IMG/VR virus record: IMGVR_UViG_2563366874_000012
Reading direction: 5' to 3' (one strand)
Length of the DNA stretch: 50,800 nt
Source of the DNA: a virus
Lineage: Duplodnaviria; Heunggongvirae; Uroviricota; Caudoviricetes
Part shown: positions 1 through 50,800 of the stretch, piece after piece
How positions within the stretch are numbered: the stretch's first letter is position 1
How the letters are laid out: each line of letters begins with the position of its first letter
The notes under the pieces: generated by a model
The model's database searches: none
Told to the model about the DNA's origin: nothing
The model's input: only the letters and a program-made list of their open reading frames with translations
Program-made: the position numbers and the translations under genes

Positions 1-1236
1 CTACGATAACCGCGCATTCAACATGGCTATCTGTTCGTCGTTCATGTCATCAATCCACATACCGTAAATTTCATACACCATCTGCGCAGTTTCATGCCCC
101 ATTTGGCTGGCTATAAATGCCGGGTTCGCTCCTGCCGTCAACAGCCAGCAGGCAAAAGTATGCCGCGTATGGTACGGATTACGGCGGCGAATACCAGCAC
201 GTTTTACTGCTGCATTCCACCTTGCCCCCAAACTGCTTACCGAGTAATAAGGTTTTTGTTTTCCGTTACACACCCTGGGCATGAAAACAAAATGCAGTTT
301 TTGCTTTTCGGTTCTGCCGTACTCCCGATGATAAAAGGTGATTTCGCTTTTGCGATGATGCCCGGTCAGTTTGTATTGCTCCTTCAGTGCTTCAAGAGCA
401 GGCTGCAGTAGTGTTACTGTTCGGATCCCGGCATTTGTTTTTGGGGGACCGAACATATCAAGTATCGTCAGGTTTCTTCTGACATTCACTATTCCCTTTT
501 CGAGATCCACATCCTCCCACGCCAGAGCTGCCAGTTCCCCGTGACGAAGTCCTGAGTAAACGGCAAATTTCCACAAGTTCTGGCTCTGTCCTTTTTCACT
601 TTCCATTAATGCATTGAATTCTGTTTTAGATAACGGATCAGGCTTTATTCTGTTTCGCTGTAATTTTTTTACTCCTTCAAATGGTTTGGTTGATATAAAT
701 CCCGACTGATACGCAAAACGCAACAGCGAACAGAGCAGGGCGATATAGTTATCAACTGTGCGCACGGTTCTTCCTTTTTTGTTGGATCTTGGATTATCCA
801 GGTAAAGCGTTTCTCCATGCAGCAGTTCATTCCGGTAGTTTAAGATATCGCTATAACGAATATGTGATATCGGGGTACTTTCACAAATTATTATTCTGAG
901 TGTTTTTAATTGTGATTTCGTTTTCTTCATTGTGTTTGTTGTTAACTCTGTCTCTTTAATTTTTGTCCAGATATCACAAAGCTCTCCGAACGTTTTTATG
1001 ACTCTCGTTGTCACCATTTTTGCCCCAGTGCTGGACTGGGGAAAACGTCTTAAATACTCAAATTCACCGGAGTTTATTTCATGAACTATCAGCGCTCTTA
1101 AATTTCCGGCCTTTTTAATATTACTGTTTGTAATCTCCCAGCCTTTTAATGTTTCCCGACATCGTTTTCCTCGAAACATGAACCAGATGCGAATGTATCT
1201 ACCTCTAATCTCGACACCTGTTGGTAATTTAGACAT
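1..1236 (-). CDS. intR: Prophage integrase, tyrosine recombinase (Rac IntR-like), full length
   Basis: 412-codon ORF whose stop codon is window bases 1-3; N-terminus MSKLPTGVEIRGRYIRIWF; C-terminal region typical of lambda-family integrases; excisionase-like gene directly upstream. Confidence 0.9.
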   Translation of the reverse strand: MSKLPTGVEIRGRYIRIWFMFRGKRCRETLKGWEITNSNIKKAGNLRALIVHEINSGEFEYLRRFPQSSTGAKMVTTRVIKTFGELCDIWTKIKETELTTNTMKKTKSQLKTLRIIICESTPISHIRYSDILNYRNELLHGETLYLDNPRSNKKGRTVRTVDNYIALLCSLLRFAYQSGFISTKPFEGVKKLQRNRIKPDPLSKTEFNALMESEKGQSQNLWKFAVYSGLRHGELAALAWEDVDLEKGIVNVRRNLTILDMFGPPKTNAGIRTVTLLQPALEALKEQYKLTGHHRKSEITFYHREYGRTEKQKLHFVFMPRVCNGKQKPYYSVSSLGARWNAAVKRAGIRRRNPYHTRHTFACWLLTAGANPAFIASQMGHETAQMVYEIYGMWIDDMNDEQIAMLNARLS

Positions 1237-1237
1237 A

Positions 1238-1453
1238 TCATGAGTCTTTGATAAACTGATTTATCTTTGGATAGTTGTACCAGATAATCCCTCGTTTGCT
1301 GTCTGGCTTACCTAAAGGAGATACTCGTTTGAAGTGGAAGCCCTCCACCCAACAGTTCTGGCGGTATGCTTCAATTTGTCTGGCCCCCAGACCAGTGCGA
1401 AGCATCAGGCCGTATTCAACCATCCACTCTTCATTAAAGATTACTTGTGCCAT
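1238..1453 (-). CDS. ydaQ: Excisionase-like small DNA-binding protein (YdaQ/Xis-like)
   Basis: 71-aa [33 protein letters not shown]... placed immediately upstream of int, the canonical xis position. Confidence 0.7.
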
Positions 1454-1531
1454 CGCATCACCTCTGGCAGGCGCCAATGTTAGACTGAAATTGACGCCCG
1501 ATGTTGATTATTAATAATCAGCTATGAAGTT

Positions 1532-1741
1532 TTAATTTGAATACAATGCAATTCTCGAGGACTGAAGTTTCTCGCAATTAAAATTTATCAGTTTTACTTT
1601 CTGCTCTCTGGAAACGCCTGCTTCTTTTTTACCTGAGAGCATTTTTTCGCATTCTGATTTCGTTAGTTTAGATTTTGAATATCTTGTCCAGTTAGTAGGA
1701 GTGCCACCTTCCTTTTCAATAGTGGCGGTAATTTTATACAT
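1532..1741 (-). CDS. ydaC: Small Rac protein YdaC-like
   Basis: 69-aa ORF MYKITATIEKEGGTPTNW...; GGAGGTG Shine-Dalgarno 6 nt upstream of the chosen ATG; overlaps ralR stop. Confidence 0.6.
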   Translation of the reverse strand: MYKITATIEKEGGTPTNWTRYSKSKLTKSECEKMLSGKKEAGVSREQKVKLINFNCEKLQSSRIALYSN

Positions 1742-1928
1742 GAACACCTCCATTATTATTTCCAGTGGTTCGTTTATTCCATCTTTCGAGTGCTTCTTTT
1801 TCACTTCCACCATAACCGGTTCGGGATTCGCATCCGTTACACTTCGCTCGGTAATATCCTGAAATGGCTTTCACCGTTACTGATGGACAACCACAAAATG
1901 GACATGGTTTAACATTGTCATATCTCAT
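1734..1928 (-). CDS. ralR: Restriction alleviation protein Lar/RalR
   Basis: 64-aa ORF MRYDNVKPCPFCGCPSVTVKAISGYYRAKCNGCESRTGYGG with Cys-rich motif; position upstream of recT as in Rac. Confidence 0.8.
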   Translation of the reverse strand: MRYDNVKPCPFCGCPSVTVKAISGYYRAKCNGCESRTGYGGSEKEALERWNKRTTGNNNGGVHV

Positions 1929-1984
1929 AATTTTTCTCATAAAAAATATTTCAAGTTGGCGGTGCATTACACCGCCAGGCTGAA

Positions 1985-2794
1985 TTATTCCTCTGAATTA
2001 TCGATTACACTGTATTCCCCGGTTAATACAGAGGAATCTGCAGGATCGATTGTCAGTGGTTCCTTTTCATCCATTGATACTGCACGCTGGATCTCAATTG
2101 ATACGGGCAGATATTTGAACAGGCGACGAATAGCCGTTTTCTTTGCCATTTCTTCCCAGTGAGTTACCCACGGCCCGTTATTACCAGCTTTACTCAGGCT
2201 GCGCACCAGCTCAATCTGTTTGCGCGTCATAACTTCAAACTGAGTACCTCCGTCTTTCAGTCTTGCGACAGCATAGACGTGGGTAACCGGGGCATCTTCG
2301 TTTTCTCCCGGGCGGTGTATTAACTTTTCATCAAGGCCAAATTCGAAGCTAAACTCGTCACCTTCACGGACAACACGGGCTGACAGGCTGGCGATTTGAC
2401 CAGAACGGCGAGCCAGATCAATCATGCCGCGATAGCCAATGATTAGCTGAACGTTCTTTTTACCGCTCTTTTCGTTTTTATTACCAAAAGGCAGTAAATA
2501 TGCATGACCGAGGGCGCTACCTGGCTCAAGTCCGAGCTGTGAACACTGTACGATCGCACTGACAAAACTCATAGTGTCACAGTTTCCTAACGCCGGAACT
2601 TTACGAATTTCTGTAGTGGCGATACGGATCATACGTTCAGCCGTCATATGGCGTGGAAGAGCTGCTGCCAGTTGCTCTTTCATTGATGGCTGGTTAATAA
2701 AACTAATCACGTCGCTATTTTTAACTGCTGCTGGTGCACGGTTTCCCTGAGTTTTTTGCAGATCGGCTTTTGCGATTGGTGGTTGCTTAGTCAT
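1985..2794 (-). CDS. recT: RecT single-strand annealing recombinase
   Basis: 269-aa product [24 protein letters not shown]...; immediately downstream of recE on the same strand. Confidence 0.9.
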
Positions 2795-5387
2795 TTGCAT
2801 ATTCCTTAGCCCAGCGGGGCAGTGATAATGTCTTAATAGCTGGCCATTCATCGGTATTCAGGCAGTCAGACAGGGTTCGCAGATTGCGGTGATATTCCTG
2901 TTGACCTGCCAGTTTTGCTTCTTCGCCCATCATGAAAATTTCAACCGGATAACGTCCGCATTCAATAGTTGTGCTGGCAACCAGAAAAACGAAAGTTGGC
3001 TGCACTCCAAACAGTGCTTCATAACCGTCACTGTAGAATGCATCCTGAACGTGATAGCGGTAGTCGTAATAAGCGGTTTTGAATCGTTGAATATCCGCCG
3101 TAGTTTTCACGTCCATGATCCAGTGAAATTCAGGGATAATTTTGTCCGGACGGCACCGACACAAAATTCCTGTTTCAGGATCTTCCCAGTAAATTGATGA
3201 TTCAGCGTGTCCGGCGCTTTCAACAAGCCATTGCCCCAGCGGCAAAGCCATAACGCTTTGATACATGAGTTCAATTTTCCGGCCTTCTTCCGCAGTGATA
3301 ACCGTTTTTCCTGTGCTTGCGCATTCCATCAGAAACGCTTTCTCTTCTTCTTTTCCGGCGTTTGTACGGCGGTTAAATTCAGGTGCTACGATAAAGCGGT
3401 TACTGAATTCTTCCGGTTCAAGTACCCGGCAGTGGAAAGCAGTTCCTAAATCGAGCGTTTTTGTCTTTGTGGTGTCCACGGGGGCATTTTTACGCCACAA
3501 ATATAGTGCCGGAGTATCAGCAATGTCATCGAGCTGAGACTTACTGATACCGGGACCCGCGTGGTAATTCTCATTCGAAATTCCGTAATAAATACCTGGC
3601 TCTATGTCTTCTACGATTACGGGATCTGCGACTTCGCCAGTTTCATCACTGCAATCGTGATGCGGATCGCTGCCAGCATTCTCATTGTGCGGATGTTCAG
3701 CGCCTTCCATTTCCTCCGGATCATTTTCCTTAGCTTCAACCTGACTCTCTTCATCGAATGTTTCCTGGTATGTTGCGTCGCCCATCACCGCACCACAGTC
3801 AGGGCAGTTATCCCCGCCAGTCTGGCCGCAGGCATTGCAGGCTATTTCCGGTTCCTGTTGCACTACTGGCTCAGGTTGATTCATATCTGGGCTGGTTTTT
3901 TCCGTTTCTGGCTGGTTCTGGTACACACAATCGCGAGTCTGGATCCCCTTTACCCATTTCGGATCGTTCGGGTCGCTAATTCCGTCAACAAATTCACCAC
4001 GTGATGCAGCAAGCAATTTATCGGCATCGACAGGATTTTTTGATGGAATGTTTTTCCGGGCTTCATGGAGTTCTGCCCGCAGTTCCTGATATTTCGCATC
4101 AACAGAATTTACCTGTGACTGAGCATCCAGCGGCTGCGTGTCCTGATGATGTTCAGTTGCGTCCGGTTCCATTGTTTCAGCCTCTCCCTGTTCAACTGCC
4201 GTTGTTCCAGATGGTTGCGGTTTTTCTTCATCATCCTGTTTTCCTTCTTCTGTTACTCGCTGCGGCATCGGGGCAGAGGAGCGACTGCAGGCAATATCCA
4301 CGATTTCCGGATCAGGGTTGGCATGATCGGTTTCAGTCAGTACTTTGTTCAGATATTCAGTGACGTGCGCGGGGATGACCTCGATCCCAATTGGTGCTTC
4401 TTTTACGGACGCAACCACGATGGCGCGGGAATAATCCAGCCCGCCAGGCATGGTGATGAATTTGTCGCGGAAAACAGAAAAGGGCGGTTTATTTTCAGCG
4501 ATAATTTCCTCAATGCGTTTAGCGTGTGCCGGATGAAGGTTATAGATGTCCAGATCCATTGAACGGGCCAGTACGCCAGTGGCTACGTCGCGCGCCAGTG
4601 ACGTCAGATCGTGTACGAAACCTTCGCCGCGATCGGTGAGGTTTCCGCCGCCAGCATTAGCACCGGAAGCCGTGCGAGTGATGTGTGAAACACGATTACC
4701 CTTCATCCACTCTTTTGTCAGCAGTCCTCGATCGGTGTAGTCAGCGTTCAGGTATGCTTCGAAAAAAGCAGTTATCAGTCCCAGGTTTGAATTACCAGGA
4801 TTAGGGAAAACTTTGTCAGTGTCACGAACCAGTTTGTGGAGTTCGCGAATTTCCAGCGGGTCGAGCAGGCTGGTTTTGTGGGAAACAGCCAGGGCAGTAA
4901 CAGCCGGTAGTTCTTCAGCCCGAGCAATGTGTAATGCCTGGAGTCCGTCGCGTGAAACGTGCGTTACCGGTTTTTCGCTGCCGTGTTGAGCAAGCCAACG
5001 AATGGGCAGTTCCTGGCCAGAAATTGGGAGTAGCATATTCTCCTCAATCTCAGTCATGTCTTCGCCGTTGACGTTGGTATTGCCTTGATAATGAGCGTTG
5101 TCTGGTGCTGCTCCCGGTTTTAGTTCCCATGTCATGGAGTCTTTGCTGAGTTGATAGCGTTCACTCCAGGTAAAATCGATCTCACCTTCAGCGGGCAGGT
5201 CATTAACGACAGGAAAATTCGTGGCAACAGCTTTAAAATAGCTGCTCAGTTTTTTACCTGACTTAACGATCAGGTAGTCCAGAGTGGCACAGGTCGATTC
5301 AAAATCGTTGCTTGCCCACAGGACGACGTCAGGTTCACCGGATGATTTTTTCGCTTTCCGTAACAGGAAGAGTGGTTTTGTGCTCAT
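2787..5387 (-). CDS. recE: RecE exodeoxyribonuclease VIII
   Basis: 866-aa ORF, same length as Rac RecE; acidic central region and C-terminal nuclease domain; recE-recT operon arrangement. Confidence 0.9.
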
Positions 5388-5488
5388 TGTTTTTTAACCT
5401 CAACTCAGATTAAAATTCGTTTTGTTCAGTGAATGATCTTGCCGGATACACACTGTTCATAGCCTGCGCCATACGCAGGCTATTTCTT

Positions 5489-5764
5489 TCAGATTTCACC
5501 TTTTAATTTCATTGCAATTAGAGTTGCCAGAAATTCGGCTTTTTTTTCTGCGGGCAGATTCTTTCCGATATGCACCAGGCACATTTTTTTGACACCTTCA
5601 TCAAGTGTTTTTACGTTGCCTGATGGACCATCGATATCAACCACAGTGAATGGGGTTTCTTTATTTTCTGTTTTAATTACGTAGCCAATGCGCTTTCCTT
5701 CCAGATTCACCTCGTGAACAATGTCATCGGTAGTTACAACAGTGGCTTCATAATTGGTAATCAT
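5489..5764 (-). CDS. racC: RacC small protein
   Basis: 91-aa product MITNYEATVVTTDDIVHEVNLEGKRIGYVIK...; AAGGAG SD 7 nt upstream of ATG. Confidence 0.75.
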   Translation of the reverse strand: MITNYEATVVTTDDIVHEVNLEGKRIGYVIKTENKETPFTVVDIDGPSGNVKTLDEGVKKMCLVHIGKNLPAEKKAEFLATLIAMKLKGEI

Positions 5765-5838
5765 GTTTTTCTCCTTAATTAAGGTTGAGCGAATACCTGC
5801 CATTTCTGGCATAAATTCAGTTTCGAATAGTCAATTAA

Positions 5839-6009
5839 TTAAAGTTCATGTGCCATCTGGTCTTTTTCGGCACAAGCTTCACTGCAATATTTTCTCGGTT
5901 CGTCTTTTGATAAAATCCCGTGCATGAAGTGAAGCATTCTTTCAATAGCTTTGCTTTCTTCAACGTCTTTTTTGCAAAGGTGGTAAGCACATTTTATTTT
6001 CTTAGTCAT
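5839..6009 (-). CDS. ydaE: Small Cys/His-rich (zinc-binding type) protein YdaE-like
   Basis: 56-aa [59 protein letters not shown]; start overlaps kilR stop by 1 nt (TGATG). Confidence 0.6.
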   Translation of the reverse strand: MTKKIKCAYHLCKKDVEESKAIERMLHFMHGILSKDEPRKYCSEACAEKDQMAHEL

Positions 6010-6230
6010 CACCATGACTCCGCCTTTACAGGTAAACCATCACAACCGAGGAAGACTTTAATCATGCGGTCAGTAATGCATGTTTTTGTGGTCAGGTTAC
6101 GAATATATAGTTTTCGCTTTTTAATATTGTTTGCCGAGGCAATATATGTCCGGCCTTCATGAAGAACATAATCGCCAGGAGTCACACACTGACGTGGTAT
6201 TTCATCAGTTCCGAAGTGATGTGCAATCAT
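6009..6230 (-). CDS. kilR: KilR cell-division inhibitor (FtsZ-targeting kil protein)
   Basis: 73-aa [52 protein letters not shown]...; Rac gene order. Confidence 0.75.
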
Positions 6231-6671
6231 AATTATCTCCATTTTTACAAATGAATTTTGTTGATGCGGTGCCTGGTGCCTCCAGGTGACTGCAACCAGT
6301 TAACAATTACAGTCGGCTTTCCCACCCAAACCAATAAGGACTAACATGACTTTTAACTGTGCCACGTGCGCTTAGCCGCATTCACCGCATCACAAAATTC
6401 ACTTTAAAAAGGGCGGACATCAGCCGAACTTCAAGAAAAAAACTGATGCCGCCAGGACTACACACAGCAATGTCGTTATTTACAACCGGAGGCGCACTCC
6501 CACCATTTAAATTTAACAGACAAGACCGACTCTTTATGGATATCGGAAATGCGCCTTCGTGTTGTGCCCGGTTTTATTTCACCACCTCCGGGCTTCGGTG
6601 GTCTCGGCTATACCCCTACAGCGAGAGCTTGTGTTAACATTTCAATACCCTTACAGTTGAGAGTTATTGAT

Positions 6672-7160
6672 ATGTTGGATGTATTTACTCCATTGTTGAA
6701 ACTTTTTGCTAACGAGCCACTCGAAAGACTTATGTATACGATTATCATTTTTGGTCTCACTCTCTGGCTGATACCGAAAGAGTTTGCTGTCGCATTCAAT
6801 GCTTATACTGAAATACCCTGGCTCTTTCAGATTATCGTTTTTGCCTTTTCTTTCGTGGTCGCTATTTCCTTCTCAAGATTGCGAGCACATATTCAAAAGC
6901 ATTATTCATTGCTACCAGAGCAACGAGTATTGCTTCGTTTATCTGAGAAAGAAATCGCTGTATTTAAAGATTTCCTTAAAACAGGAAATCTTATTATCAC
7001 TTCTCCTTGCCGTAACCCGGTTATGAAAAAATTAGAACGGAAGGGCATCATTCAACATCAGAGTGATAGCGCAAACTGTTCTTATTATCTCGTCACCGAA
7101 AAATACTCCCACTTTATGAAGTTATTCTGGAACAGCAGGAGCAGGCGTTTTAATCGTTAG
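6672..7160 (+). CDS. sieB: Superinfection exclusion protein SieB
   Basis: 162-aa membrane protein MLDVFTPLLKLFANEPLERLMYTIIIFGLTLWLIPKEF...; located between kil and the immunity region. Confidence 0.8.
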   Translation: MLDVFTPLLKLFANEPLERLMYTIIIFGLTLWLIPKEFAVAFNAYTEIPWLFQIIVFAFSFVVAISFSRLRAHIQKHYSLLPEQRVLLRLSEKEIAVFKDFLKTGNLIITSPCRNPVMKKLERKGIIQHQSDSANCSYYLVTEKYSHFMKLFWNSRSRRFNR

Positions 7161-7312
7161 CTTACTGTGTGCTTCTCCAACCATCGTCGTGCGCCAGCTT
7201 CGGTTTTAAACGTTTTGCTTTTGGTATACGTCATGGCAGTGAACGTTCCATCCTGGTTGGGGAACACGCCGCACACCAGGGATTCGTTATTGCCGAGGTC
7301 GATTTTTTGCAT
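7158..7312 (-). pseudogene. ydaF: ydaF-like small ORF split across two frames by a 1-nt length change in a homopolymer run
   Basis: From ATG 7312(-): MQKIDLGNNESLVCGVF, then the frame ends after 9 more codons; the -1 frame continues NQDGTFTAMTYTKSKTFKTEAGARRWLEKHTVS*. Break maps to GGG at 7260-7262 (+ strand). Confidence 0.45.
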
Positions 7313-7322
7313 TTTTCGCACC

Positions 7323-7457
7323 TCACATCTTGTTGTTGCGGATAGAGGCTTCTGCCTGCCAGAGATCCCAGTCGTTGCTGCGTAGAGCCTGTACAGCCTG
7401 GCTGTAAGTGATATCGCAACAATCCATCAAATACTGAACTACTTCGTAATGCACCAT
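7323..7457 (-). CDS. ydaG: Small Rac protein YdaG-like
   Basis: 44-aa ORF MVHYEVVQYLMDCCDITYSQAVQALRSNDWDLWQAEASIRNNKM. Confidence 0.6.
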   Translation of the reverse strand: MVHYEVVQYLMDCCDITYSQAVQALRSNDWDLWQAEASIRNNKM

Positions 7458-7624
7458 CTTATCTCTCCCCTTAACGCCGGGTGGCGGAACTGAAACCTGC
7501 TGCACTGCAAAATCTGAACCCTGCCGTCATGTTCATACGCCTCGGGCTGGCTACTTAACCCCTGACCACTGCCTGGTAACTCGAAGTATTGCCCTGCGTT
7601 CTGTGGGGCGGGGTGGGTTGGTAG

Positions 7625-7690
7625 GTATATGATGTACTTTGTGTTCATTGATGTAAAGTACTTTAAGTACATTTTGTGTGTAAAAAAATG
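7625..7690. promoter_or_regulatory. Operator-like repeat cluster downstream of racR (OL-type region)
   Basis: Repeated GTACTTT / AAGTACA motifs (gatgtactttgtg ... aaagtactttaagtacatttt) resembling the ATGTACT motifs on the other side of racR. Confidence 0.35.
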
Positions 7691-7747
7691 AGATGGGATA
7701 AAGTGAAGCACAAACCCGGAGGGGGGAGCTACCGGATTTATGCTGGT

Positions 7748-8167
7748 TTAAGAGGCTTTTTGTTTTTTCTTTCGTGCTAACTCTTCGTAAATTGCATTGT
7801 ACTTCTGTTTTTTCTCCTCAAGAGTTTTTAAAAGTTCATCTGTCTCACTGTCAGGGAGCTCGTCCAGAAGGTCAATGATGATTTTTTGTCTTGGATTTAA
7901 CTCCTGATAGAAACGTACCTGTCCACTTTCTTCTGTATCCTCTCCCAAAAGATAGGTTGGTGTTGTTCCAATGAGTGTTGCTAATTCCCTTAATTTCTCT
8001 CGGCGAGGAATTGTTTCGCCATTAAACCATTTGCTAACCGCTTTTGGTGTTAATTTCATTCGACGGGCAATTTCTGCCTGCCTTCCATGTTGTTCATAAC
8101 CAGCGTTTTCACAGGCTAGCGCAAGCCTACTGGCGAACTCTTTACGCGCTTTATCTTCATGAACCAT
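7748..8167 (-). CDS. racR: Prophage repressor RacR (CI-like, HTH)
   Basis: 139-aa ORF with N-terminal HTH (ASRLALACENAGYEQHGRQAEIARRMKLTPKAVSKW); divergent from cro-like ydaS. Confidence 0.8.
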   Translation of the reverse strand: MVHEDKARKEFASRLALACENAGYEQHGRQAEIARRMKLTPKAVSKWFNGETIPRREKLRELATLIGTTPTYLLGEDTEESGQVRFYQELNPRQKIIIDLLDELPDSETDELLKTLEEKKQKYNAIYEELARKKKQKAS

Positions 8168-8246
8168 AAGTTCAATGATATTCGCTCTTGAATGTACTGT
8201 CAGTTCTGTTATAGCATGTACTCAAAGTTCACATTGTGAGGGTGAT
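8168..8246. promoter_or_regulatory. Divergent racR/ydaS promoter-operator region
   Basis: 79-bp spacer containing two ATGTACT copies (8192-8198, 8216-8222) and the palindrome TCACATTGTGA (8229-8239) just upstream of the ydaS SD. Confidence 0.5.
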
Positions 8247-8501
8247 ATGAACCAGAAAACACTTGAAGATGTAATCAAAACTGTTCGCGTTTCTGTTGTG
8301 GCCGACGTTTGTGGTGTCAGCCAAAGAGCAATCTACAAATGGATGGATAACGGAAAATTGCCTCGCACAGAATATACCGGCGAAACAAATTACGCTGAAA
8401 AAATCGCTCATGCATCAAACGGATTATTTTCTGCCGATGTAATTTTAACTATTGGCAGAAATAAAACTACTACGAAAAAGCTGATGGGAGTTGATTCATG
8501 A
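8247..8501 (+). CDS. ydaS: Cro-like DNA-binding protein YdaS
   Basis: 84-aa ORF MNQKTLEDVIKTVRVSVVADVCGVSQRAIYKWMDNGKLPR (HTH); GAGGG SD; divergent from repressor. Confidence 0.75.
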   Translation: MNQKTLEDVIKTVRVSVVADVCGVSQRAIYKWMDNGKLPRTEYTGETNYAEKIAHASNGLFSADVILTIGRNKTTTKKLMGVDS

Positions 8502-8920
8502 AAATCAAGCATGAGCACATCGAGTCAGTGTTGTTAGCCCTGGCAGCCGAAAAAGGGCAGGCATGGGTAGCCAATGCCATTACTGAAGAATATCTGCGCC
8601 AGGGGGGCGGCGAATTGCCCCTGGTACCAGGCAAGGACTGGAATAATCAGCAGAACATCTATCACCGTTGGTTAAAAGGTGAAACGGAAGCGCAAAGGGA
8701 AAAAATTCAGAAACTGATCCCTGCAATTCTGGCAATCCTTCCGCGCGAGCTGCGTCACCGACTCTGCATCTTCGATACCCTGGAACGCCGTGCATTACTG
8801 GCGGCGCAGGAAGCGTTAAGTACGGCAATTGATGCGCATGATGATGCAGTCCAGGCCGTTTACCGGAAAGCGCATTTCAGCGGCGGCGGGTCTTCCGACG
8901 ATTCTGTCATTGTTCATTAA
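8498..8920 (+). CDS. ydaT: YdaT-like protein (CII-position, toxic-when-derepressed partner of YdaS)
   Basis: 140-aa ORF MKIKHEHIESVLLALAAEKGQAWVANAITEEYLRQ...; start overlaps ydaS stop (ATGA). Confidence 0.7.
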   Translation: MKIKHEHIESVLLALAAEKGQAWVANAITEEYLRQGGGELPLVPGKDWNNQQNIYHRWLKGETEAQREKIQKLIPAILAILPRELRHRLCIFDTLERRALLAAQEALSTAIDAHDDAVQAVYRKAHFSGGGSSDDSVIVH

Positions 8921-8983
8921 GCAAAAGTTTCCATGCTGTTTGTGCTTATTCTAAGCAACCGGGCAGCATCATACGGGGCAATT

Positions 8984-9790
8984 ATGGCCGCATTACCATA
9001 CATGCAACTGTACATAGCTGATTACCTGGCTGACACCATGCATTTGTCAGCAGAGGAGCATGGTGCGTATTTGTTGCTGATGTTCAATTACTGGCAAACA
9101 GGAAAGCCAATACCTAAAAACAGGCTGGCAAAAATTGCCCGTCTGACTAACGAGCGATGGGCTGATGTTGAACCATCCTTGCAGGAGTTTTTTTGCGATA
9201 ACGGCGAGGAATGGGTGCATCTTCGGATTGAGGAAGATCTGGCATCAGTCAGGGAAAAATTAACCAAAAAATCAGCCGCAGGAAAAGCATCTGTTCAGGC
9301 CAGAAGAAGCAGAAAGGAAGCAGATGTTCAAACAAAACAAGAGAGAAATTTAACAGGTGTTCAAACAGATGTTGAAGTGGTGTTTGAACATGATGTCAAC
9401 ACAAAGGCAACTAATAAAGATACAGATAAAGATCTAAAAACAGATCCCCCCCTAAATCCCCCCCGGGGGAATCGAGGTGTCAAAAAGTTTGACCCTCTGG
9501 ATATTGCTTTGCCGAACTGGATTTCTGTCTCGCTTTGGCGTGAGTGGGTTGAATTTCGCCAGGCATTGCGAAAACCGATTCGAACGGAGCAGGGCGCTAA
9601 CGGGGCGATACGGGAGCTGGAAAAATTCCGCCAGCAGGGTTTTTCACCTGAGCAGGTGATTCGACACAGCATCGCCAATGAATACCAGGGCTTGTTCGCG
9701 CCGAAAGGTGTTCGACCTGAGACGTTACTCCGACAGGTTAACACCGTCTCGTTACCGGATAGTGCGATCCCGCCAGGCTTCAGGGGGTAA
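8984..9790 (+). CDS. ydaU: Replication initiation-type protein YdaU (O-protein position)
   Basis: ORF MAALPYMQLYIADYLADTMHLSAEEHGAYLLLMFNYWQTGKPIP...; the frame is open from 8933, so the start is uncertain; precedes DnaC-like gene. Confidence 0.65.
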   Translation: MAALPYMQLYIADYLADTMHLSAEEHGAYLLLMFNYWQTGKPIPKNRLAKIARLTNERWADVEPSLQEFFCDNGEEWVHLRIEEDLASVREKLTKKSAAGKASVQARRSRKEADVQTKQERNLTGVQTDVEVVFEHDVNTKATNKDTDKDLKTDPPLNPPRGNRGVKKFDPLDIALPNWISVSLWREWVEFRQALRKPIRTEQGANGAIRELEKFRQQGFSPEQVIRHSIANEYQGLFAPKGVRPETLLRQVNTVSLPDSAIPPGFRG

Positions 9791-9796
9791 CTGACC

Positions 9797-10543
9797 ATGA
9801 AAAATATTGCGACAGGCGATGTTCTTGAACGTATCCGCAGACTGGCCCCGTCACATGTAACCGCGCCATTCAAGACGGTAGCGGAGTGGCGCGAGTGGCA
9901 ACTTTCCGAAGGCCAGAAACGTTGTGAGGAGATCAACCGTCAGAATCGTCAGTTGCGGGTGGAAAAAATTCTGAATCGCTCTGGCATCCAGCCATTGCAC
10001 CGCAAATGCTCGTTTTCGAATTACCAGGTGCAGAACGAAGGGCAGCGATACGCGTTGAGTCAGGCGAAATCCATCGCTGATGAACTGATGACCGGGTGTA
10101 CAAATTTTGCGTTCAGCGGAAAACCTGGTACCGGGAAGAACCACTTAGCGGCAGCTATCGGGAATCGCCTGCTGAAAGACGGTCAGACAGTGATTGTGGT
10201 TACCGTGGCTGATGTTATGAGTGCCCTGCACGCCAGCTATGACGATGGGCAGTCAGGCGAAAAATTTTTGCGGGAACTGTGCGAAGTGGATCTGCTGGTT
10301 CTTGATGAAATTGGCATTCAGCGCGAGACGAAAAACGAGCAGGTGGTACTGCACCAGATTGTTGATCGCCGGACAGCGTCGATGCGCAGCGTGGGGATGC
10401 TGACAAACCTGAACTATGAGGCCATGAAAACATTGCTCGGCGAGCGGATTATGGATCGCATGACCATGAACGGCGGGCGATGGGTGAATTTTAACTGGGA
10501 GAGCTGGCGTCCGAATGTCGTCCAGCCAGGAATTGCGAAGTAA
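9797..10543 (+). CDS. ydaV: DnaC-like helicase loader / replication ATPase YdaV
   Basis: 248-aa ORF with Walker [16 protein letters not shown] and Walker [10 protein letters not shown]. Confidence 0.85.
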
Positions 10544-10565
10544 TTTTTACCGGGAGAAAAATTTA

Positions 10566-11327
10566 ATGGAGACTGTTTTTGACGCACTGAAAGCAATGGG
10601 AAAAGCCACATCCATAGAACTTGCTGCGCGACTTGATATCAGTCGTGAAGAAGTGCTGAACGAACTATGGGAACTGAAAAAGGCTGGTTTTGTTGATAAA
10701 AGCGCGTACACCTGGCGTGTGGCTGATAACAACGTTCAGCAGGAACAGCCAGCGCAGGCAGAACTGCCGGAAGAAATCACCACAGCAACAGTAGCGAAAA
10801 TCTCAGAGTGCGATTTAACCGCGACGATTGAACAACGAGGACCACAAACGGCTGATGAGCTGGCTACATTGTTTGGTACCACATCACGCAAAGTGGCTTC
10901 AACGCTGGCAATGGCAATCAGCAAAGGTCGTCTGATTCGCGTAAATCAGGGCGGTAAATTTCGTTACTGCATACCGGGCGATAATTTACCAGCAGAGCCG
11001 AAAGCAGCATCGGTAGCGGAAACTGATGGTAAGGCCTTTCCTCAGACCGCAGGTGTTGCGTTACCAGTACAGGAGGCTGCAACACAGGAAGATATTAAAA
11101 CAGAAACTGTGGCGGACATTGTGCAGTCGCTGCCATCGTTTACTGAAACGCGAGCGGATGACCTGGTTTTACCATCACTGCATATGGCAAACCGCGAACT
11201 GCGTCGGGCGAAAAATCATGTCCAGAAGTGGGAGCGTGTCTGCGCCGCGCTGCGTGAGTTGAACAAGCACAGGGATATTGTACGACAGATTACTGATTCT
11301 TCCCGCCATGTTGCATCGGAAAAGTGA
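10566..11327 (+). CDS. Hypothetical protein, N-terminal winged-helix-like region (possibly YdaW-related)
   Basis: 253-aa [47 protein letters not shown]...; the frame is open from 10515. Confidence 0.5.
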
Positions 11328-11342
11328 TTGCCGGAGGCACCT

Positions 11343-11765
11343 ATGGCAAAAGTATTTACACCAGAAGAGCGAGAAAAAATTAAAGGACAGGTTGTTGAAC
11401 TTGTACCTCTGAGCGGTCGCGAGACGTTACGGCAACTGGAAGCCAAGACAGGTGAGACAAGATATCTGATGAGTGTTCTCGCCAGTGAGCTGGTTGCCAG
11501 TGGCGATGTATACAACTCTGGTTACGGGTTATTCCCGTCTGAACAGGCGCGTAAAGACTGGCAAAACGCCCGCAAAAAACTATCGAGGGCAAAGGTGAAG
11601 AAACCTGCTGTAGTTGATCCGGACCTTATCTGGTCATTACCAGACGGAGAAATACGCCGCTATGACAGGCGTCTGAATATAATCTGTCGCGAGTGCCGGA
11701 AGAGCGAAGTCATGCAGCGTGTACTGGCGTTCTATCAGGGTAATTTTCAGGATGTGCTGTTGTGA
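11343..11765 (+). CDS. Hypothetical nin-region protein
   Basis: 141-aa ORF MAKVFTPEEREKIKGQVVELVPLSGRETLRQLEAKTGETRYL...; GGAGG SD 7 nt upstream. Confidence 0.5.
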   Translation: MAKVFTPEEREKIKGQVVELVPLSGRETLRQLEAKTGETRYLMSVLASELVASGDVYNSGYGLFPSEQARKDWQNARKKLSRAKVKKPAVVDPDLIWSLPDGEIRRYDRRLNIICRECRKSEVMQRVLAFYQGNFQDVLL

Positions 11766-11927
11766 GCCAAATTAACAATCAGGGAACTGCGTGAACTGAA
11801 AGAGAAATCATAATCCAAATCTGAATAATTAAATTTAGCACTGTAAATAAAATTTAATCCTTAACCGGAGGGGGGGGGCTGCACCCTCAAAATATTAGGA
11901 GGCGGCCCGAAAGGGCGGTAATGAAAA

Positions 11928-12431
11928 ATGACTGAATTAACCAAAAAGCAATTAATCGAAGAAGCTAAATTAAAAATAGCGATTGAGAAATGCCACCCCA
12001 ATTCAGGGATGGCACGGGTAGAGGGCGAATTATTCAAAATTGCTCTGGCATCGCTGGAAGCAGAGCCAGTTGGTGATTTTTATGAATACAAACCGGATGA
12101 CTGGTATCAGCGTTCGGCTGGAGATAAAGCGCCAAAATGGACGCCACCCTATGCCGTTTTTCCAGCGCCCGTAGTGCCGGAAGAAATGGATTTGCTTACA
12201 TGCCATCTCGATGGTGTAACTGAAACATATGCTGAGGGATGGAACGCTTGCCGCGCTGCCCTGCTTCAGGGCAAAGGGGAGCCCGGGAAACAAGTTCGCG
12301 AATTGACAATGCTGGTTAAACAATTGGTTAGTCAACTGAAGAAACCGAAACCGGGCTGCAAATTGCCGGATAAAGTGATGGACTACCTGGAGCGAAGCGG
12401 ACTTATAAGCGTGGAGGATGTTTTACGATGA
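11928..12431 (+). CDS. Hypothetical protein
   Basis: 167-aa ORF MTELTKKQLIEEAKLKIAIEKCHPNSGMARVEGELFKIAL...; unusual leader with AGGAGG, a GNRA hairpin and a G9 tract upstream. Confidence 0.5.
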   Translation: MTELTKKQLIEEAKLKIAIEKCHPNSGMARVEGELFKIALASLEAEPVGDFYEYKPDDWYQRSAGDKAPKWTPPYAVFPAPVVPEEMDLLTCHLDGVTETYAEGWNACRAALLQGKGEPGKQVRELTMLVKQLVSQLKKPKPGCKLPDKVMDYLERSGLISVEDVLR

Positions 12432-12511
12432 CCTGGCCTGAAGCATTCACAACGGTAGGAATTGCGATGGCGGTGGCGCTGGTGGTGTATTCGATTTGCC
12501 GCTGGGGTTGA
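12428..12511 (+). CDS. Possible 27-aa hydrophobic micro-protein
   Basis: ATG overlaps the upstream stop (ATGA); MTWPEAFTTVGIAMAVALVVYSICRWG, a single predicted TM helix; below the ORF-track size cut-off. Confidence 0.25.
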   Translation: MTWPEAFTTVGIAMAVALVVYSICRWG

Positions 12512-12524
12512 TAATACTAAATAA

Positions 12525-12543
12525 CCAGCCCTTATGGGGCTGG
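12525..12543. terminator. Hairpin between convergent genes (likely terminator for the KilA-N gene)
   Basis: CCAGCCC-ttatg-GGGCTGG stem-loop; U-rich on the minus-strand side (ttatttagtattat). Confidence 0.45.
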
Positions 12544-12551
12544 CTAATCAT

Positions 12552-13325
12552 TTAGAACTGTTCATTGCCATCGAGGTTAGGTAGCATAATTTTTTCAATC
12601 AAGGCGAGAGCCTTTTTGTCCCGGTCAGCGAAGTATTTCGGGGCATATTGCGGCAACCAAATATTGTTAAAATGTTCTTTGAAATCTGCTAAATATTCAT
12701 TTGGGTACAGCCTTGCAGGGTATACGCGACCATCGGGATATTCATGGTCATAGGTAGGGAATGTTTTGGGTTCTACGTTTCTATTATCTCTTAACCATTG
12801 TGAAAATACTCTTCCTTGTGAAATGTCAGGAACCATTTTTTCTGGGAGTGTGTACCCTGCTTGTTCAAGAGGTGCAACCAAGTTGAATGTCAGTTCATTA
12901 AGAATAGAAAAGTGCGTGTGAGGAATTCTACTACGATTAACCATGTACCGTTTTAAATGTACAGGCATTTCTGCTGTAGTTCTTTCCCCTGACATCCATT
13001 CACGAACCCATCTTGAAACCTGGACTGCAAATTTGGGCGATAGCCACTGCGCTAGATTAATAGCGATGTCAGGATGCACCCATGTCCCTTGGTTTTCAGG
13101 TCTTCCACCTTTAAATGATTGAATTAACTCCGATATGGGAATTCCCATATCGCGTGATAATTCGTCAAAAAACTCTTGAGTAGTTTTGAGTCTAGTGTAA
13201 TCAGAGAGCAGTTTGCCCGCAGTTCTACACATTGATGTGGCGTTTATGTAACCATCTTTGGCACGTAAATGTATTATTTCGCCGTCAATTTCACGAGAAA
13301 TCAAAGATAATTGAAAGGATGTCAT
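12552..13325 (-). CDS. KilA-N domain protein (antirepressor-like DNA-binding N-terminus)
   Basis: 257-aa ORF MTSFQLSLISREIDGEIIHLRAKDGYINATSMCRTAGKLLSDYTRLKTTQEFFDEL, typical KilA-N N-terminus. Confidence 0.65.
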   Translation of the reverse strand: MTSFQLSLISREIDGEIIHLRAKDGYINATSMCRTAGKLLSDYTRLKTTQEFFDELSRDMGIPISELIQSFKGGRPENQGTWVHPDIAINLAQWLSPKFAVQVSRWVREWMSGERTTAEMPVHLKRYMVNRSRIPHTHFSILNELTFNLVAPLEQAGYTLPEKMVPDISQGRVFSQWLRDNRNVEPKTFPTYDHEYPDGRVYPARLYPNEYLADFKEHFNNIWLPQYAPKYFADRDKKALALIEKIMLPNLDGNEQF

Positions 13326-13847
13326 TGAAAATTCCTCAAGTTGGAGAGTTCTGGAACATTAAGGCGAGGTGGCAGTAATGCACCATCTGTAATCTTTTGA
13401 TACTGACGTAATCGGGCCTGATGTGCAACGCCTTGCAAGTATGTAACTCATTGAAAACGATCATTTTTATCTATTGACATCAAATGGCAAACTGTCATTG
13501 TGCGGCTATGGCAAGTGGCAAATGCTTATAAATCATATGGATATAAATAGTACAGAAAGAGTTGTTTTCTCTAGGATATGAGTATACGCCCAATGCTGAT
13601 TGGTTGAATTTTGTTCTTGTTTTAAAGGGTAAGAGTTTAAAGTGTTGGCAGTGATGTATTGGATAGTTAGAATTGCTGTGGGTGCTTGAGGCTATCTGCC
13701 TCGGGCATGAACACCAAAGGTAGATAGAGAAAAGCCCCAGTTAACATTACGCGTCCTGCAAGACGTTTAACATTAATCTGAGGCCATATCTATGCGACAC
13801 ATAGAGATTAGCCTCTTGCGGACCGAAAGGTCAAGGAGAAGCAGGCT

Positions 13848-13973
13848 ATGAAGCAGCAAAAGGCGATGTTAATCGCCCTGATCGTCATCTGTTTAACCGT
13901 CATAGTGACGGCACTGGTAACGAGGAAAGACCTCTGCGAGGTACGAATCCGAACTGGCAGACGGAGGCTCTGA
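13848..13973 (+). CDS. Hok/Gef-family type I toxin homologue with divergent, short C-terminus (possibly inactive)
   Basis: 41-aa ORF MKQQKAMLIALIVICLTVIVTALVTRKDLCEVRIRTGRRRL*; matches recalled HokD/Gef through ...CEVRIRTG then diverges and stops about 10 codons early; 19-codon upstream ORF ends overlapping the ATG. Confidence 0.55.
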   Translation: MKQQKAMLIALIVICLTVIVTALVTRKDLCEVRIRTGRRRL

Positions 13974-14055
13974 TTCGTAGACTACTAATCTGAGTAAAAG
14001 ACCCAGCGGGGAAAGAACCACGCCGGGACTAGTTAATAAGATATTTATAGCGTGG

Positions 14056-14397
14056 CTATTCTTTTTTTGCGGTATAGACTTTTTCGCCTGAGAAGTCTGG
14101 AGCTACCCAAAAGTTAATATTAAACTGAGCATCATCGCTTAGTTCAACACGGTGCCAGTATTGTGGTGGGCTTGTTGCAAAAGCGCCAGCATTAATGACT
14201 ACTTTTATCTCCGGTTCAGTAGCATTCTCATCAGCAAAACCATAATATGTTACAGTACCTTCCATCACGCATAACTGTCCAAAAACACCTGCTGCTGTAT
14301 TATGATGTGTTAATAACGCTGAAGGTACGTTCTCTTTTGTGAAGAACGGAGTTGAGCGTTTGATTACCCAGTCTTTAGGAATTCTCTTGTGTGTCAT
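14056..14397 (-). CDS. YeaR-like DUF1971 (cupin-type) protein
   Basis: 113-aa ORF MTHKRIPKDWVIKRSTPFFTKENVPSALLTHHNTAAGVFGQLCVMEGTVTYYGFADE... aligns by eye with E. coli YeaR (RSTPFW...LSVMHG.V.Y.GYADE...FNIDFFVAPE); GGAGGTGG SD. Confidence 0.6.
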   Translation of the reverse strand: MTHKRIPKDWVIKRSTPFFTKENVPSALLTHHNTAAGVFGQLCVMEGTVTYYGFADENATEPEIKVVINAGAFATSPPQYWHRVELSDDAQFNINFWVAPDFSGEKVYTAKKE

Positions 14398-14765
14398 AAC
14401 CACCTCCCATAAAACATGCATTATAAATGCACCTTTTTGAGGGTTATGTCAAGCTGTTATGAAACACATAATTGATATGTTGATTAGAGGAGAAGATAGA
14501 ATCAATATGGTTGTTTTTCGTATAACTATTTGTTTTACTTTTAGTTTGTGCATTCTGTGTGTTAGGAATAACTTATTAAAGTTTAACTAAAAAATCTCGA
14601 TATAGTCCGCATAGATTACTGTTACTGAATCTTATTGTGTGCATTAGTTGTGTTCTGAAATTTCAATTTAATTACTTATGATATATTTTTAACGATAAAT
14701 GTTTTCCGGGTGAAAGACAGTGGGGGATGAGATAAGCAATATATCATTAATCTTGATTATTTCCA

Positions 14766-14825
14766 GGATGCCTTTACTGTGCATATAAATAAATCATATA
14801 CGCATCAAATAATGTAAAGGCATCC
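14766..14825. repeat. Long inverted repeat (12-bp perfect arms, 36-nt spacer) in AT-rich non-coding island
   Basis: GGATGCCTTTAC (14766-14777) and GTAAAGGCATCC (14814-14825). Confidence 0.6.
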
Positions 14826-15046
14826 TTTTAGATATATCTTATCAAATGTTAATGATTTGAGTGGGAAACATGATTCCAGAAACTAATCATGCGGCTACTT
14901 TATAAAAATAATGCCCATATAAAACAGCCAGCGAAAAGGATTACGGATAAAAAAGGAGCGAGATGTGCATAGTTGTTATTTTCCATGTTTAACCACCTTA
15001 AATAATTGATGATGACGGGATGTGCATCTGTAATGCTTTTGTTGAA

Positions 15047-15081
15047 ATGTTATGATAAAAAAGAACTTTTTCATAACATTA
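15047..15081. repeat. Near-perfect palindrome in AT-rich non-coding island
   Basis: AATGTTATGA-taaaaaagaacttt-TCATAACATT; second GATGTGCAT direct-repeat pair at about 14961 and 15020. Confidence 0.5.
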
Positions 15082-15264
15082 AAATGTAATTTATCTAATC
15101 GTTTTTAATAATAAGTGTTGTATTTCTATCCTTGTATCAGCTATTTGATATGTAGTGTTTGTTCATGTTATGTGGAGCTTTACACCATAGCCAGTTTATT
15201 TATACTTTATTCGTCAGCCTGAACAACTGGCATCTGCTGCACTGCGCCATCGAGAGATTGAGAA

Positions 15265-15864
15265 ATGGCGCATATACAACTGGTCAAACAAACCTCTTCT
15301 GGACTACTTCTCCCGGCGACGCCGGAGAGTTGCGATTTTTTGCATCAAATCAAAATAGGCGAGTGGATACACGCAGACTTTAAGCGTGTGCGTAACTACG
15401 CATTCCACAAGCGTTTTTTCAAACTCCTGCAACTGGGATTCGATTACTGGACTCCGGTCGGTGGGGCGATCACGCCTCGCGAACGAAAGCTGGTTTCAGG
15501 ATTCGTTGATTACCTATGTGAATCAGTAGGCCGGGAACATACGCCAGCTCTGAGCGAAGCCGCAGAGCAATATCTGAATACAGTTGCGACACGCAGAACC
15601 CGGGATACGGCATTGCTAAAGTCGTTTGAGGCTTTCCGCGAGTGGGTAACCATTCAGGCCGGATTTTACACCGAGCATCTTTATCCTGATGGTAGCCATG
15701 GGCGTCGGGCGAAATCCATCGCTTTTGCGAATATGGACGAAACCGAGTTTCAGCAGGTTTATAAATCTGTTCTGAATGTGCTGTGGAACTGGATTCTGTT
15801 CCGTAAATTTTCCTCTCCGGAACAAGTCGAAAATGTGACCGCGCAGCTGCTGGAGTTTGCGTAA
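15265..15864 (+). CDS. Hypothetical nin-region protein (possibly DUF1367-type)
   Basis: 199-aa ORF MAHIQLVKQTSSGLLLPATPESCDFLHQIKIGEWIHADFKRVRNYAFHKRFFKLL...; first gene after the AT-rich island, translationally coupled to the next gene (TAATG). Confidence 0.5.
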   Translation: MAHIQLVKQTSSGLLLPATPESCDFLHQIKIGEWIHADFKRVRNYAFHKRFFKLLQLGFDYWTPVGGAITPRERKLVSGFVDYLCESVGREHTPALSEAAEQYLNTVATRRTRDTALLKSFEAFREWVTIQAGFYTEHLYPDGSHGRRAKSIAFANMDETEFQQVYKSVLNVLWNWILFRKFSSPEQVENVTAQLLEFA

Positions 15865-16154
15865 TGGTGGATTTACGTAAAGCGGCGCGGGGGCAGATGT
15901 GCACCGTCAGAATTCCTGGCTACTGCAATCACGATCCGGAAACGTCTGTGCTGGCGCATTACCGACTGGCGGGAACGTGCGGAACAGCGACAAAACCACA
16001 CGATATGCAGGCGGCGATTGCCTGTAGCTCATGCCACGATCTAATCGACGGGCGGGTAAAAACCAGCGATTACACCAAAGAAGAATTACGCCTGATGCAT
16101 GCAGAAGGTGTTTTTCGCACACAAGAAATCTGGAGAAAGGAGGGATATTTGTGA
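15864..16154 (+). CDS. YbcO-like DUF1364 protein (Cys/His metal-binding, putative nuclease)
   Basis: 96-aa ORF MVDLRKAARGQMCTVRIPGYCNHDPETSVLAHYRLAGTCGTATKPHDMQAAIACSSCHD, resembling recalled DLP12 YbcO. Confidence 0.6.
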   Translation: MVDLRKAARGQMCTVRIPGYCNHDPETSVLAHYRLAGTCGTATKPHDMQAAIACSSCHDLIDGRVKTSDYTKEELRLMHAEGVFRTQEIWRKEGYL

Positions 16155-16693
16155 TTTACCCAACGAATACAGGAAAAAGCGGAGAACACCTTCGTCTCGC
16201 CACGCTGGAAAGTGTCTGGATTCAGGGCAAACTGCGTATGTGGGGGCGCTGGTCGTATATTGGCGGTGGCAGGTCAGGAAATATGTTCAATCAGTTGTTG
16301 GCATCCAAAAAATTGACGAAAACAGCCATCAATGAAGCCCTGCGCAGAATGAAAAAAGCGGGAATAGAGAAAGCTGAGCTGGAAGCGTTTTTGCGAGAGA
16401 TGATCAACGGCAAGCAAAAGAGCTGGCTGGCGCATTGTACTGATGCAGAGGCGTTATGTATTGATCGAGTCATAAGTGAGGTGCTGGCAGAGCATCCTGG
16501 ATTGATTAGTGTCCTCCGGCAACGGTATGAAGGACGGGGGATGACTAAGCGCAAAATGGCTGAATTGCTAAATGATGCACATCCTGAGTGGTGTTTTAGC
16601 ACATGCGAAAAGCGAATTGCTAATTGGTTGGCTGTTGCTGAGTATGCCCTATATATTCCCATGCGAGAATCATTTGCTCAAAAAATAGCTTGA
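16151..16693 (+). CDS. Late-gene antiterminator Q-like protein
   Basis: 180-aa ORF from GTG overlapping the upstream stop (GTGA); Cys/His-containing; followed by promoter-like element and short-transcript terminator (PR'/tR' architecture); call is largely positional. Confidence 0.55.
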   Translation: MIYPTNTGKSGEHLRLATLESVWIQGKLRMWGRWSYIGGGRSGNMFNQLLASKKLTKTAINEALRRMKKAGIEKAELEAFLREMINGKQKSWLAHCTDAEALCIDRVISEVLAEHPGLISVLRQRYEGRGMTKRKMAELLNDAHPEWCFSTCEKRIANWLAVAEYALYIPMRESFAQKIA

Positions 16694-16718
16694 TTTTTTA
16701 CGCATAAACTGCTTCAAT
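16690..16718 (+). promoter_or_regulatory. Candidate late promoter PR' (with qut region)
   Basis: TTGATT (16690-16695), 17-nt spacer, TTCAAT (16713-16718), about 60 nt upstream of the tR'-like terminator. Confidence 0.4.
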
Positions 16719-16778
16719 TCCGGTATGCTTCGCAAAGCTGTATCGCGAGGCGAACCAAGCGCATGAACTTTACCAGAA

Positions 16779-16805
16779 CCCGCCATTGAGCGGGTTTTGT
16801 TGTTT
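16779..16805 (+). terminator. Intrinsic terminator (tR'-like)
   Basis: CCCGC-cattga-GCGGG hairpin followed by TTTTGTTGTTT. Confidence 0.55.
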
Positions 16806-16914
16806 CTGGTACTGGTGAACCTGATGTTTCATTTCTGGAGCGCGATTCCTGGCGGAATACCTAGAATCGAGACATTCTGGTAAAATTGTTTTCAGTACAG
16901 GATGTGGAGGTGAG

Positions 16915-17484
16915 ATGAGAGAACTACCTAAAGATTATTTTTTAGGAGTAGATGATGAGCTCGTCGATTATCTTGAAAAACAAGGGGAAGAGACGATACG
17001 AGAGATTCATCTTTCTAACAAAACCAATGTTGAGAATGGATACAAACTTCTGAACATTCAGATTGTTGGAATTGGTTCATCTTTTTTATTGCTGACACAG
17101 AAAACTAATTTCGATTTTCTCACCGCCGGAATTACCTCATTTACATTACTATGGACATGGTGCGCCATTTACTTGGTATGTACTGGTTTATCTGTGAAGG
17201 TTAGGGGCCTGATCAATGCCCCTCCTGATCATATATATCATGAAAAATATAAGGATATGGAGCCCTCGAGCTTTAAAATATTCGCTGATGCAGGATATTT
17301 AGGACCTGATAAGTTATTGCCGCTTATACGAAGGTATCGCCTTGTTGACTTGAGTGATACAGCAAGAGAGTTACTGTTGGAAAATGAGAAAATCCGCACG
17401 AGTCTCGATAAAGCAAGGATGTATACCATCCTTGCTCCGGTAGCGGCGATGTTTATCTCGGCTGTTTTTTTATATGTTCAATGA
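16915..17484 (+). CDS. Uncharacterised membrane protein (moron between Q and lysis genes)
   Basis: 189-aa ORF, GGAGGTGAG SD; hydrophobic segments LLNIQIVGIGSSFLLL, FLTAGITSFTLLWTWCAIYLVCTGL and C-terminal MYTILAPVAAMFISAVFLYVQ; visibly AT-rich. Confidence 0.5.
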   Translation: MRELPKDYFLGVDDELVDYLEKQGEETIREIHLSNKTNVENGYKLLNIQIVGIGSSFLLLTQKTNFDFLTAGITSFTLLWTWCAIYLVCTGLSVKVRGLINAPPDHIYHEKYKDMEPSSFKIFADAGYLGPDKLLPLIRRYRLVDLSDTARELLLENEKIRTSLDKARMYTILAPVAAMFISAVFLYVQ

Positions 17485-17614
17485 CTGAGTCGGCAGAATC
17501 TCCAACAAAAACACGACGTGTAGCAAAGTCTGTAGTACTTTGTGTTGGAGTTGGTTTTGGTGCCACGGGTTGCTGAGGTTTATTTTCACCTTGTGGTTTG
17601 TTTTTTTCAGACAT
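17453..17614 (-). CDS. Possible 53-aa hydrophilic small protein convergent with the moron gene
   Basis: MSEKNKPQGENKPQQPVAPKPTPTQSTTDFATRRVFVGDSADSVIEHIKKQPR; AAGAGG SD 8 nt upstream; 3' end overlaps the moron 3' end by 32 nt. Confidence 0.3.
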   Translation of the reverse strand: MSEKNKPQGENKPQQPVAPKPTPTQSTTDFATRRVFVGDSADSVIEHIKKQPR

Positions 17615-17708
17615 AAAAATCCTCTTTGTTTGAATTGTTACTTTTGGCGATTTAACGATATCAAACACGAGTATATACCGCCAGAAGCTTAATCTGGCAC
17701 TCCATCTG

Positions 17709-17733
17709 GCCCCGGCATGTCCCGGGGCTTTTT
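17709..17733 (+). terminator. Intrinsic terminator upstream of the holin gene
   Basis: GCCCCGG-catgtc-CCGGGGC hairpin followed by TTTTT. Confidence 0.55.
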
Positions 17734-18054
17734 CGTTGTTAGGCTCTGGAAACATCCTCGACTTCTTGTTAGCAAGCCTGAGAGCCTGAATCTTACACTT
17801 AGCACCATCCGAACTCTCGGAGGTGAGGCTTATGAAAATGCACAATGCCCCTCATTCCTGGCCTGACTTACTGGAACTCTTACAAAGTTGGTGGCGTGGA
17901 GATACGCCGCTGGGTGCAGTGGTTATGTCAATTATTATGGCTGGTTTGCGCATTGCCTATTTTGGCGGTGGCGGCGGCTGGAAACGAAAAACGCTTGAGA
18001 TTCTGCTTTGTGGTGCTCTGACGCTGACCTTTGCATCCGCGCTTGGATTTGCCC

Positions 18055-18960
18055 CTATATTTCCAGACATCTGTTATCACTTAACCCATTACAAGCCCGC
18101 TGCCGCAGATATTCCCGTGGCGAGCGATAACCCAGCGCACTATGCGGATGCCATTCGTTATAATGCTCGAACGCCTCTGCAAGGTTCTTTGCTGCCGTTA
18201 ACCCGTCTGGTTTGGGCATGATACTGATGTAGTCACGCTTTATCGTTTTCACGAAGCTCTCTGCTATTCCGTTACTCTCCGGACTCCGCACCGCCGTGTT
18301 CTTCGGTTCAAGTCCCAACATCCGGGCGAACTGGCGTGTTTCATTAGCCCGGTAGCATGAACCATTATCCGTCAGCCACTCCACTGGAGACGACGGAAGA
18401 TCGTTGCCGAAGCGGCGTTCCACCGCTCCCAGCATGACGTCCTGTACTGTTTCACTGTTGAAGCCGCCGGTAGTGACCGCCCAGTGCAGTGCCTCACGAT
18501 CACAGCAGTCCAGCGCGAACGTGACACGCAGTCTCTCTCCGTTATCACAGCAGAACTCGAACCCGTCAGAGCACCATCGCTGATTGCTTTCTTTCACGGC
18601 CACTCTGCCTGTATGTGCCCGTTTCGATGGCGGTACAGCAGGTTTTCGCTCAAGCAACAGCGCATTCTGGCGCATGATCCGGTAAACACGTTTGGCATTG
18701 ATCGCAGGCATACCATCAAGTTCTGCCTGTCTGCGAAGCAGCGCCCATACCCGACGATAACCATACGTTGGCAGCTCTCCGATAACATGGTGTATACGGA
18801 GAAGCACATCCGTATCATCAGTGTGACGACTGCGGCGGCCATCCATCCAGTCATCGGTTCGTCTGAGAATGACGTGCAACTGCGCACGCGACACCCGGAG
18901 ACAACGGCTGACTAAGCTTACTCCCCATCCCCGGGCAATAAGGGCGCGTGCGCTATCCAC
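18055..18960 (-). CDS. insD: IS2 transposase OrfB (InsD)
   Basis: 301-aa [49 protein letters not shown]... with DDE integrase-type core. Confidence 0.9.
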
Positions 18961-19283
18961 TTTTTTGCCCGTCCATATTCAACGGCTTCTTTGAGGAGTT
19001 CATTTTCCATCGTTTTCTTGCCGAGCAGGCGCTGGAGTTCTTTAATCTGCTTCATGGCGGCAGCAAGTTCAGAGGCAGGAACAACCTGTTCTCCGGCGGC
19101 GACAGCAGTAAGACTTCCTTCCTGGTATTGCTTACGCCAGAGAAATAACTGGCTGGCTGCTACACCATGTTGCCGGGCAACGAGGGAGACCGTCATCCCC
19201 GGTTCAAAGCTCTGCTGAACAATTGCGATCTTTTCCTGTGTGGTACGCCGTCTGCGTTTCTCCGGCCCTAAGACATCAATCAT
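18918..19283 (-). CDS. insC: IS2 OrfA (InsC) HTH protein
   Basis: 121-aa [59 protein letters not shown]... Confidence 0.9.
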
Positions 19284-19512
19284 CTGTTCTCCAATGACTA
19301 GTCTAAAAACTAGTATTAAGACTATCACTTATTTAAGTGATATTGGTTGTCTGGAGATTCAGGGGGCCAGTCTAGCGCTTGAGTATGTCGGATGGCCTAA
19401 ATCACTTTCTGTTGCCATTGGTGGTGGGGTGGGGCTGATTGGTGTTGATGCTATTCGTGGTGCGGCAATGAGGGTCATCGGTAACAAGTTCGGTGCCCAT
19501 AAGGAGTAATTA

Positions 19513-19989
19513 ATGCAGACACTTAATTCCCAGCGTAAAGCTTTCCTTGATATGGTGGCATGGTCAGAAGGAACAGATAACGGACGGCAGAAAACCAGAA
19601 ATCACGGTTATGATGTTATTGTCGGTGGCGAACTGTTCACTGATTACTCCGATCACCCCCGCAAACTTGTCACGCTAAATCCGAAACTCAAATCAACAGC
19701 CGCTGGACGTTACCAGCTTCTTTCACGCTGGTGGGATGCCTACCGCAAGCAACTTGGCCTGAAAGATTTTTCTCCAGAAAGTCAGGATGCTGTAGCGCTG
19801 CAGCAGATTAAAGAGCGTGGCGCTTTGCCGATGATTGATCGCGGTGATATCCGTCAGGCTATCGACCGTTGCAGCAATATATGGGCTTCACTGCCGGGCG
19901 CTGGTTATGGTCAGTTCGAGCATAAGGCTGACAGTCTGATTGCAAAATTCAAAGAAGCTGGCGGAACGGTCAGAGAGATTGAGGTATGA
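19513..19989 (+). CDS. Endolysin, lambda R-type lytic transglycosylase
   Basis: 158-aa [56 protein letters not shown]..., near-identical by eye to lambda R; AAGGAG SD. Confidence 0.9.
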
Positions 19990-20450
19990 GCAGAGTAACC
20001 GCGATTATCTCCGCTCTGGTTATCTGCATCGTCGTCTGCCTGTCATGGGGTGTTAATCATTACCGTGATAACGCCATCGCCTACAAAGAACAGCGCGACA
20101 AAAATGCCAGAGAACTGAAGCTGGCGAACGCGGCAATTACTGACATGCAGATGCGTCAGCGTGATGTTGCTGCGCTCGATGCAAAATACACGAAGGAGTT
20201 AGCTGATGCGAAAGCTGAAAATGATGCTCTGCGTGATGATGTTGCCGCTGGTCGTCGTCGGTTGCACATCAAAGCAGTCTGTCAGTCAGTGCGTGAAGCC
20301 ACCACCGCCTCCGGCGTGGATAATGCAGCCTCCCCCCGACTGGCAGACACCGCTGAACGGGATTATTTCACCCTCCGGGAACGACTGGTAATGATGCAGG
20401 CCCAACTTGAAGGTGCTCAGCAATACATAACCGAGCAGTGTTTAAAGTAA
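19986..20450 (+). CDS. Rz inner-membrane spanin
   Basis: 154-aa [48 protein letters not shown]...; start overlaps R stop (ATGA). Confidence 0.85.
20206..20391 (+). CDS. Rz1 outer-membrane lipoprotein spanin, embedded in Rz in the +1 frame
   Basis: 61-aa [64 protein letters not shown] with lipobox LVVVGC and Pro-rich core. Confidence 0.8.
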
Positions 20451-20587
20451 AATCTTAACTACAATATGATTCATTTTGATGATTGTTTCATAAGGAACAG
20501 TGAAGTAAGATCTAAGAGGAGTTAAATTTTATACAGTATAATCATAATATTGCAGCAAGGTGGTTATAATTGAAAGAATATTTAGAT

Positions 20588-22045
20588 ATGAATACATCTC
20601 ATGTAAGAGTTGTTACTCATATGTGTGGGTTCCTGGTTTGGCTCTATAGTCTTTCAATGTTGCCACCAATGGTTGTAGCATTGTTTTATAAAGAAAAAAG
20701 CCTGTTCGTTTTCTTTATAACTTTCGTTATATTTTTTTGCATTGGTGGCGGAGCGTGGTATACAACTAAGAAATCTGGCATTCAATTACGTACCCGTGAT
20801 GGGTTTATTATAATTGTAATGTTTTGGATTTTGTTTTCTGTTATTAGTGCATTCCCTTTATGGATTGACTCAGAACTTAATTTAACGTTCATTGATGCTC
20901 TGTTTGAAGGGGTTTCTGGAATAACAACAACAGGAGCAACTGTAATTGATGATGTTAGTTCATTACCTCGGGCATATTTGTACTATCGGTCACAGTTAAA
21001 TTTTATAGGTGGTTTAGGAGTTATTGTTCTGGCGGTTGCTGTATTGCCATTATTGGGTATTGGTGGTGCAAAGCTTTATCAGTCAGAAATGCCGGGGCCA
21101 TTTAAGGATGACAAACTCACTCCCCGCCTGGCCGATACGTCACGGACACTGTGGATAACTTATTCTTTATTAGGTATTGCTTGTATTGTCTGTTATAGAC
21201 TTGCAGGAATGCCTTTGTTTGATGCTATTTGTCACGGGATTTCCACAGTTTCGCTTGGTGGTTTCTCAACTCATAGCGAGAGTATCGGATATTTTAATAA
21301 CTATTTGGTTGAGCTGGTGGCTGGTTCTTTTTCCCTGCTATCGGCTTTCAACTTCACTCTTTGGTATATTGTTATTAGCAGGAAAACGATAAAACCTTTA
21401 ATCAGAGATATTGAACTTCGTTTCTTTCTGTTAATAGCCTTAGGGGTGATCATTGTTACCTCTTTCCAGGTCTGGCATATAGGTATGTATGACTTGCATG
21501 GAAGTTTTATTCATTCGTTTTTTCTTGCCAGCTCCATGCTCACTGATAATGGTTTAGCTACGCAGGATTATGCAAGTTGGCCCACGCACACGATAGTGTT
21601 TTTGCTGTTGTCAAGTTTCTTTGGGGGATGTATAGGTTCAACTTGTGGTGGAATTAAGTCACTTCGATTTCTTATACTTTTCAAACAAAGCAAACACGAG
21701 ATAAATCAGCTTTCTCATCCCAGAGCGTTGTTGAGTGTAAATGTAGGAGGGAAGATAGTTACAGATCGTGTAATGAGGTCTGTATGGAGTTTCTTTTTTC
21801 TTTATACTCTCTTCACGGTGTTTTTTATACTGGTGTTAAATGGTATGGGATATGATTTTCTTACATCATTTGCAACAGTGGCTGCATGTATTAATAATAT
21901 GGGATTAGGTTTTGGGGCTACTGCATCGTCATTCGGAGTGCTTAATGACATTGCAAAATGTTTAATGTGCATAGCTATGATTCTTGGTCGCCTTGAAATT
22001 TATCCTGTTATTATATTGTTTTCAGGTTTTTTTTGGCGCTCCTAA
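20588..22045 (+). CDS. trkG: TrkG potassium uptake membrane protein (Rac-encoded TrkH paralogue)
   Basis: 485-aa polytopic membrane protein MNTSHVRVVTHMCGFLVWLYSLSMLPPMVVALFYKEKS... with repeated TrkH-type pore segments; AT-rich; TATAAT at 20537-20542 upstream. Confidence 0.9.
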   Translation: MNTSHVRVVTHMCGFLVWLYSLSMLPPMVVALFYKEKSLFVFFITFVIFFCIGGGAWYTTKKSGIQLRTRDGFIIIVMFWILFSVISAFPLWIDSELNLTFIDALFEGVSGITTTGATVIDDVSSLPRAYLYYRSQLNFIGGLGVIVLAVAVLPLLGIGGAKLYQSEMPGPFKDDKLTPRLADTSRTLWITYSLLGIACIVCYRLAGMPLFDAICHGISTVSLGGFSTHSESIGYFNNYLVELVAGSFSLLSAFNFTLWYIVISRKTIKPLIRDIELRFFLLIALGVIIVTSFQVWHIGMYDLHGSFIHSFFLASSMLTDNGLATQDYASWPTHTIVFLLLSSFFGGCIGSTCGGIKSLRFLILFKQSKHEINQLSHPRALLSVNVGGKIVTDRVMRSVWSFFFLYTLFTVFFILVLNGMGYDFLTSFATVAACINNMGLGFGATASSFGVLNDIAKCLMCIAMILGRLEIYPVIILFSGFFWRS

Positions 22046-22182
22046 TATATGGCTGATTTATAATTGTGAGTTTAATATTATGTTGACTCACTCATTGATC
22101 CAATACCTAACTTTACCAGCAACACCTCCGTCCCCAGTAGCACTGGCTGCTGGGGTGCGTTTTATTCATAAAGCAAGGCTGT

Positions 22183-22974
22183 ATGAGCGAGAAATTAAAG
22201 ATAGTCTATCGCCCATTACAAGAATTGTCACCGTATGCGCACAACGCCAGGACGCACAGTACTGAGCAGGTGGCACAACTGGTAGAAAGTATTAAGCAAT
22301 TCGGCTGGACTAATCCGGTGCTGATTGACGAAAAGGGCGAAATTATTGCGGGTCACGGTCGTGTTATGGCGGCTGAAATGCTCAAAATGGATTCTGTTCC
22401 GGTCATTGTTCTGTCTGGCCTGACGGATGAGCAGAAAAAGGCGTACCGCCTGGCAGATAATCGCCTGCCGATGAATGCTGGCTGGGATGAAGATCTGTTG
22501 CGGATGGAGCTGTCGGACCTAATCAATGCTGATTTTGATGTCTCCCTGACAGGCTTCATCCCGACAGAAATTGATGAACTGTTGACGGATGTTTTGCCCG
22601 GTACAGGAAATGAGGAGGAGCCGTATACGACGAAAATTGATACGCCTGTTTATGAGCCGTCGGGCGGTAAACCGGATATCAGTGAACTGTACGACGATAC
22701 GAAAACTCAGGAGCTGATCAGCCGGATACGTTCGGCGTCCCTTGAGCCTGATATTGAGAAATTCCTCCTGTGTGCGGCAGAACGTCACACGGTGTTTAAT
22801 TTCAGCAGAATTGCGGACTATTACGCTCACGCCCCCTCTGAAATTCAGTGTTTTTTCGAGGAGTCGGCGCTGGTGATCATTGATTATCAGCAGGCTATTG
22901 AAAATGGATTTGTCCGGATGACGCAGCGCATGGTGGAGATCATGCATGGTGGTGAGGAGGAGGAATATGCGTGA
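22183..22974 (+). CDS. ynaK: ParB-like nuclease domain protein (YnaK-like)
   Basis: 263-aa ORF MSEKLKIVYRPLQELSPYAHNARTHSTEQVAQLVESIKQFGWTNPVLIDEKGEIIAGHGRVMAA (ParB N-terminal type motif); follows trkG as in Rac. Confidence 0.7.
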   Translation: MSEKLKIVYRPLQELSPYAHNARTHSTEQVAQLVESIKQFGWTNPVLIDEKGEIIAGHGRVMAAEMLKMDSVPVIVLSGLTDEQKKAYRLADNRLPMNAGWDEDLLRMELSDLINADFDVSLTGFIPTEIDELLTDVLPGTGNEEEPYTTKIDTPVYEPSGGKPDISELYDDTKTQELISRIRSASLEPDIEKFLLCAAERHTVFNFSRIADYYAHAPSEIQCFFEESALVIIDYQQAIENGFVRMTQRMVEIMHGGEEEEYA

Positions 22975-23899
22975 TGATTTTTGCGCCTTTATTCTGACTC
23001 ACGGGCGACCGGACAAAGTTCTGACTTACCGGACGTTGCGTCGTGCTGGCTATACCGGGAAAATTTTTATCGTTGTTGATGATGAAGATAAGACACGGCA
23101 TCAGTACATGGCTGAATTTGGTGAACAGGTGCTGGTGTTTTCCAAAGCCGATATCGCCAGTCGTTTTGACGAAGCCGATAATTTCTGTGACCGCCGCTCA
23201 ATTTTTTACGCCCGTAATGCCTGTTTCGACCTGGCAAAACTGGTCGGGTGTAAATACTTCATTCAGCTCGATGATGATTATCACGAGTTCCAGTTTCGGG
23301 TGGATCGCAACTATGACCAGGCCTATTTTCCGATAAGGAAACTGGATGCGATCCTTTCTGAAATGCTGGCGTACTACGAATCAATACCTGCTCTTTCCAT
23401 CGCTATGTCGCAGGGCGGGGATTTTCTTGGTGACAATGGCGGCCATGCTTCGTGGGTGAAACGCAAGGCAATGAACAGCTTTATCTGTTCGGTTGATCGA
23501 CCGTTCTCATTCATGGGGCGCATTAACGAGGATGTGAATACGTACACGAATCTCGGTCGCTGTGGTGAATTGTTTATGACGATCGGTGCTGTCCAGTTAG
23601 GGCAGAAACAGACGCAGAAAAACAGCGGCGGAATGACCGAGCTGTATCTGGATTCCGGAACCTACGTTAAAAGTTTTTACTCCGTCATGTATGCGCCGTC
23701 GTGCGTAAAAATCTCACTGATGGGTGCCAGCCATAAACGCATTCACCATCAGGTCACCTGGAACAACGCTGCAGTAAAAATCCTTCACGAAAAATACAGG
23801 AAGAAGACACCCTGCATATCAATGGGGGTGACAAATGATTCCGTATTCGAAAGTCGAGTCTCTGGCAGCGTGCCGGATGACTGCACAACAAATCGCTGA
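22967..23899 (+). CDS. Hypothetical protein with glycosyltransferase-A-like features (YdaY-like)
   Basis: 310-aa ORF MRDDFCAFILTHGRPDKVLTYRTLRRAGYTGKIFIVVDDEDK...YFIQLDDDYHEF (DxD-like motifs); GAGGAGG SD; overlaps ynaK end by 8 nt; fold assignment is a guess. Confidence 0.5.
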   Translation: MRDDFCAFILTHGRPDKVLTYRTLRRAGYTGKIFIVVDDEDKTRHQYMAEFGEQVLVFSKADIASRFDEADNFCDRRSIFYARNACFDLAKLVGCKYFIQLDDDYHEFQFRVDRNYDQAYFPIRKLDAILSEMLAYYESIPALSIAMSQGGDFLGDNGGHASWVKRKAMNSFICSVDRPFSFMGRINEDVNTYTNLGRCGELFMTIGAVQLGQKQTQKNSGGMTELYLDSGTYVKSFYSVMYAPSCVKISLMGASHKRIHHQVTWNNAAVKILHEKYRKKTPCISMGVTNDSVFESRVSGSVPDDCTTNR

Positions 23900-24086
23900 C
23901 GTTCTGGATGTTGATCTGAACCGACTGAAAGAAAATCGGGAAGCAATGACAGATTTTTATGCGGCCATCCGTAAGGGCAGAGCGAAAGGTGAAGCCGAGT
24001 TACGAGCGGCATTGTTTAAGCTTGCCAGAAAAGGGGATGCCTTTGCTCTGCGCGAACTACTCAGGGTGGATAAAAATCAGGACTAA
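23835..24086 (+). CDS. Small putative DNA-binding protein upstream of the terminase genes
   Basis: 83-aa ORF MIPYSKVESLAACRMTAQQIADVLDVDLNRLKENREAMTDFYAAIRKGRAKGEAELRAALFKLARKGD; GGGGGTG SD; overlaps upstream gene by 65 nt, so start is uncertain. Confidence 0.4.
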   Translation: MIPYSKVESLAACRMTAQQIADVLDVDLNRLKENREAMTDFYAAIRKGRAKGEAELRAALFKLARKGDAFALRELLRVDKNQD

Positions 24087-24089
24087 CTG

Positions 24090-25184
24090 ATGAGCAGACC
24101 GGACTGGGGGGCGTTGCAGCAGGAGTATATTGCTGAATACACCCGCTCCGGTATATCTCCGGTGGCATGGTGTGAAGCAAGGGGACTGAATTACGCAACA
24201 GCCCGTCGTTACATCAAAAAAACTCCGAAAAATGCGCAGACAGAAATGTGCAAAACTGCGCAAAAAAGTGCGCAGAAAAAATCTGCGCAGACTGCACAAA
24301 AGCGGAACGAAAAATCTCAGGAAAAAAAGCCAGTATTCGATGCGGGCCTGAATGAGGGCGACGCGGAGGAATTTTCGTTCTGTCCCGATGAATTCGGCAT
24401 TTCTGACCAGCAGGCTAAGTTTGCGATGCTTGTTGCTCAGGGTAAAAAGCCGACAGAGGCGTACCGACTAGCCGGTTATGAGGGGCAAGGTGCGACAGCT
24501 AATAGCAACGCCAGTCGTATGCTTAGAAATGCCAGGGTTTTTCGCGCTATCAGCTACTTCCGCAATCAGTACCAGAAACGCTATACCGCAGACCTGGATT
24601 TACTAGTGAGTCAGTTGATGGCCATTGTCCTGGCCGACCCCAATCAGCTTGCACAATTTCGCCGTGTTAACTGCCGTTATTGCTGGGGCGAGAATCATCT
24701 CTACCAGTGGCGCGATATAGCAGAATTCGACAAGGCAGCGGCGCAGGCTTCCAGAGATGGCAAACCCGAACCGGAATATGGAGGCCTCGGCTTTGTTGAT
24801 AACGCCATACCCAATCCGGACTGCCCGAAGTGCTGCGGTGAGGGAACGGGACAGCTTTATATGGCTGATACCACTCTGCTTGATGGGGATGCGCGGCAAT
24901 TATATGCAGGGGCAAAATTCGGAAAATTCGGCGTTGAGATCCTGCTGGAGGATAAGGCTGCCGCCCGGCGTGAATTGTTGCGTTTGCTTTCTGCTGGCGG
25001 GGCTTTATGTGCAGATAAGCGGCTACAGGAACTGGAAATTGAACGGCGCAGAATGGAAAACCAGAAGCTGCGCAAAGAGATCGAAACGGTGGAAGATAAT
25101 GAACATCCCCAGCCTGTGGCGATCAATATTAATGTGGTTGATGCCAGAGTAAGGAGTGATGAAGATGATCTCTCCGACGCTTAA
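24090..25184 (+). CDS. Terminase small subunit
   Basis: 364-aa ORF directly upstream of terminase large subunit; segment QQAKFAMLVAQGKKPTEAYRLAGYEGQGATANSNASRMLRN typical of small-terminase HTH. Confidence 0.65.
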   Translation: MSRPDWGALQQEYIAEYTRSGISPVAWCEARGLNYATARRYIKKTPKNAQTEMCKTAQKSAQKKSAQTAQKRNEKSQEKKPVFDAGLNEGDAEEFSFCPDEFGISDQQAKFAMLVAQGKKPTEAYRLAGYEGQGATANSNASRMLRNARVFRAISYFRNQYQKRYTADLDLLVSQLMAIVLADPNQLAQFRRVNCRYCWGENHLYQWRDIAEFDKAAAQASRDGKPEPEYGGLGFVDNAIPNPDCPKCCGEGTGQLYMADTTLLDGDARQLYAGAKFGKFGVEILLEDKAAARRELLRLLSAGGALCADKRLQELEIERRRMENQKLRKEIETVEDNEHPQPVAININVVDARVRSDEDDLSDA

Positions 25185-26466
25185 TGTGCCTCAGGCGCGA
25201 TTTCTTTCAATGCCCCATAAATTTAAAGCCTATATTGCTGGTTTTGGCTCGGGCAAAACATGGGTTGGGTGTGGCGGCATATGCAAGGGGATTTGGGAGC
25301 ATCCAGGTATAAATCAGGGATATTTTGCGCCAACGTATCCCCAAATTCGCGATATTTTTTACCCTACAGTGGAAGAAGTTGCTGATGACTGGGGATTGAA
25401 CGTAAAAATTAATGAGGGAAATAAAGAGGTTCACTTTTATTACGGACGCCAGTATCGGGGAACCACTATCTGCAGATCGATGGAGAAGCCACAAACGATC
25501 GTCGGTTTCAAAATTGGTAATGCGTTGGTGGATGAACTGGACATTTTGCCGAAGGAAAAAGCCAGAACGGCGTGGCGCAAGATAATTGCACGTATGCGTT
25601 ATAAGATTGATGGACTTCGCAACGGTATTGACGTTACAACCACGCCGGAAGGATTCAAATTTGTCTACGAGCAGTTTGTTAAAGCCGTGCGTGAAAAAAC
25701 AGAGCTGGCCTCACTGTATGGTCTGGTGCAGGCATCTACTTTCGATAATGAAAAGAACCTGCCAGCAGATTACATTCCTTCGCTTCTTGAATCATACCCT
25801 CCAGAGCTGATTAAAGCCTATCTTCGAGGACAGTTTACTAACCTGACAAGTGGTACTGTTTACCATCAGTTTGACCGGAAACTGAATAATTGCGAAGAAG
25901 TGGAGCAGCCAGGGGAGCCGATTTATATTGGGATGGATTTTAACGTTGGAAAGATGGCGGGAATCGTCCATGTGCTGCGTTTGGGGCTTCCATGTGCGGT
26001 AACTGAAATCATCAATGCCTACGATACGCCGGATATGATCCGCATCATTAAAGAACGCTTCTGGCTGTATGATGGGAATGATTACCGGAAAGTGAGGGAA
26101 ATTTATATTTATCCAGATGCTTCCGGGGATTCCAGAAAATCAAGTAACGCAAGTACGACGGATATAGCCCAGCTTAAGCAGGCTGGTTTTAACGTTGTGG
26201 TGAACAGCTCGAACCCGCCAGTAAAAGATCGCGTTAACTCAATGAATGCAATGTTCTGCAATGCCAATGGTGAGCGTCGCTATAAAGTTAATGTGAAGCG
26301 TTGCCCGTTATATGCCGAATCTCTGGAGCAACAGGTCTGGGATGAGAAGGGGGAGCCTGATAAAAAATCTGGCAATGATCACCCGAATGATGCCGGAGGT
26401 TATTTCATCGTTAAGCAATTCCCTATTGTCAAACCGACCGGAAGAGTCACATCACTTCGGATTTAA
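25156..26466 (+). CDS. Terminase large subunit (ATPase/nuclease)
   Basis: 436-aa ORF with Walker A YIAGFGSGKTW and Walker B-like VDELD; start may be a few codons downstream. Confidence 0.85.
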   Translation: MMKMISPTLNVPQARFLSMPHKFKAYIAGFGSGKTWVGCGGICKGIWEHPGINQGYFAPTYPQIRDIFYPTVEEVADDWGLNVKINEGNKEVHFYYGRQYRGTTICRSMEKPQTIVGFKIGNALVDELDILPKEKARTAWRKIIARMRYKIDGLRNGIDVTTTPEGFKFVYEQFVKAVREKTELASLYGLVQASTFDNEKNLPADYIPSLLESYPPELIKAYLRGQFTNLTSGTVYHQFDRKLNNCEEVEQPGEPIYIGMDFNVGKMAGIVHVLRLGLPCAVTEIINAYDTPDMIRIIKERFWLYDGNDYRKVREIYIYPDASGDSRKSSNASTTDIAQLKQAGFNVVVNSSNPPVKDRVNSMNAMFCNANGERRYKVNVKRCPLYAESLEQQVWDEKGEPDKKSGNDHPNDAGGYFIVKQFPIVKPTGRVTSLRI

Positions 26467-26468
26467 TT

Positions 26469-27875
26469 ATGGCTGATATATCAACACCCAACCTCGACTA
26501 TAACGATATGCTGGAGGCGTGGGATATTAACGACGCACTGATGGGCGGTACGCTTGAAATGCGCAGGCAGGGGGAAAATTATCTCCCAAAATGGCCTAAC
26601 GAAGATGAAGACGCTTATAAAAAACGCCTGTCTGTGGCTACGCTACTTCCTGTGTATGAAGAAAGCATCAAGCAAAATATTGGGCGCATATTTGCAGAGC
26701 CGACAGTATTGAGTGAGGAAACGCCGGCAAAAATCAGGGAATATGCAGAAAATATCGACATGGAGGGGAGCCGACTGGATGTGTGGGCGCAGCAATTTTT
26801 CAGCCTCGCATTTCAGTATGGTGTGGCACATGCGCTGGTGGACTATCCACGAACGGATATGAAAGAGATTCGGACAAAAGCCGATGAAAACGCGGCCGGT
26901 GGTCGTCCGTACGTTACGATGCTGAATCCACGCCAGGTTATTGGATGGAAATCGAAAGTTGAAAAAGGGAAAGTTGTTCTCACTGATTTGCGTATAAAAG
27001 AGGTCATCATTATTGATGGTGATGATTTCGGGCAGAAGAAGGTGGAGCAGATCCGCCATATTATGCCCCGTCGAGTTGAAATTTATCGACGTAGCGAAGG
27101 CACTAATGGCGAATCTGTCTGGACGCTTCATGAGTCATGGAATACCAGCCGTGATGATATTCCTCTGGTAACACTGTACACGAAGAAAACAGGATTTATG
27201 CGTGGTACACCGCCATTGCTTAATCTTGGCTTGCTGAATATCAAGCACTGGCAAAGCCAGAGCGAGCAGGACAATATTCTTCATGTTGCCCGCGTTCCAT
27301 TGCTGGTGGCCTACGGGCTGGACAGGAATGAAGAACTGACGGTTGGTGCATCCACCGCTACGATTTTTGAGGACAGAACAAAAAATGGCCTCGAATATGT
27401 TGAACATAGTGGCGCAGCGATAGAATCTGGCGAAACATCACTTGAGAAGCTGGAAAATCAGATGCGTCATGCCGGCGCTAAACTTCTGCGTGCTGAAAAT
27501 ACATCCACCAAATCTGTTGATCAGACTAATGAAGAGCGAATGCAGGAAAACTCGCCGCTTTATACAATGGCGAACTCCCTCGAAGATGCCCTCGATAATA
27601 TTCTCCAGATAATGGCGGAATGGATCGGAGAGAGTTGCGGTGGCAATGTGGATGTGCGCACTGAACTGGATGTATCTGCCCAGGTGTTTGACTCATCCTC
27701 CGCGCTGGCTGTTCAGTCATTGCGTCAGGGCGGTGATATACGTCAGATTGATGCGGTTCGGGTGTTGCAGGCGTTGAAATTTATCGATCAGGATTCCCGT
27801 CCAGAGGAAGTGATCGATGAATTAAAAAATCAGAGTGTAATGCTGATGGAAATCAATGATGCAAACCGTGAATGA
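26469..27875 (+). CDS. Portal protein
   Basis: 468-aa ORF immediately after terminase large subunit; size and position typical of a portal. Confidence 0.75.
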   Translation: MADISTPNLDYNDMLEAWDINDALMGGTLEMRRQGENYLPKWPNEDEDAYKKRLSVATLLPVYEESIKQNIGRIFAEPTVLSEETPAKIREYAENIDMEGSRLDVWAQQFFSLAFQYGVAHALVDYPRTDMKEIRTKADENAAGGRPYVTMLNPRQVIGWKSKVEKGKVVLTDLRIKEVIIIDGDDFGQKKVEQIRHIMPRRVEIYRRSEGTNGESVWTLHESWNTSRDDIPLVTLYTKKTGFMRGTPPLLNLGLLNIKHWQSQSEQDNILHVARVPLLVAYGLDRNEELTVGASTATIFEDRTKNGLEYVEHSGAAIESGETSLEKLENQMRHAGAKLLRAENTSTKSVDQTNEERMQENSPLYTMANSLEDALDNILQIMAEWIGESCGGNVDVRTELDVSAQVFDSSSALAVQSLRQGGDIRQIDAVRVLQALKFIDQDSRPEEVIDELKNQSVMLMEINDANRE

Positions 27876-28971
27876 ACGGCTGCGTGATGAATCAATTGCT
27901 CATGCAGTCTGGATATCCCGCTATAGCACTGGCGTGGCTGCCGGAATGGTGAAAATACTGAATGACAGCGATGCGGAACTTACTGCTCGCCTGCTGATAG
28001 CACTGGACAGCCTCGATCCAGGTAGTTTTACCGTTAAGCGCCTGGAGTCACTTCTGGCGAGCGTCAGAGAGGTTAACCGCACTGCTATTAACAGCATGTT
28101 TACCAGTCTCTCCGGAGAGCTGAACGAGCTGGCAATTTATGAGGCTGGTTATCAGTTAAGTCTGTTTGATTCTATGCTACCTGATTTTGTTGCTGATGTT
28201 CACCCTCTGGTTGGTATCTCTCCTGATGCACTTTATGCCGCTGCAATGGCGCGACCATTCCAGGGACGACTGCTCAGTGAGTGGGCCTCAGATCTTGAAG
28301 CGGATCGGCTCAGACGCATAACAAATACAGTGCGTCAGGGTTTTTTGCTGGGGGATACCAATGAGCAGATCGCAAGAAAAATTCGGGGACATGTCAGTAA
28401 GGGATTTCAGGATGGTGCATTGCAGATGAGCCGGGCTAATGCGGCCAGCATTGCAAAAACAGCGGTTGGACATCTTGCTGCTACTGCCCGTGAGAGTTTT
28501 GCCAGCGCGAATAATGATTTGATTAAGGGTAAGCAATGGTTATCAACGCTTGATAATCGTACTACGCCACAATGTCGAATCAGGGATCGCCTCAAATATA
28601 CGCTGAATAATAAACCTGTAGGTCACAGCGTGCCTTATTTGCAGGGGCCGGGAAAAATTCATTTCTGCTGCCGCTCAACGGAAACGTTCATTCTGAAATC
28701 AGCGAAGGAACTGGGTATTGATGTTCGCGATATTTCCCCGGCTGAGCGGGCCAGCATGGATGGCGTGGTGGCCGGAGATACAACCTACAGGGAATGGTTT
28801 TTGCGTCAGCCTTACACCAGACAAAAACAGATTGTGGGGGAAACCCGAGCAAAGCTGATTCGGGATGGTGGTATGTCGCCAGATGAATTTTACACCGATA
28901 AAGGCGAATGGCTGACGCTGAAGCAGCTCCGTGAGCGTGATGCACAGGTATTCAGAAAAGCAGGGATTTAA
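27856..28971 (+). CDS. Head morphogenesis protein (Mu F / SPP1 gp7-like)
   Basis: 371-aa ORF following the portal gene; assignment from position and recalled family features. Confidence 0.6.
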   Translation: MMQTVNERLRDESIAHAVWISRYSTGVAAGMVKILNDSDAELTARLLIALDSLDPGSFTVKRLESLLASVREVNRTAINSMFTSLSGELNELAIYEAGYQLSLFDSMLPDFVADVHPLVGISPDALYAAAMARPFQGRLLSEWASDLEADRLRRITNTVRQGFLLGDTNEQIARKIRGHVSKGFQDGALQMSRANAASIAKTAVGHLAATARESFASANNDLIKGKQWLSTLDNRTTPQCRIRDRLKYTLNNKPVGHSVPYLQGPGKIHFCCRSTETFILKSAKELGIDVRDISPAERASMDGVVAGDTTYREWFLRQPYTRQKQIVGETRAKLIRDGGMSPDEFYTDKGEWLTLKQLRERDAQVFRKAGI

Positions 28972-28990
28972 ATAAATCATTTATTACAAC

Positions 28991-29016
28991 AGGCTACCTT
29001 CGGGTGGCCTTTTTTA
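28991..29016 (+). terminator. Intrinsic terminator-like hairpin (UUCG loop)
   Basis: AGGCTACC-ttcg-GGTGGCCT followed by TTTTTT. Confidence 0.5.
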
Positions 29017-29075
29017 TTGCTGCGATCCGGATGGTGAGCAGCGTAACTGTCGGAAGACTTAAACCAGGTACTAAT

Positions 29076-29840
29076 ATGAAACTGAAAACGGTCGAGATTA
29101 ACGGAAAACAATACGCAGAAATTGATACTGCTGGCCTGCCAGTTTATGTGCACGACGATGGTAAAGAAATTGGCTTCGATGCACCGCTGGCGACAAAAAA
29201 AATTACAGAGCTTAATGGCGAGGCAAAAAATCATCGCCTGGCTAAAGAAGCTGCAGAGGAAAAACTGGCTAAGTTTGCCGCTATCGAAGACCCGAAGAAG
29301 GCGATCGAGGCACTGGAAATGCTGTCAAAAATCGACCAGAAAAAGCTGCTCGATGCGGGACAGGTTGACCAGGTTAAGGCAGAAATTACGAAAAATTTTC
29401 AGCAGCAATTAGATGAAGAAAAGCAACGCTCTCAGATGCTGGAGAAGCAGCTTTACGATTCTATGATTGGCGGTAGTTTTGCGGGTTCAAAATATATTGC
29501 CGATAAAATTGCGATCCCGGCAGATTTATTACAAGCCCGCTTCGGGCAGGCATTCAAAGTGGAAGAAGGGAGGATCGTTGCTTATGACGCTTCCGGCAAC
29601 AAAATTTATTCCCGCGCGAAGCCTGGCGAACTGGCGCAGTTTGATGAGGCGCTGGAGTTCCTTGTCGAAAATTACCCTCAGAAAGACTACATCCTGAAAG
29701 CCAGTGGCAACAATGGCGGCGGCTCCCGTCCGACACAGCATGATATTGGTCAGAAAACGATGAAACGCTCTGCTTTTGATGCACTGGATGTTGCAGGTAA
29801 GCAAAACGCATTGAAAGACGGTATCACAATCGTTGATTAA
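29076..29840 (+). CDS. Scaffolding protein (putative)
   Basis: 254-aa hydrophilic, charged ORF MKLKTVEINGKQYAEIDTAGLPVYVHDDGKEIGF... directly upstream of the major capsid gene; the frame opens further upstream, so the start is uncertain. Confidence 0.55.
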   Translation: MKLKTVEINGKQYAEIDTAGLPVYVHDDGKEIGFDAPLATKKITELNGEAKNHRLAKEAAEEKLAKFAAIEDPKKAIEALEMLSKIDQKKLLDAGQVDQVKAEITKNFQQQLDEEKQRSQMLEKQLYDSMIGGSFAGSKYIADKIAIPADLLQARFGQAFKVEEGRIVAYDASGNKIYSRAKPGELAQFDEALEFLVENYPQKDYILKASGNNGGGSRPTQHDIGQKTMKRSAFDALDVAGKQNALKDGITIVD

Positions 29841-29938
29841 CACATTTGTCAGCTTCCGGATGGGAGCTGGTGTCAGGGCTGGATAGCTCATTACTCCATC
29901 TATTCACAATTACGCAAATTTTTAAGGAATATTTAATT

Positions 29939-31078
29939 ATGGCTGGAAATACCCTGACCGGGTTGATCCCGACTATTTATACCGCCCTGGATGTTGTATC
30001 CCGTGAGCAGGTAGGTTTTATCCCTGCGGTAGCAAAAAACGCAAAAGCTGACGCCGCAGCAAAAGATCAGACGGTAACCGCGCCAGTTGCGCCTGAGGCG
30101 AAAACCGAAGATATCGTACCGGGGCCGTCAGCTCCGAATACCGGTGATCAAAATATTGGCACTGTTGATGTAAAAATTACTAAATCCAAAATGGCACCGG
30201 TTAAATGGAATGGTGAAGAACAACTGGCTCTTGGCCCTTCAGGGACTTACAACACCATTCTGGCTGATCAGTTCAAGCAGGCTTTTCGCGCCCTTGCAAA
30301 CGAGGTTGAGGCTGATCTTGGTGCGTTGTATTTCGGTGCTTCCCGCGCCGTGGGAACCGCAGGGACAACGCCGTTTGGTGTTAAAGATGATCTTTCTGAT
30401 GCTGCTCTGGCTCGTCAGGTTCTGGAGGATAACGGCGCACCGACAACCGATCTGCAGATGGTGCTTGGCTCCACTGCCATTGCTAATTTGCGCGGAAAAC
30501 AGTCTGTATTGTTTAAAGTGAATGAATCCGGCACTGAACAGCTACTGCGTGAGGGCGTGTTGGGGCGTCTGGAGGGATTCAATATTCACAGTTCGGCAGG
30601 TGTGAAACGAGCGCCAAAGGTTGCTGCAACTGGTTATCTCGTGAATGGAGAGAAAAAAGAAGGCGATGTTCTTATTTCCATTGATACTGGTTCGGGGAGT
30701 ATTTCTGCAGGTCAGATTGTTACGTTCGCTGGTGATCCGAATCAGTATGTTGTGGCAGCAGCGACCAGCAATCTGATTACTCTTGCAGCGCCCGGACTGC
30801 GTCAGGATCTGGCCGATGATACTGCCATCACAGTTGTTGGGGCCTTTACTGCAAATATGGCGTTTGATCGCAACGCGTTTCTGCTGGCATCCCGTACTCC
30901 GGCAATGCCGGAAGGTGGCGATAATGCTGATGATGTAATGAATGTTACGGACCCGATTTCAGGGATTACGTTCCAGATTGCACTGTATCGTCAGTATCGC
31001 CAGGTGCGCTATGAAGTTGGACTGGCATGGGGTGTTTCATCAGTGAAGCCGGCACATGGTTGTCTGATTCTTGGTTAA
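29939..31078 (+). CDS. Major capsid protein
   Basis: 379-aa ORF MAGNTLTGLIPTIYTALDVVSREQVGFIPAVAKNAK...; AAGGAAT SD; followed by terminator hairpin. Confidence 0.8.
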   Translation: MAGNTLTGLIPTIYTALDVVSREQVGFIPAVAKNAKADAAAKDQTVTAPVAPEAKTEDIVPGPSAPNTGDQNIGTVDVKITKSKMAPVKWNGEEQLALGPSGTYNTILADQFKQAFRALANEVEADLGALYFGASRAVGTAGTTPFGVKDDLSDAALARQVLEDNGAPTTDLQMVLGSTAIANLRGKQSVLFKVNESGTEQLLREGVLGRLEGFNIHSSAGVKRAPKVAATGYLVNGEKKEGDVLISIDTGSGSISAGQIVTFAGDPNQYVVAAATSNLITLAAPGLRQDLADDTAITVVGAFTANMAFDRNAFLLASRTPAMPEGGDNADDVMNVTDPISGITFQIALYRQYRQVRYEVGLAWGVSSVKPAHGCLILG

Positions 31079-31088
31079 ACATTCAAAC

Positions 31089-31108
31089 GGGGCTTCGGCC
31101 CCATTTTT
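31089..31108 (+). terminator. Intrinsic terminator after capsid gene
   Basis: GGGGC-ttcg-GCCCC followed by ATTTTT. Confidence 0.55.
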
Positions 31109-31120
31109 AATGGGGGGCAT

Positions 31121-31297
31121 ATGGCCGGATTAACTAAAGAGCAAAGAGCACAGCGTGAAGCCGCACAAAAAACGCAAATTGAGTTAGTGGTTATGGTGAC
31201 CGATTATCAGATGTTTCCCGGCGCACCAACTATCGCTAATGTTCATCCTGATGAAGTTGACAACTGGAAGGCTATGGGCTGGAAAACTCAGGAGTAA
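31121..31297 (+). CDS. Possible 58-aa small protein between capsid and connector genes
   Basis: MAGLTKEQRAQREAAQKTQIELVVMVTDYQMFPGAPTIANVHPDEVDNWKAMGWKTQE; below ORF-track size cut-off. Confidence 0.3.
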   Translation: MAGLTKEQRAQREAAQKTQIELVVMVTDYQMFPGAPTIANVHPDEVDNWKAMGWKTQE

Positions 31298-31300
31298 CAC

Positions 31301-31696
31301 ATGATCACTTACGTGACCTGTGATGACGTTGATAATGCGTTTGGGAACGCCTGGACGAGTGAGAACGCTAAAAATAAAGCTGTTTTAATGGCTAATGCCT
31401 GGCTTAATGGCTTCAACCTGAAAATTAACCCATCCCGTATTCCGGAAGAGGTAAAACTTGCGGGAGCATATGCAGCCAGAATTGCCTCATTCGGTAAGTT
31501 GTTTCAGCAGAAAAATGATTCTGGCGTTGTTATCAGTAAAGCCGTGTCGGCTGACGGGGTCAGTGTATCGAAATCATTTTCTGAGTTGCCAGCAAACAGC
31601 ACTGCATTGCTTGAACCCGATTTACAGCTTGCGATAGCACTGCTGAAACAGTACGGACTTAGTCGCTCACAAGTCAGGGTTGTGAGGGGGGGATAA
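31301..31696 (+). CDS. Head-tail connector / head completion protein
   Basis: 131-aa ORF, first of four small co-directional, mostly overlapping-stop/start genes between capsid and major tail genes. Confidence 0.55.
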   Translation: MITYVTCDDVDNAFGNAWTSENAKNKAVLMANAWLNGFNLKINPSRIPEEVKLAGAYAARIASFGKLFQQKNDSGVVISKAVSADGVSVSKSFSELPANSTALLEPDLQLAIALLKQYGLSRSQVRVVRGG

Positions 31697-32079
31697 TGGG
31701 GCTTCGTGACGAGATTCAGTCAGAGGTTGCCGCTGCTTTTGATGAGGATTTAGCGGACGCCGTGAGTGATTTTTCTGGTTCTTACGTTACGCACCGGCAC
31801 TGGGATCCTGTGACGGAAACTGGCGGCGAATCCACCGCAATCTATACCGGGCGAGGCGTGTTGACACGTTATAAGCTGGGCAGAATTGATGGGATTAATA
31901 TTTTGCATGGTGACCTTAAATTAACCGCTCTGGTATGCGAGGTTACGGATAAACCAGCTGTCGACCATATTATTGAGATTTATGATCCTGTATCAAGGCA
32001 GTTACAACGATACGAGGTAATTACAGCAAGTGTAGATCCTTCCGCATCAGTTTACTCTATCCAGTTAAGGAGAGCGTAA
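31696..32079 (+). CDS. Head-tail joining protein
   Basis: 127-aa ORF, TAATG coupling to upstream gene. Confidence 0.5.
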   Translation: MGLRDEIQSEVAAAFDEDLADAVSDFSGSYVTHRHWDPVTETGGESTAIYTGRGVLTRYKLGRIDGINILHGDLKLTALVCEVTDKPAVDHIIEIYDPVSRQLQRYEVITASVDPSASVYSIQLRRA

Positions 32080-32460
32080 ATGGCAAAGGCATGGGATATA
32101 GAACCGTCAATATTTGCCGGGATGATTGAGGAAGATGTAGGGCTGAAGATTCGCTACATCGCTATTCAGATTCTTACTGCTATTGATATTGCTGCTCCGG
32201 TTGATACCGGACGTTTCAGAAATAACAACCTGGTGTCGTTACAGCATCCCGATTTTGGTATATCTGATAACGTGGATCCGAACGGTACGATTGCTGTTCA
32301 GCGTGGGATCGGGGTTATTTCGAAAGCTGCAAATTACGGGGTTATTTATATCCAGAATAACCTTCCTTATGCAGAGGCTCTTGAAAACGGTCATTCACAA
32401 CAAGCGCCAACTGGCGTGTATGCCAACGCTTTTCATGGTGTTTTACAGGCTTACAAATGA
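32080..32460 (+). CDS. Tail completion / head-tail adaptor protein
   Basis: 126-aa ORF in the head-tail joining cluster. Confidence 0.5.
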   Translation: MAKAWDIEPSIFAGMIEEDVGLKIRYIAIQILTAIDIAAPVDTGRFRNNNLVSLQHPDFGISDNVDPNGTIAVQRGIGVISKAANYGVIYIQNNLPYAEALENGHSQQAPTGVYANAFHGVLQAYK

Positions 32461-32849
32461 AGTTTACTGAAATCAGAAATACGGTTATTTCCAGAATGAC
32501 GGCACAGACGATTATTGATGGAAAAGACGTATTGTATCCGAACGGGCCAACGTTCGATCCTTCCGGTAAGTTAATCTGGGCGCGGTTAAGTAATATTCCC
32601 GGGCAAGCTGGAGTTAATGAAATTGGCGCGGGGCCGGTTGTTTATCGCACGGGGATAATCATTATTCAGTTATTTGTCCCCGCAGGTTCTGGTTCAAAAC
32701 TCATTACTGAGACAGCCGATAAATTGCGGGAACTGTTTGAGTTTCAGGATGACGATCGTCTCAGTTACCAGGCTGTTTCCTCAATAGCCGTCGGCGAAAA
32801 GAATGGCTGGTTCCAGCTTAATCTTCAAATTCCATATCGCGCGCTCTAG
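32457..32849 (+). CDS. Tail terminator-type protein
   Basis: 130-aa ORF, ATGA overlap with upstream gene, immediately before the major tail gene. Confidence 0.5.
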   Translation: MKFTEIRNTVISRMTAQTIIDGKDVLYPNGPTFDPSGKLIWARLSNIPGQAGVNEIGAGPVVYRTGIIIIQLFVPAGSGSKLITETADKLRELFEFQDDDRLSYQAVSSIAVGEKNGWFQLNLQIPYRAL

Positions 32850-32875
32850 CGCAATTAATGACATAGGAGGCTCCT

Positions 32876-33838
32876 GTGAGTTCAGGTGCAAAGGTTATCT
32901 CGGCATTTATCCGGGAGACAGTTGCAGGCACTACGCCAGCAAGTGGTGACTGGAGTTTATTAAAACGCACAAGCTGGGGAGTAAAACCCACCCAGAATAA
33001 AGGCGAAAATAATGAGATTGGTGGCTCCCGGATGGCTCAGGGGGCGACGCCTGGCACTGTGGATGTCGGCGGTGATGTTGGTACCAAATTTCGCTGGGGT
33101 CAACATGATGATTTTCTTGCATCCTGTTTCGGCGCGGAATGGTCAGGCGATTCTCTGACAATGGGGAATGAGCGAATAACATTTTCTCTGGCGACCTATG
33201 CGTCCGATGTCGGAATTGCCTCTGTCGTCAGAGGAGCGCAGGTTGGCTCATGGAAAATGCAGATCCCTAACGACGGCGATATTACAGCGACCGTAACCTT
33301 TGCCGGGCTGGGCTGGGAATCAAAGGCCGATGATACGAATTTTATCAAAGGCGAACCTGTGGATAGTGCAGGAAAGTTACGCTATTCGTTTAAGGCGGTT
33401 TCAGCAGTAAGCCTGAATGGTGTTGCCGGAGGTAACGGTTTTTGTATCGACAGTTTTGATATTCAGTTCGATAACAAACTCCAGACACAGCGTTGTATCG
33501 GGACTGGCTCGCCTTATGCAGGAGCAAATATTCCGACTACTTTTACACCGTCCGGTACGGTGACGCTTTCATGGTCTAAAGCCGCGTGGGAAATCTGGAG
33601 TAAAACACTGACTGGAGAAACAGTTCCGTTCAGCTTCACGCTTTCGAATGGAGAGGGGGCATACACTTTCAGTTTCCCGAAGGTTCAGGTGTCAGGTGAA
33701 TGGCCTGATGGGGGTAATACTGACATTATCCAGGTTCAATTGAGCATTACCGCAGCAGATGAAGCACCTACGATAACCAGAAAAAAATGCTCCCCGACTG
33801 CCGTGATCGCAAAAGCCAGTGCTGATGCGATTAGTTGA
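32876..33838 (+). CDS. Major tail (tube) protein
   Basis: 320-aa Gly/Thr/Ser-rich ORF MSSGAKVISAFIRETVAGTTPASGDWSLLKRTSWG... upstream of the tail chaperone G/GT pair. Confidence 0.65.
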   Translation: MSSGAKVISAFIRETVAGTTPASGDWSLLKRTSWGVKPTQNKGENNEIGGSRMAQGATPGTVDVGGDVGTKFRWGQHDDFLASCFGAEWSGDSLTMGNERITFSLATYASDVGIASVVRGAQVGSWKMQIPNDGDITATVTFAGLGWESKADDTNFIKGEPVDSAGKLRYSFKAVSAVSLNGVAGGNGFCIDSFDIQFDNKLQTQRCIGTGSPYAGANIPTTFTPSGTVTLSWSKAAWEIWSKTLTGETVPFSFTLSNGEGAYTFSFPKVQVSGEWPDGGNTDIIQVQLSITAADEAPTITRKKCSPTAVIAKASADAIS

Positions 33839-33850
33839 TTTTCCGTTATT

Positions 33851-33877
33851 CCCCCTGTGGTACTGCACTACAGGGGG
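33851..33877 (+). repeat. Hairpin-forming inverted repeat after major tail gene
   Basis: CCCCCTGT-ggtactgcact-ACAGGGGG; no U-run, possibly an RNA stability element. Confidence 0.4.
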
Positions 33878-33898
33878 ACGCATTGAATGAGGTTATGG

Positions 33899-34348
33899 AT
33901 GTTTATTCTTAATCAGAAAATTATCATCGGTGGAGAACGCTGGTTTACGCCAATGAAGGACTTAAAACCTATAGACGGGTTAAAACTGTTGGTGGCAAGC
34001 AGCGATAACGATCAGTATCGCTCCCGTAATGCATTAATCCGTCGTCACATTGAGAAAATGGATGCCAGTTTGCACGTCGGAACGAAGGAGTTTGATATTT
34101 CAAAGGTTTCCGAGGTAGATTCTGTTGATGATTTACTCATTGATAATGCTGCTCGTTATCTGCTGAAAGACTGGAAAGGGGTTGGTGAACTGGTTAATGG
34201 TGCTGAGGTTGCACTGGAATATACGCCAGAACGAGGGATCGCGCTGCTTAAGCAGAATCCAGAGTTGTACTGGCAGATCCTTGCAGAAGCAGCCAGCATC
34301 GCCCAGGGTAAAGAGCAGCAGAAGCAGGATACGATAAAAAAGCCATAG
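33899..34348 (+). CDS. Tail assembly chaperone G
   Basis: About 150-aa ORF ending ...QQKQDTIKKP*; GAGG upstream of ATG 33899 (frame opens at 33887); slippery heptamer near its 3' end. Confidence 0.6.
   Translation: MFILNQKIIIGGERWFTPMKDLKPIDGLKLLVASSDNDQYRSRNALIRRHIEKMDASLHVGTKEFDISKVSEVDSVDDLLIDNAARYLLKDWKGVGELVNGAEVALEYTPERGIALLKQNPELYWQILAEAASIAQGKEQQKQDTIKKP
34336..34342 (+). other. Programmed -1 ribosomal frameshift slippery site A_AAA_AAG (G to GT)
   Basis: In the G frame the codons are AAA (34337-34339) and AAG (34340-34342), preceded by A34336; the -1 frame is open from 34312 through 34656. Confidence 0.6.
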
Positions 34349-34656
34349 CCGCCCAGCGGTGGTTATCGGAGTTCGGGGGAGAAAGGGGGGAAAAGGCAAG
34401 ATGGAAGCGAGAAAAACTCAGGTTGCCACCGATACCGGAACCAGAAATAGACCCGGTGCTTAAGGAATTGTTGTACGCCTATTCGGTAATATCCCGTGCC
34501 CGACGTTATGCTGGAATGACCGGGGTGCCTTTGCCTTTATCTCTGACAGAGATAAATGAATATTTAGCCACTCATCCGGTATTGATTGAGCGCGATGAGT
34601 TTGAAGCAGTGATCTTTGCACTGGATGACCAGTATTTTCAGGAGCAGTGTGTGTAG
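34342..34656 (+). CDS. T-extension of tail assembly chaperone (expressed as G-T fusion by -1 frameshift)
   Basis: -1 frame ORF ...PPIPEPEIDPVLKELLYAYSVISRARRYAGMTGVPLPLSLTEINEYLATHPVLIERDEF... lacking an independent ATG and SD. Confidence 0.55.
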   Translation, partial: AIAAQRWLSEFGGERGEKARWKREKLRLPPIPEPEIDPVLKELLYAYSVISRARRYAGMTGVPLPLSLTEINEYLATHPVLIERDEFEAVIFALDDQYFQEQCV

Positions 34657-34779
34657 TTGTTAATTACGTACACTCTGTTACAGAGATGTGATGGTGTCTT
34701 TAATTAAATCGATGATGCTCCTGGAGAAAAGCATTGCGTGGCCTCGTAATCGCTATATCTACTATTATGTCGCCTGAAA

Positions 34780-34799
34780 CCCACTTCGGTGGGCTTTTT
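34780..34799 (+). terminator. Terminator-like hairpin upstream of tape measure gene
   Basis: CCCAC-ttcg-GTGGG followed by CTTTTTGTTGT. Confidence 0.45.
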
Positions 34800-34819
34800 G
34801 TTGTCTGGAGTTTTAATAA

Positions 34820-37800
34820 ATGGCAGAGCAAACCTCGCGTCTCGCAATAATTATTGATAGCACTGGAGCAAAAAATAATGCTGACAATCTGACCTCCTCA
34901 TTAGTCAAAATGACGCAGGCCGGGGAAACTGCTGCAAATAGCGCAGGGAAAGTGACTAAGGCAACAGAAGATGAGAAGAACGCGCTCGCAAAATTAAAAG
35001 CAGCTATTGATCCAGTTGGTGCCGCAATTGATACTGTCGGTCGACGCTATTCTGAATTAAAGAAATTTTTCGATAAAGGGCTTATTGATAAAGAAGAATA
35101 TGAATTTCTTGTCCGTAAACTTAATGAAACCACAGAGGAATTGAGCGGGGTTGCGCAAGCGCAGAGAGAAGCCGAGAAGGCCGGAAAACTTGCTGCCGCC
35201 CAGCAGGAAGCGCAGACTCAGGCCTTTCAAAGAATGCTGGACAAGATCGACCCTCTGGCTGCGGCGCTAAGAAATCTTGAACAACAGCAGGATGAACTTA
35301 ATGCTGCGTTTGCATCCGGGAAAATAAATGGTTCTCAGTTTGAGAATTATAGCCGAAAAATACAGGAAACACGGCGAGAGCTTACCGGAGAGGCTCAGGC
35401 AGAGCGAGAAGCAGCAAAAGCGCATGATGAACAGGTTGCTGCTTTGCAACGTCTGATTGCTCAACTTGACCCTGTCGGAACTGCTTTTAATCGTCTGGTA
35501 GAACAACAGAAACAGCTCAATGAAGCAAAAGCTAAGGGGATGCTCTCTCCTGAAATGTATGAGGAACTTTCTGGAAAACTTCGTGCTATGCGGAGTGAGC
35601 TTGAGGTTACTCAATCTCAATTAAGCAAAACCGGAATGTCGGCAAAACAAACGGCTTTTGCTATGCGCATGTTGCCTGCACAAATGACGGATATTGTTGT
35701 TGGGTTGTCCACTGGTCAGTCGCCTTTTATGGTGTTAATGCAGCAGGGCGGCCAGCTAAAAGATATGTTCGGTGGGATTGGCCCGGCGATCAAAGGTGTT
35801 GGTTCTTATGTGCTGGGATTAATTAATCCTTTTACCCTGGCCGCAGCAGCCGTTGGCGTCTTAGGGCTGGCTTACTATAAAGGCTCTCAGGAGCAGGACG
35901 AATTTAATAAGTCTCTTATTCTTACCGGAAATCAGTTGGGGACAACCAGCGGGCAATTGGCCGATATAGTTCAACGTGCCGGGAATGCGGCTGATTCGAC
36001 AACTGGCGCTGCGGCGGCAGTATTAAACCAGCTTGTGCGTTCGGGAAAGGTAGCGAGCAGTTCGCTGGAGCAAGTGACGACAGCGATAGTAAAAACGAGC
36101 GAAGTAACAGGAATATCAACCGAACAACTGGTTAATGACTTCAATGAAATTGCAAAGGATCCTGTCAGTGCCATATCAAAACTTAATGATCAGTACCATT
36201 TTCTGACAATTGCGACTTATAACCAGATTAAGGCGCTACAGGATGAAGGGAACCAGCAGGAGGCCGCCCGCATTGCGACAGAAGCATACTCATCCTCAAT
36301 GATCCAGCGCACCAACCAGATTAAAGAAAATCTTGGTTATCTTGAGACTGCATGGAAAGCTGTCGCAGACTCCGCAAAATGGGCATGGGATTCCATGCTG
36401 GATATTGGCCGTGAGGCCTCCCTTGATCAAAAAATCTCAGATGTTCTCCGTCAAATTGATGAAATAGAAAAAAATACCCGACCCGGAGTTTTCGGGTTAG
36501 GTGGCATTGGAGATGGCGGAGCTCAAAATAAAAGGCTGGCACGATTAAAGCAGCAATTGGGCGTACTTCAAGCAGAAAAAATTGCTCAGGACGTACTAAA
36601 TTCATCAATAAACGATTACAACAAGCGACAACAGGAAGGAATTGAACTCAGACAGAGAGCAGATGCCTTTTCAAAACAATATCAGACCCGGGAGCAGCAG
36701 AGAGCTAGTGAACTTGCAAAACTGGAAAAACTAAAGAGTCAGTATTCAAAGGAAGAATATAATAATCTTATCGCTCAAATAAATGAGCGTTATAAAGATC
36801 CAAAGCAACCAAAGGCGAAAGGTTATTCGGATGATGCTGCCCAACGAATGATTGATCATCTGAATCAACAGAATGCGTTACTAAGTTCACAAACTGAATT
36901 AACCGTTAAATTAAGTTCCTCTGAACAGGAACTGGTTAAGTGGCGTCAGCAGATTGCCGACCTGGAGTCACGACCGTCATCGAAATTAACCAAGGATCAG
37001 AAATCGCTTCTCTTACACCGGGAAGAAATAACCGCGTTGATGGAGAAAAATGTTGCGATTGAAAAAAATAACAGGCTAATCAAGGAATCCGCCGAAATAG
37101 CTGCATGGCGTGATTCATTGCAGGCTTCGATTGATAATCGTCAACAGGGGTATGATATTCAGATTGCTGGTTATGGGGTTGGCGATAAAAATCAGCAACG
37201 CCAGCAGGAATTACTGCGGATTGAACGTGAATATAACAATCAGCGTCTGCAACTTGAACGTGACTATGCAGATAAATCCCGTGGGATGTCAAATCATGTT
37301 TTTCAGGAGAAAATGCAGGCTCTGAATGATGCTCTGGAACGAGAAAAAGAAATTGTCAGACAGAAAAACGAGCAGCTCGATATTCAGGCAGGAGACTGGG
37401 TTAGTGGTGCCTCCCAGGGATTCAATAACTGGCTGGATGACACTAAGGATATCAGTGAGCAGATAAAATCAACCACGACTCAGATGTTTGATGGAATGAC
37501 CGATGCGCTGGGTGATTTTGTCACGACAGGCAAAGCAAATTTTCGTTCTTTCGCTACTTCCGTGATTTCGGATCTTAGTCGAATAGCATTAAAGGCTTCA
37601 ATTACTGGGATTTTCGACAGCATTAGTAACAGTTCTTCTGGGGGGATTTTAGGAACTATCGGGAGTGCTATTAGTAAATTTATTCCGAATGCAAAGGGCG
37701 GTGTTTATGAGTCTCCGTCATTGAACACGTATTCGAACGGTATTTATGATTCCCCGCAATTTTTTGCTTTTGCAAGAGGGGCTGGTGTTTTTGGTGAGGC

Positions 37801-38053
37801 TGGTCCGGAAGCCATTATGCCATTAACACGAACTTCCGATGGTTCTCTTGGTGTCAGAGCTGTTAATAGTAAAAGTGGTAATGGAGGCGGAGATATTACC
37901 TATGCCCCTGTATACCAAATCACTATTCAAAATGACGGCCAGAATGGAGAGATTGGCCCTCAGGCAATAAAAGCACTTATGGGGATGGTTGATCAGCGGG
38001 TGCAGGGCAATCTGTTAAATATGCGACGTGATGGGGGAATGTTAAGTGGCTAA
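34820..38053 (+). CDS. Tail tape measure protein
   Basis: 1077-aa ORF, N-terminal coiled-coil-rich region, following G/GT; corresponds to Rac tmpR position. Confidence 0.85.
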
Positions 38054-38384
38054 TACGGAAGAATTTCACTGGTTACCAGAGGATGGAATGAAAACAGAAA
38101 ATAAACCATCGATAAAAACTGTAAGATTTGGCGATGGTTATGAGCAACGAAGTCCAAATGGACTTAATCATTCTCTGCGCGTTTTCACCTGTGATTTCAA
38201 AGTTGAGGCGAATGAACGTGATTCATTTGAAAAATTTTTAGCCCGGCATGAAGGCTATAAATCTTTTTTTTGGCGCCCGCCGGGTATTAACAGAAAAATC
38301 AGAGTGGTGTGTCGAACGTGGTCAGCGACAGAACATATCACCTATACCGATTTTTCGTGTCAGTTTGACGAAGTGGTGATCTGA
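38046..38384 (+). CDS. Minor tail protein M
   Basis: 112-aa ORF (GTG start) ...[35 protein letters not shown]... aligning by eye with lambda gpM. Confidence 0.75.
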
Positions 38385-39082
38385 TGCAGGACATACAACA
38401 GGAAACGCTGAATGAATGCATTCGTGCGGAGCAGTCGGCCAGCGTGGTGCTCTGGGAAATCGACCTGACCGAGGTAGGCGGGGATCGCTACTTTTTCTGT
38501 AATGAGCAGAACGAAAAAGGTGAGTCTGTCACCTGGCAGAGTCGGCAGTATCAGGCCTATCCCATTCAGGGGAGTGGATTTGAGATGAACGGCAAGGGCA
38601 GTGCTGCCCGTCCGACACTGGCGGTCTCTAACCTGCACGGCATGATCACCGGGATGGCGGAAGATCTGCAGAGTCTGGTCGGCGGAACGGTGGTCCGGCG
38701 TAAGGTTTACGCCCGCTTTCTGGATGCGGTGAACTTCGTCAACGGAAACAGCGAAGCCGATCCGGAGCAGGAGGTGATCAGCCGCTGGCGCATCGAGCAG
38801 TGCAGCGAACTGAGCGCGGTCAGTGCCTCTTTTGTACTGTCCACGCCGACTGAAACGGATGGCGCTGTTTTTCCGGGACGTATCATGCTGGCCAACACCT
38901 GCACCTGGACCTATCGCGGCGATGAGTGCGGTTATAGCGGTCCGGCGGTCGCGGATGAATATGACCAGCCGACGTCCGATATCACGAAGGATAAATGCAG
39001 CAAATGCCTGAGTGGCTGTAAGTTTCGCAATAATGTCGGCAACTTTGGCAGCTTCCTTTCCATTAACAAACTTTCGCAGTAA
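38384..39082 (+). CDS. Minor tail protein L
   Basis: 232-aa ORF with C-terminal Cys cluster (CTWTYRGDECGYSG...CSKCLSGCKF) as in lambda gpL. Confidence 0.8.
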   Translation: MQDIQQETLNECIRAEQSASVVLWEIDLTEVGGDRYFFCNEQNEKGESVTWQSRQYQAYPIQGSGFEMNGKGSAARPTLAVSNLHGMITGMAEDLQSLVGGTVVRRKVYARFLDAVNFVNGNSEADPEQEVISRWRIEQCSELSAVSASFVLSTPTETDGAVFPGRIMLANTCTWTYRGDECGYSGPAVADEYDQPTSDITKDKCSKCLSGCKFRNNVGNFGSFLSINKLSQ

Positions 39083-39087
39083 ATCCC

Positions 39088-39831
39088 ATGACAGAGACAG
39101 AATCAGCGATTCTGGCGCACGCCCGGCGATGTGCGCCAGCGGAGTCGTGCGGCTTCGTGGTGAGAACGCCGGAGGAGGAAAGATATTTTCCCTGCGTGAA
39201 TATCTCCGGTGAGCCGGAGGAGTATTTCCGGATGTCGCCGGAGGACTGGCTGAGTGCAGAAATGCAGGGAGAGATTGTGGCGCTGGTCCACAGCCACCCC
39301 GGTGGTCTGCCCTGGCTGAGTGAGGCCGACCGGCGGCTGCAGGTACAGAGTGATTTGCCGTGGTGGCTGGTCTGCCGGGGGGCGATTCATAAATTCCGCT
39401 GTGTGCCGCATCTCACCGGGCGGCGCTTTGAGCACGGGGTAACGGACTGTTACACGCTGTTCCGGGACGCTTACCATCTGGCGGGAATTGAGATGCCGGA
39501 TTTTCATCGCGGGGATGACTGGTGGCGTAACGGTCAGAATCTCTATCTGGATAATCTGGAGGCCACAGGGCTGTATCAGGTGCCGTTGTCAGCGGCGCAG
39601 CCGGGCGATGTGCTGCTGTGCTGTTTTGGTTCATCGGTGCCGAATCATGCCGCCATTTACTGTGGTGACAGCGAGCTGCTGCACCATATTCCTGAACAAC
39701 TGAGCAAACGAGAGAGGTACACCGACAAATGGCAGCGACGCACACACTCCCTCTGGCGTCACCGGGCATGGCACGCATCTGCCTTTACGGGGATTTACAA
39801 CGATTTGGCCGCCGCATCGACCTTCGAGTGA
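39088..39831 (+). CDS. Tail assembly protein K (MPN/JAB plus NlpC/P60-type)
   Basis: 247-aa ORF with HSHPGG motif; lambda gpK-like; 3' end overlaps I by about 100 nt. Confidence 0.8.
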   Translation: MTETESAILAHARRCAPAESCGFVVRTPEEERYFPCVNISGEPEEYFRMSPEDWLSAEMQGEIVALVHSHPGGLPWLSEADRRLQVQSDLPWWLVCRGAIHKFRCVPHLTGRRFEHGVTDCYTLFRDAYHLAGIEMPDFHRGDDWWRNGQNLYLDNLEATGLYQVPLSAAQPGDVLLCCFGSSVPNHAAIYCGDSELLHHIPEQLSKRERYTDKWQRRTHSLWRHRAWHASAFTGIYNDLAAASTFE

Positions 39832-40370
39832 AAACGGGGTCCGAAGCCATCCGGGCGCTGGCCATGCAGATCCCGGCATTTCGTCAGAAACTGAGCGACG
39901 GCTGGTACCAGGTACGCATTGCCGGGCGTGATGCAGGTGAAACCGAATTGTCTGCCCGTCTTAATGAGCCGCTGGAAAATGGTGCCGTGATCCATATCGT
40001 GCCGCGTCTGGCAGGAGCCAAAAGTGGCGGTGTGTTTCAGGCTGTGCTGGGGGCGGCTGTTATGGCGGTTGCTATATGGATGCCGGGGGTAGGAATTATG
40101 GCGAGTAATCTGCTGTTTTCTCTCGGTGCCAGTATGACGCTTGGCGGTGTTGCACAGATGCTGGCCCCTAAACCCAAAACCCCCCGCACACAGACAACGG
40201 ATAACGGCAAACAGAACACCTATTTTTCTTCACTGGATAACATGGTTGCCCAGGGCAATGTTCTGCCGGTTCTGTACGGTGAAATGCGCGTGGGGTCACG
40301 CGTGGTTTCTCAGGAGATCAGCACGGCAGACGAAGGGGATGGTGGTCAGGTTGTGGTGATTGGTCGCTGA
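39729..40370 (+). CDS. Tail assembly protein I
   Basis: 213-aa ORF MAATHTLPLASPGMARICLYGDLQRFGRRIDLRVKTG... matching recalled lambda gpI N- and C-termini. Confidence 0.75.
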   Translation: MAATHTLPLASPGMARICLYGDLQRFGRRIDLRVKTGSEAIRALAMQIPAFRQKLSDGWYQVRIAGRDAGETELSARLNEPLENGAVIHIVPRLAGAKSGGVFQAVLGAAVMAVAIWMPGVGIMASNLLFSLGASMTLGGVAQMLAPKPKTPRTQTTDNGKQNTYFSSLDNMVAQGNVLPVLYGEMRVGSRVVSQEISTADEGDGGQVVVIGR

Positions 40371-40390
40371 TGCAAAATGTTTTATGTGAA

Positions 40391-40409
40391 ACCGCCTCCG
40401 GGCGGTTTT
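40391..40409 (+). terminator. Terminator-like hairpin between I and J
   Basis: ACCGCC-tccg-GGCGGT followed by TTTATCGTTT. Confidence 0.45.
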
Positions 40410-40430
40410 ATCGTTTATGGAGCATGACGA

Positions 40431-43400
40431 ATGGGTAAAGGCAGCAGTAAGGGGCATACCCCGCGCGAAGCGAAGGACAACCTGAAGTCCACGCAGCTGC
40501 TGAGTGTGATCGATGCCATCAGCGAAGGGCCGGTTGAAGGTCCGGTGGATGGATTAAAAAGCGTGCTGCTGAACAGTACGCCGGTGCTGGACAGTGAGGG
40601 GAATACCAATATATCCGGCGTCACGGTGGTGTTCCGGGCCGGTGAGCAGGAGCAGACACCGCCGGAGGGATTTGAATCCTCCGGCTCCGAGACGGTGCTG
40701 GGTACGGAAGTGAAGTACGACACGCCGATTACCCGGACCATCACGTCGGCAAACATCGACCGTCTGCGCTTTACCTTCGGTGTGCAGGCACTGGTGGAAA
40801 CCACCTCAAAGGGGGACCGGAATCCGTCGGAAGTCCGCCTGCTGGTTCAGATACAGCGTAATGGTGGCTGGGTGACGGAAAAAGACATCACCATTAAAGG
40901 CAAAACCACCTCACAGTATCTAACATCGGTGGTGGTGGGTGACCTGCCGCCGCGCCCGTTCAATATCCGGATGCGCAGGATGACGCCGGACAGCACCACA
41001 GACCAGCTGCAGAACAAAACGCTCTGGTCGTCATACACCGAAATCATCGATGTGAAACAGTGCTACCCGAACACGGCACTGGTCGGCGTACAGGTGGATT
41101 CGGAGCAGTTCGGCAGCCAGCAGGTGAGCCGTAATTATCATCTGCGCGGGCGTATTCTGCAGGTGCCGTCGAACTATAACCCGCAGACTCGGCAATACAG
41201 CGGTATCTGGGACGGAACGTTTAAGCCAGCATACAGCAATAACATGGCCTGGTGTCTGTGGGATATGCTGACCCATCCACGCTACGGCATGGGGAAACGT
41301 CTTGGTGCGGCGGATGTGGACAAATGGGCGCTGTATGTCATCGGCCAGTACTGCGACCAGTCAGTGCCGGACGGCTTTGGCGGCACGGAGCCGCGCATCA
41401 CCTGTAATGCGTACCTGACCACACAGCGCAAGGCGTGGGATGTGCTCAGTGATTTCTGCTCGGCGATGCGCTGTATGCCGGTATGGAACGGGCAGACGCT
41501 GACGTTCGTGCAGGACCGACCGTCGGATAAGGTGTGGACCTATAACCGCAGTAATGTGGTGATGCCGGATGATGGCGCGCCGTTCCGCTACAGCTTCAGC
41601 GCCCTGAAGGACCGCCATAATGCCGTTGAGGTGAACTGGATTGACCCGGATAACGGCTGGGAGACGGCGACAGAGCTTGTTGAAGATACGCAGGCCATTG
41701 CCCGTTACGGTCGTAACGTCACGAAGATGGATGCCTTTGGCTGTACCAGCCGGGGGCAGGCACACCGCGCCGGGCTGTGGCTGATTAAAACGGAGCTGCT
41801 GGAAACGCAGACCGTGGACTTCAGCGTGGGCGCAGAAGGGCTTCGCCATGTACCGGGCGATGTCATTGAAATCTGTGATGATGACTATGCGGGTATCAGC
41901 ATCGGCGGGCGCGTGCTGGCGGTGAACAGCCAGACGCGGACGCTGACGCTCGACCGTGAAATCACGCTGCCATCCTCCGGCATCACGCTGATAAGCCTGG
42001 TTGACGGACAGGGGAATCCGGTCAGCGTGGAGGTTCAGTCCGTCACCGACGGCGTGAAGGTAAAAGTGAGCCGTGTTCCTGGCGGTGTTGCTGAATACAG
42101 CGTATGGGGGCTGAAGCTGCCGACGCTGCGCCAGCGACTGTTCCGCTGCGTGAGTATCCGTGAGAACGACGACGGCACGTATGCCATCACCGCCGTGCAG
42201 CATGTGCCGGAGAAAGAGGCCATCGTGGATAACGGGGCGCACTTTGACGGCGACCAGAGCGGCACGGTGAATGGTGTCACGCCGCCAGCGGTGCAGCACC
42301 TGACCGCCGAAGTCACCGCAGACAGCGGGGAATATCAGGTGCTGGCGCGATGGGACACGCCGAAGGTGGTGAAGGGCGTGAGCTTTATGCTTCGTCTGAC
42401 CGTGGCAGCGGATGACGGCAGTGAGCGGCTGGTCAGCACGGCCAGGACGACGGAAACCACATACCGCTTCACGCAACTGGCGCTGGGAAACTACAGGCTG
42501 ACAGTCCGGGCGGCAAATGCCTGGGGGCAGCAGGGCGATCCGGCATCGGTATCGTTCCGGATTGCCGCACCGGCAGCGCCGTCGCGGATTGAGCTGACGC
42601 CGGGCTATTTTCAGATAACCGCCACGCCGTATCTTGCCGTTTATGATCCGACGGTACAGTTTGAGTTCTGGTTCTCGGAAAAGCGGATTGCGGATATCAG
42701 GCAGGTTGAAACCACAGCCCGCTATCTTGGCACGGCGCTGTACTGGATAGCTGCCAGTATCAATATCAAGCCGGGCCATGATTATTATTTTTACATCCGC
42801 AGTGTGAACACCGTTGGCAAATCGGCATTCGTGGAGGCTGTTGGCCAGCCGAGTGATGATGCATCCGGCTATCTGGATTTTTTCAAAGGAGAGATAGGGA
42901 AAACCCATCTGGCTCAGGAGTTGTGGACGCAGATTGATAACGGTCAGCTTGCGCCTGACCTGGCTGAAATCAGGACGTCCATTACGGATGTCAGTAATGA
43001 AATCACGCAGACCGTCAATAAGAAACTGGAAGACCAGAGTGCAGCGATCTAGCAGATACAGAAGGTTCAGGTTGATACAAATAATAACCTGAACAGCATG
43101 TAGGCTGTGAAGCTGCAGCAGATGCAGGACGGACGCCTTTATATCGCGGGTATTGGTGCCGGTATTGAGAACACCCCTGACGGCATGCAGAGTCAGGTGC
43201 TGCTGGCGGCAGACAGGATTGCGATGGTTAATCCTGCGAATGGCAACACAAAGCCGATGTTTGTTGGTCAGGGCGATCAGATATTCATGAACGAAGTGTT
43301 CCTGAAATATCTGACGGCTCCCACCATTACCAGCGGCGGTAATCCTCCGGCATTTTCCCTGACACCGGACGGGCGGCTGACGGCGAAAAATGCCGATATC

Positions 43401-43910
43401 AGCGGTAGCGTGAATGCGAACTCCGGGACGCTCAACAACGTCACGATTAACGAGAACTGTCGGGTTCTGGGAAAACTGTCCGCGAACCAGATTGAAGGCG
43501 ATCTCGTTAAAACAGTGGGCAAAGCTTTCCCCCGGGACTCCCGTGCACCGGAGCGGTGGCCATCAGGGACCATTACCGTCAGGATTTATGACGATCAGCC
43601 GTTTGACCGGCAGATTGTTATTCCAGCGGTGGCATTCAGCGGTGCCAGACATGAACGGGAGAATAGCGATACTTATTCGTCATGCCGCCTGATAGTGAAG
43701 AAAAACGGGGCTGAAATTTATAACCGAACGGCGCTGGATAATACGCTGATTTACAGTGGCGTTATTGATATGCCTGCCGGTCACGGTCACATGACGCTGG
43801 AGTTTTCGGTGTCAGCATGGCTGGTAAATGACTGGTATCCCACAGCAAGTATCAGCGATTTGCTGGTTGTGGTGATGAAGAAAGCCACCGCAGGCATCAG
43901 TATCAGCTGA
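40431..43910 (+). pseudogene. Host specificity / central tail fibre protein J interrupted by two in-frame TAG codons
   Basis: One reading frame: 873 codons, TAG (43050-43052), 16 sense codons (QIQKVQVDTNNNLNSM), TAG (43101-43103), then 269 further codons [23 protein letters not shown]...; the track's downstream ORF starts at GTG 43107 with no SD. Confidence 0.8.
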
Positions 43911-43929
43911 ATTTTATAACCCCAATACG

Positions 43930-43953
43930 GGCGTCAGAAATGACGCCTTTTTT
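43930..43953 (+). terminator. Intrinsic terminator after J
   Basis: GGCGTCA-gaaa-TGACGCC followed by TTTTTT. Confidence 0.55.
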
Positions 43954-43977
43954 ATTGCAGAAAAGCGAGAGGTAATT

Positions 43978-44577
43978 ATGCGTAAATTATGTGCTGTTAT
44001 TCTGTCCGCAGTAGTCTGGCTGGTTGCCGCTGGTACGCCAGCGAGCGCAGCAGAGCATCAGTCCACACTAAGCGCCGGGTATCTTCAGACCCATACTGAT
44101 ATGCCCGGCAACGATGACCTGAAGGGCATTAACGTGAAATACCGTTATGAATTTACGGACACGCTGGGGCTGGTGACGTCATTCAGTTATGCCAATGCCA
44201 AAGATGAGCAAAAAACGCATTACAGCGATACCCGCTGGCATGAAGATTCAGTGCGTAACCGCTGGTTCAGCATGATGGCGGGGCCGTCTGTACGCGTGAA
44301 TGAATGGTTCAGTGCTTATGCGATGGCAGGTGTGGCTTACAGCCGTGTTTCAACGTTCTCCGGGGATTATCTCCGCGTAACTGACAGCAAGGGGAAAACG
44401 CACGATGTGCTGACCGGAAGTGATGACGGTCGCCACAGCAACACGTCTCTGGCGTGGGGGGCTGGCGTGCAGTTTAACCCGACCGAATCCGTGGCCATTG
44501 ATATTGCTTATGAAGGCTCCGGCAGTGGTGACTGGCGCACTGACGGTTTCATCGTGGGTGTCGGTTATAAATTCTGA
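43978..44577 (+). CDS. lom: Lom-like outer membrane protein (Ail/Lom family), intact
   Basis: 199-aa ORF with signal peptide MRKLCAVILSAVVWLVAAGTPASA and C-terminal beta-barrel signature ...GFIVGVGYKF; flanked by terminators on both sides. Confidence 0.8.
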   Translation: MRKLCAVILSAVVWLVAAGTPASAAEHQSTLSAGYLQTHTDMPGNDDLKGINVKYRYEFTDTLGLVTSFSYANAKDEQKTHYSDTRWHEDSVRNRWFSMMAGPSVRVNEWFSAYAMAGVAYSRVSTFSGDYLRVTDSKGKTHDVLTGSDDGRHSNTSLAWGAGVQFNPTESVAIDIAYEGSGSGDWRTDGFIVGVGYKF

Positions 44578-44604
44578 TTAGCCAGGTAACACAGTGTTAT
44601 GACA

Positions 44605-44630
44605 GCCCGCCGGTTCAGGCGGGCTTTTTT
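44605..44630 (+). terminator. Intrinsic terminator after lom
   Basis: GCCCGCC-ggttca-GGCGGGC followed by TTTTTT. Confidence 0.55.
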
Positions 44631-44999
44631 GTGGAGTGGATATGGCAGCAGTAAAAATCTCAGGTGTGCTGAAAGATGGTGCGGGAAAACCAATACAGAA
44701 CTGCACTATTCAACTGAAGGCAAAGCGTAACAGCACCACGGTACTGGTGAACACGGTGGCCTCTGAAAATCCGGATGAAGCCGGGCGTTACAGCATGGAT
44801 GTTGAGCATGGCCAGTACAGCGTCATCCTGCTGGTTGAAGGTTTTCCGCCTTCACATGCCGGGACCATTACCGTCTATGAAGGCTCCAGACCAGGTACGC
44901 TGAATGATTTTCTCGGTGCCATGACGGAAGATGATGTCATGCCGGAGGCATTGCGTCGTTTTGAGGCAATGGTGGAAGAAGTGGCACGCAACGCCGAAG

Positions 45000-45650
45000 C
45001 CGCCTCTCAGAGCGCAGCGGCGGCAAAGAAATCCGAAACTGCAGCGGCATCATCGAAGAACGCGGCGAAAACCTCAGAAACGAATGCAGCTAATAGTGCA
45101 CAGGCGGCAGCGACCTCAAAGACTGCATCGGCAAACTCCGCGACAGCAGCCAAAAAATCAGAAACCAACGCGAAAAACAGTGAGACAGCCGCAAAGACGA
45201 GCGAAACCAACGCAAAGTCCAGCCAGACGGCAGCGAAAACCAGCGAAACGAATGCTAAAGCCAGTGAAACTGCGGCAAAAAACAGCCAGGCTGCAGCAGC
45301 TGAAAGCGAGAGCGCGGCAGCCGGTTCTGCGACTTCAGCAGCTGGATCAGCAACTGCTGCGGCTAACAGCCAGAAAGCTGCGAAGACGAGTGAAACTAAC
45401 GCAAAGTCCAGCCAGACGGCAGCGAAGACCAGCGAAACGAATGCCAAAGCCAGTGAAACTGCGGCGAAAAGCAGTCAGGATGCAGCGGCCCAAAGCGAGA
45501 GTGCCGCAGCCAGTTCTGCAAGCGCGGCGGCTGCTTCTGCCACTGCATCAGCTAACAGTCAAAAAGCAGCAAAAACCAGTGAAACCAACGCAAAGGTGAG
45601 CGAAACAGCGGCTGCGAACTCAGCGAAAGCATCGGCAGCAAGCCAGACGG
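45000..45650 (+). repeat. In-frame tandem repeat region within the tail fibre gene
   Basis: Reiterated AAKTSETNAK(S/A)S(E/Q)TAAK units; about 120-bp near-identical DNA segments around 45213-45330 and 45393-45510. Confidence 0.6.
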
Positions 45651-46763
45651 CAGCTAAAGCAAGCGAAGATGCAGCCAGAGAGTACGCAAGCCAGGCTGCG
45701 GAGCCGTATAAATATGTCTTACAGCCGCTGCCTGATGTGTGGATACCATTTAACGATTCGCTGGATATGATTACGGGCTTTTCGCCATCATATAAAAAAA
45801 TTGTTATTGGTGACGATGAAATAACGATGCCTGGCGACAAGATTGTTAAGTTTAAACGTGCATCGAAAGCAACCTATATTAACAAATCTGGTGTGCTGAC
45901 AGAGGCTGCCATTGACGAGCCACGATTTGAACGTGATGGCCTGCTTATTGAGGGGCAAAGAACAAACTACATGCTCAATTCGGAAAGCCCTGCCAGTTGG
46001 GGGCGATCGTCAAATATGGATGTGCCCGAAACAGGGACGGATAATTTTGGTTTTACCTATGGAAAGTTTGTCTGCAACGATTCTCTGATTGGGCAAACCT
46101 CAGCCATTAATATGGCATCAATTGCTGCAACAAAGTCAGTTGATGTCTCAGGCGATAATAAACACGTGACAACCTCATGTCGTTTTAAAACAGAACTGCA
46201 GGTAAGGTTGCGTATCCGGTTTGATAAATATGACGGTAGCGCAACAACTTTTCTTGGTGATGCGTATATTGATACACAAACGCTTGAAATTAATATGACA
46301 GGCGGTGCTGCCTCAAGGATTACAGCGAGAGTCAGAAAGGACGAAGCTACCGGATGGATTTTTGCAGAGGCAACAATTCAGGCAATTGATGGGGAGTTAA
46401 AAATAGGCTCTCAGATACAGTATTCTCCTAAGCAGAGCGGGGCAACCGTATCTGGTGACTATATTTATCTGGCCACCCCACAAGTAGAAGATGGGCCTTG
46501 TGTATCATCTTTTATTATATCAGGAGCGACGGCGGCGACCCGCGCAAGCGATATAGTTACAGTTCCAATTAAGAATAATCTTTATAATCTTCCTTTTACG
46601 GTTCTTTGTGAGGTACATAAGAACTGGTATAAAACGCCAAATGCAGCGCCACGTGTTTTTGATACCGGCGGTCATCAAACCGGAGCGGCTATTATTCTTG
46701 GCTTCGGTCGTTCAACAGATTACGACGGATTTCCTTATTGCGATATTGGGTAATGACTCCAAC

Positions 46764-47267
46764 TTATTGATAGTGTTTTATGTTCAGATAATGCCCGATG
46801 ACTTTGTCATGCAGCTCCACCGATTTTGAGAACGACAGCGACTTCCGTCCCAGCCGTGCCAGGTGCTGCCTCAGATTCAGGTTATGCCGCTCAATTCGCT
46901 GCGTATATCGCTTGCTGATTACGTGCAGCTTTCCCTTCAGGCGTGATTCATACAGCGGCCAGCCATCCGTCATCCATATCACCACGTCAAAGGGTGACAG
47001 CAGGCTCATAAGACGCCCCAGCGTCGCCATAGTGCGTTCACCGAATACGTGCGCAACAACCGTCTTCCGGAGCCTGTCATACGCGTAAAACAGCCAGCGC
47101 TGGCGCGATTTAGCCCCGACATAGCCCCACTGTTCGCCCATTTCCGCGCAGACGATGACGTCACTGCCCGGCTGTATGCGCGAGGTTACCGACTGCGGCC
47201 TGAGTTTTTTAAGTGACGTAAAATCGTGTTGAGGCCAACGCCCATAATGCGGGCAGTTGCCCGGCAT
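46764..47267 (-). CDS. insB: IS1 InsB transposase ORF
   Basis: 167-aa ORF ...[43 protein letters not shown]... Confidence 0.9.
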
Positions 47268-47461
47268 CCAACGCCATTCATGGCCATATCAATGATTTTC
47301 TGGTGCGTACCGGGTTGAGAAGCGGTGTAAGTGAACTGCAGTTGCCATGTTTTACGGCAGTGAGAGCAGAGATAGCGCTGATGTCCGGCGGTGCTTTTGC
47401 CGTTACGCACCACTCCGTCAGTAGCTGAACAGGAGGGACAGCTGATAGAAACAGAAGCCAC
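47186..47461 (-). CDS. insA: IS1 InsA
   Basis: 91-aa [94 protein letters not shown]. Confidence 0.9.
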
Positions 47462-47792
47462 TGGAGCACCTCAAAAAAACCATCATACGCTAAATCAGTA
47501 AGTTGGCAGCATCACCCGATATTGGAGGAGCTAACAGACGGGTAAACGAAAACGCATCGCTTGAAAAAATGGTTATGGGGATGCGTGTAAAGTCAGAGCA
47601 GTCTACGTGCTCAGTAAGTAACGGGCATATATCCAGCGAAACAAAAACCACATGGTCCTGTATTCAGAACACCGCAATTATCCGTATTGGAGGCCAGACT
47701 ACAGCCGGGTTACGTCATTTATTTGGTCATGTCAGGAATTTCAGAATATGGCACAAGGCATTGACTGATGCTCAGGTGGGGGAGTCAATCTA

Positions 47793-48074
47793 ATGAAAGA
47801 TTTAACACTCAAATTTGCCGACAGGGCCGACTTTTCGGCCTTTATGGAGAGTATTGGCTATTATGATGACGAGTCGATGCAGGATGATATTCTTATTGAC
47901 GTGATAGGTAACGTGTACAAAGAAACCGGAGAACTGACTGAAGATGGCGAACCGGTATGTGTTAAGGAAGACGGATATTTTGTAAACGTGCGCATCATTA
48001 ATGATTCGCAAATATCGTCATTATTCGATGAATACGTGGTTGCTGTTGAGCATCAACTTCGTGGCTGGATGTGA
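47793..48074 (+). CDS. Hypothetical acidic small protein coupled to the tail fibre genes
   Basis: 93-aa ORF MKDLTLKFADRADFSAFMESIGYYDDESMQDDILIDVIGNVYKETGELTEDGEP...; ATG overlaps stf stop (TAATG). Confidence 0.45.
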   Translation: MKDLTLKFADRADFSAFMESIGYYDDESMQDDILIDVIGNVYKETGELTEDGEPVCVKEDGYFVNVRIINDSQISSLFDEYVVAVEHQLRGWM

Positions 48075-48083
48075 GGAAGAAAA

Positions 48084-49124
48084 ATGGCTACATCGACAGT
48101 AATTCCTGATGACATCAAAACGCTAAAATCCGACGTTAGCAAATTAAAAAACGATCAAGGAAGCTACGCAACAAAATTATATGTAGACAGCAAAGATGAA
48201 ATCGTTGGTGACTGGTCTGCTTCATGGTATCAGCAGGTATTGCCAACTAGCGGAGCTATATTTGGGAGAAAACTCCGCTCAACTCACAGGACGGCAGGTG
48301 TTGAGGATGCGTATTGCGAACTATACCTCAAAAAATGGATAGACAGTCCAGGTAACGCAATGGCGCGCCTTAACCTGAACGATAACGGGACAAACATTTG
48401 CTGGGACTTTACCAACCTTTATGGCGGTACGATGATTTTTCCCGGTGACAGCGGATACCTCAAAATGGGTAACTGCCTTATGTCATACAGCAAGCGTGGA
48501 AGTAACGCGCTTATTAAATTTGATTACACCGACACATTACAGATCAAATATGCCAATCATGGGTCAACCATGACATTAAACACACAGGGAACCGCTTATG
48601 CTGGTGTTACTGCTCAATTGTGGGGCAACTCCAGCCGTCCTGTTGTTTATGAAGTCGGTGTTGATGGTGGCGCTTATATGTTCTATGCGCAGAAAAATAC
48701 CGATAACACCTATATGTTAAGCGTTAATGGTGCATGTCATGCCACCGCATTTAACCAGCATTCCGACCGGGATCTGAAAGACAACATTCAGGTGATCGAT
48801 AATGCAACCGACCGCATCCGTAAAATGAACGGCTATACATACACGCTTAAAGAAAACGGTATGCCCTATGCTGGTGTCATTGCACAGGAAGCTCTGGAAG
48901 CAATCCCAGAAGCTGTAGGTTCCGCAATGAAATATCAGGACGGTGCAAGCGGATCGGAAGGTGAAGAAGGTGAACGTTATTACACAGTAGATTATTCTGG
49001 TGTTACTGGCTTGCTTGTTCAGGTAGCCAGAGAGTCAGACGACAGAATAACAGCACTGGAAGAAGAAAATGCAGAATTAAAACAAAGATTATCTGCAATT
49101 GAGGCGACGCTTGCGTCTAAATAA
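48084..49124 (+). CDS. Tail fibre / tailspike-type protein with C-terminal intramolecular chaperone domain (peptidase S74-like)
   Basis: 346-aa ORF; C-terminus ...SDRDLKDNIQVIDNATDRIRKMNGYTYTLKENGMPYAGVIAQEALEAIPEAV...YTVDYSGVTGLLVQVARESDDRITALEEENAELKQRL resembles the autoproteolytic chaperone of phage fibres. Confidence 0.6.
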   Translation: MATSTVIPDDIKTLKSDVSKLKNDQGSYATKLYVDSKDEIVGDWSASWYQQVLPTSGAIFGRKLRSTHRTAGVEDAYCELYLKKWIDSPGNAMARLNLNDNGTNICWDFTNLYGGTMIFPGDSGYLKMGNCLMSYSKRGSNALIKFDYTDTLQIKYANHGSTMTLNTQGTAYAGVTAQLWGNSSRPVVYEVGVDGGAYMFYAQKNTDNTYMLSVNGACHATAFNQHSDRDLKDNIQVIDNATDRIRKMNGYTYTLKENGMPYAGVIAQEALEAIPEAVGSAMKYQDGASGSEGEEGERYYTVDYSGVTGLLVQVARESDDRITALEEENAELKQRLSAIEATLASK

Positions 49125-49130
49125 TATTAA

Positions 49131-49153
49131 GGGGCCGAGCGCCCCGTTTTATT
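49131..49153 (+). terminator. Intrinsic terminator after second fibre gene
   Basis: GGGGC-cgagc-GCCCC followed by GTTTTATT. Confidence 0.5.
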
Positions 49154-49166
49154 GGGTAGGATGAAA

Positions 49167-49460
49167 ATGGATATAACACCTTTCCTTCATGCACTTTGTG
49201 CTGTGGCTGCGCAGGTACTGGTTGGTCTTTTTACCGGAAACTGGGCTTACGGGGCGATAGCCGGTTGTACGTTCTTCATTGCTCGTGAACATACCCAGGC
49301 AGAATATCGCTGGATTGAAATGTTCGGGCATGGCAAGCGTATGAATATGCCGTGGTGGGGTGGTTTTGATCCGCGCGTGTGGGATGTGGCAAGCCTGATG
49401 GATTTTTCTGTGCCGGTGGTGGCTTGTCTGCTGGTCTGGCTGTTGGTTAATCGTGGGTGA
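49167..49460 (+). CDS. Hypothetical small membrane protein
   Basis: 97-aa ORF MDITPFLHALCAVAAQVLVGLFTGNWAYGAIAGCTFFIAREHTQAEYRW...SVPVVACLLVWLLVNRG with two hydrophobic segments; AGGATGA SD-like upstream. Confidence 0.4.
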   Translation: MDITPFLHALCAVAAQVLVGLFTGNWAYGAIAGCTFFIAREHTQAEYRWIEMFGHGKRMNMPWWGGFDPRVWDVASLMDFSVPVVACLLVWLLVNRG

Positions 49461-49923
49461 AAAAGGGAGTTGTAAACGCAACACAGGAAGAGGTGCCGCT
49501 TCAGGTTGCTGGGAATAAGCGCCGGGGTCTGTTAAATCATGCCAATACGCTAATCGAGCCAGATATTGAGTAGCCTGCAGTCCGTCATGGCGTAATCGTT
49601 TTGTGATATGCTGCACGCCGTATGCAAGGAGCATGATTGCGCTCGGCTGGCGAGCGCTCGATAGTGCTACTATTGAATGATTGCTAGTCTAGGCGGATTG
49701 TACTTAAGTAATATGACGGTTCAAGGCGTTTAATCTGAAACCAGCCACATATTAGCCTTTTCAAACATTTCCTGAACACTCAGGCTTACCTGCTCTTTCT
49801 CGTGCTTGCTGGCATTTGTGTTGAGCGCCGGTGAATACTCTTACTCAACACTCCCAGAATTATATCTGTTGCATCAGGCAGACCATCAAAATTCTTTTGT
49901 CATAAACGAGTTCCACGAATAAT

Positions 49924-49942
49924 GTGCCCTATGGTAGGGCAC
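49924..49942. repeat. Perfect palindrome GTGCCCTA-tgg-TAGGGCAC in non-coding region
   Basis: 8-bp arms with 3-nt centre; 64 nt downstream of the stop of the minus-strand gene at 50006; no U-run, so operator-like rather than terminator-like. Confidence 0.5.
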
Positions 49943-50005
49943 TATTGATATGAATGAGTAGCTAAAAAGATTTTTCGTTATGTATTAATGTATCTGTCAC
50001 TTATT

Positions 50006-50800
50006 TTATAGTAAAGATGATATGCCAGCAAGAAATGGAGTAAATACTGTAATGTGTGCAGATACATTATTAATAAAGTCCTTATATGCTTCTTTAAAAC
50101 AGCCGCTTTGGTGACTGGCTGCCAGTGCCTGTACATTATCTATAAGGTGTGATTCTGTCGCGCCATCAAAGTTTTTCGATTTTATTGCCTCAATCATTTC
50201 ATTAAATATTGTGGGCTCATTATAATTTGTCGTAGTAGTTGCCGTAGCACCTGAAGAATGTATATTGATACTAGAACCGGAAATTCCACTGACATGAATA
50301 TTAGCTTCTTGTTTCATAAGAGGTAAACCATTCTCCATCTTGTATAGGTCACTATCTTGTAGCATCTGCAATGTGATACGTACTGCTGCTAATAGTTGTT
50401 CTTGCTTTTTGAATAAGGAACACATCTGTTCTACAGACCAAAGCTGAACTGCATTTTCTTCGCATGTTTTTTTAGCTATATTTGGCACTTCCGAATCATA
50501 ATTACCATAAACCCAAGTGTCCTTGAATCTTTCGATAATAGCTGTCAACGTTGGAAATTTACTGAAATCACTATTAATGGATAGTAACTCATCAGACATA
50601 TAAAGTGCCATATCTCTGCCTTCCGCATATACTGCTTCCACTTTATTCCGTGTTGCAAATGGTATTCTTGAAATAAAACGAAAATCCTCTTCATTTTTTA
50701 AATGGACCCAGTCTTTATCAAAACGGCTAAATTCGTACCCTATCGATAACAGTCTACTTATATATTGGGCTACTGATTCCAAATCTTTTCTTATGTCCAA
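50006..50800 (-). CDS. AT-rich hypothetical protein, 5'-truncated by window edge
   Basis: ORF open to the window end (at least 264 codons); C-terminal hydrophobic tail HITVFTPFLAGISSLL; composition much more AT-rich than the phage structural genes. Confidence 0.45.
   Translation of the reverse strand: MDIRKDLESVAQYISRLLSIGYEFSRFDKDWVHLKNEEDFRFISRIPFATRNKVEAVYAEGRDMALYMSDELLSINSDFSKFPTLTAIIERFKDTWVYGNYDSEVPNIAKKTCEENAVQLWSVEQMCSLFKKQEQLLAAVRITLQMLQDSDLYKMENGLPLMKQEANIHVSGISGSSINIHSSGATATTTTNYNEPTIFNEMIEAIKSKNFDGATESHLIDNVQALAASHQSGCFKEAYKDFINNVSAHITVFTPFLAGISSLL

Follow-up and report, generated by a model that had tools for sequence, protein, structure and literature searches.

Does a short frame on the minus strand, which runs into the 3' end of a prophage membrane protein gene, encode a protein, and if so, is this protein a partner of the gene it overlaps? 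The question is posed by a locus within a stretch of 50,800 nucleotides (hereafter the window), a Rac-like lambdoid prophage of E. coli. A preliminary description had reported a hydrophilic Pro/Gln/Thr-rich frame of 53 aa with an AAGAGG ribosome-binding site and an overlap of 32 nt with the 3' end of a 189-aa moron gene, and had suggested mutual antisense regulation and a toxin/antitoxin-like or regulatory partnership with the membrane protein.

Coding status of the small frame

The overlap involves the following features.

17453..17614, minus strand: small protein gene, 53 aa (MSEKNKPQGENKPQQPVAPKPTPTQSTTDFATRRVFVGDSADSVIEHIKKQPR), with ATG start and TAA stop at 17453-17455
17621..17626, minus strand: Shine-Dalgarno box AAGAGG, 6 nt before the small-gene ATG
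16915..17484, plus strand: partner gene, encoding a 189-aa three-TM helical membrane protein (phrog_11870), in the same direction as the late operon
17453..17484, no strand assigned: convergent coding overlap of 32 nt, as given by the ORF coordinates

The frame, its ribosome-binding site and the overlap are found as had been described, with proline, glutamine and threonine making up 17 of the 53 residues at a GRAVY of -1.24 and a pI of 9.7. The structural model of the small protein is mostly extended or disordered, with a single short helix at residues 39-50 (pLDDT 71). Sixty ORFs of at least 25 aa occur in 4 kb; the frame by itself is of chance-level size, and its status as a gene therefore hangs on comparative evidence.

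Relatives of the partner protein were gathered from E. coli genomes, phage records, one genome per species and a large protein collection. A convergent ORF of 46-58 aa is present in every lineage with an intact partner (partner identity 42-100%), including a second E. coli type, the 'Actinobacillus' phage pPE4, Trabulsiella, two Serratia species, Yersinia and Pantoea, and further Proteus, Morganella, Salmonella bongori, Citrobacter, Klebsiella and a metagenomic contig, at least 15 sequence lineages overall. Each of these homologous frames starts with ATG, is preceded by a GGAG, GAGG or AAGG box 5-9 nt upstream and overlaps the 3' end of the partner gene by 20, 32 or 42 nt. All indels in the alignment of the small proteins are in-frame, and the consensus reads M-S-x-x-N-K-P...K-P-Q...K-P-x-P...F-x-x-x-R-x-x-V-G-D-S-A...K-K-x-K. 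A profile search recovered 70 small-protein clusters of 46-53 aa from the same genera as the partner, in which V-G-D-S is nearly invariant and none of which bears a name. A distant Gilliamella locus, where a partner of 32% identity is located behind the tape-measure gene, contains a shorter look-alike (MNKQKEQQPSPKPVPRFVGNEQEKKK), which is assigned tentatively.

The pattern of synonymous substitution, proposed earlier along with conservation as a check of the frame, points in the same direction. Outside the overlap, dN/dS of the small gene ranges from 0.07 to 0.30 (Nei-Gojobori, NG86) and resembles the value of the partner gene; between the window and the Leclercia locus (L009), for example, 9 synonymous changes at 29 sites are accompanied by 4 non-synonymous changes at 97 sites. 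Codon variability is greatest at the third position (0.44 vs 0.28 and 0.22). Short antisense ORFs are common and no Pfam or NCBIfam family covers the frame, as would be expected of a chance antisense frame lying over a conserved 3' untranslated or regulatory region, but a dN/dS of approximately 0.1, the variable third position, the maintenance of the frame through indels and the conserved start and Shine-Dalgarno box effectively refute this explanation, which we regard as scarcely credible. The small ORF is, as firmly as comparative data permit, a genuine protein-coding gene, the 46-58-aa product of which is on the same grounds under purifying selection.

The expectation that default annotation would miss the gene is borne out in part. 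It is uncalled by PGAP on BCE049, in phage ON470616 and in the gene calls of five homologous loci (L015/L016, L019, L021, L022), while the frame belongs in PHROGs to phrog_14506, which like the family of the partner is of unknown function, and has been annotated by PGAP in E. coli TUM14771, the locus of which is near-identical to the window. There, it appears as the 71-aa hypothetical protein WP_152948782.1 with a GTG start at 17666-17668. This start is probably wrong, as the extension is closed by a stop directly before the ATG in the divergent BCE049 locus (L002) and as the GTG lies upstream of a conserved -10-like motif (see below). The annotation of the small gene is consequently inconsistent, with a probably erroneous PGAP start in some genomes and the gene missed in others. 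On the plus strand, a 31-aa ORF at 17481-17576, the ATG of which overlaps the partner stop, was dismissed as it is not conserved in L002.

Scans against Pfam, NCBIfam and PADLOC assigned neither the small protein nor the partner to a family, an Rfam search over 16600-17900 with E-values up to 5 returned nothing meaningful, and no papers matching the protein accession or the PHROG numbers were found.

A mobile pair between antiterminator and holin

In the window, the pair is preceded by the genes for DUF1367, DUF1364 and the DUF1133 Q-type antiterminator, the last of which ends at 16693. One terminator separates this gene from the pair, in which the 189-aa gene comes first, and another lies between the small gene and the holin gene.

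16774..16799, plus strand: tR'-like intrinsic terminator between the DUF1133 antiterminator gene and the cassette
about 17708..17734, plus strand: intrinsic terminator downstream of the cassette
from 17832: lambda-family holin gene

The holin gene of the window is split by a copy of IS2 at 18046-19374. The stretches 16700-16808 and from approximately 17700 onwards are flanks common to many prophages without the insert, and in phi80 the same place is an empty slot bounded by two terminators. Judged by these sequence comparisons, the cassette has the hallmarks of a moron, being a discrete, terminator-flanked insert which is missing from similar phages and occurs on several backbones.

The sequence of Q antiterminator (+), 189-aa gene (+), small gene (-) and holin/lysis gene (+) recurs in approximately 20 related loci besides the window. 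The neighbours of the pair are nevertheless varied, with antiterminators from four Pfam families (PF06576/DUF1133, PF06530, PF03589 and PF06323) and holins of several families, and twice, in L026 and L011, the pair with its opposed small gene is located among tail genes, which together indicates that the two genes travel jointly from one phage backbone to another. Wherever the context is informative, the partner reads in the direction of the late genes, to which the small gene is opposed. By comparative gene order, the pair is a mobile module of two genes, the small one antisense, that resides in the Q-dependent late operon, usually in the gap between antiterminator and holin. The place between Q and holin in lambdoid phages, where Shiga toxin genes are known to reside, thus seems to house regulatory two-gene modules as well. 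With approximately 100 partner clusters and approximately 70 small-protein clusters, the cassette is widespread in Enterobacterales and has no characterised homologue.

The coupling holds in both directions. The small gene accompanies every intact partner examined, and in a search starting from two abundant small-protein clusters the convergent 189-aa gene was present, with an overlap of 20 nt, in 8 of the 8 places shown. This strict two-way co-occurrence across Enterobacterales supports the earlier suggestion of a functional partnership between the small ORF and the membrane protein gene. Strong linkage over 0.8 kb might keep together even two functionally unrelated neighbouring morons, co-inherited by proximity alone, but the pair is kept at 32-100% partner identity, on unrelated backbones and in genomic slots of two kinds, the 3' overlap is retained throughout, as is a hairpin embedded in the partner coding sequence, and for neither member is an intact gene found alone. 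We consider mere co-inheritance very unlikely.

With respect to the partner protein, the AF2 model is all-helical (pLDDT 83.7) with helices at residues 14-62, 68-92 and 134-188, and hydrophobic segments are located at approximately 45-61, 73-94 and 169-189. Comparison of the fold matched only generic long-helix bundles. Matches of distant partner relatives to PycTM, DUF1218 and 8xMP were below threshold, confined to the TM regions and dismissed as hydrophobic-segment noise.

Putative transcription signals around and within the pair

If the two genes are coupled by antisense transcription, as had been proposed, the small gene should be transcribed on its own and the late transcript should traverse it. 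The signals which bear on this layout are as follows.

17655..17663, minus strand: extended -10-like motif TGATATCGT (TGnTATnGT), with a predicted transcription start near 17648
17628..17665, no strand assigned: conserved block with the imperfect inverted repeat TTTGA-N3-GTTA ... TAAC-N4-TCAAA, which extends over the putative promoter and the 5' leader
17410..17438, minus strand: 13-bp stem-loop, starting 14 nt past the small-gene stop and lying within partner codons 166-175
17680..17698, plus strand: conserved hairpin GCCAGA...TCTGGC between the small-gene promoter and the downstream terminator

Of 15 loci, 13 carry the motif TGnTATnGT at a distance of 37-41 nt from the start codon of the small gene (48 nt in one), where it presumably represents the extended -10 promoter element of this gene; a generic sigma-70 scan called no minus-strand promoter at the locus. 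In the two most divergent loci, a direct repeat, TTTCTCAYGTAC in two copies, takes the place of the motif. The block at 17628-17665 is conserved above the flanking coding sequence and the arms of its inverted repeat co-vary in L006 and L007; the block is a possible operator.

Beyond the stop codon of the small gene, the stem-loop embedded in the partner reading frame pairs preferentially on the minus strand. In a gapless alignment of 13 loci, pairing is retained in 94.1% of the cells on the minus strand vs 78.1% on the plus strand, with compensatory changes in 5 pairs; 0 of 500 shuffles match the observed values, and slid controls reach 46-57%. Approximately 30 cells that form G.U pairs on the minus strand are A.C mismatches on the plus strand, and folds of single sequences are more stable on the minus strand as well (in L007, -27.2 vs -19.1 kcal/mol). 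Three of the covarying pairs link third codon positions of the partner, namely 166/174, 167/173 and 168/172 (A10 columns 14-38, 17-35 and 20-32), and since these are synonymous positions, selection on the partner protein cannot account for them. A fourth covarying pair connects Ala/Val167 with Ala/Thr174 of the partner, where helix packing is an alternative cause. An RNA structure thus appears to be kept by covariation at synonymous sites within the reading frame of another gene. An argument from Arg168, the codon of which is always AGR, was abandoned in favour of this covariation, as AGR is common throughout these genes.

The stem-loop is a likely candidate for the 3' end of the small mRNA, either as a weak terminator or as a protective hairpin. 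A good U-tract follows the stem in some loci only and is absent in most, and for this reason it may be no terminator at all.

In nearly all loci, the partner gene has a plus-strand terminator in front of it, and in most loci a second one, with many compensatory changes, is found 90-130 nt beyond the ATG of the small gene. The GCCAGA/TCTGGC hairpin is present in most Q-to-lysis loci, again with compensatory changes. As plus-strand terminators are located outside the pair only, any transcript through the partner gene would be antisense to the whole small mRNA. Promoter-like motif, embedded 3' hairpin and outer terminators compose a layout which predicts the antisense coupling that the preliminary description had envisaged.

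The same features raise the question whether the main role of the minus-strand transcript is that of an antisense RNA directed at the partner mRNA, comparable to lambda OOP on cII or to 3'-overlapping type I antitoxin RNAs, with the peptide being secondary, as in a dual-function RNA. The convergent 3' overlap, the conserved stem-loop in the partner coding sequence with its better pairing on the minus strand and the high conservation of the non-coding 5' block would all be compatible with such a role. On the other hand, purifying selection on the amino acids, in-frame indels and the conserved Shine-Dalgarno box indicate that the protein itself matters, and the overlap is located at the 3' end of the partner, distant from its ribosome-binding site, and no Rfam family matches. 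A primarily RNA-based function is in our estimate distinctly unlikely.

Relation to known modules and possible antagonism

To which class could such a pair belong? In a noncontiguous operon, or excludon, an operon is reportedly interrupted by a gene of opposite orientation, to which the operon transcript is antisense, with reciprocal expression as the outcome. This class is defined by transcript structure, whereas the present assignment draws on gene order, promoter-like motifs and terminator positions.

Toxin/antitoxin systems, which the preliminary description had brought into play, offer a second comparison. In the type I systems of Bacillus prophages, txpA/RatA and bsrG/SR4, a toxin peptide of less than 60 aa overlaps at the 3' end with a non-coding antisense RNA, and in phage lambda OOP RNA acts antisense on cII. 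The cassette shares with txpA/RatA, bsrG/SR4 and OOP/cII the arrangement, here predicted from the sequence, of convergent prophage units with complementary 3' ends, one partner being membrane-associated; in homologous loci, the two coding sequences have 20-42 nt in common, and the overlap of the predicted transcripts would reach further. It departs from type I in both members. Where type I has a small hydrophobic toxin (less than approximately 60 aa), the partner is a 189-aa three-TM protein and the small ORF is hydrophilic, and where it has a non-coding antitoxin RNA, the predicted antisense transcript carries a conserved ORF under purifying selection with conserved Shine-Dalgarno box and start. 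Type II systems are co-directional operons, whereas the genes are convergent at all loci here, and neither protein matches a type II domain in Pfam, NCBIfam or PADLOC. A classification as toxin/antitoxin is consequently not upheld, as defining features of both types fail.

Closer counterparts are found among prophage modules that have been described recently. In the Staphylococcus aureus phage 80alpha, the inhibitor gene of the Tha/Ith pair is antisense and has its own promoter, with an effect exerted mainly by polymerase collision (Rostol et al. 2024, PMC11087260). In the Tai/Ati pair of coliphage phi80, an antisense gene in the Q-dependent late operon is accompanied by an adjacent binding antagonist, and expression of Q lowers the antisense product (PMC11364771). 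The authors of both studies predict many more such modules (PMC11087260, PMC11364771).

With Tha/Ith, the cassette has in common a small antisense gene with a putative promoter of its own in a phage operon, adjoining the gene of the protein that would be inhibited. Sequence relationship there is none, and while Tha is a cytoplasmic HEPN RNase encoded in the cI (lysogeny) operon, the partner here is a three-TM membrane protein in a Q-dependent late operon, in a module known from sequence alone. As the partner belongs to the late and not to the cI operon, the timing is expected to be the reverse, and the small gene would be active in lysogeny. The two reading frames, moreover, overlap at the 3' end and the hairpin of the small gene lies inside the partner coding sequence.

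Like Tai/Ati, the cassette is a moron pair placed within a Q-dependent lambdoid late operon, and one of its members is oriented against that operon. The Tai/Ati overlap, although 20 nt in length, is at the 5' end of divergent genes, while the present overlap is at the 3' end of convergent ones. In phi80, the antisense gene encodes the larger product (204 aa) and the gene on the late strand the smaller one (76 aa), an order of sizes which is swapped here, and the phi80 pair is located after the lysis genes instead of the slot between Q and holin. Homology is not apparent either; BLASTP against TaiEcA and AtiEcA gave nothing better than E=10, the family profiles A5 and A8 scored negative bits, and in a tblastn search of the phage collection neither window protein matched phi80. 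By analogy, the noncontiguous operon of prophage antagonist pairs is the better-fitting class as compared with classical toxin/antitoxin systems (PMC11087260, PMC11364771). Modules of this kind, in which an antisense gene and the gene next to it are expressed at opposite stages of the phage life cycle, have been recognised only recently, and the cassette adds an uncharacterised candidate.

How might the pair then operate? In the lysogen, the upstream terminator would halt late transcription, leaving the small gene to be expressed from its own promoter. Upon induction, Q-modified polymerase would pass the terminator, transcribe the partner gene and meet the small gene head-on, which would be silenced by polymerase collision and/or duplex RNA, such that the two products would be made at opposite times in the style of a noncontiguous operon. 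The small protein, by analogy with Ith and Tha, would serve as an antidote or safety catch which keeps the late-acting membrane protein harmless in the lysogen. This role is the weakest part of the model, together with its presumed basis, in which the basic, largely disordered small protein would bind the acidic cytoplasmic helical part of the membrane protein and antagonise it; a protein-protein interaction is suggested by the analogy with Tha/Ith and Tai/Ati together with the obligate pairing. The N-terminal helix of the partner is invariant and strongly acidic (D-Y-F-L-D-x-D-D-x-L-V-D-F-L-E-K-Q-G-E-E), and the small protein is a plausible ligand of this helix. As a whole, the explanation by an antisense small gene, expression at opposite times and a small protein antagonising the late membrane protein appears moderately probable to us.

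Whether the module would be a toxin with its antidote, a safety catch on a late gene or a defence with its counter-defence, an antagonist pair is the best inference. More tentatively, and with some doubt, it may represent a hitherto unrecognised antagonist system, unrelated in sequence to those described, in which an antisense-encoded, disordered protein of approximately 50 aa controls a three-TM protein and the switch is hard-wired by the 3' overlap and the embedded hairpin. The compact and clearly bounded anatomy of the cassette makes it directly testable.

The decay of the pair bears on the direction of the antagonism. A broken partner next to an intact small ORF is observed in three lineages, through a frameshift in E. 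coli/E. marmotae, a widespread nonsense allele in K. pneumoniae and in Leclercia; both genes are broken in two lineages, and at no locus examined is an intact partner found with a broken small gene. Disruption of the frame in homologues that conserve the 189-aa gene had been named as evidence against the small gene; these three lineages present the opposite. The asymmetry, which is weakly compatible with the neutralisation of a growth-inhibitory toxin by a bound antitoxin as in type II, is suggestive only: the cases are few, and the target which the small gene offers to mutation is 3.5-fold smaller.

An intact small gene beside a broken partner is also what would be expected if the small protein alone benefits the host and its counter-measure is dispensable in a defective prophage. 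The polarity would then be reversed as in Tai/Ati, with the small protein as an anti-phage or host-modulating effector of the lysogen, which the late membrane protein neutralises or sequesters. The small gene is indeed the member transcribed against the late operon, as is taiEcA in phi80 (PMC11364771), and is intact where the partner is inactivated, including the widespread K. pneumoniae lineage; the decay pattern fits this reversed polarity and the safety catch on the membrane protein equally well. A mostly disordered protein of 50 aa would, however, be an unusual stand-alone effector, homology to Tai/Ati and a PADLOC match are lacking, and the partner gene has a possible promoter of its own in many loci. 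We consider the reversed polarity unlikely, albeit the foremost alternative.

The possible promoter of the partner gene is a weak signal, as follows.

16879..16886, plus strand: -10-like element GGTAAAAT, approximately 30 nt upstream of the partner ATG

If functional, it might allow expression of the partner in lysogens as well, which would weaken the model of expression at opposite times. The element is missing in L012, L015 and L018-L020, where the terminator adjoins the ribosome-binding site, and is conserved in the window, L002, L003, L005-L008 and L021.

Start of the small gene

While NCBI PGAP places the start of the small gene at an upstream GTG (17666-17668, minus strand), which gives a protein of 71 aa (6754-6969 in locus L001 from E. 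coli TUM14771), and other sources hold versions of 66-100 aa (protein entries P0226, P0234 and P0243), comparison between loci speaks for a start at the ATG at 17614 rather than at the GTG. The database entries with the longer protein therefore probably carry a false N-terminal extension.

The beginning of the 53-aa frame is marked by a run of seven A in codons 3-5 (17599-17605). In the comparison locus L023 (about 3190) this run is one A short, which breaks the frame of the small ORF, and the gene for the partner membrane protein is likewise frameshifted. The missing A in L023 could be due to an error in sequencing, to decay of the gene or to slippage at the run.

Conserved block and plus-strand elements

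Upstream of the small ORF, the block 17628-17665 is conserved above the level of the adjoining coding sequences, and is followed by a hairpin with compensatory changes in other loci and then by an intrinsic terminator:

within 17628-17665, an imperfect inverted repeat, TTTGA-N3-GTTA ... TAAC-N4-TCAAA, that surrounds the small gene's putative promoter
17680-17698, plus strand, hairpin GCCAGA...TCTGGC
17708-17734, plus strand, intrinsic terminator

The block could be an operator for some binding factor or, alternatively, form a hairpin in a plus-strand RNA. Such an RNA, comprising conserved block, hairpin and terminator, would have a layout of seed, stem-loop and terminator reminiscent of small regulatory RNAs; an Rfam comparison gave no match.

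The two most divergent cassettes of partner and small gene (L018, 1231-1300; L011, 4575-4650) are devoid of the block with the extended -10-like motif TGnTATnGT and possess, upstream of the small ORF, two direct copies of TTTCTCA(T/C)GTAC about 30 nt apart instead. The difference suggests that there is a second subtype of regulation.

The insertion slot in other loci

In the Citrobacter loci L021 and L022 (about 3790-3870), a tRNA-like gene with the CAT anticodon region ...GGCCCTTTAGCTCAGTGGTTAGAGCG... is located directly 3' of the cassette, in the place of the downstream terminator found in other loci. Phage phi80 (4071-4386 of locus L035) carries, in the interval from pR' to the holin gene, two annotated rightward terminators that are separated by about 260 nt of empty sequence. 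This empty stretch corresponds to the slot which the cassette occupies in the window, as would fit a site with a terminator on either side that has received insertions repeatedly.

Insertion sequences and a doubtful host label

The lambda-family holin gene, which starts at 17832, is interrupted by an IS2 copy (18046-19374) whose insC/insD ORFs have minus-strand orientation; the holin sequence continues from 19375, with a short duplication at the junction. The lysis cassette of the prophage is therefore disrupted, while the partner and small genes are both intact despite this insertion. The otherwise 99.9% identical prophage L001 does not contain this IS2; it carries an IS5 (769-1749) not present at the matching site of the window (~12520). 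These are independent insertion events in one prophage lineage.

Locus L003 (PP818812, 1504-2944) is labelled 'Actinobacillus phage vB_Apl-pPE4'. The proteins of its nin region share 86-99% identity with their counterparts in the E. coli prophage of the window (DUF1367 96%, DUF1364 99%, Q 86%). Such similarity would not be expected if the phage came from a Pasteurellaceae host, and there may therefore be a mistake in the host label or in the assembly.

Follow-up and report, generated by a model that had tools for sequence, protein, structure and literature searches.

A full-length Rac-like lambdoid prophage carries, inside its holin gene, a complete copy of IS2 flanked by a 5-bp target duplication. 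The prophage fills the window, by which we mean the whole stretch of DNA analysed (50,800 nt). In our judgement the insertion is very probably one hit in ordinary prophage decay, inherited clonally, and not demonstrably a targeted adaptation. Events of this type are textbook and already known as a common route to a disabled resident prophage, although literature searches for IS2 in holin or prophage lysis genes gave no direct precedent, and what they did retrieve dealt with IS elements and the decay of prophages in general terms. Cryptic prophages are enriched in IS elements, and the evolution of prophages has been described as 'rapid inactivation, slower degradation' (PMC13492144). The interest of the locus is that of a clean, dated case in which a prophage, complete in other respects, was disarmed step by step, in holin, tail tip and tail fibre.

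Prophage context

The window begins inside intR; in the relative NZ_CP023820, ttcA lies directly next to this same intR. The gene order runs through intR, xisR, ralR, recT, recE, kilR, sieB, repressor/cro-like genes and ydaT/U/V to a Q-like antiterminator, and from there through a 189-aa membrane protein, the holin, the endolysin, Rz/Rz1, trkG, ParB/TAGT and the terminase to the head and tail genes. The Rac gene set is entirely present and full length, with 98-100% protein identity to annotated relatives. Rac of E. coli K-12 has the same modules (intR, xisR, ralR, recT, recE, kilR, sieB, ydaF, ydaT/U/V, Rz and then trkG) and has been struck by IS elements, as the window prophage has. The copy in the window, however, is full length and has its head, tail and lysis modules complete, whereas K-12 Rac has lost most of its late genes, its lomR is split by IS5 and its rzpR is a pseudogene.

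The IS2 element and its insertion site

The element, its genes and its flanks are as follows.

18044..19374, minus strand: complete IS2, 1331/1331 identity to IS2A, with inverted-repeat arms (NF006918)
18918..19283, minus strand: IS2 orfA (InsA, 121 aa), equal to K-12 InsC1/InsA; PF01527 (HTH_Tnp_1)
18055..18960, minus strand: IS2 orfB (InsD, 301 aa, integrase core), equal to K-12 InsD1; rve domains
18039..18043, no strand: left target duplication GCGCT, from slicing; single-copy in the empty site
19375..19379, no strand: right target duplication GCGCT, from slicing

A complete IS2 of 1331 bp had been proposed at 18044-19374 by an earlier sequence-only reading, together with a flanking GCGCT repeat. 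Slicing of the window bore out the element to the base, on the minus strand, and the repeat was found on both sides; against IS2A as annotated in E. coli K-12 MG1655, 0 of 1331 positions differed. The element starts with TGGATTTGCCCCTATATTTCC and ends with GGGGGCCAGTCTA. Its IRR end is at 18044 and its IRL end at 19374, so that the transposase genes run antisense to the phage late operon. A repeat finder recovered the terminal inverted repeats as two arms, 18039-18084 and 19333-19378, in agreement with the imperfect repeats of about 41/42 bp described as IRR and IRL of IS2 (PMC3299598). This was the one set of IS2 ends in the window, where chance would be expected to give none. The two reading frames overlap, orfB lying in the -1 frame relative to orfA, and an A6G slippery heptamer is present at 18960-18966. 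This is IS2 position 409, the same frameshift site as in K-12 IS2A. The orfB product scored 727 bits against the NCBIfam model NF006918 for the IS2 transposase TnpB (cut-off 597). In length, terminal repeats, paired reading frames with A6G, and 5-bp duplication the element is thus a regular IS2. Its complete identity to IS2A suggests a copy that could still be active. Compared with K-12 IS2A, the element is wholly alike and the insertion site alone is new.

Removal of IS2 and one repeat copy restores the holin frame, as the first reading had stated. Among the matches listed, the excised site (865 bp, made in silico) agrees at every base with the uninterrupted site of complete E. coli genomes (100% identity), which answers the comparison with uninterrupted holins of relatives that had been proposed as a check. 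With this query, 218 records were retrieved at an identity of at least 99%, and 249 covered at least 80% of its length. In complete E. coli genomes the uninterrupted gene is annotated as 'phage holin, lambda family', and GCGCT is present as a single copy in the empty site. Since the exact empty site exists, the event was a plain insertion that duplicated 5 bp, for which this is the strongest possible confirmation. A match of two 5-bp flanks would occur by chance at a rate of 1/1024; the argument rests on the exact empty site instead.

Distribution of the allele

The window is 100% identical to scaffold KB732322.1 of E. coli KTE21 over 20.4 kb. The IS2 junction is found in at least five other assemblies, two of them complete chromosomes, a lower bound that holds for the matches listed, with 17 similar places besides. 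These extra carriers came to light by looking up the neighbouring 189-aa protein, and they rule out that the allele is private to KTE21. In CP164482.1, a complete chromosome, the entire IS2 is present together with its two junctions, and 20.5 kb align with 0 mismatches; the junction is also found with 0 mismatches in BGSG01000012.1, CATRGS010000013.1 and ERZ21883657. Contigs of three draft assemblies extend past the junction by 53-127 nt of IS2, all of them matching, and two further contigs stop at the junction. OZ040122.1 (5,342,221 bp) carries the fusion protein of holin and IS2, which is recorded on three contigs only. Over 11 kb the members of the lineage differ by 0-11 bases. The allele arose once and is inherited within an E. 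coli clone.

The KTE21 assembly is a draft made of scaffolds, and IS copies are classic places of misassembly. A misplacement of IS2 during scaffolding had indeed been named by the sequence-only reading as the finding that would refute it. Such an artefact is extremely improbable: the duplication is perfect, the empty site is exact, the window sequence holds zero runs of N, and the identical junction is present in five other assemblies, of which CP164482.1, with both of its junctions, excludes misassembly.

The KTE21 junction was absent from 5426 complete RefSeq genomes, and it was not found in the GTDB species representatives either. In the protein look-up the allele looked private, since draft assemblies break at IS2 and PGAP drops the pseudogene. 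The lesson for annotation is that a protein-based look-up can make an allele that many strains share seem confined to a single one. As a clonal marker, the IS2 junction itself is handy for recognising one lineage of E. coli.

The restored and the interrupted holin

The holin gene is now present in two parts, which are listed here with the reading frame that spans the left junction and a structure upstream of the start.

17832..18043, plus strand: holin gene 5' part, nt 1-212, from slicing and hydropathy, with predicted transmembrane domains (TMD) 1 and 2
19380..19509, plus strand: holin gene 3' part, nt 213-342, with predicted TMD3 and a charged C-terminal tail
17832..18221, plus strand: open reading frame as now read, 129 aa, composed of 71 holin residues and 58 from the IRR end of IS2
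17803..17825, plus strand: RNA stem-loop over the GGAGGUG Shine-Dalgarno, from the fold of 17795-17865

The 5' part comprises codons 1-70 and two bases of codon 71 and opens with ATG-AAA-ATG (M-K-M), whereas the 3' part is now separated from its own start codon by IS2. Joining 17832-18043 to 19380-19509 gives an open reading frame of 342 nt and 113 aa with the M-K-M start. The restored protein scored 139.3 bits against TIGR01594 holin_lambda (cut-off 55.05), covering profile positions 1-107 of 107, and 96 bits against PF05106 (cut-off 23.8, E=1.9e-27), and it also matched phrog_126 holin/anti-holin. The product of the 5' part alone covers positions 1-72 of the 107 in TIGR01594. Kyte-Doolittle hydropathy gave three hydrophobic peaks, centred at about 30-39, 60-67 and 84-97, which are the predicted TMDs. 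The break after residue 71 coincides with the end of the second predicted transmembrane segment, and the window therefore lacks an intact hole-forming reading frame at this locus. GenBank lists the 129-aa fusion as 'lambda family phage holin [E. coli KTE21]'. By descent the locus belongs to the lambda-family holins; in this clone it is a pseudogene.

The description of this gene as a lambda-S-like holin that keeps the M-K-M motif stands as far as the family (TIGR01594, PF05106) and the motif are concerned; the likeness is one of family level only, with 25% identity to lambda S over a full-length alignment. Both proteins belong to the TIGR01594 equivalog and to PF05106, both genes lie 3' of Q in the order S-R-Rz/Rz1, and lambda S likewise has the M-K-M codons, a stem-loop over its Shine-Dalgarno and three hydrophobic segments. 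In lambda S (S105/S107) these codons (Met1-Lys2-Met3) form a dual start that yields an antiholin and a holin under the control of the stem-loop; for the window gene such a use of both starts would be a prediction. Some members of the TIGR01594/PF05106 family begin with MPHN and do without M-K-M. The fold of 17795-17865 had an energy of -20.8 kcal/mol (z = -2.5), and the stem-loop sits just 5' of AUG1, a position that matches the sdi stem-loop of lambda S when the lambda fold is compared. By analogy, it would be an sdi-like regulator of the holin starts. Related at the DNA level are the holin genes of the Shigella phages SfV, SfII and SfIV (85-88% identical) and those of the GenBank phage records ON470609/14/16 (100% identical), all of them copies without the insertion. 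In ON470614 the gene order Q-S-R-Rz-trkG is as in the window.

We propose that IS2 entered the holin of this full-length Rac-like prophage by copy-out/paste-in transposition, as is normal for the IS3 family, and that the insertion, in duplicating 5 bp, severed the holin after residue 71. The remaining product, devoid of TMD3 and of the cytoplasmic tail, would form no membrane holes, by extension from lambda S, for which the Young laboratory reportedly found that hole formation needs all three TMDs. One might object that the 129-aa fusion could retain some activity, as an antiholin-like inhibitor or as a leaky pore, since the M-K-M start, TMD1, TMD2 and the translation signals are kept, in which case the locus would be altered and not null. 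We consider this very unlikely, given the three TMDs that lambda S is said to require and a 58-residue tail that is arbitrary read-through into the end of IS2.

If the insertion abolishes hole formation, as we propose, lysis of an induced cell would fail as in a lambda S-null mutant. An R-type soluble endolysin stays in the cytoplasm when no functional holin is present. Since R is soluble and needs the holin to reach the wall, the induced cell should not lyse. The phenotype to be expected would be that of a Sam7-type S-null lambda, with the difference that inactivation is there due to a nonsense codon and here to an IS element after residue 71.

Lysis cassette neighbours and late transcription

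The genes around the holin that bear on lysis are the following.

16151..16693, plus strand: Q-like late antiterminator, DUF1133 type, 180 aa; phrog_753, 100% identical to relatives
19513..19989, plus strand: endolysin of lambda R type, 158 aa, full length; lambda R identity and phrog_90
19986..20450, plus strand: Rz i-spanin, 154 aa, full length; PF03245, E=5.6e-53
20206..20391, plus strand: Rz1 o-spanin, 61 aa, inside Rz in the +1 frame; PF06085, E=2e-19

The order is Q (16151-16693), holin, R, Rz and Rz1, with the holin directly upstream of endolysin and spanins. That the endolysin and Rz/Rz1 are intact, as had been claimed, holds true: all are full length, and a relative with an intact holin has the same endolysin and Rz proteins (100% identity). 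Identity to the lambda proteins is 95% for R and 93% for Rz. Neither Pfam nor NCBIfam returned a family for the endolysin, the identity of which was settled by lambda R and the PHROG match. Its own Shine-Dalgarno, AAGGAG, is at 19498-19503. Comparison with lambda Rz1 showed that the lipobox and the proline-rich stretch of Rz1 are kept.

The Q-like antiterminator presumably drives the late transcript, which now has to cross IS2. A search for intrinsic-terminator-like sites on the plus strand within IS2 found none. By analogy with lambda, the 1.3 kb of antisense IS2, which is untranslated, is probably no obstacle to Q-modified polymerase, and R, Rz and the late genes may be expressed. Each of R, Rz and Rz1 still has a ribosome-binding site of its own and would be made if the modified polymerase crosses the element. 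Rho-dependent polarity may act on R, Rz and the head and tail genes.

An activation of R by an outward promoter of IS2 was considered as well and rejected. The outward -35 of IS2 sits in IRR (PMC3299598), and in the window IRR faces away from R. Nor does the hexamer in the flank, GCGCGG, qualify as a -10 on inspection.

Other lesions in the same prophage

To survey the prophage for lesions, the annotated proteins of two intact relatives were compared with the window. All coding sequences compared were full length and free of stops except three: the holin gene, the tail-tip gene J and the tail-fibre gene.

40431..43910, plus strand: tail-tip gene J, with in-frame TAG at 43050-43052 (codon 874) and 43101-43103 (codon 891)
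~46749..47516, minus strand: IS1, 768 bp, in the tail-fibre gene (44981-47790); transpos_IS1

In the relatives codon 874 of J is CAG (Gln) and codon 891 is TGG (Trp); the damage to J is a second lesion, independent of the IS2 insertion. The IS1 in the tail-fibre gene is flanked by a target duplication of 8-9 bp, CGATATTG(G). OZ040122.1 and CP164482.1 have in common the amber at codon 874 of J and both IS1 junctions. KTE21 has two ambers in J, of which the one at codon 874 is common to the IS2-bearing genomes. Strains with the same Lom allele but with intact J and tail fibre exist. The clone inherits holin::IS2 together with the J amber and the tail-fibre IS1, and the presence of the J ambers and stf::IS1 alongside holin::IS2 means that its prophage is multiply defective. 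The statement of the sequence-only reading that only the timing and pore component was knocked out is therefore valid for the four-gene lysis cassette; it does not extend to the prophage, with its J ambers and its IS1 in the tail fibre.

Recurrent insertions in the holin gene

The insertion of the window, at nt 212 of the 342 nt of the holin gene, has two independent counterparts, which emerged from the protein cluster of the holin and from its homologues. In GCA_022977615.1 an IS2 is inserted after nt 265 in the same orientation, and an ISEc52-like element of the IS3 family is inserted after about nt 271 on eight contigs of metagenomic and NCBI origin. The latter two sites lie at most 7 bp apart, in the run GGTGGTGGGGTGGGGCTG. 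Orientation differs: antisense for the two IS2 copies, sense for the ISEc52-like element. Three insertions in the same holin could reflect a hot spot, recurrent selection or chance. The sample consists of these three events, and detection is biased towards 3' insertions since early truncations are too short to be called or clustered. By a rough estimate, one to a few IS2 hits per target of 342 bp are expected by chance among public carriers. It is rather doubtful that IS3-family elements repeatedly strike the 3' third of the holin above the rate of neighbouring late genes, be it as a hot target or through recurrent selection. If they did, the recurrent hits would offer a small testable case for separating the target preference of IS elements from selection on lysis genes.

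A hot spot would imply that IS2 and other IS3-family elements prefer the 3' third of the holin owing to local DNA structure and independently of fitness. The three positions, nt 212, 265 and about 271, would be in line with this, as is the finding that IS2 inserts non-randomly, with regional hot targets that have been tied to DNA curvature (PMC3299598, its references 65, 66); the hot target of P1 and hemB are among the non-random targets (PMC3299598, its references). With three events in all, a detection that favours 3' insertions and orientations that differ, we consider such a preference unlikely here.

The sequence-only reading had seen in the locus a selection against prophage-induced lysis while the rest of the cassette was retained. 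According to such an adaptive domestication, loss of the holin would spare hosts upon spontaneous induction, null alleles would be selected and cargo such as trkG would be kept. That the allele persists in a clone which several independent projects have sampled may be taken as a hint in this direction, as may the three independent IS insertions into one holin in different strains. Theory also holds that inactivation lowers the cost of prophage carriage (PMC13492144). If selection were at work, lysis-null Rac-like prophages would be favoured, with trkG and other cargo kept. Several observations speak against it. The junctions at nt 265 and about nt 271 were absent from the 5426 complete RefSeq genomes, so that all three junctions are missing there, whereas about 250 of these genomes have the intact site. 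The losses in J and in the tail fibre do not prevent the death of the host and point to non-specific decay. Insertions of IS elements elsewhere in the late region were seen in 3 of the 15 best matches among relatives, and one to a few hits are, as roughly estimated above, expected by chance. That R, Rz and Rz1 are retained tells nothing in this respect: IS2 and the holin halves are without substitutions and the clone shows 0-11 differences over 11 kb, which leaves no time for decay. With an insertion too recent for its neighbours to have decayed and with other lesions present, the claim of selection with retention of the cassette is unsupported, and we regard adaptive domestication as improbable, somewhat more so than a hot spot. 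While the observation behind the sequence-only reading is confirmed and its structural reading right, its interpretation is overall only partly supported, and ordinary decay of a clonally inherited prophage is the explanation we retain.

A 71-aa 'partial' holin that ends at the IS2 site (P0005, 547 blocks) was examined as a possible source of further insertions and discarded, since it represents another allele (GCTCTT) from another phage. Its contigs just stop at this point, and the N gap of one scaffold resumes inside R, which indicates a repeat or mosaic boundary rather than an IS insertion.

Tail genes

The window, which matches E. coli strain KTE21 at 100% identity, carries lesions in two of its tail genes:

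40431-43910, gene J (tail tip), with in-frame amber codons at 43050-43052 (Gln874) and 43101-43103 (Trp891)
44981-47790, side tail-fibre gene
46749-47516, minus strand, IS1 (768 bp, encoding InsA and InsB) within that tail-fibre gene

The ambers cut the tail-tip protein J to 873 of its 1159 residues. The one at Gln874 was common to KTE21 and its clone-mates OZ040122.1 and CP164482.1, which share the IS2-holin junction, whereas the one at Trp891 was found in KTE21 only. Since the J of KTE21 differs from that of the two clone-mates at 33 positions, the comparison suggests a recombination tract in this gene. The IS1 that interrupts the tail-fibre gene is flanked by the duplication CGATATTG(G) and is common to the same clone (OZ040122.1, CP164482.1).

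Other mobile elements were observed in relatives' copies of the prophage. Several relatives have an IS200-like element (Y1 transposase) in the interval that separates lom from the tail-fibre gene. Among them are the two clone-mates OZ040122.1 and CP164482.1 (6797-7255, locus coordinates), as well as two further loci; KTE21 lacks the element. In the copies of other strains (the NZ_CP135719.1 locus, 5925-6905 in locus coordinates, and three further database hits), either IS5 is inserted close to the KilA-N gene or the late region has ISEc31/IS3-family insertions, so that IS hits are common in this prophage family.

Contig ends in a related holin

In the assemblies examined, contigs with a related holin of a different phage (allele GCTCTT) stop exactly at holin nt ~213 (six loci), and 547 of the collection's blocks list the shortened product. 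The contigs appear to end there because co-resident prophages have a repeat or mosaic boundary in common; the agreement of this position with the IS2 site in the window may be a chance coincidence.

Accessory genes

Between Q and the holin, two genes occupy a moron position, with a terminator-like hairpin on each side (16774-16799 and 17708-17729):

16915-17484, plus strand, conserved 189-aa predicted membrane protein (phrog_11870), with no Pfam or NCBIfam match
17456-17668, minus strand, antisense 71-aa ORF (phrog_14506)

Candidate defence and modification genes lie on either side of this region:

12555-13325, minus strand, KilA-N protein
22183-23896, plus strand, ParB/Srx N-terminal-domain protein, then a 'GREB1-related' protein of 310 aa (Pfam TAGT)

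The precomputed Pfam matches of the KilA-N protein include BstA_C, which suggests a prophage-borne BstA-type abortive-infection defence gene. The ParB/Srx-TAGT pair, located between trkG and the small terminase, may constitute a DNA-modification module. In GCA_022977615.1, the relative with a separate IS2 insertion in its holin, adenosine-deaminase, Ham1-like and SIR2_2 genes (1-1519, locus coordinates) replace the KilA-N/Hok segment upstream of the TehB-like gene, and this region looks like a variable slot for defence-like cargo.

Follow-up and report, generated by a model that had tools for sequence, protein, structure and literature searches.

Described systems related to the locus

ParB proteins were recently reported to activate phage thymine dioxygenases on double-stranded DNA, as in the 5mYOX176/ParB176 pair (O'Toole et al., PNAS 2026, PMC13229309). 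In that study, ParB176-type proteins consist of a nucleotide-binding domain (NBD), a helix-helix segment, a disordered linker of approximately 50 amino acids, and a C-terminal domain (CTD), lack a helix-turn-helix (HTH), and have terminases and glycosyltransferases (GTs) as frequent gene neighbours. Both Burke 2021 and O'Toole 2026 cite a ParB hypothesis from Iyer 2013 (NAR 41:7635). ParB domains are also found in fusions to N6/N4 DNA methyltransferases (PHROG 498; PADLOC MTase_II; Kaljevic 2025). On the side of the enzymes, the beta-glucosyl-HMC-alpha-glucosyltransferase of phages T2 and T6 adds a second glucose onto glucosyl-5hmC, which is made by dCMP hydroxymethylase and alpha-GT, and the acceptor of the 5mYOX-associated GTs and of JGT, the base-J glucosyltransferase of trypanosomes, is the 5hmC or 5hmU that an adjacent dioxygenase produces (Burke 2021; Pyle 2023/2024). 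Many TAGT-family GTs come without a dioxygenase or hydroxymethylase: one paper counted 288 such cases among 753 phage genomes that encode TAGT, and a second reported that approximately 65% of approximately 25,000 GT contigs have no such neighbour. The function of these lone TAGT enzymes is called undefined in the literature of 2024–2026.

We analyzed a GT of this family and the ParB-like protein encoded directly upstream of it (hereafter, the partner) in a 50,800-nucleotide stretch of viral DNA (the window; features in Table 1). Searches of the literature (ynaK, Rac prophage ParB and GT, PF20691, Lactobacillus phage ParB) returned nothing on this pair. By analogy with the thymine dioxygenases of O'Toole et al. 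(2026), which depend on ParB, we propose that the pair may be a ParB-assisted two-component DNA glycosyltransferase, a reading to which we give an even chance.

Table 1. Features of the partner/GT locus and its flanks (window coordinates).
Feature	Position	Strand	Details
Terminator-like hairpin	22132..22155	+	Separates the trkG moron from the pair; context
Partner gene (full-length form of ynaK)	22183..22974	+	263 aa, acidic, pI 4.5
ParB/Srx-fold NBD and helix-helix segment	22183..22587	+	aa 1-135; residue alignments, Foldseek
Linear motif Y148-T-T-K-I-D-T-P-V-Y157-E-P	22624..22659	+	Linker, predicted disordered
GT-linked CTD	22675..22947	+	~aa 165-255; helical; motifs FLxxAAERHTVFNF, IADYYAHA, SALVIIDYxQAIENGF
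Stop/start overlap	22967..22974	+	8 nt, ATGCGTGA; GAGGAGGAGGA Shine-Dalgarno just 5'
TAGT-family GT-A glycosyltransferase	22967..23899	+	310 aa, ATG 22967 to stop 23899
Codons of D102-D103-D104 (DxD, metal/NDP-sugar)	23270..23278	+	GATGATGAT; invariant alignment columns
Small HTH-like ORF	23835/23877-24086	+	3' of GT; context
TerS	24090-25184	+	Directly 3' of the pair
TerL	25156-26466	+	Directly 3' of the pair

The partner combines a ParB-type NBD with an unannotated C-terminal domain

The partner scores 29.3 bits with Pfam ParB_N (cutoff 26.3) and matches PHROG 620 over its full length (1e-90), which bears out the assignment of a ParB N-terminal domain in an earlier note on this DNA; TIGR00180 scored 38.1, below its cutoff of 58.45. 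Alignment to Spo0J and ParB located the 3 boxes of the NBD (Box I, N21-A-R23; Box II, G57-H58-G59-R60; Box III, D92-N93), and their residues fall in invariant columns of the family alignments. Compared with ParB, the phosphate-binding R60 is retained, as are R23 and N93, whereas the catalytic Glu of Box II is replaced by His (GHGR) and the Gln of Box I by Asn. Foldseek matched the NBD to CTP- or CDP-bound ParB, Noc, PadC, and KorB, and solved ParBs match the partner over the NBD only. The nearest structural relatives are thus CTP-binding chromosomal ParBs, as for ParB176, and since no nuclease family was matched, the term nuclease in the earlier note is a historical label that finds no support here. 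The NBD also matches the N-terminus of PADLOC MTase_II (1.5e-38) and PHROG 498 (9e-51). It is of the same subtype as the NBD of the ParB-methyltransferase fusions, which are similarly prophage-enriched; unlike in these fusions, the enzyme of the present pair is a separate polypeptide, presumably joined via a dedicated CTD, and the predicted reaction is glycosyl and not methyl transfer.

We found no recognisable DNA-binding domain and no HTH in the partner, and its homologues are strongly acidic (pI 4.0–4.7). The partner also differs from the canonical ParB of ParABS systems in having GHGR in place of GERR and neither a parA neighbour nor parS: parA was not found near the pair in the window, and the surroundings of the pair contain no parS-like (inverted) repeat and no distinctive promoter. 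Secondary structure, pLDDT profile, and alignments together give the layout NBD, helix-helix segment, disordered linker, and CTD, without HTH, which, compared by description, is that of ParB176. Amino acids 137–170 of the linker have pLDDT values below 50 in the AlphaFold2 model; the models of the GT and the partner, built from shallow alignments, reached pLDDT 64 and 63, respectively, and their C-terminal halves are poor in both. The linear motif in this linker is kept in partners from bacterial and archaeal viruses, and all 147 family representatives have the Tyr of P-x-Y-E-P.

Searches of Pfam and NCBIfam with the CTD gave no match. At a threshold of E<=1e-3, 1,189 cluster representatives contain the domain, which, unlike in the ParB176 system, also occurs without an NBD, as a stand-alone ORF in pv27, L187, and approximately 20 viral contigs. 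This second, unannotated domain and its obligate link to the GT had been overlooked in the earlier note.

The downstream gene encodes a GT-A glycosyltransferase of the TAGT family

The GT scores 122.3 bits with Pfam TAGT (PF20691; cutoff 27.5, E 3.4e-35, model positions 4–205 of 205) and also matches PHROG 842 (6e-104). In the alignment of GT homologues, R14, D102-D103-D104, and E188-D189 are all invariant. Inspection of the sequence showed the R...DDD...ED(Y/F) pattern that is shared with the 5mYOX/TET-associated GT-A enzymes and JGT, with Val instead of Tyr/Phe as the third residue past ED and Y193 close by. Foldseek searches with the GT model returned GT-A enzymes (2z87, SpsA, glycogenin, SunS/ThuS, ColGalT1) as generic matches with TM 0.3–0.4, and the best structural matches in BFVD were TAGT-domain proteins; no sequence relative in the PDB and no PADLOC match were found. 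The GT-A glycosyltransferase that the earlier note had suspected from DxD-like motifs is thus supported by the PF20691 match, the invariant DDD, and the fold matches, and no homology to a non-glycosyltransferase family emerged. Since characterised TAGT members glycosylate DNA, its suggestion of a DNA-modification function was reasonable too.

Two existing names for this protein need qualification. The label of PHROG 842, T2/T6 beta-glucosyl-HMC-alpha-glucosyltransferase, is an over-transfer. The GT has PF20691, the GT-A fold, and the DxD motif in common with the T2/T6 enzyme, but the window contains neither a dCMP hydroxymethylase nor an alpha- or beta-GT; a tblastn search of 50,697 phage records gave 36 matches at E<=1e-5, none of them in a T-even phage. 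The PGAP name "GREB1-related protein" derives from the TAGT glycosyltransferase domain shared with GREB1 and reflects domain homology only: GREB1 itself, a large multidomain protein of eukaryotes, attaches O-GlcNAc to a nuclear receptor, whereas the GT is a single domain of 310 amino acids.

The earlier note placed an 8-nt overlap between the 2 genes, which is ATGCGTGA at 22967–22974 and sets the start of the 310-amino-acid protein at 22967. A 317-amino-acid version from the ATG at 22946, given in the ORF list, was discarded because the homologues begin with MRDDFCAF, which corresponds to 22967, and GAGGAGGAGGA precedes this position. The overlapping arrangement recurs in most homologous loci. 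Together with the GAGGAGGAGGA ribosome-binding site, the overlap implies that the translation of partner and GT is probably coupled. At its other end, the GT has a lineage-specific tail of approximately 22 amino acids that overlaps the next ORF. In comparisons with orthologues that are 79–90% identical, dN/dS was 0.09–0.15 for the partner and 0.06–0.09 for the GT. The pair is under strong purifying selection, and these values (0.06–0.15 overall), together with the thousands of homologues, indicate that both ORFs are genuine genes rather than products of chance.

The pair lies in the late operon of a Rac-type prophage and is disrupted by a deletion in K-12

The element that hosts the pair is an E. 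coli Rac-type prophage. The pair is read within the late operon, behind the terminator-like hairpin that separates it from the low-GC trkG block on its 5' side, and, as the earlier note stated, the terminase genes follow just downstream. The same note took K-12 ydaY as the counterpart of the GT, which direct alignment ruled out. K-12 lacks window positions 22437–33996, a deletion that leaves a truncated ynaK and removes the GT gene, and ydaY maps from approximately 33997 onward, where it lies between the tail-tube and tape-measure genes as an unrelated tail-region gene.

The window yielded neither a TET/JBP dioxygenase nor a dCMP/dUMP hydroxymethylase nor a DNA methyltransferase. A dioxygenase hidden among the early ORFs was considered and rejected; these ORFs encode SieB, DUF1627, DUF977, KilA-N, DUF1971, DUF1367, DUF1133/Q-like, and IS integrase proteins. 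The enzyme that stands beside the ParB-like protein in this locus is, as in 5mYOX176/ParB176, of a putatively DNA-modifying type and adjacent to its cognate partner, but it is a GT-A enzyme and not an Fe(II)/2OG 5-methylpyrimidine dioxygenase, and no dioxygenase accompanies it.

The pair is a mobile module in which CTD and GT are obligately linked

We detected the pair in 867 of 5,426 complete E. coli genomes (about one in six), and it is also present in phages of many bacterial phyla and in one haloarchaeal virus; the pair is a mobile module. Because the best 80 loci in scans of viral contigs with the GT or its alignment were all near-identical Rac relatives, linkage was sampled in species-dereplicated genomes and with divergent partner queries. 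In essentially all of the approximately 150 loci sampled, CTD and GT lay side by side, irrespective of which gene served as the query. The individual counts were 33/33 loci, 31/33 (both exceptions have no CTD), and 88/88 after the exceptions were checked, and the linkage holds down to 27% GT identity, in named phages, and in the archaeal virus. It is thus obligate in both directions and essentially absolute.

GT identity is 43–57% across bacterial phyla and the haloarchaeal virus, which argues for a universal acceptor, such as DNA, and not for a host-specific glycan or a virion protein. This bears on a role in modifying host envelope glycans for seroconversion or superinfection exclusion, as known from prophage GtrABC or TarP. 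Prophage GT-A enzymes such as TarP do modify surface polymers, and phage GT-A enzymes had TarP among their best PDB matches in Pyle et al. We nevertheless regard this role as very improbable, because the virulent phage c5 carries the pair, as do phages that infect Gram-negative, Gram-positive, and archaeal hosts with unrelated envelopes, because the pair belongs to the late operon, with a terminator-like hairpin ahead of it, and because its companion is a ParB-fold protein and no membrane or flippase partner was found. A universal acceptor could also be a soluble metabolite (for instance a nucleotide, an immune signal derived from nucleotides, or a precursor), with the ParB fold supplying or sensing the nucleotide. 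This would also account for the conservation across domains, and the ParB-CTPase fold does bind diverse NTPs and includes the small-molecule kinases SerK and Srx. However, partners that consist of the CTD only, and hence have no nucleotide-binding domain, still keep the GT, the TAGT family offers no precedent, and the genomic contexts are DNA-centred, so we consider small-molecule glycosylation unlikely.

These contexts differ between the 2 forms of the partner. Full-length partners adjoin terminases of at least five unrelated families, and in most loci the pair is directly 5' of TerS/TerL. CTD-only partners are encoded mostly in replication modules, with genes for PolA, beta-clamp, DnaB, SSB, and primase, and far from terminases. 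In phage c5 (complete genome of 31.8 kb), the pair is next to cos. These positions would fit packaging accessories, with the ParB-like protein as a nuclease or as an organiser of the pac/cos site for the terminase and the GT-like protein in a structural or regulatory role. Against this stand the unrelatedness of the adjoining terminases, the CTD-only pairs in replication modules, the pair of HHTV-2, which is eight genes apart from TerL, and the GT itself, in which the catalytic DDD is invariant and under strong selection. A nuclease motif was not detected, and the similarities of the NBD are to CTP-binding ParBs. Our analysis produced no evidence for packaging accessories, and we think that such a role has little to recommend it.

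Discussion

In the ParB-assisted DNA glycosyltransferase that we propose, both proteins would be made late in infection, with the GT as the catalytic GT-A subunit, using an NDP-sugar donor and the DDD metal site. The CTD and the Y-T-x-K...P-x-Y-E-P linker motif of the partner would bind or activate the GT, while the NBD would engage double-stranded DNA, perhaps as an NTP-gated clamp. The enzyme may then act on the replicated phage genome shortly before or during packaging, a predicted post-replicative action on DNA that would liken it to the 5mYOX/TET-associated GT-A enzymes and JGT, and the sugar mark could shield virion DNA from host nucleases or label it against them.

That the GT acts on DNA is suggested by features observed directly in the protein, namely TAGT family membership, the GT-A fold, and the catalytic motif R14...D102DD...E188D, given that characterised relatives, among them the T2/T6 second-glucose transferase, JGT-like phage GT-A enzymes, and 5mYOX-associated GTs, act on DNA. 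The assistance by ParB is suggested by the architecture of the partner, which is the same as in the thymine-dioxygenase-activating ParBs, and the fusion of the same NBD subtype to DNA methyltransferases points to DNA as well. The obligate CTD–GT linkage, the purifying selection, and the packaging and replication contexts, also direct observations, are in agreement with this. In some phages the pair is expanded into cassettes with a second GT (TAGT), a radical-SAM enzyme, or a methyltransferase (fusion). These cassettes resemble published phage DNA-hypermodification clusters, in which sequential GTs are combined with tailoring enzymes as in those of the 5mYOX/TET-associated GT-A enzymes and JGT.

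Several observations count against DNA as the acceptor. Neither the window nor, by its annotation, the complete genome of phage c5 contains a dioxygenase, a hydroxymethylase, or a DNA methyltransferase, and no source of a 5-hydroxymethyl-pyrimidine is among the neighbour Pfam families listed for approximately 55 dereplicated loci, a listing in which single occurrences may fall below the limit. In this the GT departs from the 5mYOX/TET-associated enzymes and JGT, having an obligate ParB-CTD partner in place of a dioxygenase neighbour. Pyle et al. rated GT contigs without a 5mYOX/ThyS neighbour as "less likely" DNA hypermodifiers. The partner, for its part, is strongly acidic, and it has neither a DNA-binding domain nor a parS-like repeat nearby. 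To our knowledge, every characterised DNA-acting TAGT requires a hydroxyl acceptor. Finally, the family member GREB1 glycosylates a protein.

Glycosylation of a protein would be in line with this last point and with the missing hydroxymethyl-base source in the window and phage c5. The GT could modify, most plausibly, its own partner, on the invariant Tyr/Thr of the linker motif in a glycogenin- or GREB1-like manner, or else another phage or host protein that the partner presents. GREB1 O-GlcNAcylates ER-alpha, the fold matches of the GT include the protein- or peptide-modifying glycogenin, SunS/ThuS, and ColGalT1, and radical-SAM/SPASM neighbours are known also from RiPP pathways. Moreover, the sole constant companion of the GT is the partner with its invariant Tyr in a low-confidence linker. 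However, docking peptides equally give rise to invariant linear motifs, the fold matches do not go beyond generic GT-A similarity, and the NBD subtype and the replication and packaging contexts point to DNA. We therefore regard a protein acceptor as doubtful.

If the DNA glycosyltransferase reading is followed, the missing hydroxymethylation could be reconciled with it by a self-sufficient, ParB-loaded GT that places the sugar on DNA without prior hydroxymethylation. The acceptor would then be a canonical base or another native group of DNA, and in the cassettes from phages of anaerobes maybe a site prepared by the radical-SAM enzyme, which would replace the O2-dependent dioxygenase. This extension of the proposal is tentative, and we give it only a modest chance.

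Altogether, these results show that one large clade of TAGT enzymes is not truly solitary, and that an obligate partner with an unannotated CTD defines the system. The principle of ParB-assisted DNA modification would thereby extend from dioxygenases to glycosyltransferases. Because the Rac-type pair presents the system at its smallest, as two genes, in the most tractable host, the substrate of a GT that has no hydroxymethyl base at its disposal is now directly testable. If the acceptor is DNA, the product would be a new base modification, with a bearing on restriction evasion, sequencing artefacts, and DNA-labelling tools. Should glycosylation proceed free of hydroxymethylation, Rac-type prophages in about every sixth complete E. 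coli genome, along with phages of many bacterial phyla and of haloarchaea, would carry a so far undescribed DNA modification.

The ParB-fold gene and the glycosyltransferase gene overlap upstream of the terminase

The two ORFs described in the earlier note were recovered at the same coordinates (see table). The first encodes the partner, the full-length form of ynaK, and the second a glycosyltransferase (GT); they overlap by 8 nt (ATGCGTGA). As that note had also placed it, the pair lies just upstream of the terminase genes, with a portal gene after TerL and with trkG and lysis genes on the upstream side. The mechanical ORF list gave an alternative GT start (ATG 22946), but homologues begin instead at MRDDFCAF; because of this and of the GAGGAGGAGGA ribosome-binding site upstream, we placed the start at 22967.

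Coordinates of the gene pair, the partner domains and neighboring features
Feature	Position	Strand	Description
Terminator-like hairpin	22132-22155		strong; 3' of the trkG block
Partner ORF	22183-22974	+	263 aa
NBD and helix-helix segment	partner residues 1-135		nucleotide-binding domain; ParB/Srx fold
Linker	partner residues 137-170		low model confidence; Y-T-x-K-I-x-x-P-x-Y-E-P
CTD	partner residues 165-255		C-terminal domain; helical; AAxRH, YYAH, SALVIID
GT ORF	22967-23899	+	310 aa; ATG at 22967
Small HTH-like ORF	23835-24086		downstream of GT; 83 aa; PGAP version 69 aa from 23877
TerS	24090-25184		downstream of the pair
TerL	25156-26466		downstream of the pair

Both proposed protein families held. 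The partner scored 29.3 bits against Pfam ParB_N (cutoff 26.3) and its full length matched PHROG 620 (1e-90); the GT scored 122.3 bits against PF20691, the TET-associated glycosyltransferase (TAGT) family (cutoff 27.5), and matched PHROG 842 (6e-104); PGAP names the latter protein 'GREB1-related protein' or 'hypothetical'. The AlphaFold model of the GT, confident over residues 1-150 only, matched GT-A enzymes in the PDB (among them chondroitin polymerase, SpsA, glycogenin, SunS/ThuS and ColGalT1) and TAGT-domain proteins in a viral structure library. Purifying selection is strong on both genes (dN/dS of 0.09-0.15 for the partner and 0.06-0.09 for the GT). The GT ends in a lineage-specific tail of 22 aa, absent from homologues outside Escherichia, which overlaps the 83-aa ORF; this ORF matches a fragment of a TerS PHROG (phrog_309, 8e-23). 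Within the 5' portion of TerS (24215-24291), AAAAA(N)TGCGCAGA occurs in three direct copies with a dyad and could be a candidate pac or TerS recognition site. The trkG block (20570-22155) has a GC content of 34-40% against ~48% in its flanks, which together with the hairpin is consistent with trkG being a moron of separate origin that integrated between the lysis cassette and the pair.

The pair is present in many E. coli genomes and disrupted by a deletion in K-12

The window carries intR, xisR, recET, racC, kilR, sieB, ydaS/T/U/V and trkG of an E. coli Rac-type prophage. The 2-kb pair region was present over at least 80% of its length in 867 of 5,426 complete E. coli genomes, and also in ten deposited phage records. 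When K-12 was aligned with the window, homology ended at 22436 and restarted at 33997; K-12 therefore has an 11.6-kb deletion (22437-33996), which cuts ynaK after ~85 codons, removes the GT, terminase, portal, capsid and proximal tail genes, and ends immediately ahead of the ydaY homologue (about 33997). The equation of the 310-aa gene with K-12 ydaY was accordingly rejected: ydaY is another gene altogether, a small one located between the tail-tube and tape-measure genes.

The RefSeq PGAP annotation of some genomes treats the intact 263-aa ynaK as a pseudogene ('incomplete, missing C-terminus') of only ~258 nt (for instance at 20084-20341 of locus L001 and 22546-22803 of L003), likely because the truncated 87-aa K-12 protein served as reference, and the conserved CTD is therefore unannotated there. 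In addition, many E. coli database proteins (P0194, P0195, P0202, P0206, P0216, P0227 and P0235 among them) carry the first 150-165 partner residues joined to pieces of Lom, tail-fibre, C40-peptidase or TerL proteins; to judge from these sequences, decaying Rac prophages have probably lost DNA repeatedly and independently, each time with one deletion endpoint inside ynaK. In the window itself, the lambda-family holin gene is interrupted by 1,329 bp (18046-19374) that a reference Rac-type prophage lacks; the insert codes for an IS3-type transposase (rve integrase core ORF 18055-18960, minus strand). This prophage copy is probably lysis-defective, and the insertion may have polar effects on the late operon containing the pair.

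The C-terminal domain of the partner accompanies the GT across phyla

Alignments of homologues divided the partner into two conserved parts. In the NBD, whose nearest structures are CTP/CDP-bound ParB, Noc, PadC and KorB, residue alignment with Spo0J/ParB showed N21-A-R23 at the position of Box I (QPR), G57-H58-G59-R60 at that of Box II (GERR) and D92-N93 at that of Box III; the residues that bind phosphate are retained, with substitutions at the canonical hydrolysis Glu and Gln. By sequence, this NBD is the subtype fused to DNA methyltransferases (PHROG 498, 9e-51; PADLOC MTase_II, 1.5e-38). No HTH or other DNA-binding domain was found in the partner, TIGR00180 scoring under its cutoff. The linker motif is strongly conserved despite the low-confidence prediction of this segment. 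No Pfam or NCBIfam model covers the CTD, and an exhaustive search with the C-terminal part as sole query gave 1,189 representatives of clusters formed at 50% identity. The CTD is always C-terminal, either in proteins of 250-300 aa or on its own in proteins of 130-200 aa, and ParB_N is the sole recurrent domain joined to its N-terminus.

Starting from the GT, the partner gene was immediately 5' in 33/33 divergent loci, mostly overlapping; this sample (four metagenomic neighbourhoods and 27 GTDB species) included Enterobacterales, Bacteroides, Lachnospiraceae, Desulfovibrionaceae, Prosthecochloris, Hyphomonadaceae and Thiotrichales, among others. Starting from a divergent partner, the GT was adjacent in 31 of 33 loci, the other two encoding ParB proteins without the CTD. 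In a further CTD sample the GT was immediately downstream in 82 of 88 loci, and the remaining six also have it (cut by a contig end, missed by the ORF rule, ~1 kb off, or as two copies flanking a stand-alone CTD). The pair is retained in a Porphyromonas phage at 27% GT identity and occurs in Lactobacillus phages c5, LL-Ku, Ld17 and phi jlb1, Nocardia phage NTR1, 190-kb Vibrio phages and the haloarchaeal virus HHTV-2. In the latter, an archaeal tailed virus (genes 21 and 22; L195 6196-7858), the genes overlap as well and the GT is 43% identical to the E. coli protein, which implies that the module was probably transferred between viruses of bacteria and archaea.

Genomic context and family chemistry favor DNA as the acceptor

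Pairs with a full-length partner mostly lie directly upstream of TerS/TerL, beside terminases of at least five unrelated families (Terminase_3, Terminase_6N, TerL_ATPase, GpA and T7-type); in phage c5 they are ORF1/ORF2, adjoining cos. CTD-only pairs lie mostly among replication genes, as between PolA and a beta-clamp homologue (L187 3306-7962; partner of 134 aa) or amid the SSB, primase and helicase genes of Vibrio phage pv27 (L196 6459-7888; 139 aa). Among 75 ORFs scanned in 14 sampled loci, the neighbours of such pairs included DnaB (5 ORFs), PolA (3), DnaA_C (3), SSB and ERF. An accessory role in packaging, to which the terminase-side location might point, is very improbable given both settings.

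Twenty GT homologues (60-82% identity) share invariant R14, D38/D41, D102-D103-D104-Y105, N187-E188-D189, G221-G222-M223-T224 and H260-H261, and the R...DDD...ED arrangement matches the published active-site pattern of JGT-like phage GT-A enzymes, which glycosylate 5hmC. The T2/T6 enzyme, which adds the second glucose to glucosyl-5hmC, belongs to the same TAGT family. Since a tblastn search of 50,697 phage records with the GT matched 36 at E<=1e-5 and no T-even phage was among them, the PHROG product name is an over-extended transfer. The catalytic domain of GREB1 is also a TAGT and has a protein as its target, so that protein glycosylation, possibly on the invariant Tyr of the partner, deserves some weight, yet we consider it rather unlikely, and a small-molecule or nucleotide acceptor more so. 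DNA is favored over these because of the known chemistry of the family, the NBD subtype shared with DNA methyltransferases, and the replication and packaging contexts. Moreover, the GT keeps 43-57% identity among bacterial phyla and in an archaeal virus, in the midst of unrelated structural genes, which argues for a universal acceptor and again favors DNA; envelope glycan modification is the least probable reading.

The nearest functional parallel comes from phage thymine dioxygenases, a subclass of which needs a cognate ParB-like protein for action on dsDNA; built from an NBD, a helix-helix segment, a disordered linker and a CTD, this protein lacks a DNA-binding domain (O'Toole et al., PNAS 2026, PMC13229309). 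An older Aravind-group proposal, as cited in later papers, has ParB proteins steering modification machinery onto DNA during packaging. We give about even chances that the pair is a two-component DNA glycosyltransferase, in which the CTD and linker motif would serve to dock or activate the GT, and the NBD of those partners that have one would couple the enzyme to dsDNA before packaging; NBD-less versions would act inside the replication module.

The main weakness of the DNA reading is the missing candidate acceptor. To our knowledge, every characterised DNA-acting TAGT requires a hydroxyl acceptor from a TET/JBP dioxygenase or hydroxymethylase. Neither was found in the window (PGAP annotation, and Pfam on unannotated early ORFs), annotated in the complete 31.8-kb phage c5 genome, or present among the neighbour families listed around the pairs. 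Direct DNA glycosylation without preceding hydroxymethylation seems doubtful. The E. coli two-gene version is the minimal form of the module, and some phages have expanded cassettes (ParB-GT-radicalSAM, ParB-GT-GT-radicalSAM, ParB-GT-GT and ParB-GT::methyltransferase-GT). Radical-SAM enzymes (280-322 aa; a SPASM domain in one of them) lie directly 3' of ParB-GT or ParB-GT-GT in metagenomic phage contigs (L235, L246, L272, L258 and L282) and might serve in oxygen-free acceptor preparation or sugar tailoring. In a Hyphomonadaceae locus (L192 2614-6161), the ParB partner is followed by a TAGT::class-I SAM methyltransferase fusion (564 aa) and a second TAGT, an arrangement that suggests a methylated di-saccharide as the possible product.

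The TAGT family, ParB-assisted DNA modification and the frequent proximity of ParB and terminase genes to phage GTs are already known; we found no description of an obligate CTD partner of the GT in the literature consulted. Altogether, the module has a clear definition and a wide distribution, and it is no categorical surprise. The function of dioxygenase-free TAGTs is treated as undefined in that literature, and the pair makes this current open question testable in E. coli.

Follow-up and report, generated by a model that had tools for sequence, protein, structure and literature searches.

The tail assembly chaperones of long-tailed phages reportedly form a functional class, the G/GT −1 frameshift system, as set out by Xu and colleagues in 2004, in which G and GT are produced at a fixed ratio and tail assembly needs both. 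In phage lambda (J02459), the slippery heptamer GGGAAAG stands in the same register with respect to G as at the locus described below, 15 nt before the G stop, and leads into a 144-codon extension. The lambda G-T site is usually described as a bare or weakly stimulated heptamer. The −1 frameshift at this G_GGA_AAG (Levin, Hendrix & Casjens 1993; Xu, Hendrix & Duda 2004, 2013, 2014; reviewed in PMC5009743) gives a G:GT ratio of ~30:1, with G coating the tape-measure protein, T recruiting the tube protein, and both absent from the virion (PMC5009743). For the heptamer A_AAA_AAG, the sole 'true' tail-chaperone cluster is A_AAA_AAG_25, represented by ECs1801 of the Sakai prophage Sp9 (Sharma et al. 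2014, PMC4066793 Table S4).

Here we analysed a 50,800-nt stretch of DNA, referred to throughout as the window, and conclude that the tail assembly chaperone gene at 33899–34656, which belongs to a Rac-type lambdoid prophage, very probably undergoes programmed −1 ribosomal frameshifting. A sequence-only reading of the window had proposed the G/GT recoding of long-tailed phages at this locus, and the proposal is supported by synteny, the in-register heptamer, its conservation, a switch in codon phase, and a fused product that is colinear with both PHROG 313 and the chaperone of Acinetobacter phage TRS1. This is an ordinary, previously unannotated case of textbook recoding in a very common E. 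coli prophage gene.

As in lambda, the genes run in the order tube, G, T, tape measure, an in-register heptamer stands near the end of G, the extension has no start of its own, and no conserved stimulatory structure is evident; the lambda heptamer GGGAAAG is itself used by nine relatives of the window locus. Unlike lambda, the window carries A_AAA_AAG, the stop comes one codon after the site, T has 104 rather than 144 codons, and T is separated from the tape-measure gene by a 163-nt spacer, whereas lambda T overlaps H. Alignment with lambda G/GT had been suggested as a check on the proposal; when run, it returned no detectable similarity between the two GT proteins (BLASTP E 27). Lacking detectable similarity to lambda G and T, the window locus is to be classed as a functional analogue of lambda G/GT and not as a member of the lambda protein families.

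ECs1801 of E. coli O157:H7 Sakai likewise belongs to a lambdoid prophage, lies between the major tail and tape-measure genes, and the last codons of this chaperone gene hold an in-register A_AAA_AAG. Unlike in the window, its stop codon directly follows the heptamer, and the two GT proteins show no similarity by BLASTP (E 0.7).

The chaperone gene ends in an in-register slippery heptamer

Profile searches and the ORF list place the frameshift locus (G and T, 33899–34656, plus strand) inside a lambda-like siphovirus tail module, between the tube and tape-measure genes. Upstream are the tail terminator (32457–32849; PF13554) and the tail tube, or major tail, protein (32876–33838, plus strand; PF18906 Phage_tube_2, E 2e-32). 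Downstream, the tape-measure protein (34820–38053, plus strand; PF06791, PF09718, PF24622; PHROG 24) is followed by M (38046–38384; PF05939), L (38384–39082; PF05100), K (39088–39831; Prok-JAB, NlpC/P60), I (39729–40370; PF06805), J (40431–43910; several J domains) and Lom (43978–44577; PF06316). The spacer between T and the tape-measure gene holds a terminator-like hairpin at 34780–34803, which is kept ~24 nt upstream of the tape-measure start within an otherwise hypervariable stretch. J is interrupted by two in-frame TAG codons, and the prophage also carries an IS insertion. Because of the TAG codons in J, the tail module may be non-functional and the prophage defective, with a recoding site that is intact but idle.

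Gene G spans 33899–34348 on the plus strand and encodes a tail assembly chaperone of 149 aa. ATG 33899 is a plausible start, with a Shine-Dalgarno-like GAGG (33889–33892, plus strand) 6 nt ahead of it and homologues beginning at the equivalent position; the alternative is ATG 33887. Sequence reading and a script agree in placing the heptamer A_AAA_AAG at 34336–34342 (plus strand) in X_XXY_YYZ register with the G ORF, as had been claimed. The G-frame codons across the site are ACG ATA (34334–34336) AAA (34337–34339) AAG (34340–34342) CCA TAG (34346–34348). The 0-frame stop TAG of G thus begins 3 nt, the single codon CCA, past the last base of the heptamer, which corrects the 7 nt originally given for this distance.

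An open −1 frame stretches from 34312 to 34656, again as first described and again by both sequence reading and script, and closes at TAG 34654–34656. Slippage at the heptamer would add 104 codons of this frame, beginning with GCC at 34342: AIAAQRWLSEFGGERGEK…FALDDQYFQEQCV. The T extension accordingly spans 34342–34656 (plus strand) with its stop, G34342 being read twice; the script, a match to PHROG 1189 and −1-frame codon periodicity all support it. The conceptual fusion, GT, joins 33899–34342 to 34342–34653 on the plus strand, has 252 aa, and is predicted to carry the junction peptide …DTIKKAIAAQR…, QDTIKKAIAAQR. By script, the earliest ATG, GTG or TTG in the −1 frame is TTG 34423, and no Shine-Dalgarno match was found 5–16 nt upstream of it.

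In the mechanism that we propose, the majority of ribosomes would translate G, stop at TAG 34346 and release the 149-aa chaperone, and a small fraction would slip back by one base on the heptamer as the single E. coli tRNA-Lys re-pairs from AAA-AAG to AAA-AAA. Slipped ribosomes would read the −1 frame to 34656 and produce GT, whose N-terminal 148 residues would be common with G. Taking lambda as the model, the tape-measure protein would be coated by G and by the G portion of GT, the T domain would recruit the tube protein, and a fixed slip rate would set a high G:GT ratio, with neither protein entering the virion. That the slip occurs, its rate and these protein–protein roles are inferences, the roles by analogy with lambda.

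The anatomy of the site is suggestive only. AAAAAAG is common, occurring 21 times when both strands of the window are counted, and five sites, the G/T site included, pass a loose geometric filter for an in-register XXXYYYZ no more than 30 codons from a stop whose −1 frame continues for at least 50 codons. One of the five is the real A_AAA_AAG of an IS3-family transposase (18966–18960, minus strand), and the three remaining sites look like places where ordinary genes meet or where a real gene is open in another frame (two were compared with the ORF list). Geometry alone is therefore weak evidence for a frameshift site, and the case for recoding rests on context and comparison.

The conceptual fusion product matches a tail assembly chaperone family in one stretch

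Against PHROG 313, 'tail assembly chaperone', G matched over profile positions 13–149 of 258 (E 3e-46), and the conceptual GT matched in one stretch, with residues 5–249 covering profile positions 20–246 of 258 (E 6e-51). GT also matched PHROG 8233 across the G/T junction. T by itself matched PHROG 1189, a family of unknown function (E 2e-36), and, over T residues 31–99, PF23812 Phage_TAC_18 (20.3 bits, E 6e-4, below the 27-bit gathering threshold). Seven of 19 relatives matched PF23812 at E ≤ 0.01, the best value, 6e-4, being that of the window T itself.

The window G matched no Pfam-A family at E ≤ 0.1, ruling out the lambda gpG family model, and neither G nor T matched NCBIfam. Homologues of G at 55–99% identity all carry the precomputed family PF27119 Phage_YdaY, and the DNA of the locus is 98–100% identical to Rac-type prophages and to E. 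coli ydaY loci, that of the K-12 Rac prophage included. By these two lines of homology, G is assigned to the YdaY family. In the protein database, at least 159 G clusters stand beside 27 T clusters, with T lengths of 60–138 aa. Tail assembly chaperones reportedly have a spiral fold, described by Pell and colleagues in 2013. The PDB yielded no sequence match to G/GT or to the T alignment, and the AlphaFold2 model of G, built on a 24-sequence alignment, was of low confidence (mean pLDDT 47, pTM 0.34).

A tblastn search of GenBank phages with the conceptual GT recovered distantly related sequences from phages of Klebsiella, Erwinia, Pseudomonas and Acinetobacter. In Acinetobacter phage vB_AbaS_TRS1 (NC_031098), the chaperone, gp18/gp19, is annotated as a joined, frameshifted CDS, and the −1 ORF entered from an in-register G_GGA_AAG ends exactly at the annotated CDS end. 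A single HSP, continuous across the junction, aligns the window GT with it (DTIKK|AIAAQ versus DIVGK|VTNLY; 31% identity over 166 aa, BLASTP E 4e-19), and the T domain motifs AY..I.R.RRY and IFALDD are common to both. This alignment identifies the TRS1 chaperone as a true, distant homologue of the window GT. TRS1 differs from the window in its heptamer, G_GGA_AAG, which lies 78 nt before the 0-frame stop, and in its Acinetobacter host; moreover, the frameshift is annotated in TRS1 but in none of the Escherichia records inspected. In another relative, Pseudomonas phage Aurca01 (32% identity), GGGAAAG is out of register with the annotated G frame.

Both frames are conserved on either side of the heptamer

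Related loci were collected from species-representative genomes (24 loci) and from viral contigs (80 loci), and the 105 related loci compared show 34–100% protein identity and come from more than 12 genera. The in-register site reads AAAAAAG in 94 of them and GGGAAAG in nine (103 of 105), the two others having the non-canonical sites G_GGG_AAG and C_GCA_AAG. Many of the 94 AAAAAAG loci are near-identical, and independent lineages number closer to 21. Across 21 diverse loci (34–99% protein identity) from 12 Enterobacterales genera (Escherichia, Citrobacter, Raoultella, Siccibacter, Serratia, Pectobacterium, Tatumella, Rosenbergiella, Providencia, Dryocola, Scandinavium and Entomohabitans), AAAAAAG is found in 11 and GGGAAAG in nine, the exception being Pectobacterium with GGGGAAG. 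Three 'fused' database proteins (P0001, P0002 and P0025) are indel variants, P0025 having A7 for A6, and were rejected as independent evidence of recoding.

The alternation between AAAAAAG and GGGAAAG fits selection for slipperiness rather than for one particular sequence. Both heptamers slip very readily in E. coli, and to nearly the same extent: with no stimulator, the IS911 stimulator or the IS3 stimulator, respectively, AAAAAAG shifts at 0.29, 4.3 and 39%, and GGGAAAG at 0.28, 3.8 and 43% (Sharma et al. 2014, PMC4066793). The position of the 0-frame stop varies among relatives, at 0, 3, 21 or 75 nt past the heptamer. The −1 extension has 104–118 codons in 20 of the 21 diverse loci and 91 in a decayed copy (L025), and the peptide just after the site is kept in the −1 frame as (A/V)(I/L)(A/E)AQKWL..(F/Y).G..GE(K/R)..W..E(K/R)L.

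Codon-position variability was measured as column entropy over an ungapped 162-column alignment. Upstream of the heptamer, entropy is highest at codon position 3 of the 0 frame (1.46, against 0.81 and 0.52 at the other positions), and downstream it is highest at position 3 of the −1 frame (1.24–1.30, against 0.62–0.75), so that the phase of variability changes from the 0 to the −1 frame exactly at the heptamer. The −1-frame third-position peak already holds over the 81 nt ahead of TTG 34423, the earliest start-type codon of this frame in the window sequence. This pattern indicates that purifying selection acts on the −1 frame beginning at the heptamer.

These comparisons bear directly on the possibility that T is a gene in its own right, initiated at TTG 34423, GTG 34456 or TTG 34471, with the heptamer incidental. 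Separate short ORFs are indeed annotated in RefSeq and GenBank, and TTG 34423 shortly precedes the region of T with the PF23812 and PHROG 1189 matches. However, no Shine-Dalgarno sequence precedes 34423, and the start chosen differs among pipelines (GTG 34456 in RefSeq, TTG 34471 in GenBank phages and TTG 34423 in the mechanical ORF list), as would be expected if no real start exists. In 14 of the 21 diverse loci, ATG, GTG and TTG are all absent from the first 37 extension codons, the few TTGs that do occur being unconserved. From the heptamer to 34423, moreover, 27 codons are conserved as −1-frame protein, with variability at the third position, and the fused GT is colinear with PHROG 313 and the TRS1 GT. 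An independent T is thus highly improbable, and the original statement that the −1 ORF has neither a start nor a ribosome-binding site of its own is upheld.

GT could also arise from transcriptional slippage, if RNA polymerase added or dropped an A in the six-A run that the site contains. A genomic A7 variant in Providencia stuartii (CP114582) yields the exact GT fusion, and a one-base insertion in the A run therefore makes the right product. Efficient bacterial transcriptional slippage, however, requires a run of ~8–9 or more A or T, and nine related loci have at the same place GGGAAAG, whose three As could not sustain slippage by the polymerase but which stays slippery for the ribosome. The strict X_XXY_YYZ register is, in addition, a requirement of the ribosome and not of the polymerase, and we give very little credence to a transcriptional origin of GT.

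Least credible is that the site is an accident of sequence, or that it marks a decayed gene in which an indel, in a cryptic prophage, split a former G-T fusion, with no recoding: the abundance of heptamers and filter-passing sites in the window and the decay of the prophage elsewhere (in J and by the IS insertion) speak for it, but the two-frame arrangement with its slippery heptamer is kept in more than 100 loci and more than 12 genera, the 0-frame stop moves whilst the heptamer and the −1 ORF stay, and purifying selection is evident in the 0 frame before the site and in the −1 frame after it. As judged from these alignments, the G/T site lies far beyond chance.

The proposed frameshift is expected to be bare or weakly stimulated

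For a programmed −1 frameshift at the G/T site, the heptamer A_AAA_AAG and its re-pairing by tRNA-Lys are as in dnaX and the OrfAB genes of IS3-family elements. Those sites rely on an upstream Shine-Dalgarno sequence and/or a downstream hairpin or pseudoknot, and reach efficiencies of 30–80%. We took as the mark of such a stimulated cassette a conserved hairpin or pseudoknot 5–9 nt after the heptamer and/or a Shine-Dalgarno-like element 10–14 nt upstream of it; unlike at the dnaX and IS3-family sites, no conserved stimulator of either kind was found at the window site. The RNAalifold consensus of 19 sequences reached −2.2 kcal/mol with no covariation or compensatory pairs, the conserved columns downstream of the heptamer all being −1-frame codon positions 1 or 2, and an Rfam search of 33600–35000 gave no match.

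Two candidate elements were rejected. A 4-bp AGCC/GGCU 'stem' consists of columns at −1-frame codon positions 1 and 2 and shows no compensatory changes. AGGA at 34326–34329, considered as a Shine-Dalgarno-like stimulator, stands just 6 nt ahead of the heptamer, comes from Gln-Asp/Glu codons and is missing in several clades.

Per-sequence folds do give a local hairpin directly 3′ of the heptamer (34343–34369, plus strand), with 9–11 bp and −14.2 kcal/mol, whose base lies 0–2 nt past the heptamer (z −3.6 as a 30-mer, −0.84 as a 40-mer). A comparable hairpin is present in the Escherichia and Rosenbergiella/Tatumella clades only, and it is possibly a weak, clade-specific stimulator. Because no conserved stimulator was found, we infer a bare or weakly stimulated heptamer with a low shift rate, anywhere between tenths of a percent and a few percent; the efficiency of a bare heptamer could be as low as ~0.3%.

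One could further speculate that the YdaY-type chaperone tunes its G:GT ratio clade by clade, with the 34343–34369 hairpin as a lineage-specific stimulator, and that the terminator-like hairpin downstream of T sets the stoichiometry of chaperone to tape measure. We think this unlikely; if true, it would constitute a control layer not described for lambda, where T overlaps H.

The probable frameshift is missing from the annotation of a common prophage gene

Of 5,426 complete E. coli genomes, 1,074 carry the segment, the K-12 Rac remnant included, as do ten GenBank phage records. The records inspected call G 'YdaY' and T 'hypothetical protein', and never a frameshifted tail assembly chaperone; in K-12, T is not called at all. 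The expectation that default gene callers would split the locus into two genes was thus borne out in GenBank and RefSeq. Literature searches found no description of a frameshift in ydaY or the Rac prophage.

The chief value of the finding is a correction of annotation, and biologically it confirms an expected mechanism. Recognition of G/GT assigns a function to YdaY and eliminates a spurious ORF, and a well-sampled family that alternates between AAAAAAG and GGGAAAG is useful for the prediction of frameshift sites. The gene model of G is affected as well, RefSeq carrying the N-terminally truncated K-12 model over into intact prophages.

Start codon of the tail assembly chaperone gene

RefSeq annotates ydaY (related loci L002 and L003; compare 33887-34348 in the window) as a 119-aa protein starting at the TTG at 33989, and does so in intact prophages as well. 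In the Rac remnant of K-12, the 5' end of ydaY is deleted at the junction with ynaK, and the TTG start appears in intact prophages because it was copied from this truncated gene. Homologues, together with a GAGG Shine-Dalgarno sequence, indicate that G, the ydaY of the window, begins instead at the ATG at 33899.

Slippery sites in relatives and a second recoding site

Non-canonical slippery sites are present in some relatives, namely Erwinia phage Gungnir39 (L111), where C_GCA_AAG at 1686 is followed at once by TAA, and Pectobacterium odoriferum (L014), where the site at 2920 is G_GGG_AAG. The Gungnir39 heptamer would permit only one type of slippage, that of a single tRNA on A_AAG. In Pseudomonas phage Aurca01 (L109), GGGAAAG is not in register with the annotated G frame. 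The locus of Providencia stuartii CP114582 (L113) carries A7 in place of A6 in the slippery run at about position 1770, and G and T are therefore fused in frame at the genome level (protein P0025, …TIKKVIEAQKWL…); the extra A is a sequencing error in the homopolymer or else the mark of a GT-only mutant.

The window also contains an IS3-family insertion sequence on the minus strand (18055-19328), whose orfA (19328..18918, minus; HTH_Tnp_1) and orfB (18960..18055, minus; rve integrase core) overlap. A_AAA_AAG lies in register here (18966..18960, minus), a classical OrfAB -1 frameshift site, so that the window has, besides the G-T site, another recoding site built on this heptamer.

Sequences flanking G and T, and the tail tip gene

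Upstream, the stop of the tube gene and the start of G are 60 nt apart, and between them lies a strong GC-rich hairpin of 12 bp (33850-33878) with no U-run after it; the 65-nt region containing it folds at -24 kcal/mol (z -3.2). Downstream, T and the tape-measure gene are separated by a 163-nt spacer (34657-34819), at the end of which a terminator-like hairpin (34780-34793; CCCAC-TTCG-GTGGG, then CTTTTTG, with the T-run reaching 34803) is placed 27 nt 5' of the tape-measure ATG at 34820. A GC hairpin with a U-run is again present in L015, L018, L019, L022 and L023, 6-27 nt ahead of the next long ORF. Directly 5' of the hairpin in the window lies a plus-strand ORF of 28 codons (34691-34777; MVSLIKSMMLLEKSIAWPRNRYIYYYVA), which is without annotation in K-12 and other records. 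Since the corresponding spacer in relatives varies from 39 to >1,300 nt and contains extra ORFs, it looks like a moron slot.

Over 42900-43250, within the tail tip gene J (40431-43910), identity above 98.3% was not found in any complete E. coli genome. Two in-frame TAG codons lie here 51 nt apart (43050-43052 and 43101-43103), corresponding to CAG→TAG and TGG→TAG changes when compared to the intact gpJ of NZ_AP022159. The prophage is thus probably tail-defective, or an amber mutant.

Follow-up and report, generated by a model that had tools for sequence, protein, structure and literature searches.

The tail tip gene J of a lambdoid prophage in Escherichia coli KTE21 is interrupted by two in-frame amber (TAG) codons, the first in place of a glutamine (Q874*) and the second in place of a tryptophan (W891*). 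This double amber is most probably (at a probability of roughly 0.78) a patchwork formed by recombination between prophages, whereby two J paralogues with a single stop each were joined in an element that was already defective. The DNA analysed, here called the window, is 50,800 nucleotides in length; positions refer to it, and features are on its plus strand unless stated otherwise. The feature is real yet ordinary and belongs to a known kind: a pseudogene in a decaying prophage.

The J gene, which encodes the tip attachment protein or central tail fibre, occupies positions 40431-43910 (+) as a pseudogene of 1159 codons with two internal TAG codons. This is evident from its translation, from Pfam domains that are split between ORFs and from its colinearity with lambda J. 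The N-terminal open reading frame (ORF) spans 40431-43052 (+), with 873 codons and the first TAG, and its product is recorded as ELC41472.1, “phage tail protein [E. coli KTE21]”. The first amber resides at 43050-43052 (+), where CAG has become TAG through C>T at 43050. It is followed by 16 sense codons (43053-43100, +) in the same frame as their flanks, and by the second amber at 43101-43103 (+), where TGG has become TAG through G>A at 43102. A C-terminal remnant of 268 codons, ending with the TGA at 43908-43910, extends through 43104-43910 (+); it corresponds to the central fibre and receptor-binding domain and is predicted to be untranslated. All three segments lie in one frame. Translation thus confirms the layout described in an earlier note on this DNA, namely ORFs of 873 and 268 codons separated by two TAG codons with 16 codons between them.

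The Pfam domains FNIII-A_GpJ, Phage-tail_3, Ig_J and Ig_J_second are found in the first ORF, and Phage_Tail_Tip and Ig_GpJ_C in the last segment, which bears out the earlier description of the latter as J-like. The full gpJ/TipJ domain series is therefore present between gpI and lom, spread over two ORFs. An uninterrupted J frame of ~1130-1165 codons is not, as it is stopped at codons 874 and 891. The exact 873-amino acid product occurs in one contig only of the gene index, that of KTE21. It had also been stated that the downstream segment has neither an ATG nor a ribosome-binding site. Start codons do exist, a GTG at 43107 and an ATG at 43122, and GenBank calls a 262-amino acid ORF (ELC41473.1) from the ATG; the statement holds in that no Shine–Dalgarno sequence is found upstream of either. 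J is not a genuinely split gene, as the second part has no Shine–Dalgarno sequence of its own and the homologues are single ORFs of 1159 codons. The contrary case, a homologous J that truly ends at 43052 with a separate gene after it, is not found among them. The region 40431-43910 is one J gene cut in two.

Alignment with homologues identifies the codons that were lost. CAG and TGG are found at sites 874 and 891 in FUJ80154, phage PhiR55_1 and phage 21, and likewise in the approximately 30 J homologues that were fetched, except for three copies from sister genomes. As the earlier note had anticipated, the close homologues aligned all have CAG and TGG as the ancestral codons, which gives C>T at the first site and G>A at the second. 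Its statement that lambda J itself reads CAG and then TGG was correct for the second site (TGG, W863); the first is GAG (E846) in lambda, within a locally diverged stretch, and the CAG holds for the close alleles. In-frame stops are not conserved among J homologues. Neither amber was seen in a set of 5,426 complete RefSeq genomes, nor in ~6,950 copies of J from 3,550 complete genomes, and exact-pattern scans of IMG/VR, the JGI metagenomes and the GTDB representative genomes returned nothing for either. Both ambers are rare and limited to one lineage.

Two changes to the same stop codon within 51 nt had been regarded as unusual. That both are TAG is expected, since 74% of the GC>AT nonsense routes in J yield this codon. 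Their closeness does stand out, at p ~0.03 for two nonsense sites within 52 nt. This leaves a residual coincidence of the same size, in that two paralogues gained stops 51 nt apart.

The window is identical to contig KB732322.1 of GCA_000350785.1, the draft genome of the clinical isolate E. coli KTE21, presumably a short-read assembly; no literature mentioning KTE21 was found. When J was surveyed in sister strains, a check the earlier note had proposed, each amber was found singly, in two different gene copies. The genome OZ040122.1 carries two J pseudogenes, one per prophage. Copy A (locus L024/L038) resides at the same Rac/sit locus as that of KTE21, where the side tail fibre gene, stf, also bears the IS1 insertion seen in KTE21. 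In copy A of OZ040122.1, as in that of CP164482.1 (locus L026), codon 874 is TAG and codon 891 is TGG. Copy B (locus L037 of OZ040122.1) has the reverse arrangement, with CAG at 874 and TAG at 891. Its prophage lies ~205 kb from copy A in inverted orientation and differs in its tape measure, of 853 amino acids; the head is of lambda type. The copy A loci were retrieved by the Lom protein of the window and copy B by a 180-amino acid form of gpI. Exact protein look-up in OZ040122.1 returned an 873-amino acid product with A165 and an 890-amino acid product with Q874 that ends at M890; the matching downstream ORFs exist as a D-type of 270 amino acids, present in roughly 10 assemblies, and an M-type of 262 amino acids.

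Across 33978-40921, there are 0 differences between KTE21 and copy A of OZ040122.1 or CP164482.1. These two genomes are clonal relatives that have the first amber in common with KTE21. Copies A and B of OZ040122.1 are identical to each other over 4,494 bp, equivalent to 38471-42964 of the window (from gpL through K and I into the 5′ part of J). Beyond 42964 they differ at 60 sites, up to 43889. A-type alleles match many intact ones, including those of DLI.6n, MS 196-1, L019, L020 and others, and the 3′ part of copy B matches MS 69-1; A and B are thus the parental types, of which the KTE21 sequence is a mosaic. In OZ040122.1, the two parents are seen to be co-resident (L038 and L037).

The mosaic can be followed site by site. 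KTE21 has the A or the B state at 60/60 informative sites in 42965-43889, with 0/60 private to it. The comparison gives a B patch at 42965-42983 (+), an A patch at 42995-43050 (+) that contains the first TAG, and a B patch at 43102-43169 (+) that contains the second. An A site at 43211 (+) precedes a longer B patch at 43227-43553 (+). This is followed by A at 43584-43613 (+), B at 43625 (+), A at 43634 (+), B at 43643-43730 (+) and finally A at 43733-43889 (+). The first stop is therefore the copy-A state, which was inherited, and the second the copy-B state. As 43050 is A, 43102 is B and no informative site lies between them, an A-to-B switch must fall in the 51-nt interval between the ambers. 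Over 38362-44633 as a whole, KTE21 agrees with A only at 52 sites, with B only at 32 and with neither at 4. The KTE21 combination is absent from RefSeq complete genomes; over 43060-43740, even the closest sequence among them shows 6 mismatches to KTE21. A search of the same genomes for an intact natural allele that agrees with KTE21 over that stretch found none.

A third allele type, resembling that of GN06156, accounts for a further patch at 40922-40955 (+). It holds 40923 G>A (A165T), the only change in KTE21 J that is found in no other copy examined. A UV-type CC>TT tandem at 40922-40923 was considered and rejected, the A at 40922 being a polymorphism common to GN06156 and Z1323CEC0017. Taken at face value, the KTE21 lineage has 3 hits in J against 0.47 expected. 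This apparent excess vanishes once both ambers are regarded as inherited. The premise of the earlier note, two hits in the lineage of one gene copy, is not supported: KTE21 has the first amber in common with the corresponding locus of OZ040122.1 and CP164482.1, the second lies in the J of another prophage of OZ040122.1, and KTE21 J is a patchwork of the two.

A patchwork of this nature might also be made by software, if KTE21 has two J copies with one amber each that were merged in the draft as an assembly or consensus chimera. Mixed reads of two paralogues could produce alternating A and B states. The mosaic is confined to this draft, the two chromosome-scale sister assemblies (single records of 5.34 and 5.40 Mb) have a clean copy A, and no separate 890-amino acid or M-type 262-amino acid product of KTE21 is on record. 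Against this, the B-to-A switch at 43730/43733 is flanked by runs of 18 and 22 variant sites, and a junction of this type could come neither from a k-mer graph nor from a majority consensus. The patch at 40922-40955 is of a minority, third allele type with a base unique among the copies, and would not arise from a majority consensus of A and B. Both observations argue for real recombinant molecules. The window is also without N gaps. A chimera is accordingly considered unlikely.

Recombination between the paralogues also has to be weighed against sequential decay, in which the first amber inactivated J and the KTE21 copy later acquired the second as a neutral, de novo change. GC>AT transitions such as these two are common among spontaneous mutations, 5.4% of the GC>AT changes in J are nonsense, and a stop downstream of another stop would be neutral. 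However, the identical G>A in the identical codon is present in the other J copy of a sister genome, and 43102 opens a tract, 43102-43730, in which 25 further sites match copy B. For the same change to have struck twice, 43102 would have to be a hot spot. Independent decay of the one copy is therefore very unlikely.

Both amber sites lie inside a quasi-palindrome of 78 nt within the coding sequence (43040-43117, a feature without strand), with a DNA fold of -15.9 kcal/mol and z = -3.99. A conserved RNA or DNA structure was rejected, as the homologous stretch in lambda does not fold (z = -0.17). The two changes have opposite effects on the hairpin: G>A at 43102 replaces a G.T mismatch with an A.T pair, whereas C>T at 43050 disrupts a C.G pair. 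A template switch, in which the new base should pair with the opposite arm, therefore suits 43102 and not 43050. The sites are not paired with each other, which excludes a compensatory pair. Deamination of an unpaired hairpin cytosine is compatible with 43102, where the minus strand has P unpaired 0.99, and not with 43050 (P unpaired 0.12). A nearby direct or inverted repeat that could have served as template for the new sequences was sought and not found.

Another lesion has been placed in the same stretch: in MS 196-1, an IS2 element is inserted at 43092-43096 (codon 889), between both amber sites. Three independent lesions, Q874*, the IS2 of MS 196-1 and W891*, are therefore observed within 53 nt in different genomes. 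It is doubtful that 43040-43117, at the junction of the J hub and fibre, is a real hot region for J inactivation. Were it one, structure-driven mutagenesis combined with IS2 targeting could be the cause. Alternatively, truncation of J just past the hub might be favoured in polylysogens.

The element that harbours J fills the window (1-50800, +) and is a Rac-site lambdoid prophage, as indicated by intR, recET (both recE and recT are encoded), ralR/RalA, kilR, sieB, head and tail genes, J, lom, stf and an end adjoining sitD. The early region likewise contains trkG, and the gene order around J is L-K-I-J-lom-stf. Rfam reports RalA and sok only in the window. Outside J-lom, the prophage is nearly identical to that of MS 69-1, KN12-1 and TUM14771. 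Over the ~44 kb outside J, KTE21 has six SNPs that are absent from both the MS 69-1 clade and the outgroup (polarised with strain 50579417). Their spectrum is mixed, and a prophage-wide GC>AT hypermutation is rejected on these grounds.

Two insertion sequences have inactivated other genes of the element. An IS2 of 1331 bp with a 5-bp duplication (GCGCT) occupies 18044-19374 on the minus strand inside a lambda-family holin gene, of which remnants persist at 17832-18043 and 19375-19509. This gene is intact in MS 69-1, KN12-1, TUM14771 and 50579417. An IS1 at 46750-47516 (minus strand) with the flanking repeat CGATATTGG has shortened stf to ~703 codons, and its junctions are identical in OZ040122.1 and CP164482.1. 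The prophage is defective even apart from J, and J is a pseudogene in a defective Rac-site prophage. The relaxed selection on J that had been proposed earlier is consequently supported by the two GC>AT nonsense changes together with the IS2 in holin and the IS1 in stf of the same prophage.

These lesions also bear on whether a functional J might be produced in an amber-suppressing host that reads through the stops. Both stops are TAG, the frame downstream remains open, and Marshall and Levy are said to have described amber suppressors in natural coliforms in 1980. However, an open downstream frame is uninformative at such low divergence, and TAG would be the outcome of 74% of GC>AT nonsense routes regardless of the host. 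No tRNA gene is located in the 50.8-kb window, and the stops are confined to few genomes. A working J would also fail to rescue a prophage with IS2 in its holin and IS1 in its stf. Suppression is thus a highly improbable explanation.

The earlier note had further suggested an engineered double-amber allele, to which laboratory selection may be added as a route. The classical sus mutants of lambda are TAG alleles obtained with GC>AT mutagens, and would offer a precedent. Yet the source is a clinical isolate, KTE21 J is not the lambda allele, and each amber occurs singly in independent natural sister genomes. The suggestion of a laboratory origin is scarcely credible and is set aside.

In the proposed course of events, recombination between co-resident prophages would have brought together two mutations of separate origin. 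Q874* would have arisen as a GC>AT transition in a D-type allele, which now resides at the Rac site in the sister genomes. W891* would be a separate GC>AT transition in an M-type allele, now located in the second lambdoid prophage of the sister genomes. Gene conversion between both prophages may then have homogenised ~4.5 kb of L, K, I and the 5′ part of J. In KTE21, conversion would have left a fine patchwork in the last ~950 nt of J, with both stops included. The direction and the number of these recombination events are what we infer from the distribution of states.

A single conversion event is argued against by the nine switches within ~770 nt, some of them only 9-16 nt apart. So dense a pattern would require that heteroduplex repair was patchy, that more than one event took place or that the donor is outside the sample. 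Studies of defective prophages have found that short mosaics between them are commonplace, with a median exchange of a few hundred bp, and that Rad52-like recombinases, the RecT of Rac included, promote exchange on diverged DNA (PMC3945230).

The consequence for the gene product would be set by the first stop. Translation is predicted to end at codon 873, such that the hub domains could be made and the central fibre and receptor-binding domain could not. The second stop would lie in sequence that is already untranslated and would have no further effect. From the sequence of KTE21 J, it appears that no infectious tail could form.

The J gene of KTE21 illustrates, one site at a time, that co-resident lambdoid prophages exchange short stretches of DNA and that such exchange can accumulate lesions instead of repairing them. 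It also shows that, when a phage gene is present in several copies, a pair of neighbouring nonsense codons is not necessarily a sign of two hits in one lineage, of selection or of engineering. There is a practical warning in this: such a finding calls first for a look at paralogues and sister genomes, and a draft assembly of a gene of this type calls for confirmation at the level of reads.

Compared with known systems, KTE21 J is closest in organization to gpJ of lambda (NP_040600.1). The two have in common the L-K-I-J-lom-stf position, the Pfam domain series and 960 identical residues among 1131 aligned. Lambda gpJ has 1132 codons as opposed to 1159 in KTE21, whose frame is broken at 874 and 891, and the stretch around the first amber of KTE21 has diverged from lambda and is phage 21-like. 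The element as a whole resembles Rac of E. coli K-12 in its site next to ttcA and in carrying intR, xisR, ralR/RalA, recET, kilR, sieB and trkG. The Rac prophage of K-12 has lost most of its head and tail genes, whereas the head and tail gene set of the KTE21 element is complete.

The classical J amber (sus) mutants of lambda have TAG in J through GC>AT transitions, as does KTE21. The KTE21 allele differs from these in being natural, from a wild isolate and with no known suppressor, and it is not a conditional-lethal tool. Quasi-palindromes are established hot spots of template-switch mutation, for example in thyA of E. coli. KTE21 is like these in that G>A at 43102 improves the stem, and unlike them in that C>T at 43050 breaks a pair and has no nearby template. 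The nearest parallel in the type of event is found in the defective lambdoid prophages of E. coli (Asadulghani 2009, PMC2669165; De Paepe 2014, PMC3945230), which are likewise co-resident, carry inactivating lesions and, by homologous recombination, undergo short exchanges between near-identical sequences. KTE21 differs from those prophages in that its exchange can be traced site by site and in that it joined two nonsense mutations, with no function rescued.

Both amber codons of the J pseudogene lie inside a 78-nt quasi-palindrome at 43040-43117, which has a DNA fold z-score of -3.99. In the MS 196-1 homologue, an IS2 (L006, the locus carrying this insertion, 2867-4197) resides within the same quasi-palindrome, with the duplication AACAG at 43092-43096. 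Together with the two ambers, this brings the number of independent J lesions to three within 53 nt. The hairpin is absent from the homologous stretch of lambda.

The two J-bearing prophages of OZ040122.1 are different elements that are inverted and separated by approximately 205 kb. Copy A, the J at the Rac/sit locus (L038), carries the first TAG only, and copy B, the J of the second prophage (L037), carries the second only. The two prophages share a tract of 4,494 bp without a single difference (8644-13137 in both L037 and L038, equivalent to 38471-42964 here), which takes in gpL-K-I and the 5′ portion of J. This identity points to a large, recent gene conversion between the two elements, the end of which is 86 nt upstream of the first amber site.

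At 40922-40955 lies a short stretch in which J is of a third allele type, similar to that of strain GN06156. This stretch includes 40923 G>A (A165T), the sole change in J that is unmatched among all copies examined. In lom (44007-44415), KTE21 agrees with copy B and not with copy A at 44007, 44028 and 44415, sites directly adjoining those where KTE21 matches copy A. These are more likely private copy-A changes in the OZ040122.1/CP164482.1 lineage than recombination patches.

The side tail fibre gene stf is cut short by an IS1 (46750-47516; flanking repeat CGATATTGG). As the IS1 junctions in OZ040122.1 and CP164482.1 are the same, they mark the three as descendants of a common ancestor. An IS200-like element is present in the lom-stf interval of OZ040122.1 and CP164482.1 and absent from KTE21. 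The set of IS insertions differs by lineage of this prophage: MS 69-1, KN12-1 and TUM14771 carry an IS5 at 12517-12520, where KTE21 has none. Within the lambda-family holin gene of KTE21 there is a 1331-bp IS2 (18044-19374; 5-bp duplication GCGCT), flanked by gene remnants at 17832-18043 and 19375-19509. The holin gene is uninterrupted in MS 69-1, KN12-1, TUM14771 and the outgroup strain 50579417.

Rfam matches identify the RalA antitoxin sRNA (1557-1735; 225 bits) and sok (13680-13850; 99 bits), so the prophage contains two predicted type I toxin-antitoxin loci. The gene ynaK, a neighbour of trkG, is truncated in close relatives. The potassium transporter gene trkG itself (20570-22045) has the lysis genes on one side and the terminase genes on the other, the same position that it occupies in other Rac-type prophages.

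Follow-up and report, generated by a model that had tools for sequence, protein, structure and literature searches.

The side tail fibres of phage lambda are accessory adsorption organelles whose loss is tolerated. Laboratory lambda PaPa reportedly carries no side tail fibres through a frameshift in stf (Hendrix and Duda 1992), a case that PMC3945230 also mentions. Elements of the IS1 family are ~768 bp long, end in imperfect inverted repeats of roughly 23 bp, encode insA (zinc ribbon and HTH) and insB' (DDE), which a -1 frameshift on an A6C motif connects, and create direct target-site duplications of 8-9 bp, all of which are found in the element described here. Fibre genes of defective prophages act as recombination reservoirs for lambdoid phages (PMC3945230). 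The window analysed here, a stretch of DNA of 50,800 nucleotides, very probably records a single genuine IS1 transposition into the Stf-type fibre gene of a full-length Rac-type prophage in E. coli KTE21. IS1 is antisense to the gene, has duplicated 8 bp (possibly 9) of the target and supplies a TAA that leaves a 703-aa product. The event was probably recent and selectively neutral, and the prophage, likely no longer able to make infectious particles, has further lesions of independent origin besides the IS1 hit.

Inverted repeats and transposase frames define a complete IS1 of 768 bp at positions 46749-47516, with the transposase on the minus strand and antisense to the fibre gene. The first-pass annotation had located IS1 at these positions in the fibre gene, and the length, both inverted repeats and the Pfam matches of insA and insB' agree with it. 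A degenerate inverted-repeat scan of the window recovered two sites, with 0 expected in shuffles, and both are exactly the element ends: the IRR end GGTAATGACTCCAACTTATTGAT at 46749-46771 on the plus strand and the IRL end GGTGATGCTGCCAACTTACTGAT (reverse complement) at 47494-47516 on the minus strand. Both transposase frames are open and lie on the minus strand. The insA frame (47461-47186, 91 aa) matches PF03811 and PF12759 (Zn_ribbon_InsA, HTH_Tnp_IS1), and the insB' frame (47267-46764, 167 aa) matches PF03400 (DDE_Tnp_IS1) at 2.9e-77, with NCBIfam NF033558 also matching the IS1 transposase. The -1 frameshift motif TTAAAAAAC (A6C) joins insA to insB' at IS1 coordinate 305. Promoter-like hexamers for insA lie at 47509-47482, by the IRL end of the element. 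The element aligns ungapped with a copy annotated as IS1A at 761/768 identical positions (99.1%; 7 substitutions). A draft, scaffold-level assembly (GCA_000350785.1) is the basis both for placing IS1 here and for its internal sequence.

Repeat comparison identified a target-site duplication CGATATTG abutting both IS1 ends, with the left copy at 46741-46748 and the right copy at 47517-47524, neither assigned to a strand; only one copy is present at the empty site in L059. The probability that a repeat of 8 bp adjoins both ends by chance is ~1.5e-5. To the left of IS1 the repeat identity ends after 8 bases, and to the right one extra G is ambiguous as a ninth duplicated base because IS1 itself begins with G. 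Counting IS1 as 768 bp, the target duplication is 8 bp, as had been read in the first-pass annotation, against the more usual 9 bp of IS1, and the ambiguous ninth base makes 9 bp possible. The filled-site junctions join TTGCGATATTG to GGTAATGAC and CATCACC to CGATATTGGAGG. The upstream open reading frame ends at 46753, where ...GFPYCDIG is followed by a TAA (46751-46753) from IS1, two codons into the element, and the frame at 47503-47793 downstream of IS1 reads ...DIGGANRRVNENAS.... Removing 776 bp reconstructs an open reading frame of 2376 nt and 791 aa that is ungapped against intact alleles, which bears out the earlier proposal that the two frames match across this interval. The cut falls after residue 703 of 791 and the codons lost through IS1 number 88, close to the initial estimate of roughly the last 90.

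The comparison with intact fibres of related prophages, proposed together with the insertion, was run and returned colinear, ungapped 791-aa alleles. The reconstructed fibre is ungapped against SW070919, TUM14771 (2 aa differences) and the 791-aa members of the same protein cluster, and intact 791-aa alleles are carried by other E. coli as well as by isolated temperate phages. RefSeq annotates the AR_0006 and TUM14771 fibres as two CDSs each, the N-terminal one labelled 'partial'. We rejected these as additional frameshifted alleles, as translation gives one uninterrupted 791-aa frame and the RefSeq split is therefore an annotation artefact. On sequence comparison, the empty site is ancestral and common. 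An exact 40-mer across it occurs in 55 IMG/VR contigs, 418 of 5,426 complete E. coli genomes carry it (at least 80% coverage of a 1192-nt query), and the isolated phages PhiR63_1, HannyBb, Tritos and 2G7b match it at 99.7-99.8%. IS1 at this fibre position was found in 0 of the 5,426 complete E. coli genomes, and a sequence search found the filled junction absent from IMG/VR and from GTDB species representatives. The 703-aa product (ELC41475.1 / WP_001523193.1) is recorded from just one contig, KB732322.1 in assembly GCA_000350785.1 (E. coli KTE21), which is identical to the window. With the empty site widespread and the IS1 version on one contig, the insertion is therefore private and points to recent transposition. 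A recent date also follows from the 3' remnant of the gene and 3.1 kb downstream, which show 0 mismatches against TUM14771. FFFEB2, the only match covering 100% of the query, was discarded as a case of the same insertion, since its fibre is intact and its IS1 lies after the entire fibre operon, on the downstream side.

A short-read assembler could have misplaced a multicopy IS1 into an intact fibre gene. In favour of this, the window derives from a draft scaffold, short reads resolve a 768-bp repeat poorly, and E. coli genomes have IS1 in a median of 11 places each. Misplacement would, however, yield neither a perfect 8-bp duplication nor junctions exactly at both IS1 termini. The flanks are also precisely colinear with the empty site after removal of one repeat copy, and 0 Ns occur within 14 kb around the site, so that an assembly artefact is highly improbable. 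IS1 copies are also frequent substrates of homologous recombination, and the flanks might have been joined by recombination between two copies, as in an inversion, a deletion or a cointegrate remnant, rather than by simple insertion. Such an origin has a vanishingly small probability, as the two flanks are parts of one gene, share orientation and frame, and are spaced by exactly IS1 plus one repeat copy. The flanking 8-bp repeats are identical, whereas a two-copy rearrangement would produce non-matching repeats and non-colinear flanks. We hence retain a single transposition of IS1 into the fibre gene.

Codons 1-703 of the side-tail-fibre gene, its 5' part, occupy 44642-46748 on the plus strand and encode the 703-aa product, with PF08400 (phage_tail_N) matching aa 3-132 at 8.6e-67. 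The span of 44636-47793 proposed in the first-pass annotation was correct at its end; at its start, 44636 marks the first in-frame GTG, and annotated homologues begin with the ATG at 44642 (MAAVKISG...). The orphaned 3' remnant (47525-47793, plus strand), delimited by reading frame and structure model, comprises the rest of codon 703 to codon 791 plus the stop and is 100% identical to TUM14771. According to the model, the final 5 strands of the C-terminal lectin-like domain and its terminal helix are encoded there. The gene order is J, lom (Ail_Lom by Pfam match, 43978-44577) and then the fibre, and both this position and the PF08400 N-terminus are those of a lambda-type Stf. The reconstructed fibre covers phrog_1419 at positions 1-793 of 793. 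No Tfa-type assembly chaperone gene was found directly downstream of the fibre, where a 93-aa frame without Pfam or NCBIfam match (47793-48074, plus strand; phrog_1361, function unknown) begins with an ATG overlapping the fibre stop codon (TAATG). By sequence, the fibre is thus Stf-like at its N-terminus only. A second fibre gene after IS1 (48084-49124, plus strand, 346 aa) is intact in sequence and carries a C-terminal Peptidase_S74 intramolecular chaperone domain. Given the TAATG overlap, coupling of translation from the fibre gene to the 93-aa frame was likely lost. IS1 is classically polar in both orientations, and some polarity on the downstream 346-aa fibre gene might therefore occur, which Q-antiterminated late transcription would lessen.

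From its lambda-Stf-type N-terminus, the fibre continues through a shaft rich in Ala into two ConA-like beta-sandwiches in tandem. NCBIfam NF048003 (GTA_spike_fiber) matches aa 435-635 with 50.5 bits, above its curated cutoff of 36, and a profile built from diverse homologues aligns fibre aa 405-644 with the RcGTA head fibre (6TB9 chain) at 1.7e-43. PDB 6TB9 matched by sequence but was rejected as a structural template, with only residues 2-10 of the chain resolved (PMC7296036). Over aa ~635/649-790, the same profile matches pentraxin, CBM40, S-layer lectin-like and neurotoxin Hc-N domains, and the profile matches mapped to aa 635-790 include 4qvs (3.4e-8), 3flp (2.3e-5) and 4c1w (1.1e-4). AlphaFold2 produced a model with pLDDT 91 from an alignment of 56 sequences (cluster representatives of a 50% library); a model from 25 close homologues (76-97% identical) reached pLDDT 44 only and was not used. 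Foldseek matched the terminal domain to C-reactive protein (TM-score by target 0.59, rmsd 3.1-3.5 A, ~156 columns), with further matches to CBM40, neurexin LNS, ADGRG4 PTX domains and many phage 'ConA-like lectin' tail proteins. The modelled terminal domain is accordingly a predicted beta-sandwich superposable on pentraxin, CBM40 or LNS domains. Pfam Laminin_G_3 (PF13385) scored below its gathering threshold against the terminal domain (18.9 vs 27.6 bits, E-value 0.0017) and matched only the last 53 residues. Distant homologues match up to the final residues of the module, and the C-terminal 88 aa are therefore a conserved, integral part of it.

In the structural model, the IS1 cut falls in the middle of the terminal pentraxin/CBM40/LamG-like sandwich and takes away ~55-60% of the domain. 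The remaining part should not fold, and the distal, probably glycan-binding, end of the fibre would thereby be lost. A receptor-binding role of the terminal domain is likely from its modelled fold and from module shuffling. The first-pass annotation had described the loss of a likely receptor-binding tip. The C-terminal loss stands, and the notion of a separable tip does not, as the cut bisects the terminal beta-sandwich. The two-sandwich module is common to lambdoid, P2-type, T5-like and Dhillonvirus fibres.

The prophage around the fibre gene is ~50 kb long, keeps all head and tail genes, sits at ttcA and adjoins sitABCD. Window positions 1-22000 are 99.9-100% identical to TUM14771 and MS 69-1 regions annotated as Rac-type, with ttcA integration and intR, xisR, ralR, recT, recE, racC, kilR, sieB, ydaSTUV and trkG present. 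J (tail tip / host specificity; 40431-43910, plus strand) contains two in-frame TAG codons at 43050-43052 (CAG>TAG) and 43101-43103 (TGG>TAG), which were already known from the first inspection and are point mutations compared to relatives. The ambers are 51 nt apart and both are private. The closest haplotype checked for sharing by the lineage (strain 127) has CAG and TGG, and the 201-nt J segment with the ambers had no 100% match in complete genomes. In addition, IS2 interrupts the holin gene of the same prophage. The earlier statement that both host-range determinants are disabled is right about the J ambers and the stf lesion and left out the third fibre gene (346 aa), the sequence of which is intact. 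By analogy with lambda PaPa, a phage that had lost only stf would still be infectious. What makes the prophage defective is the pair of ambers in J, together with the IS2 in the holin gene.

The accumulation of lesions raises the question of selection. The insertion might be adaptive if it disarmed virion or tail production with useful Rac genes kept, or if the truncated fibre acquired a changed function. Three to four independent private lesions in adsorption and lysis genes (two J ambers, IS1 in stf, IS2 in the holin gene) could be taken in this sense. The same fibre gene also carries an independent IS3-family insertion in P31_YH1_02.21, which was checked, and a genome search found three further genomes with the same pattern of interruption. 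Such hits in other strains would fit a recurrent target of domestication. The observed pattern is, however, the one expected when a repressed prophage decays neutrally. Late genes occupy most of its length and are hence the largest target, and the truncated domain is unlikely to fold according to the model. An adaptive insertion is thus very unlikely. We likewise consider it very unlikely that the knock-out cluster is the footprint of selection disarming lysis and adsorption with host-beneficial genes kept, with the fibre gene as a recurrent domestication target. The IS1 transposition into the fibre gene is ordinary prophage decay, an insertional inactivation by a canonical IS and of an already known kind. 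Nothing specific was found in the literature on IS insertions in Rac or lambdoid side-fibre genes.

For strain KTE21, the Rac-type prophage should be regarded as defective in adsorption (J, stf) and lysis (holin). WP_001523193.1 / ELC41475.1 represents a truncated pseudogene product and no natural fibre variant. The significance of the IS1 insertion beyond such record-keeping is little. The analysis also maps the domains of a fibre module widespread among E. coli phages, in which a GTA-head-fibre-like sandwich is followed by a pentraxin/CBM40-like sandwich. This two-sandwich module may be of practical use in host-range engineering.

Compared with IS1A-type gene inactivation in E. coli, nothing essential is different in the KTE21 case. 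The locus resembles lambda PaPa in the inactivation of a side-tail-fibre gene of the same PF08400 N-terminal family located downstream of J and lom. The lesion in PaPa is a 1-bp frameshift with J intact, whereas the KTE21 prophage has an IS1 insertion and J is knocked out too. The KTE21 fibre further differs in ending with a tandem ConA-like lectin pair and in having no Tfa-type chaperone gene after it. Residues 46-280 of the Rhodobacter capsulatus GTA head spike fibre Rcc01080 (6TB9) are homologous to KTE21 fibre aa 405-644. Rcc01080 is, in contrast, a 325-aa head-attached single subunit, and the match ends at residue 280/325, short of the terminal domain cut by IS1. GTA particles bind capsular polysaccharide through their fibre (PMC7296036), and this, together with the fold, suggests by analogy a glycan-binding role for the KTE21 fibre. 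With Rac of E. coli K-12 (stfR/tfaR), the KTE21 prophage shares its type and its integration site, along with intR, xisR, recET, kilR, sieB, ydaSTUV and trkG at ttcA, with gene names taken from the annotation of TUM14771, a 99.5-100% identical relative. Unlike Rac of K-12, the KTE21 copy extends over ~50 kb with all head and tail genes, and the distal module of its fibre is not the one found in stfR of K-12.

The Stf-type side-tail-fibre gene (window 44642-47793, plus strand) is split by an IS1 element at 46749-47516. According to the ORF listing and a reading of 44500-48100, the fibre ORF has its first in-frame GTG at 44636, with the true start probably the ATG at 44642, and ends in ...GFPYCDIG with a stop at 46751-46753. 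The 768-base insert opens with GGTAATGACTCCAACTTATTGAT and closes with the reverse complement of GGTGATGCTGCCAACTTACTGAT. Beyond the insert, the fibre frame picks up again as DIGGANRRVNENAS... and runs to a stop at 47791-47793. The minus strand of the insert encodes InsA (91 aa; PF03811 and PF12759) and InsB' (167 aa; PF03400, 2.9e-77; NF033558), separated by the frameshift motif TTAAAAAAC. All defining IS1 features that were tested are present, and the element, the only IS1 copy in the window, matches a copy annotated as IS1A in another genome at 761 of 768 positions without gaps. Directly outside both ends lies CGATATTG (46741-48 and 47517-24). The target duplication is 8 bp, with 9 bp possible, since identity ends after 8 bases on the left side and one more G on the right side could also be read as the first base of IS1. 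Removal of 776 bp (IS1 and one repeat copy) restores a 2376-nt ORF of 791 aa, which bears out the first-pass annotation of an IS1 with an 8-bp duplication and of frames rejoining after such a removal.

The reconstructed gene equals intact alleles in length and aligns with them without gaps. The allele of the comparison strain TUM14771 differs by two amino acids, and all differences from the SW070919 allele fall within the first 660 nt. Gapless alignment at equal length also holds for the 791-aa proteins in its 90% cluster, and the match of the reconstructed fibre to PHROG 1419 spans all 793 positions. In a blastn comparison of the window with the TUM14771 prophage, the flanks overlap by exactly 9 bases, CGATATTGG, at the single-copy site. 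The source is a draft scaffold judged from the assembly without reads, which leaves some room for an assembler error that misplaced IS1 in the fibre gene. A misplaced IS1 would, however, yield neither a target duplication nor exact colinearity, and we regard such an error as very unlikely.

The insertion is private to the E. coli KTE21 isolate, because the empty site is widespread, the filled site is absent from the collections searched and the truncated product occurs on one contig. An exact 40-mer spanning the empty site is found in 55 IMG/VR contigs, and 418 of 5,426 complete E. coli genomes cover 80% or more of an empty-site query of 1192 nt. The isolated temperate phages PhiR63_1, HannyBb, Tritos and 2G7b carry the intact region at 99.7-99.8% identity. 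A 43-mer spanning the filled left junction has no match in IMG/VR or in GTDB species representatives, and none of the 5,426 complete E. coli genomes carries IS1 at this fibre position. The sole apparent full-coverage match in the genome search was rejected as the same insertion, its IS1 lying 3 kb downstream. By exact look-up, the truncated 703-aa product (ELC41475.1 / WP_001523193.1) is encoded only on contig KB732322.1 of KTE21 (GCA_000350785.1), which is identical to the window across the 12,159 bases compared and contains no Ns. The event is likely recent, because the 3' remnant of the gene (47525-47793) and the following 3.1 kb are 100% identical to TUM14771. In RefSeq, the fibre of TUM14771 (44683-47058) and AR_0006 (6494-8869) is divided in two: its N-terminal part is listed as a "partial" pseudogene, and a separate entry is called "phage head spike fiber domain-containing protein". 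The split in TUM14771 is an annotation artefact, because its translated fibre DNA is a single open 791-aa frame; AR_0006 shows the same split by annotation. Such splits raise apparent pseudogene counts.

The fibre carries a PF08400 prophage tail fibre N-terminal domain (aa 3-132, 8.6e-67), followed by a repetitive Ala/Ser/Thr-rich shaft in which a segment of about 231 bp is directly repeated (45176-45406 and 45365-45595, 83% identity). Homologues that share the C-terminal module have 727, 728, 742, 775 and 791 aa, a variation that presumably reflects repeat gain and loss. The module comprises the last ~416 residues and is C-terminal in all its carriers. Its N-terminal partners are lambda-type (PF08400), P2-type (PF12571/PF03406), T5-like lateral and Dhillonvirus fibres. 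Modules in protein hits, including the P2-type PF12571/PF03406 fusions, are 85-93% identical; the module also occurs in the Dhillonvirus fibres of tunus and tinuso and, at about 82% nucleotide identity, in the T5-like lateral tail fibre of VogelGryff. Such shuffling of N-termini is typical of receptor-recognition cassettes, and the double-lectin module is a widely exchanged cassette.

AlphaFold2 on the module gave a useless model from a shallow alignment (pLDDT 44), and one with pLDDT 91 and pTM 0.87 from 56 diverse homologues. Mapped to fibre residues, the PDB sequence matches of a profile built from the 56-homologue alignment show two tandem beta-sandwiches. The first (aa about 405-644) shares homology with Rcc01080, the head spike fibre of RcGTA (E-value 1.7e-43; only residues 2-10 of the RcGTA head fibre chain are resolved in the PDB entry), matches the phage baseplate and tail-fibre proteins 9b45, 9occ and 8env, and scores over the cutoff of NF048003. 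The RcGTA head fibre binds particles to capsular polysaccharide (PMC7296036). The second (aa about 635/649-790) matches the S-layer lectin-like domain 4qvs (3.4e-8), Limulus pentraxin 3flp (2.3e-5), the sialidase CBM40 4c1w (1.1e-4), C-reactive protein and clostridial neurotoxin Hc-N domains. Foldseek is concordant, returning phage baseplate proteins, tandem neurexin LNS domains, C-reactive protein (TM-score by target 0.59), CBM40 and many phage tail proteins labelled ConA-like lectin. At the sequence level, Pfam Laminin_G_3 gave a sub-threshold match only.

The stop codon supplied by IS1 cuts the product to 703 aa. Residue 703 corresponds to profile position 465 and model residue 328. In the model and profile, the cut falls ~55-70 residues into the terminal sandwich and removes its last five strands and the C-terminal helix. 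The lost part is conserved and integral to the domain, because distant homologues align through to the last residues of the module. The earlier description of the lost segment as the receptor-binding tip is thus fair; more exactly, IS1 bisects the terminal lectin-like domain, which might bind a glycan or receptor. The truncated domain would be unable to fold, and distal function would be lost. A conserved 93-aa ORF (47793-48074; phrog_1361, no Pfam or NCBIfam match) may lose translational coupling to the fibre gene, because its start overlaps the fibre stop (TAATG). It is flanked on one side by the lectin-tipped fibre and on the other by a second fibre of 346 aa (48084-49124), which has a Peptidase_S74 intramolecular chaperone domain and is intact in sequence. 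IS1 is classically polar in both orientations. The 346-aa fibre gene, downstream of IS1, may suffer polarity, which late-operon antitermination would reduce. In a simple scan, neither a convincing outward promoter nor a strong intrinsic terminator was seen.

The window holds a full-length Rac-type prophage of about 50 kb. Over positions 1-22000 the window matches TUM14771 and MS 69-1 at 99.9-100% identity; the matched regions are annotated intR, xisR, ralR, recT, recE, racC, kilR, sieB, ydaSTUV and trkG and adjoin ttcA. Head, tail, J and lom genes come next, and the right end adjoins sitABCD in relatives. The site at window ~12517-12520 is empty; in close relatives (TUM14771, MS 69-1 and others) it is occupied by an IS5. 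An IS2 of 1331 bp (18044-19374; minus-strand ORFs of 136 and 301 aa), delimited by comparison with TUM14771 and flanked by GCGCT at 18039-18043 and 19375-19379, sits about 212 nt into a 342-nt lambda-family holin gene and is not present in the nearest relatives. Together with IS1, it makes two IS knock-outs of late functions in this prophage.

The tail tip gene J (40431-43910, plus strand) is interrupted in frame by two TAG codons, at 43050-52 and 43101-03, 51 nt apart. The first-pass call of these ambers held up on translation and against the sense codons CAG and TGG in SW070919, TUM14771 and strain 127, the last otherwise sharing the local J haplotype. A 201-nt segment with the ambers has no 100% match in any complete E. 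coli genome. Given these sense codons and the missing match, both ambers are private point mutations, C>T (CAG>TAG) and G>A (TGG>TAG). They take away the C-terminal 286 codons, which we take, by analogy with lambda, to be the receptor-binding part. Two private nonsense mutations so near each other are slightly odd; the pair is compatible with decay following a first hit. The best J match is SW070919 (98.9%). Window 40898-44358 (J and the start of lom) holds 107 of the 116 differences from TUM14771 in the 19375-46749 alignment, which indicates a recombination tract and a mosaic J allele.

Because of the J ambers, IS2 in the holin gene and IS1 in the fibre gene, the prophage is likely defective in adsorption and lysis, with IS1 as one lesion of several. 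Selection to disarm the prophage as the source of these clustered private knock-outs is unsupported and seems quite unlikely. In P31_YH1_02.21 the same fibre gene is interrupted by an IS3-family element (2851-4079) that lies some 630 nt ahead of the stop codon, and this strain has an IS200C (415-873) between lom and the fibre gene. At the annotation level, the search table of complete E. coli genomes lists an IS3-family transposase under the same match in 3 further genomes. The interruption in P31_YH1_02.21 and the same pattern in these genomes show that IS hits in the fibre gene are commonplace. As an insertional inactivation of a late prophage gene, the IS1 event is a textbook case, and the public record already includes the IS1 transposase and the shortened fibre among its gene calls.

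In lambda the side tail fibres are accessory structures, and PaPa is an stf frameshift mutant (PMC3945230). The IS1 insertion by itself would thus not have been decisive. The fibre gene comes after J and lom, the position of stf in lambda, and shares with lambda Stf this gene position and the N-terminus. In contrast to lambda Stf, no gene for a Tfa-type chaperone follows it, and the distal module is a different one. The gene is Stf-like without being a strict orthologue of lambda Stf. The Stf-Tfa pair of lambda is replaced in the window by the fibre, the 93-aa ORF and the S74 fibre.
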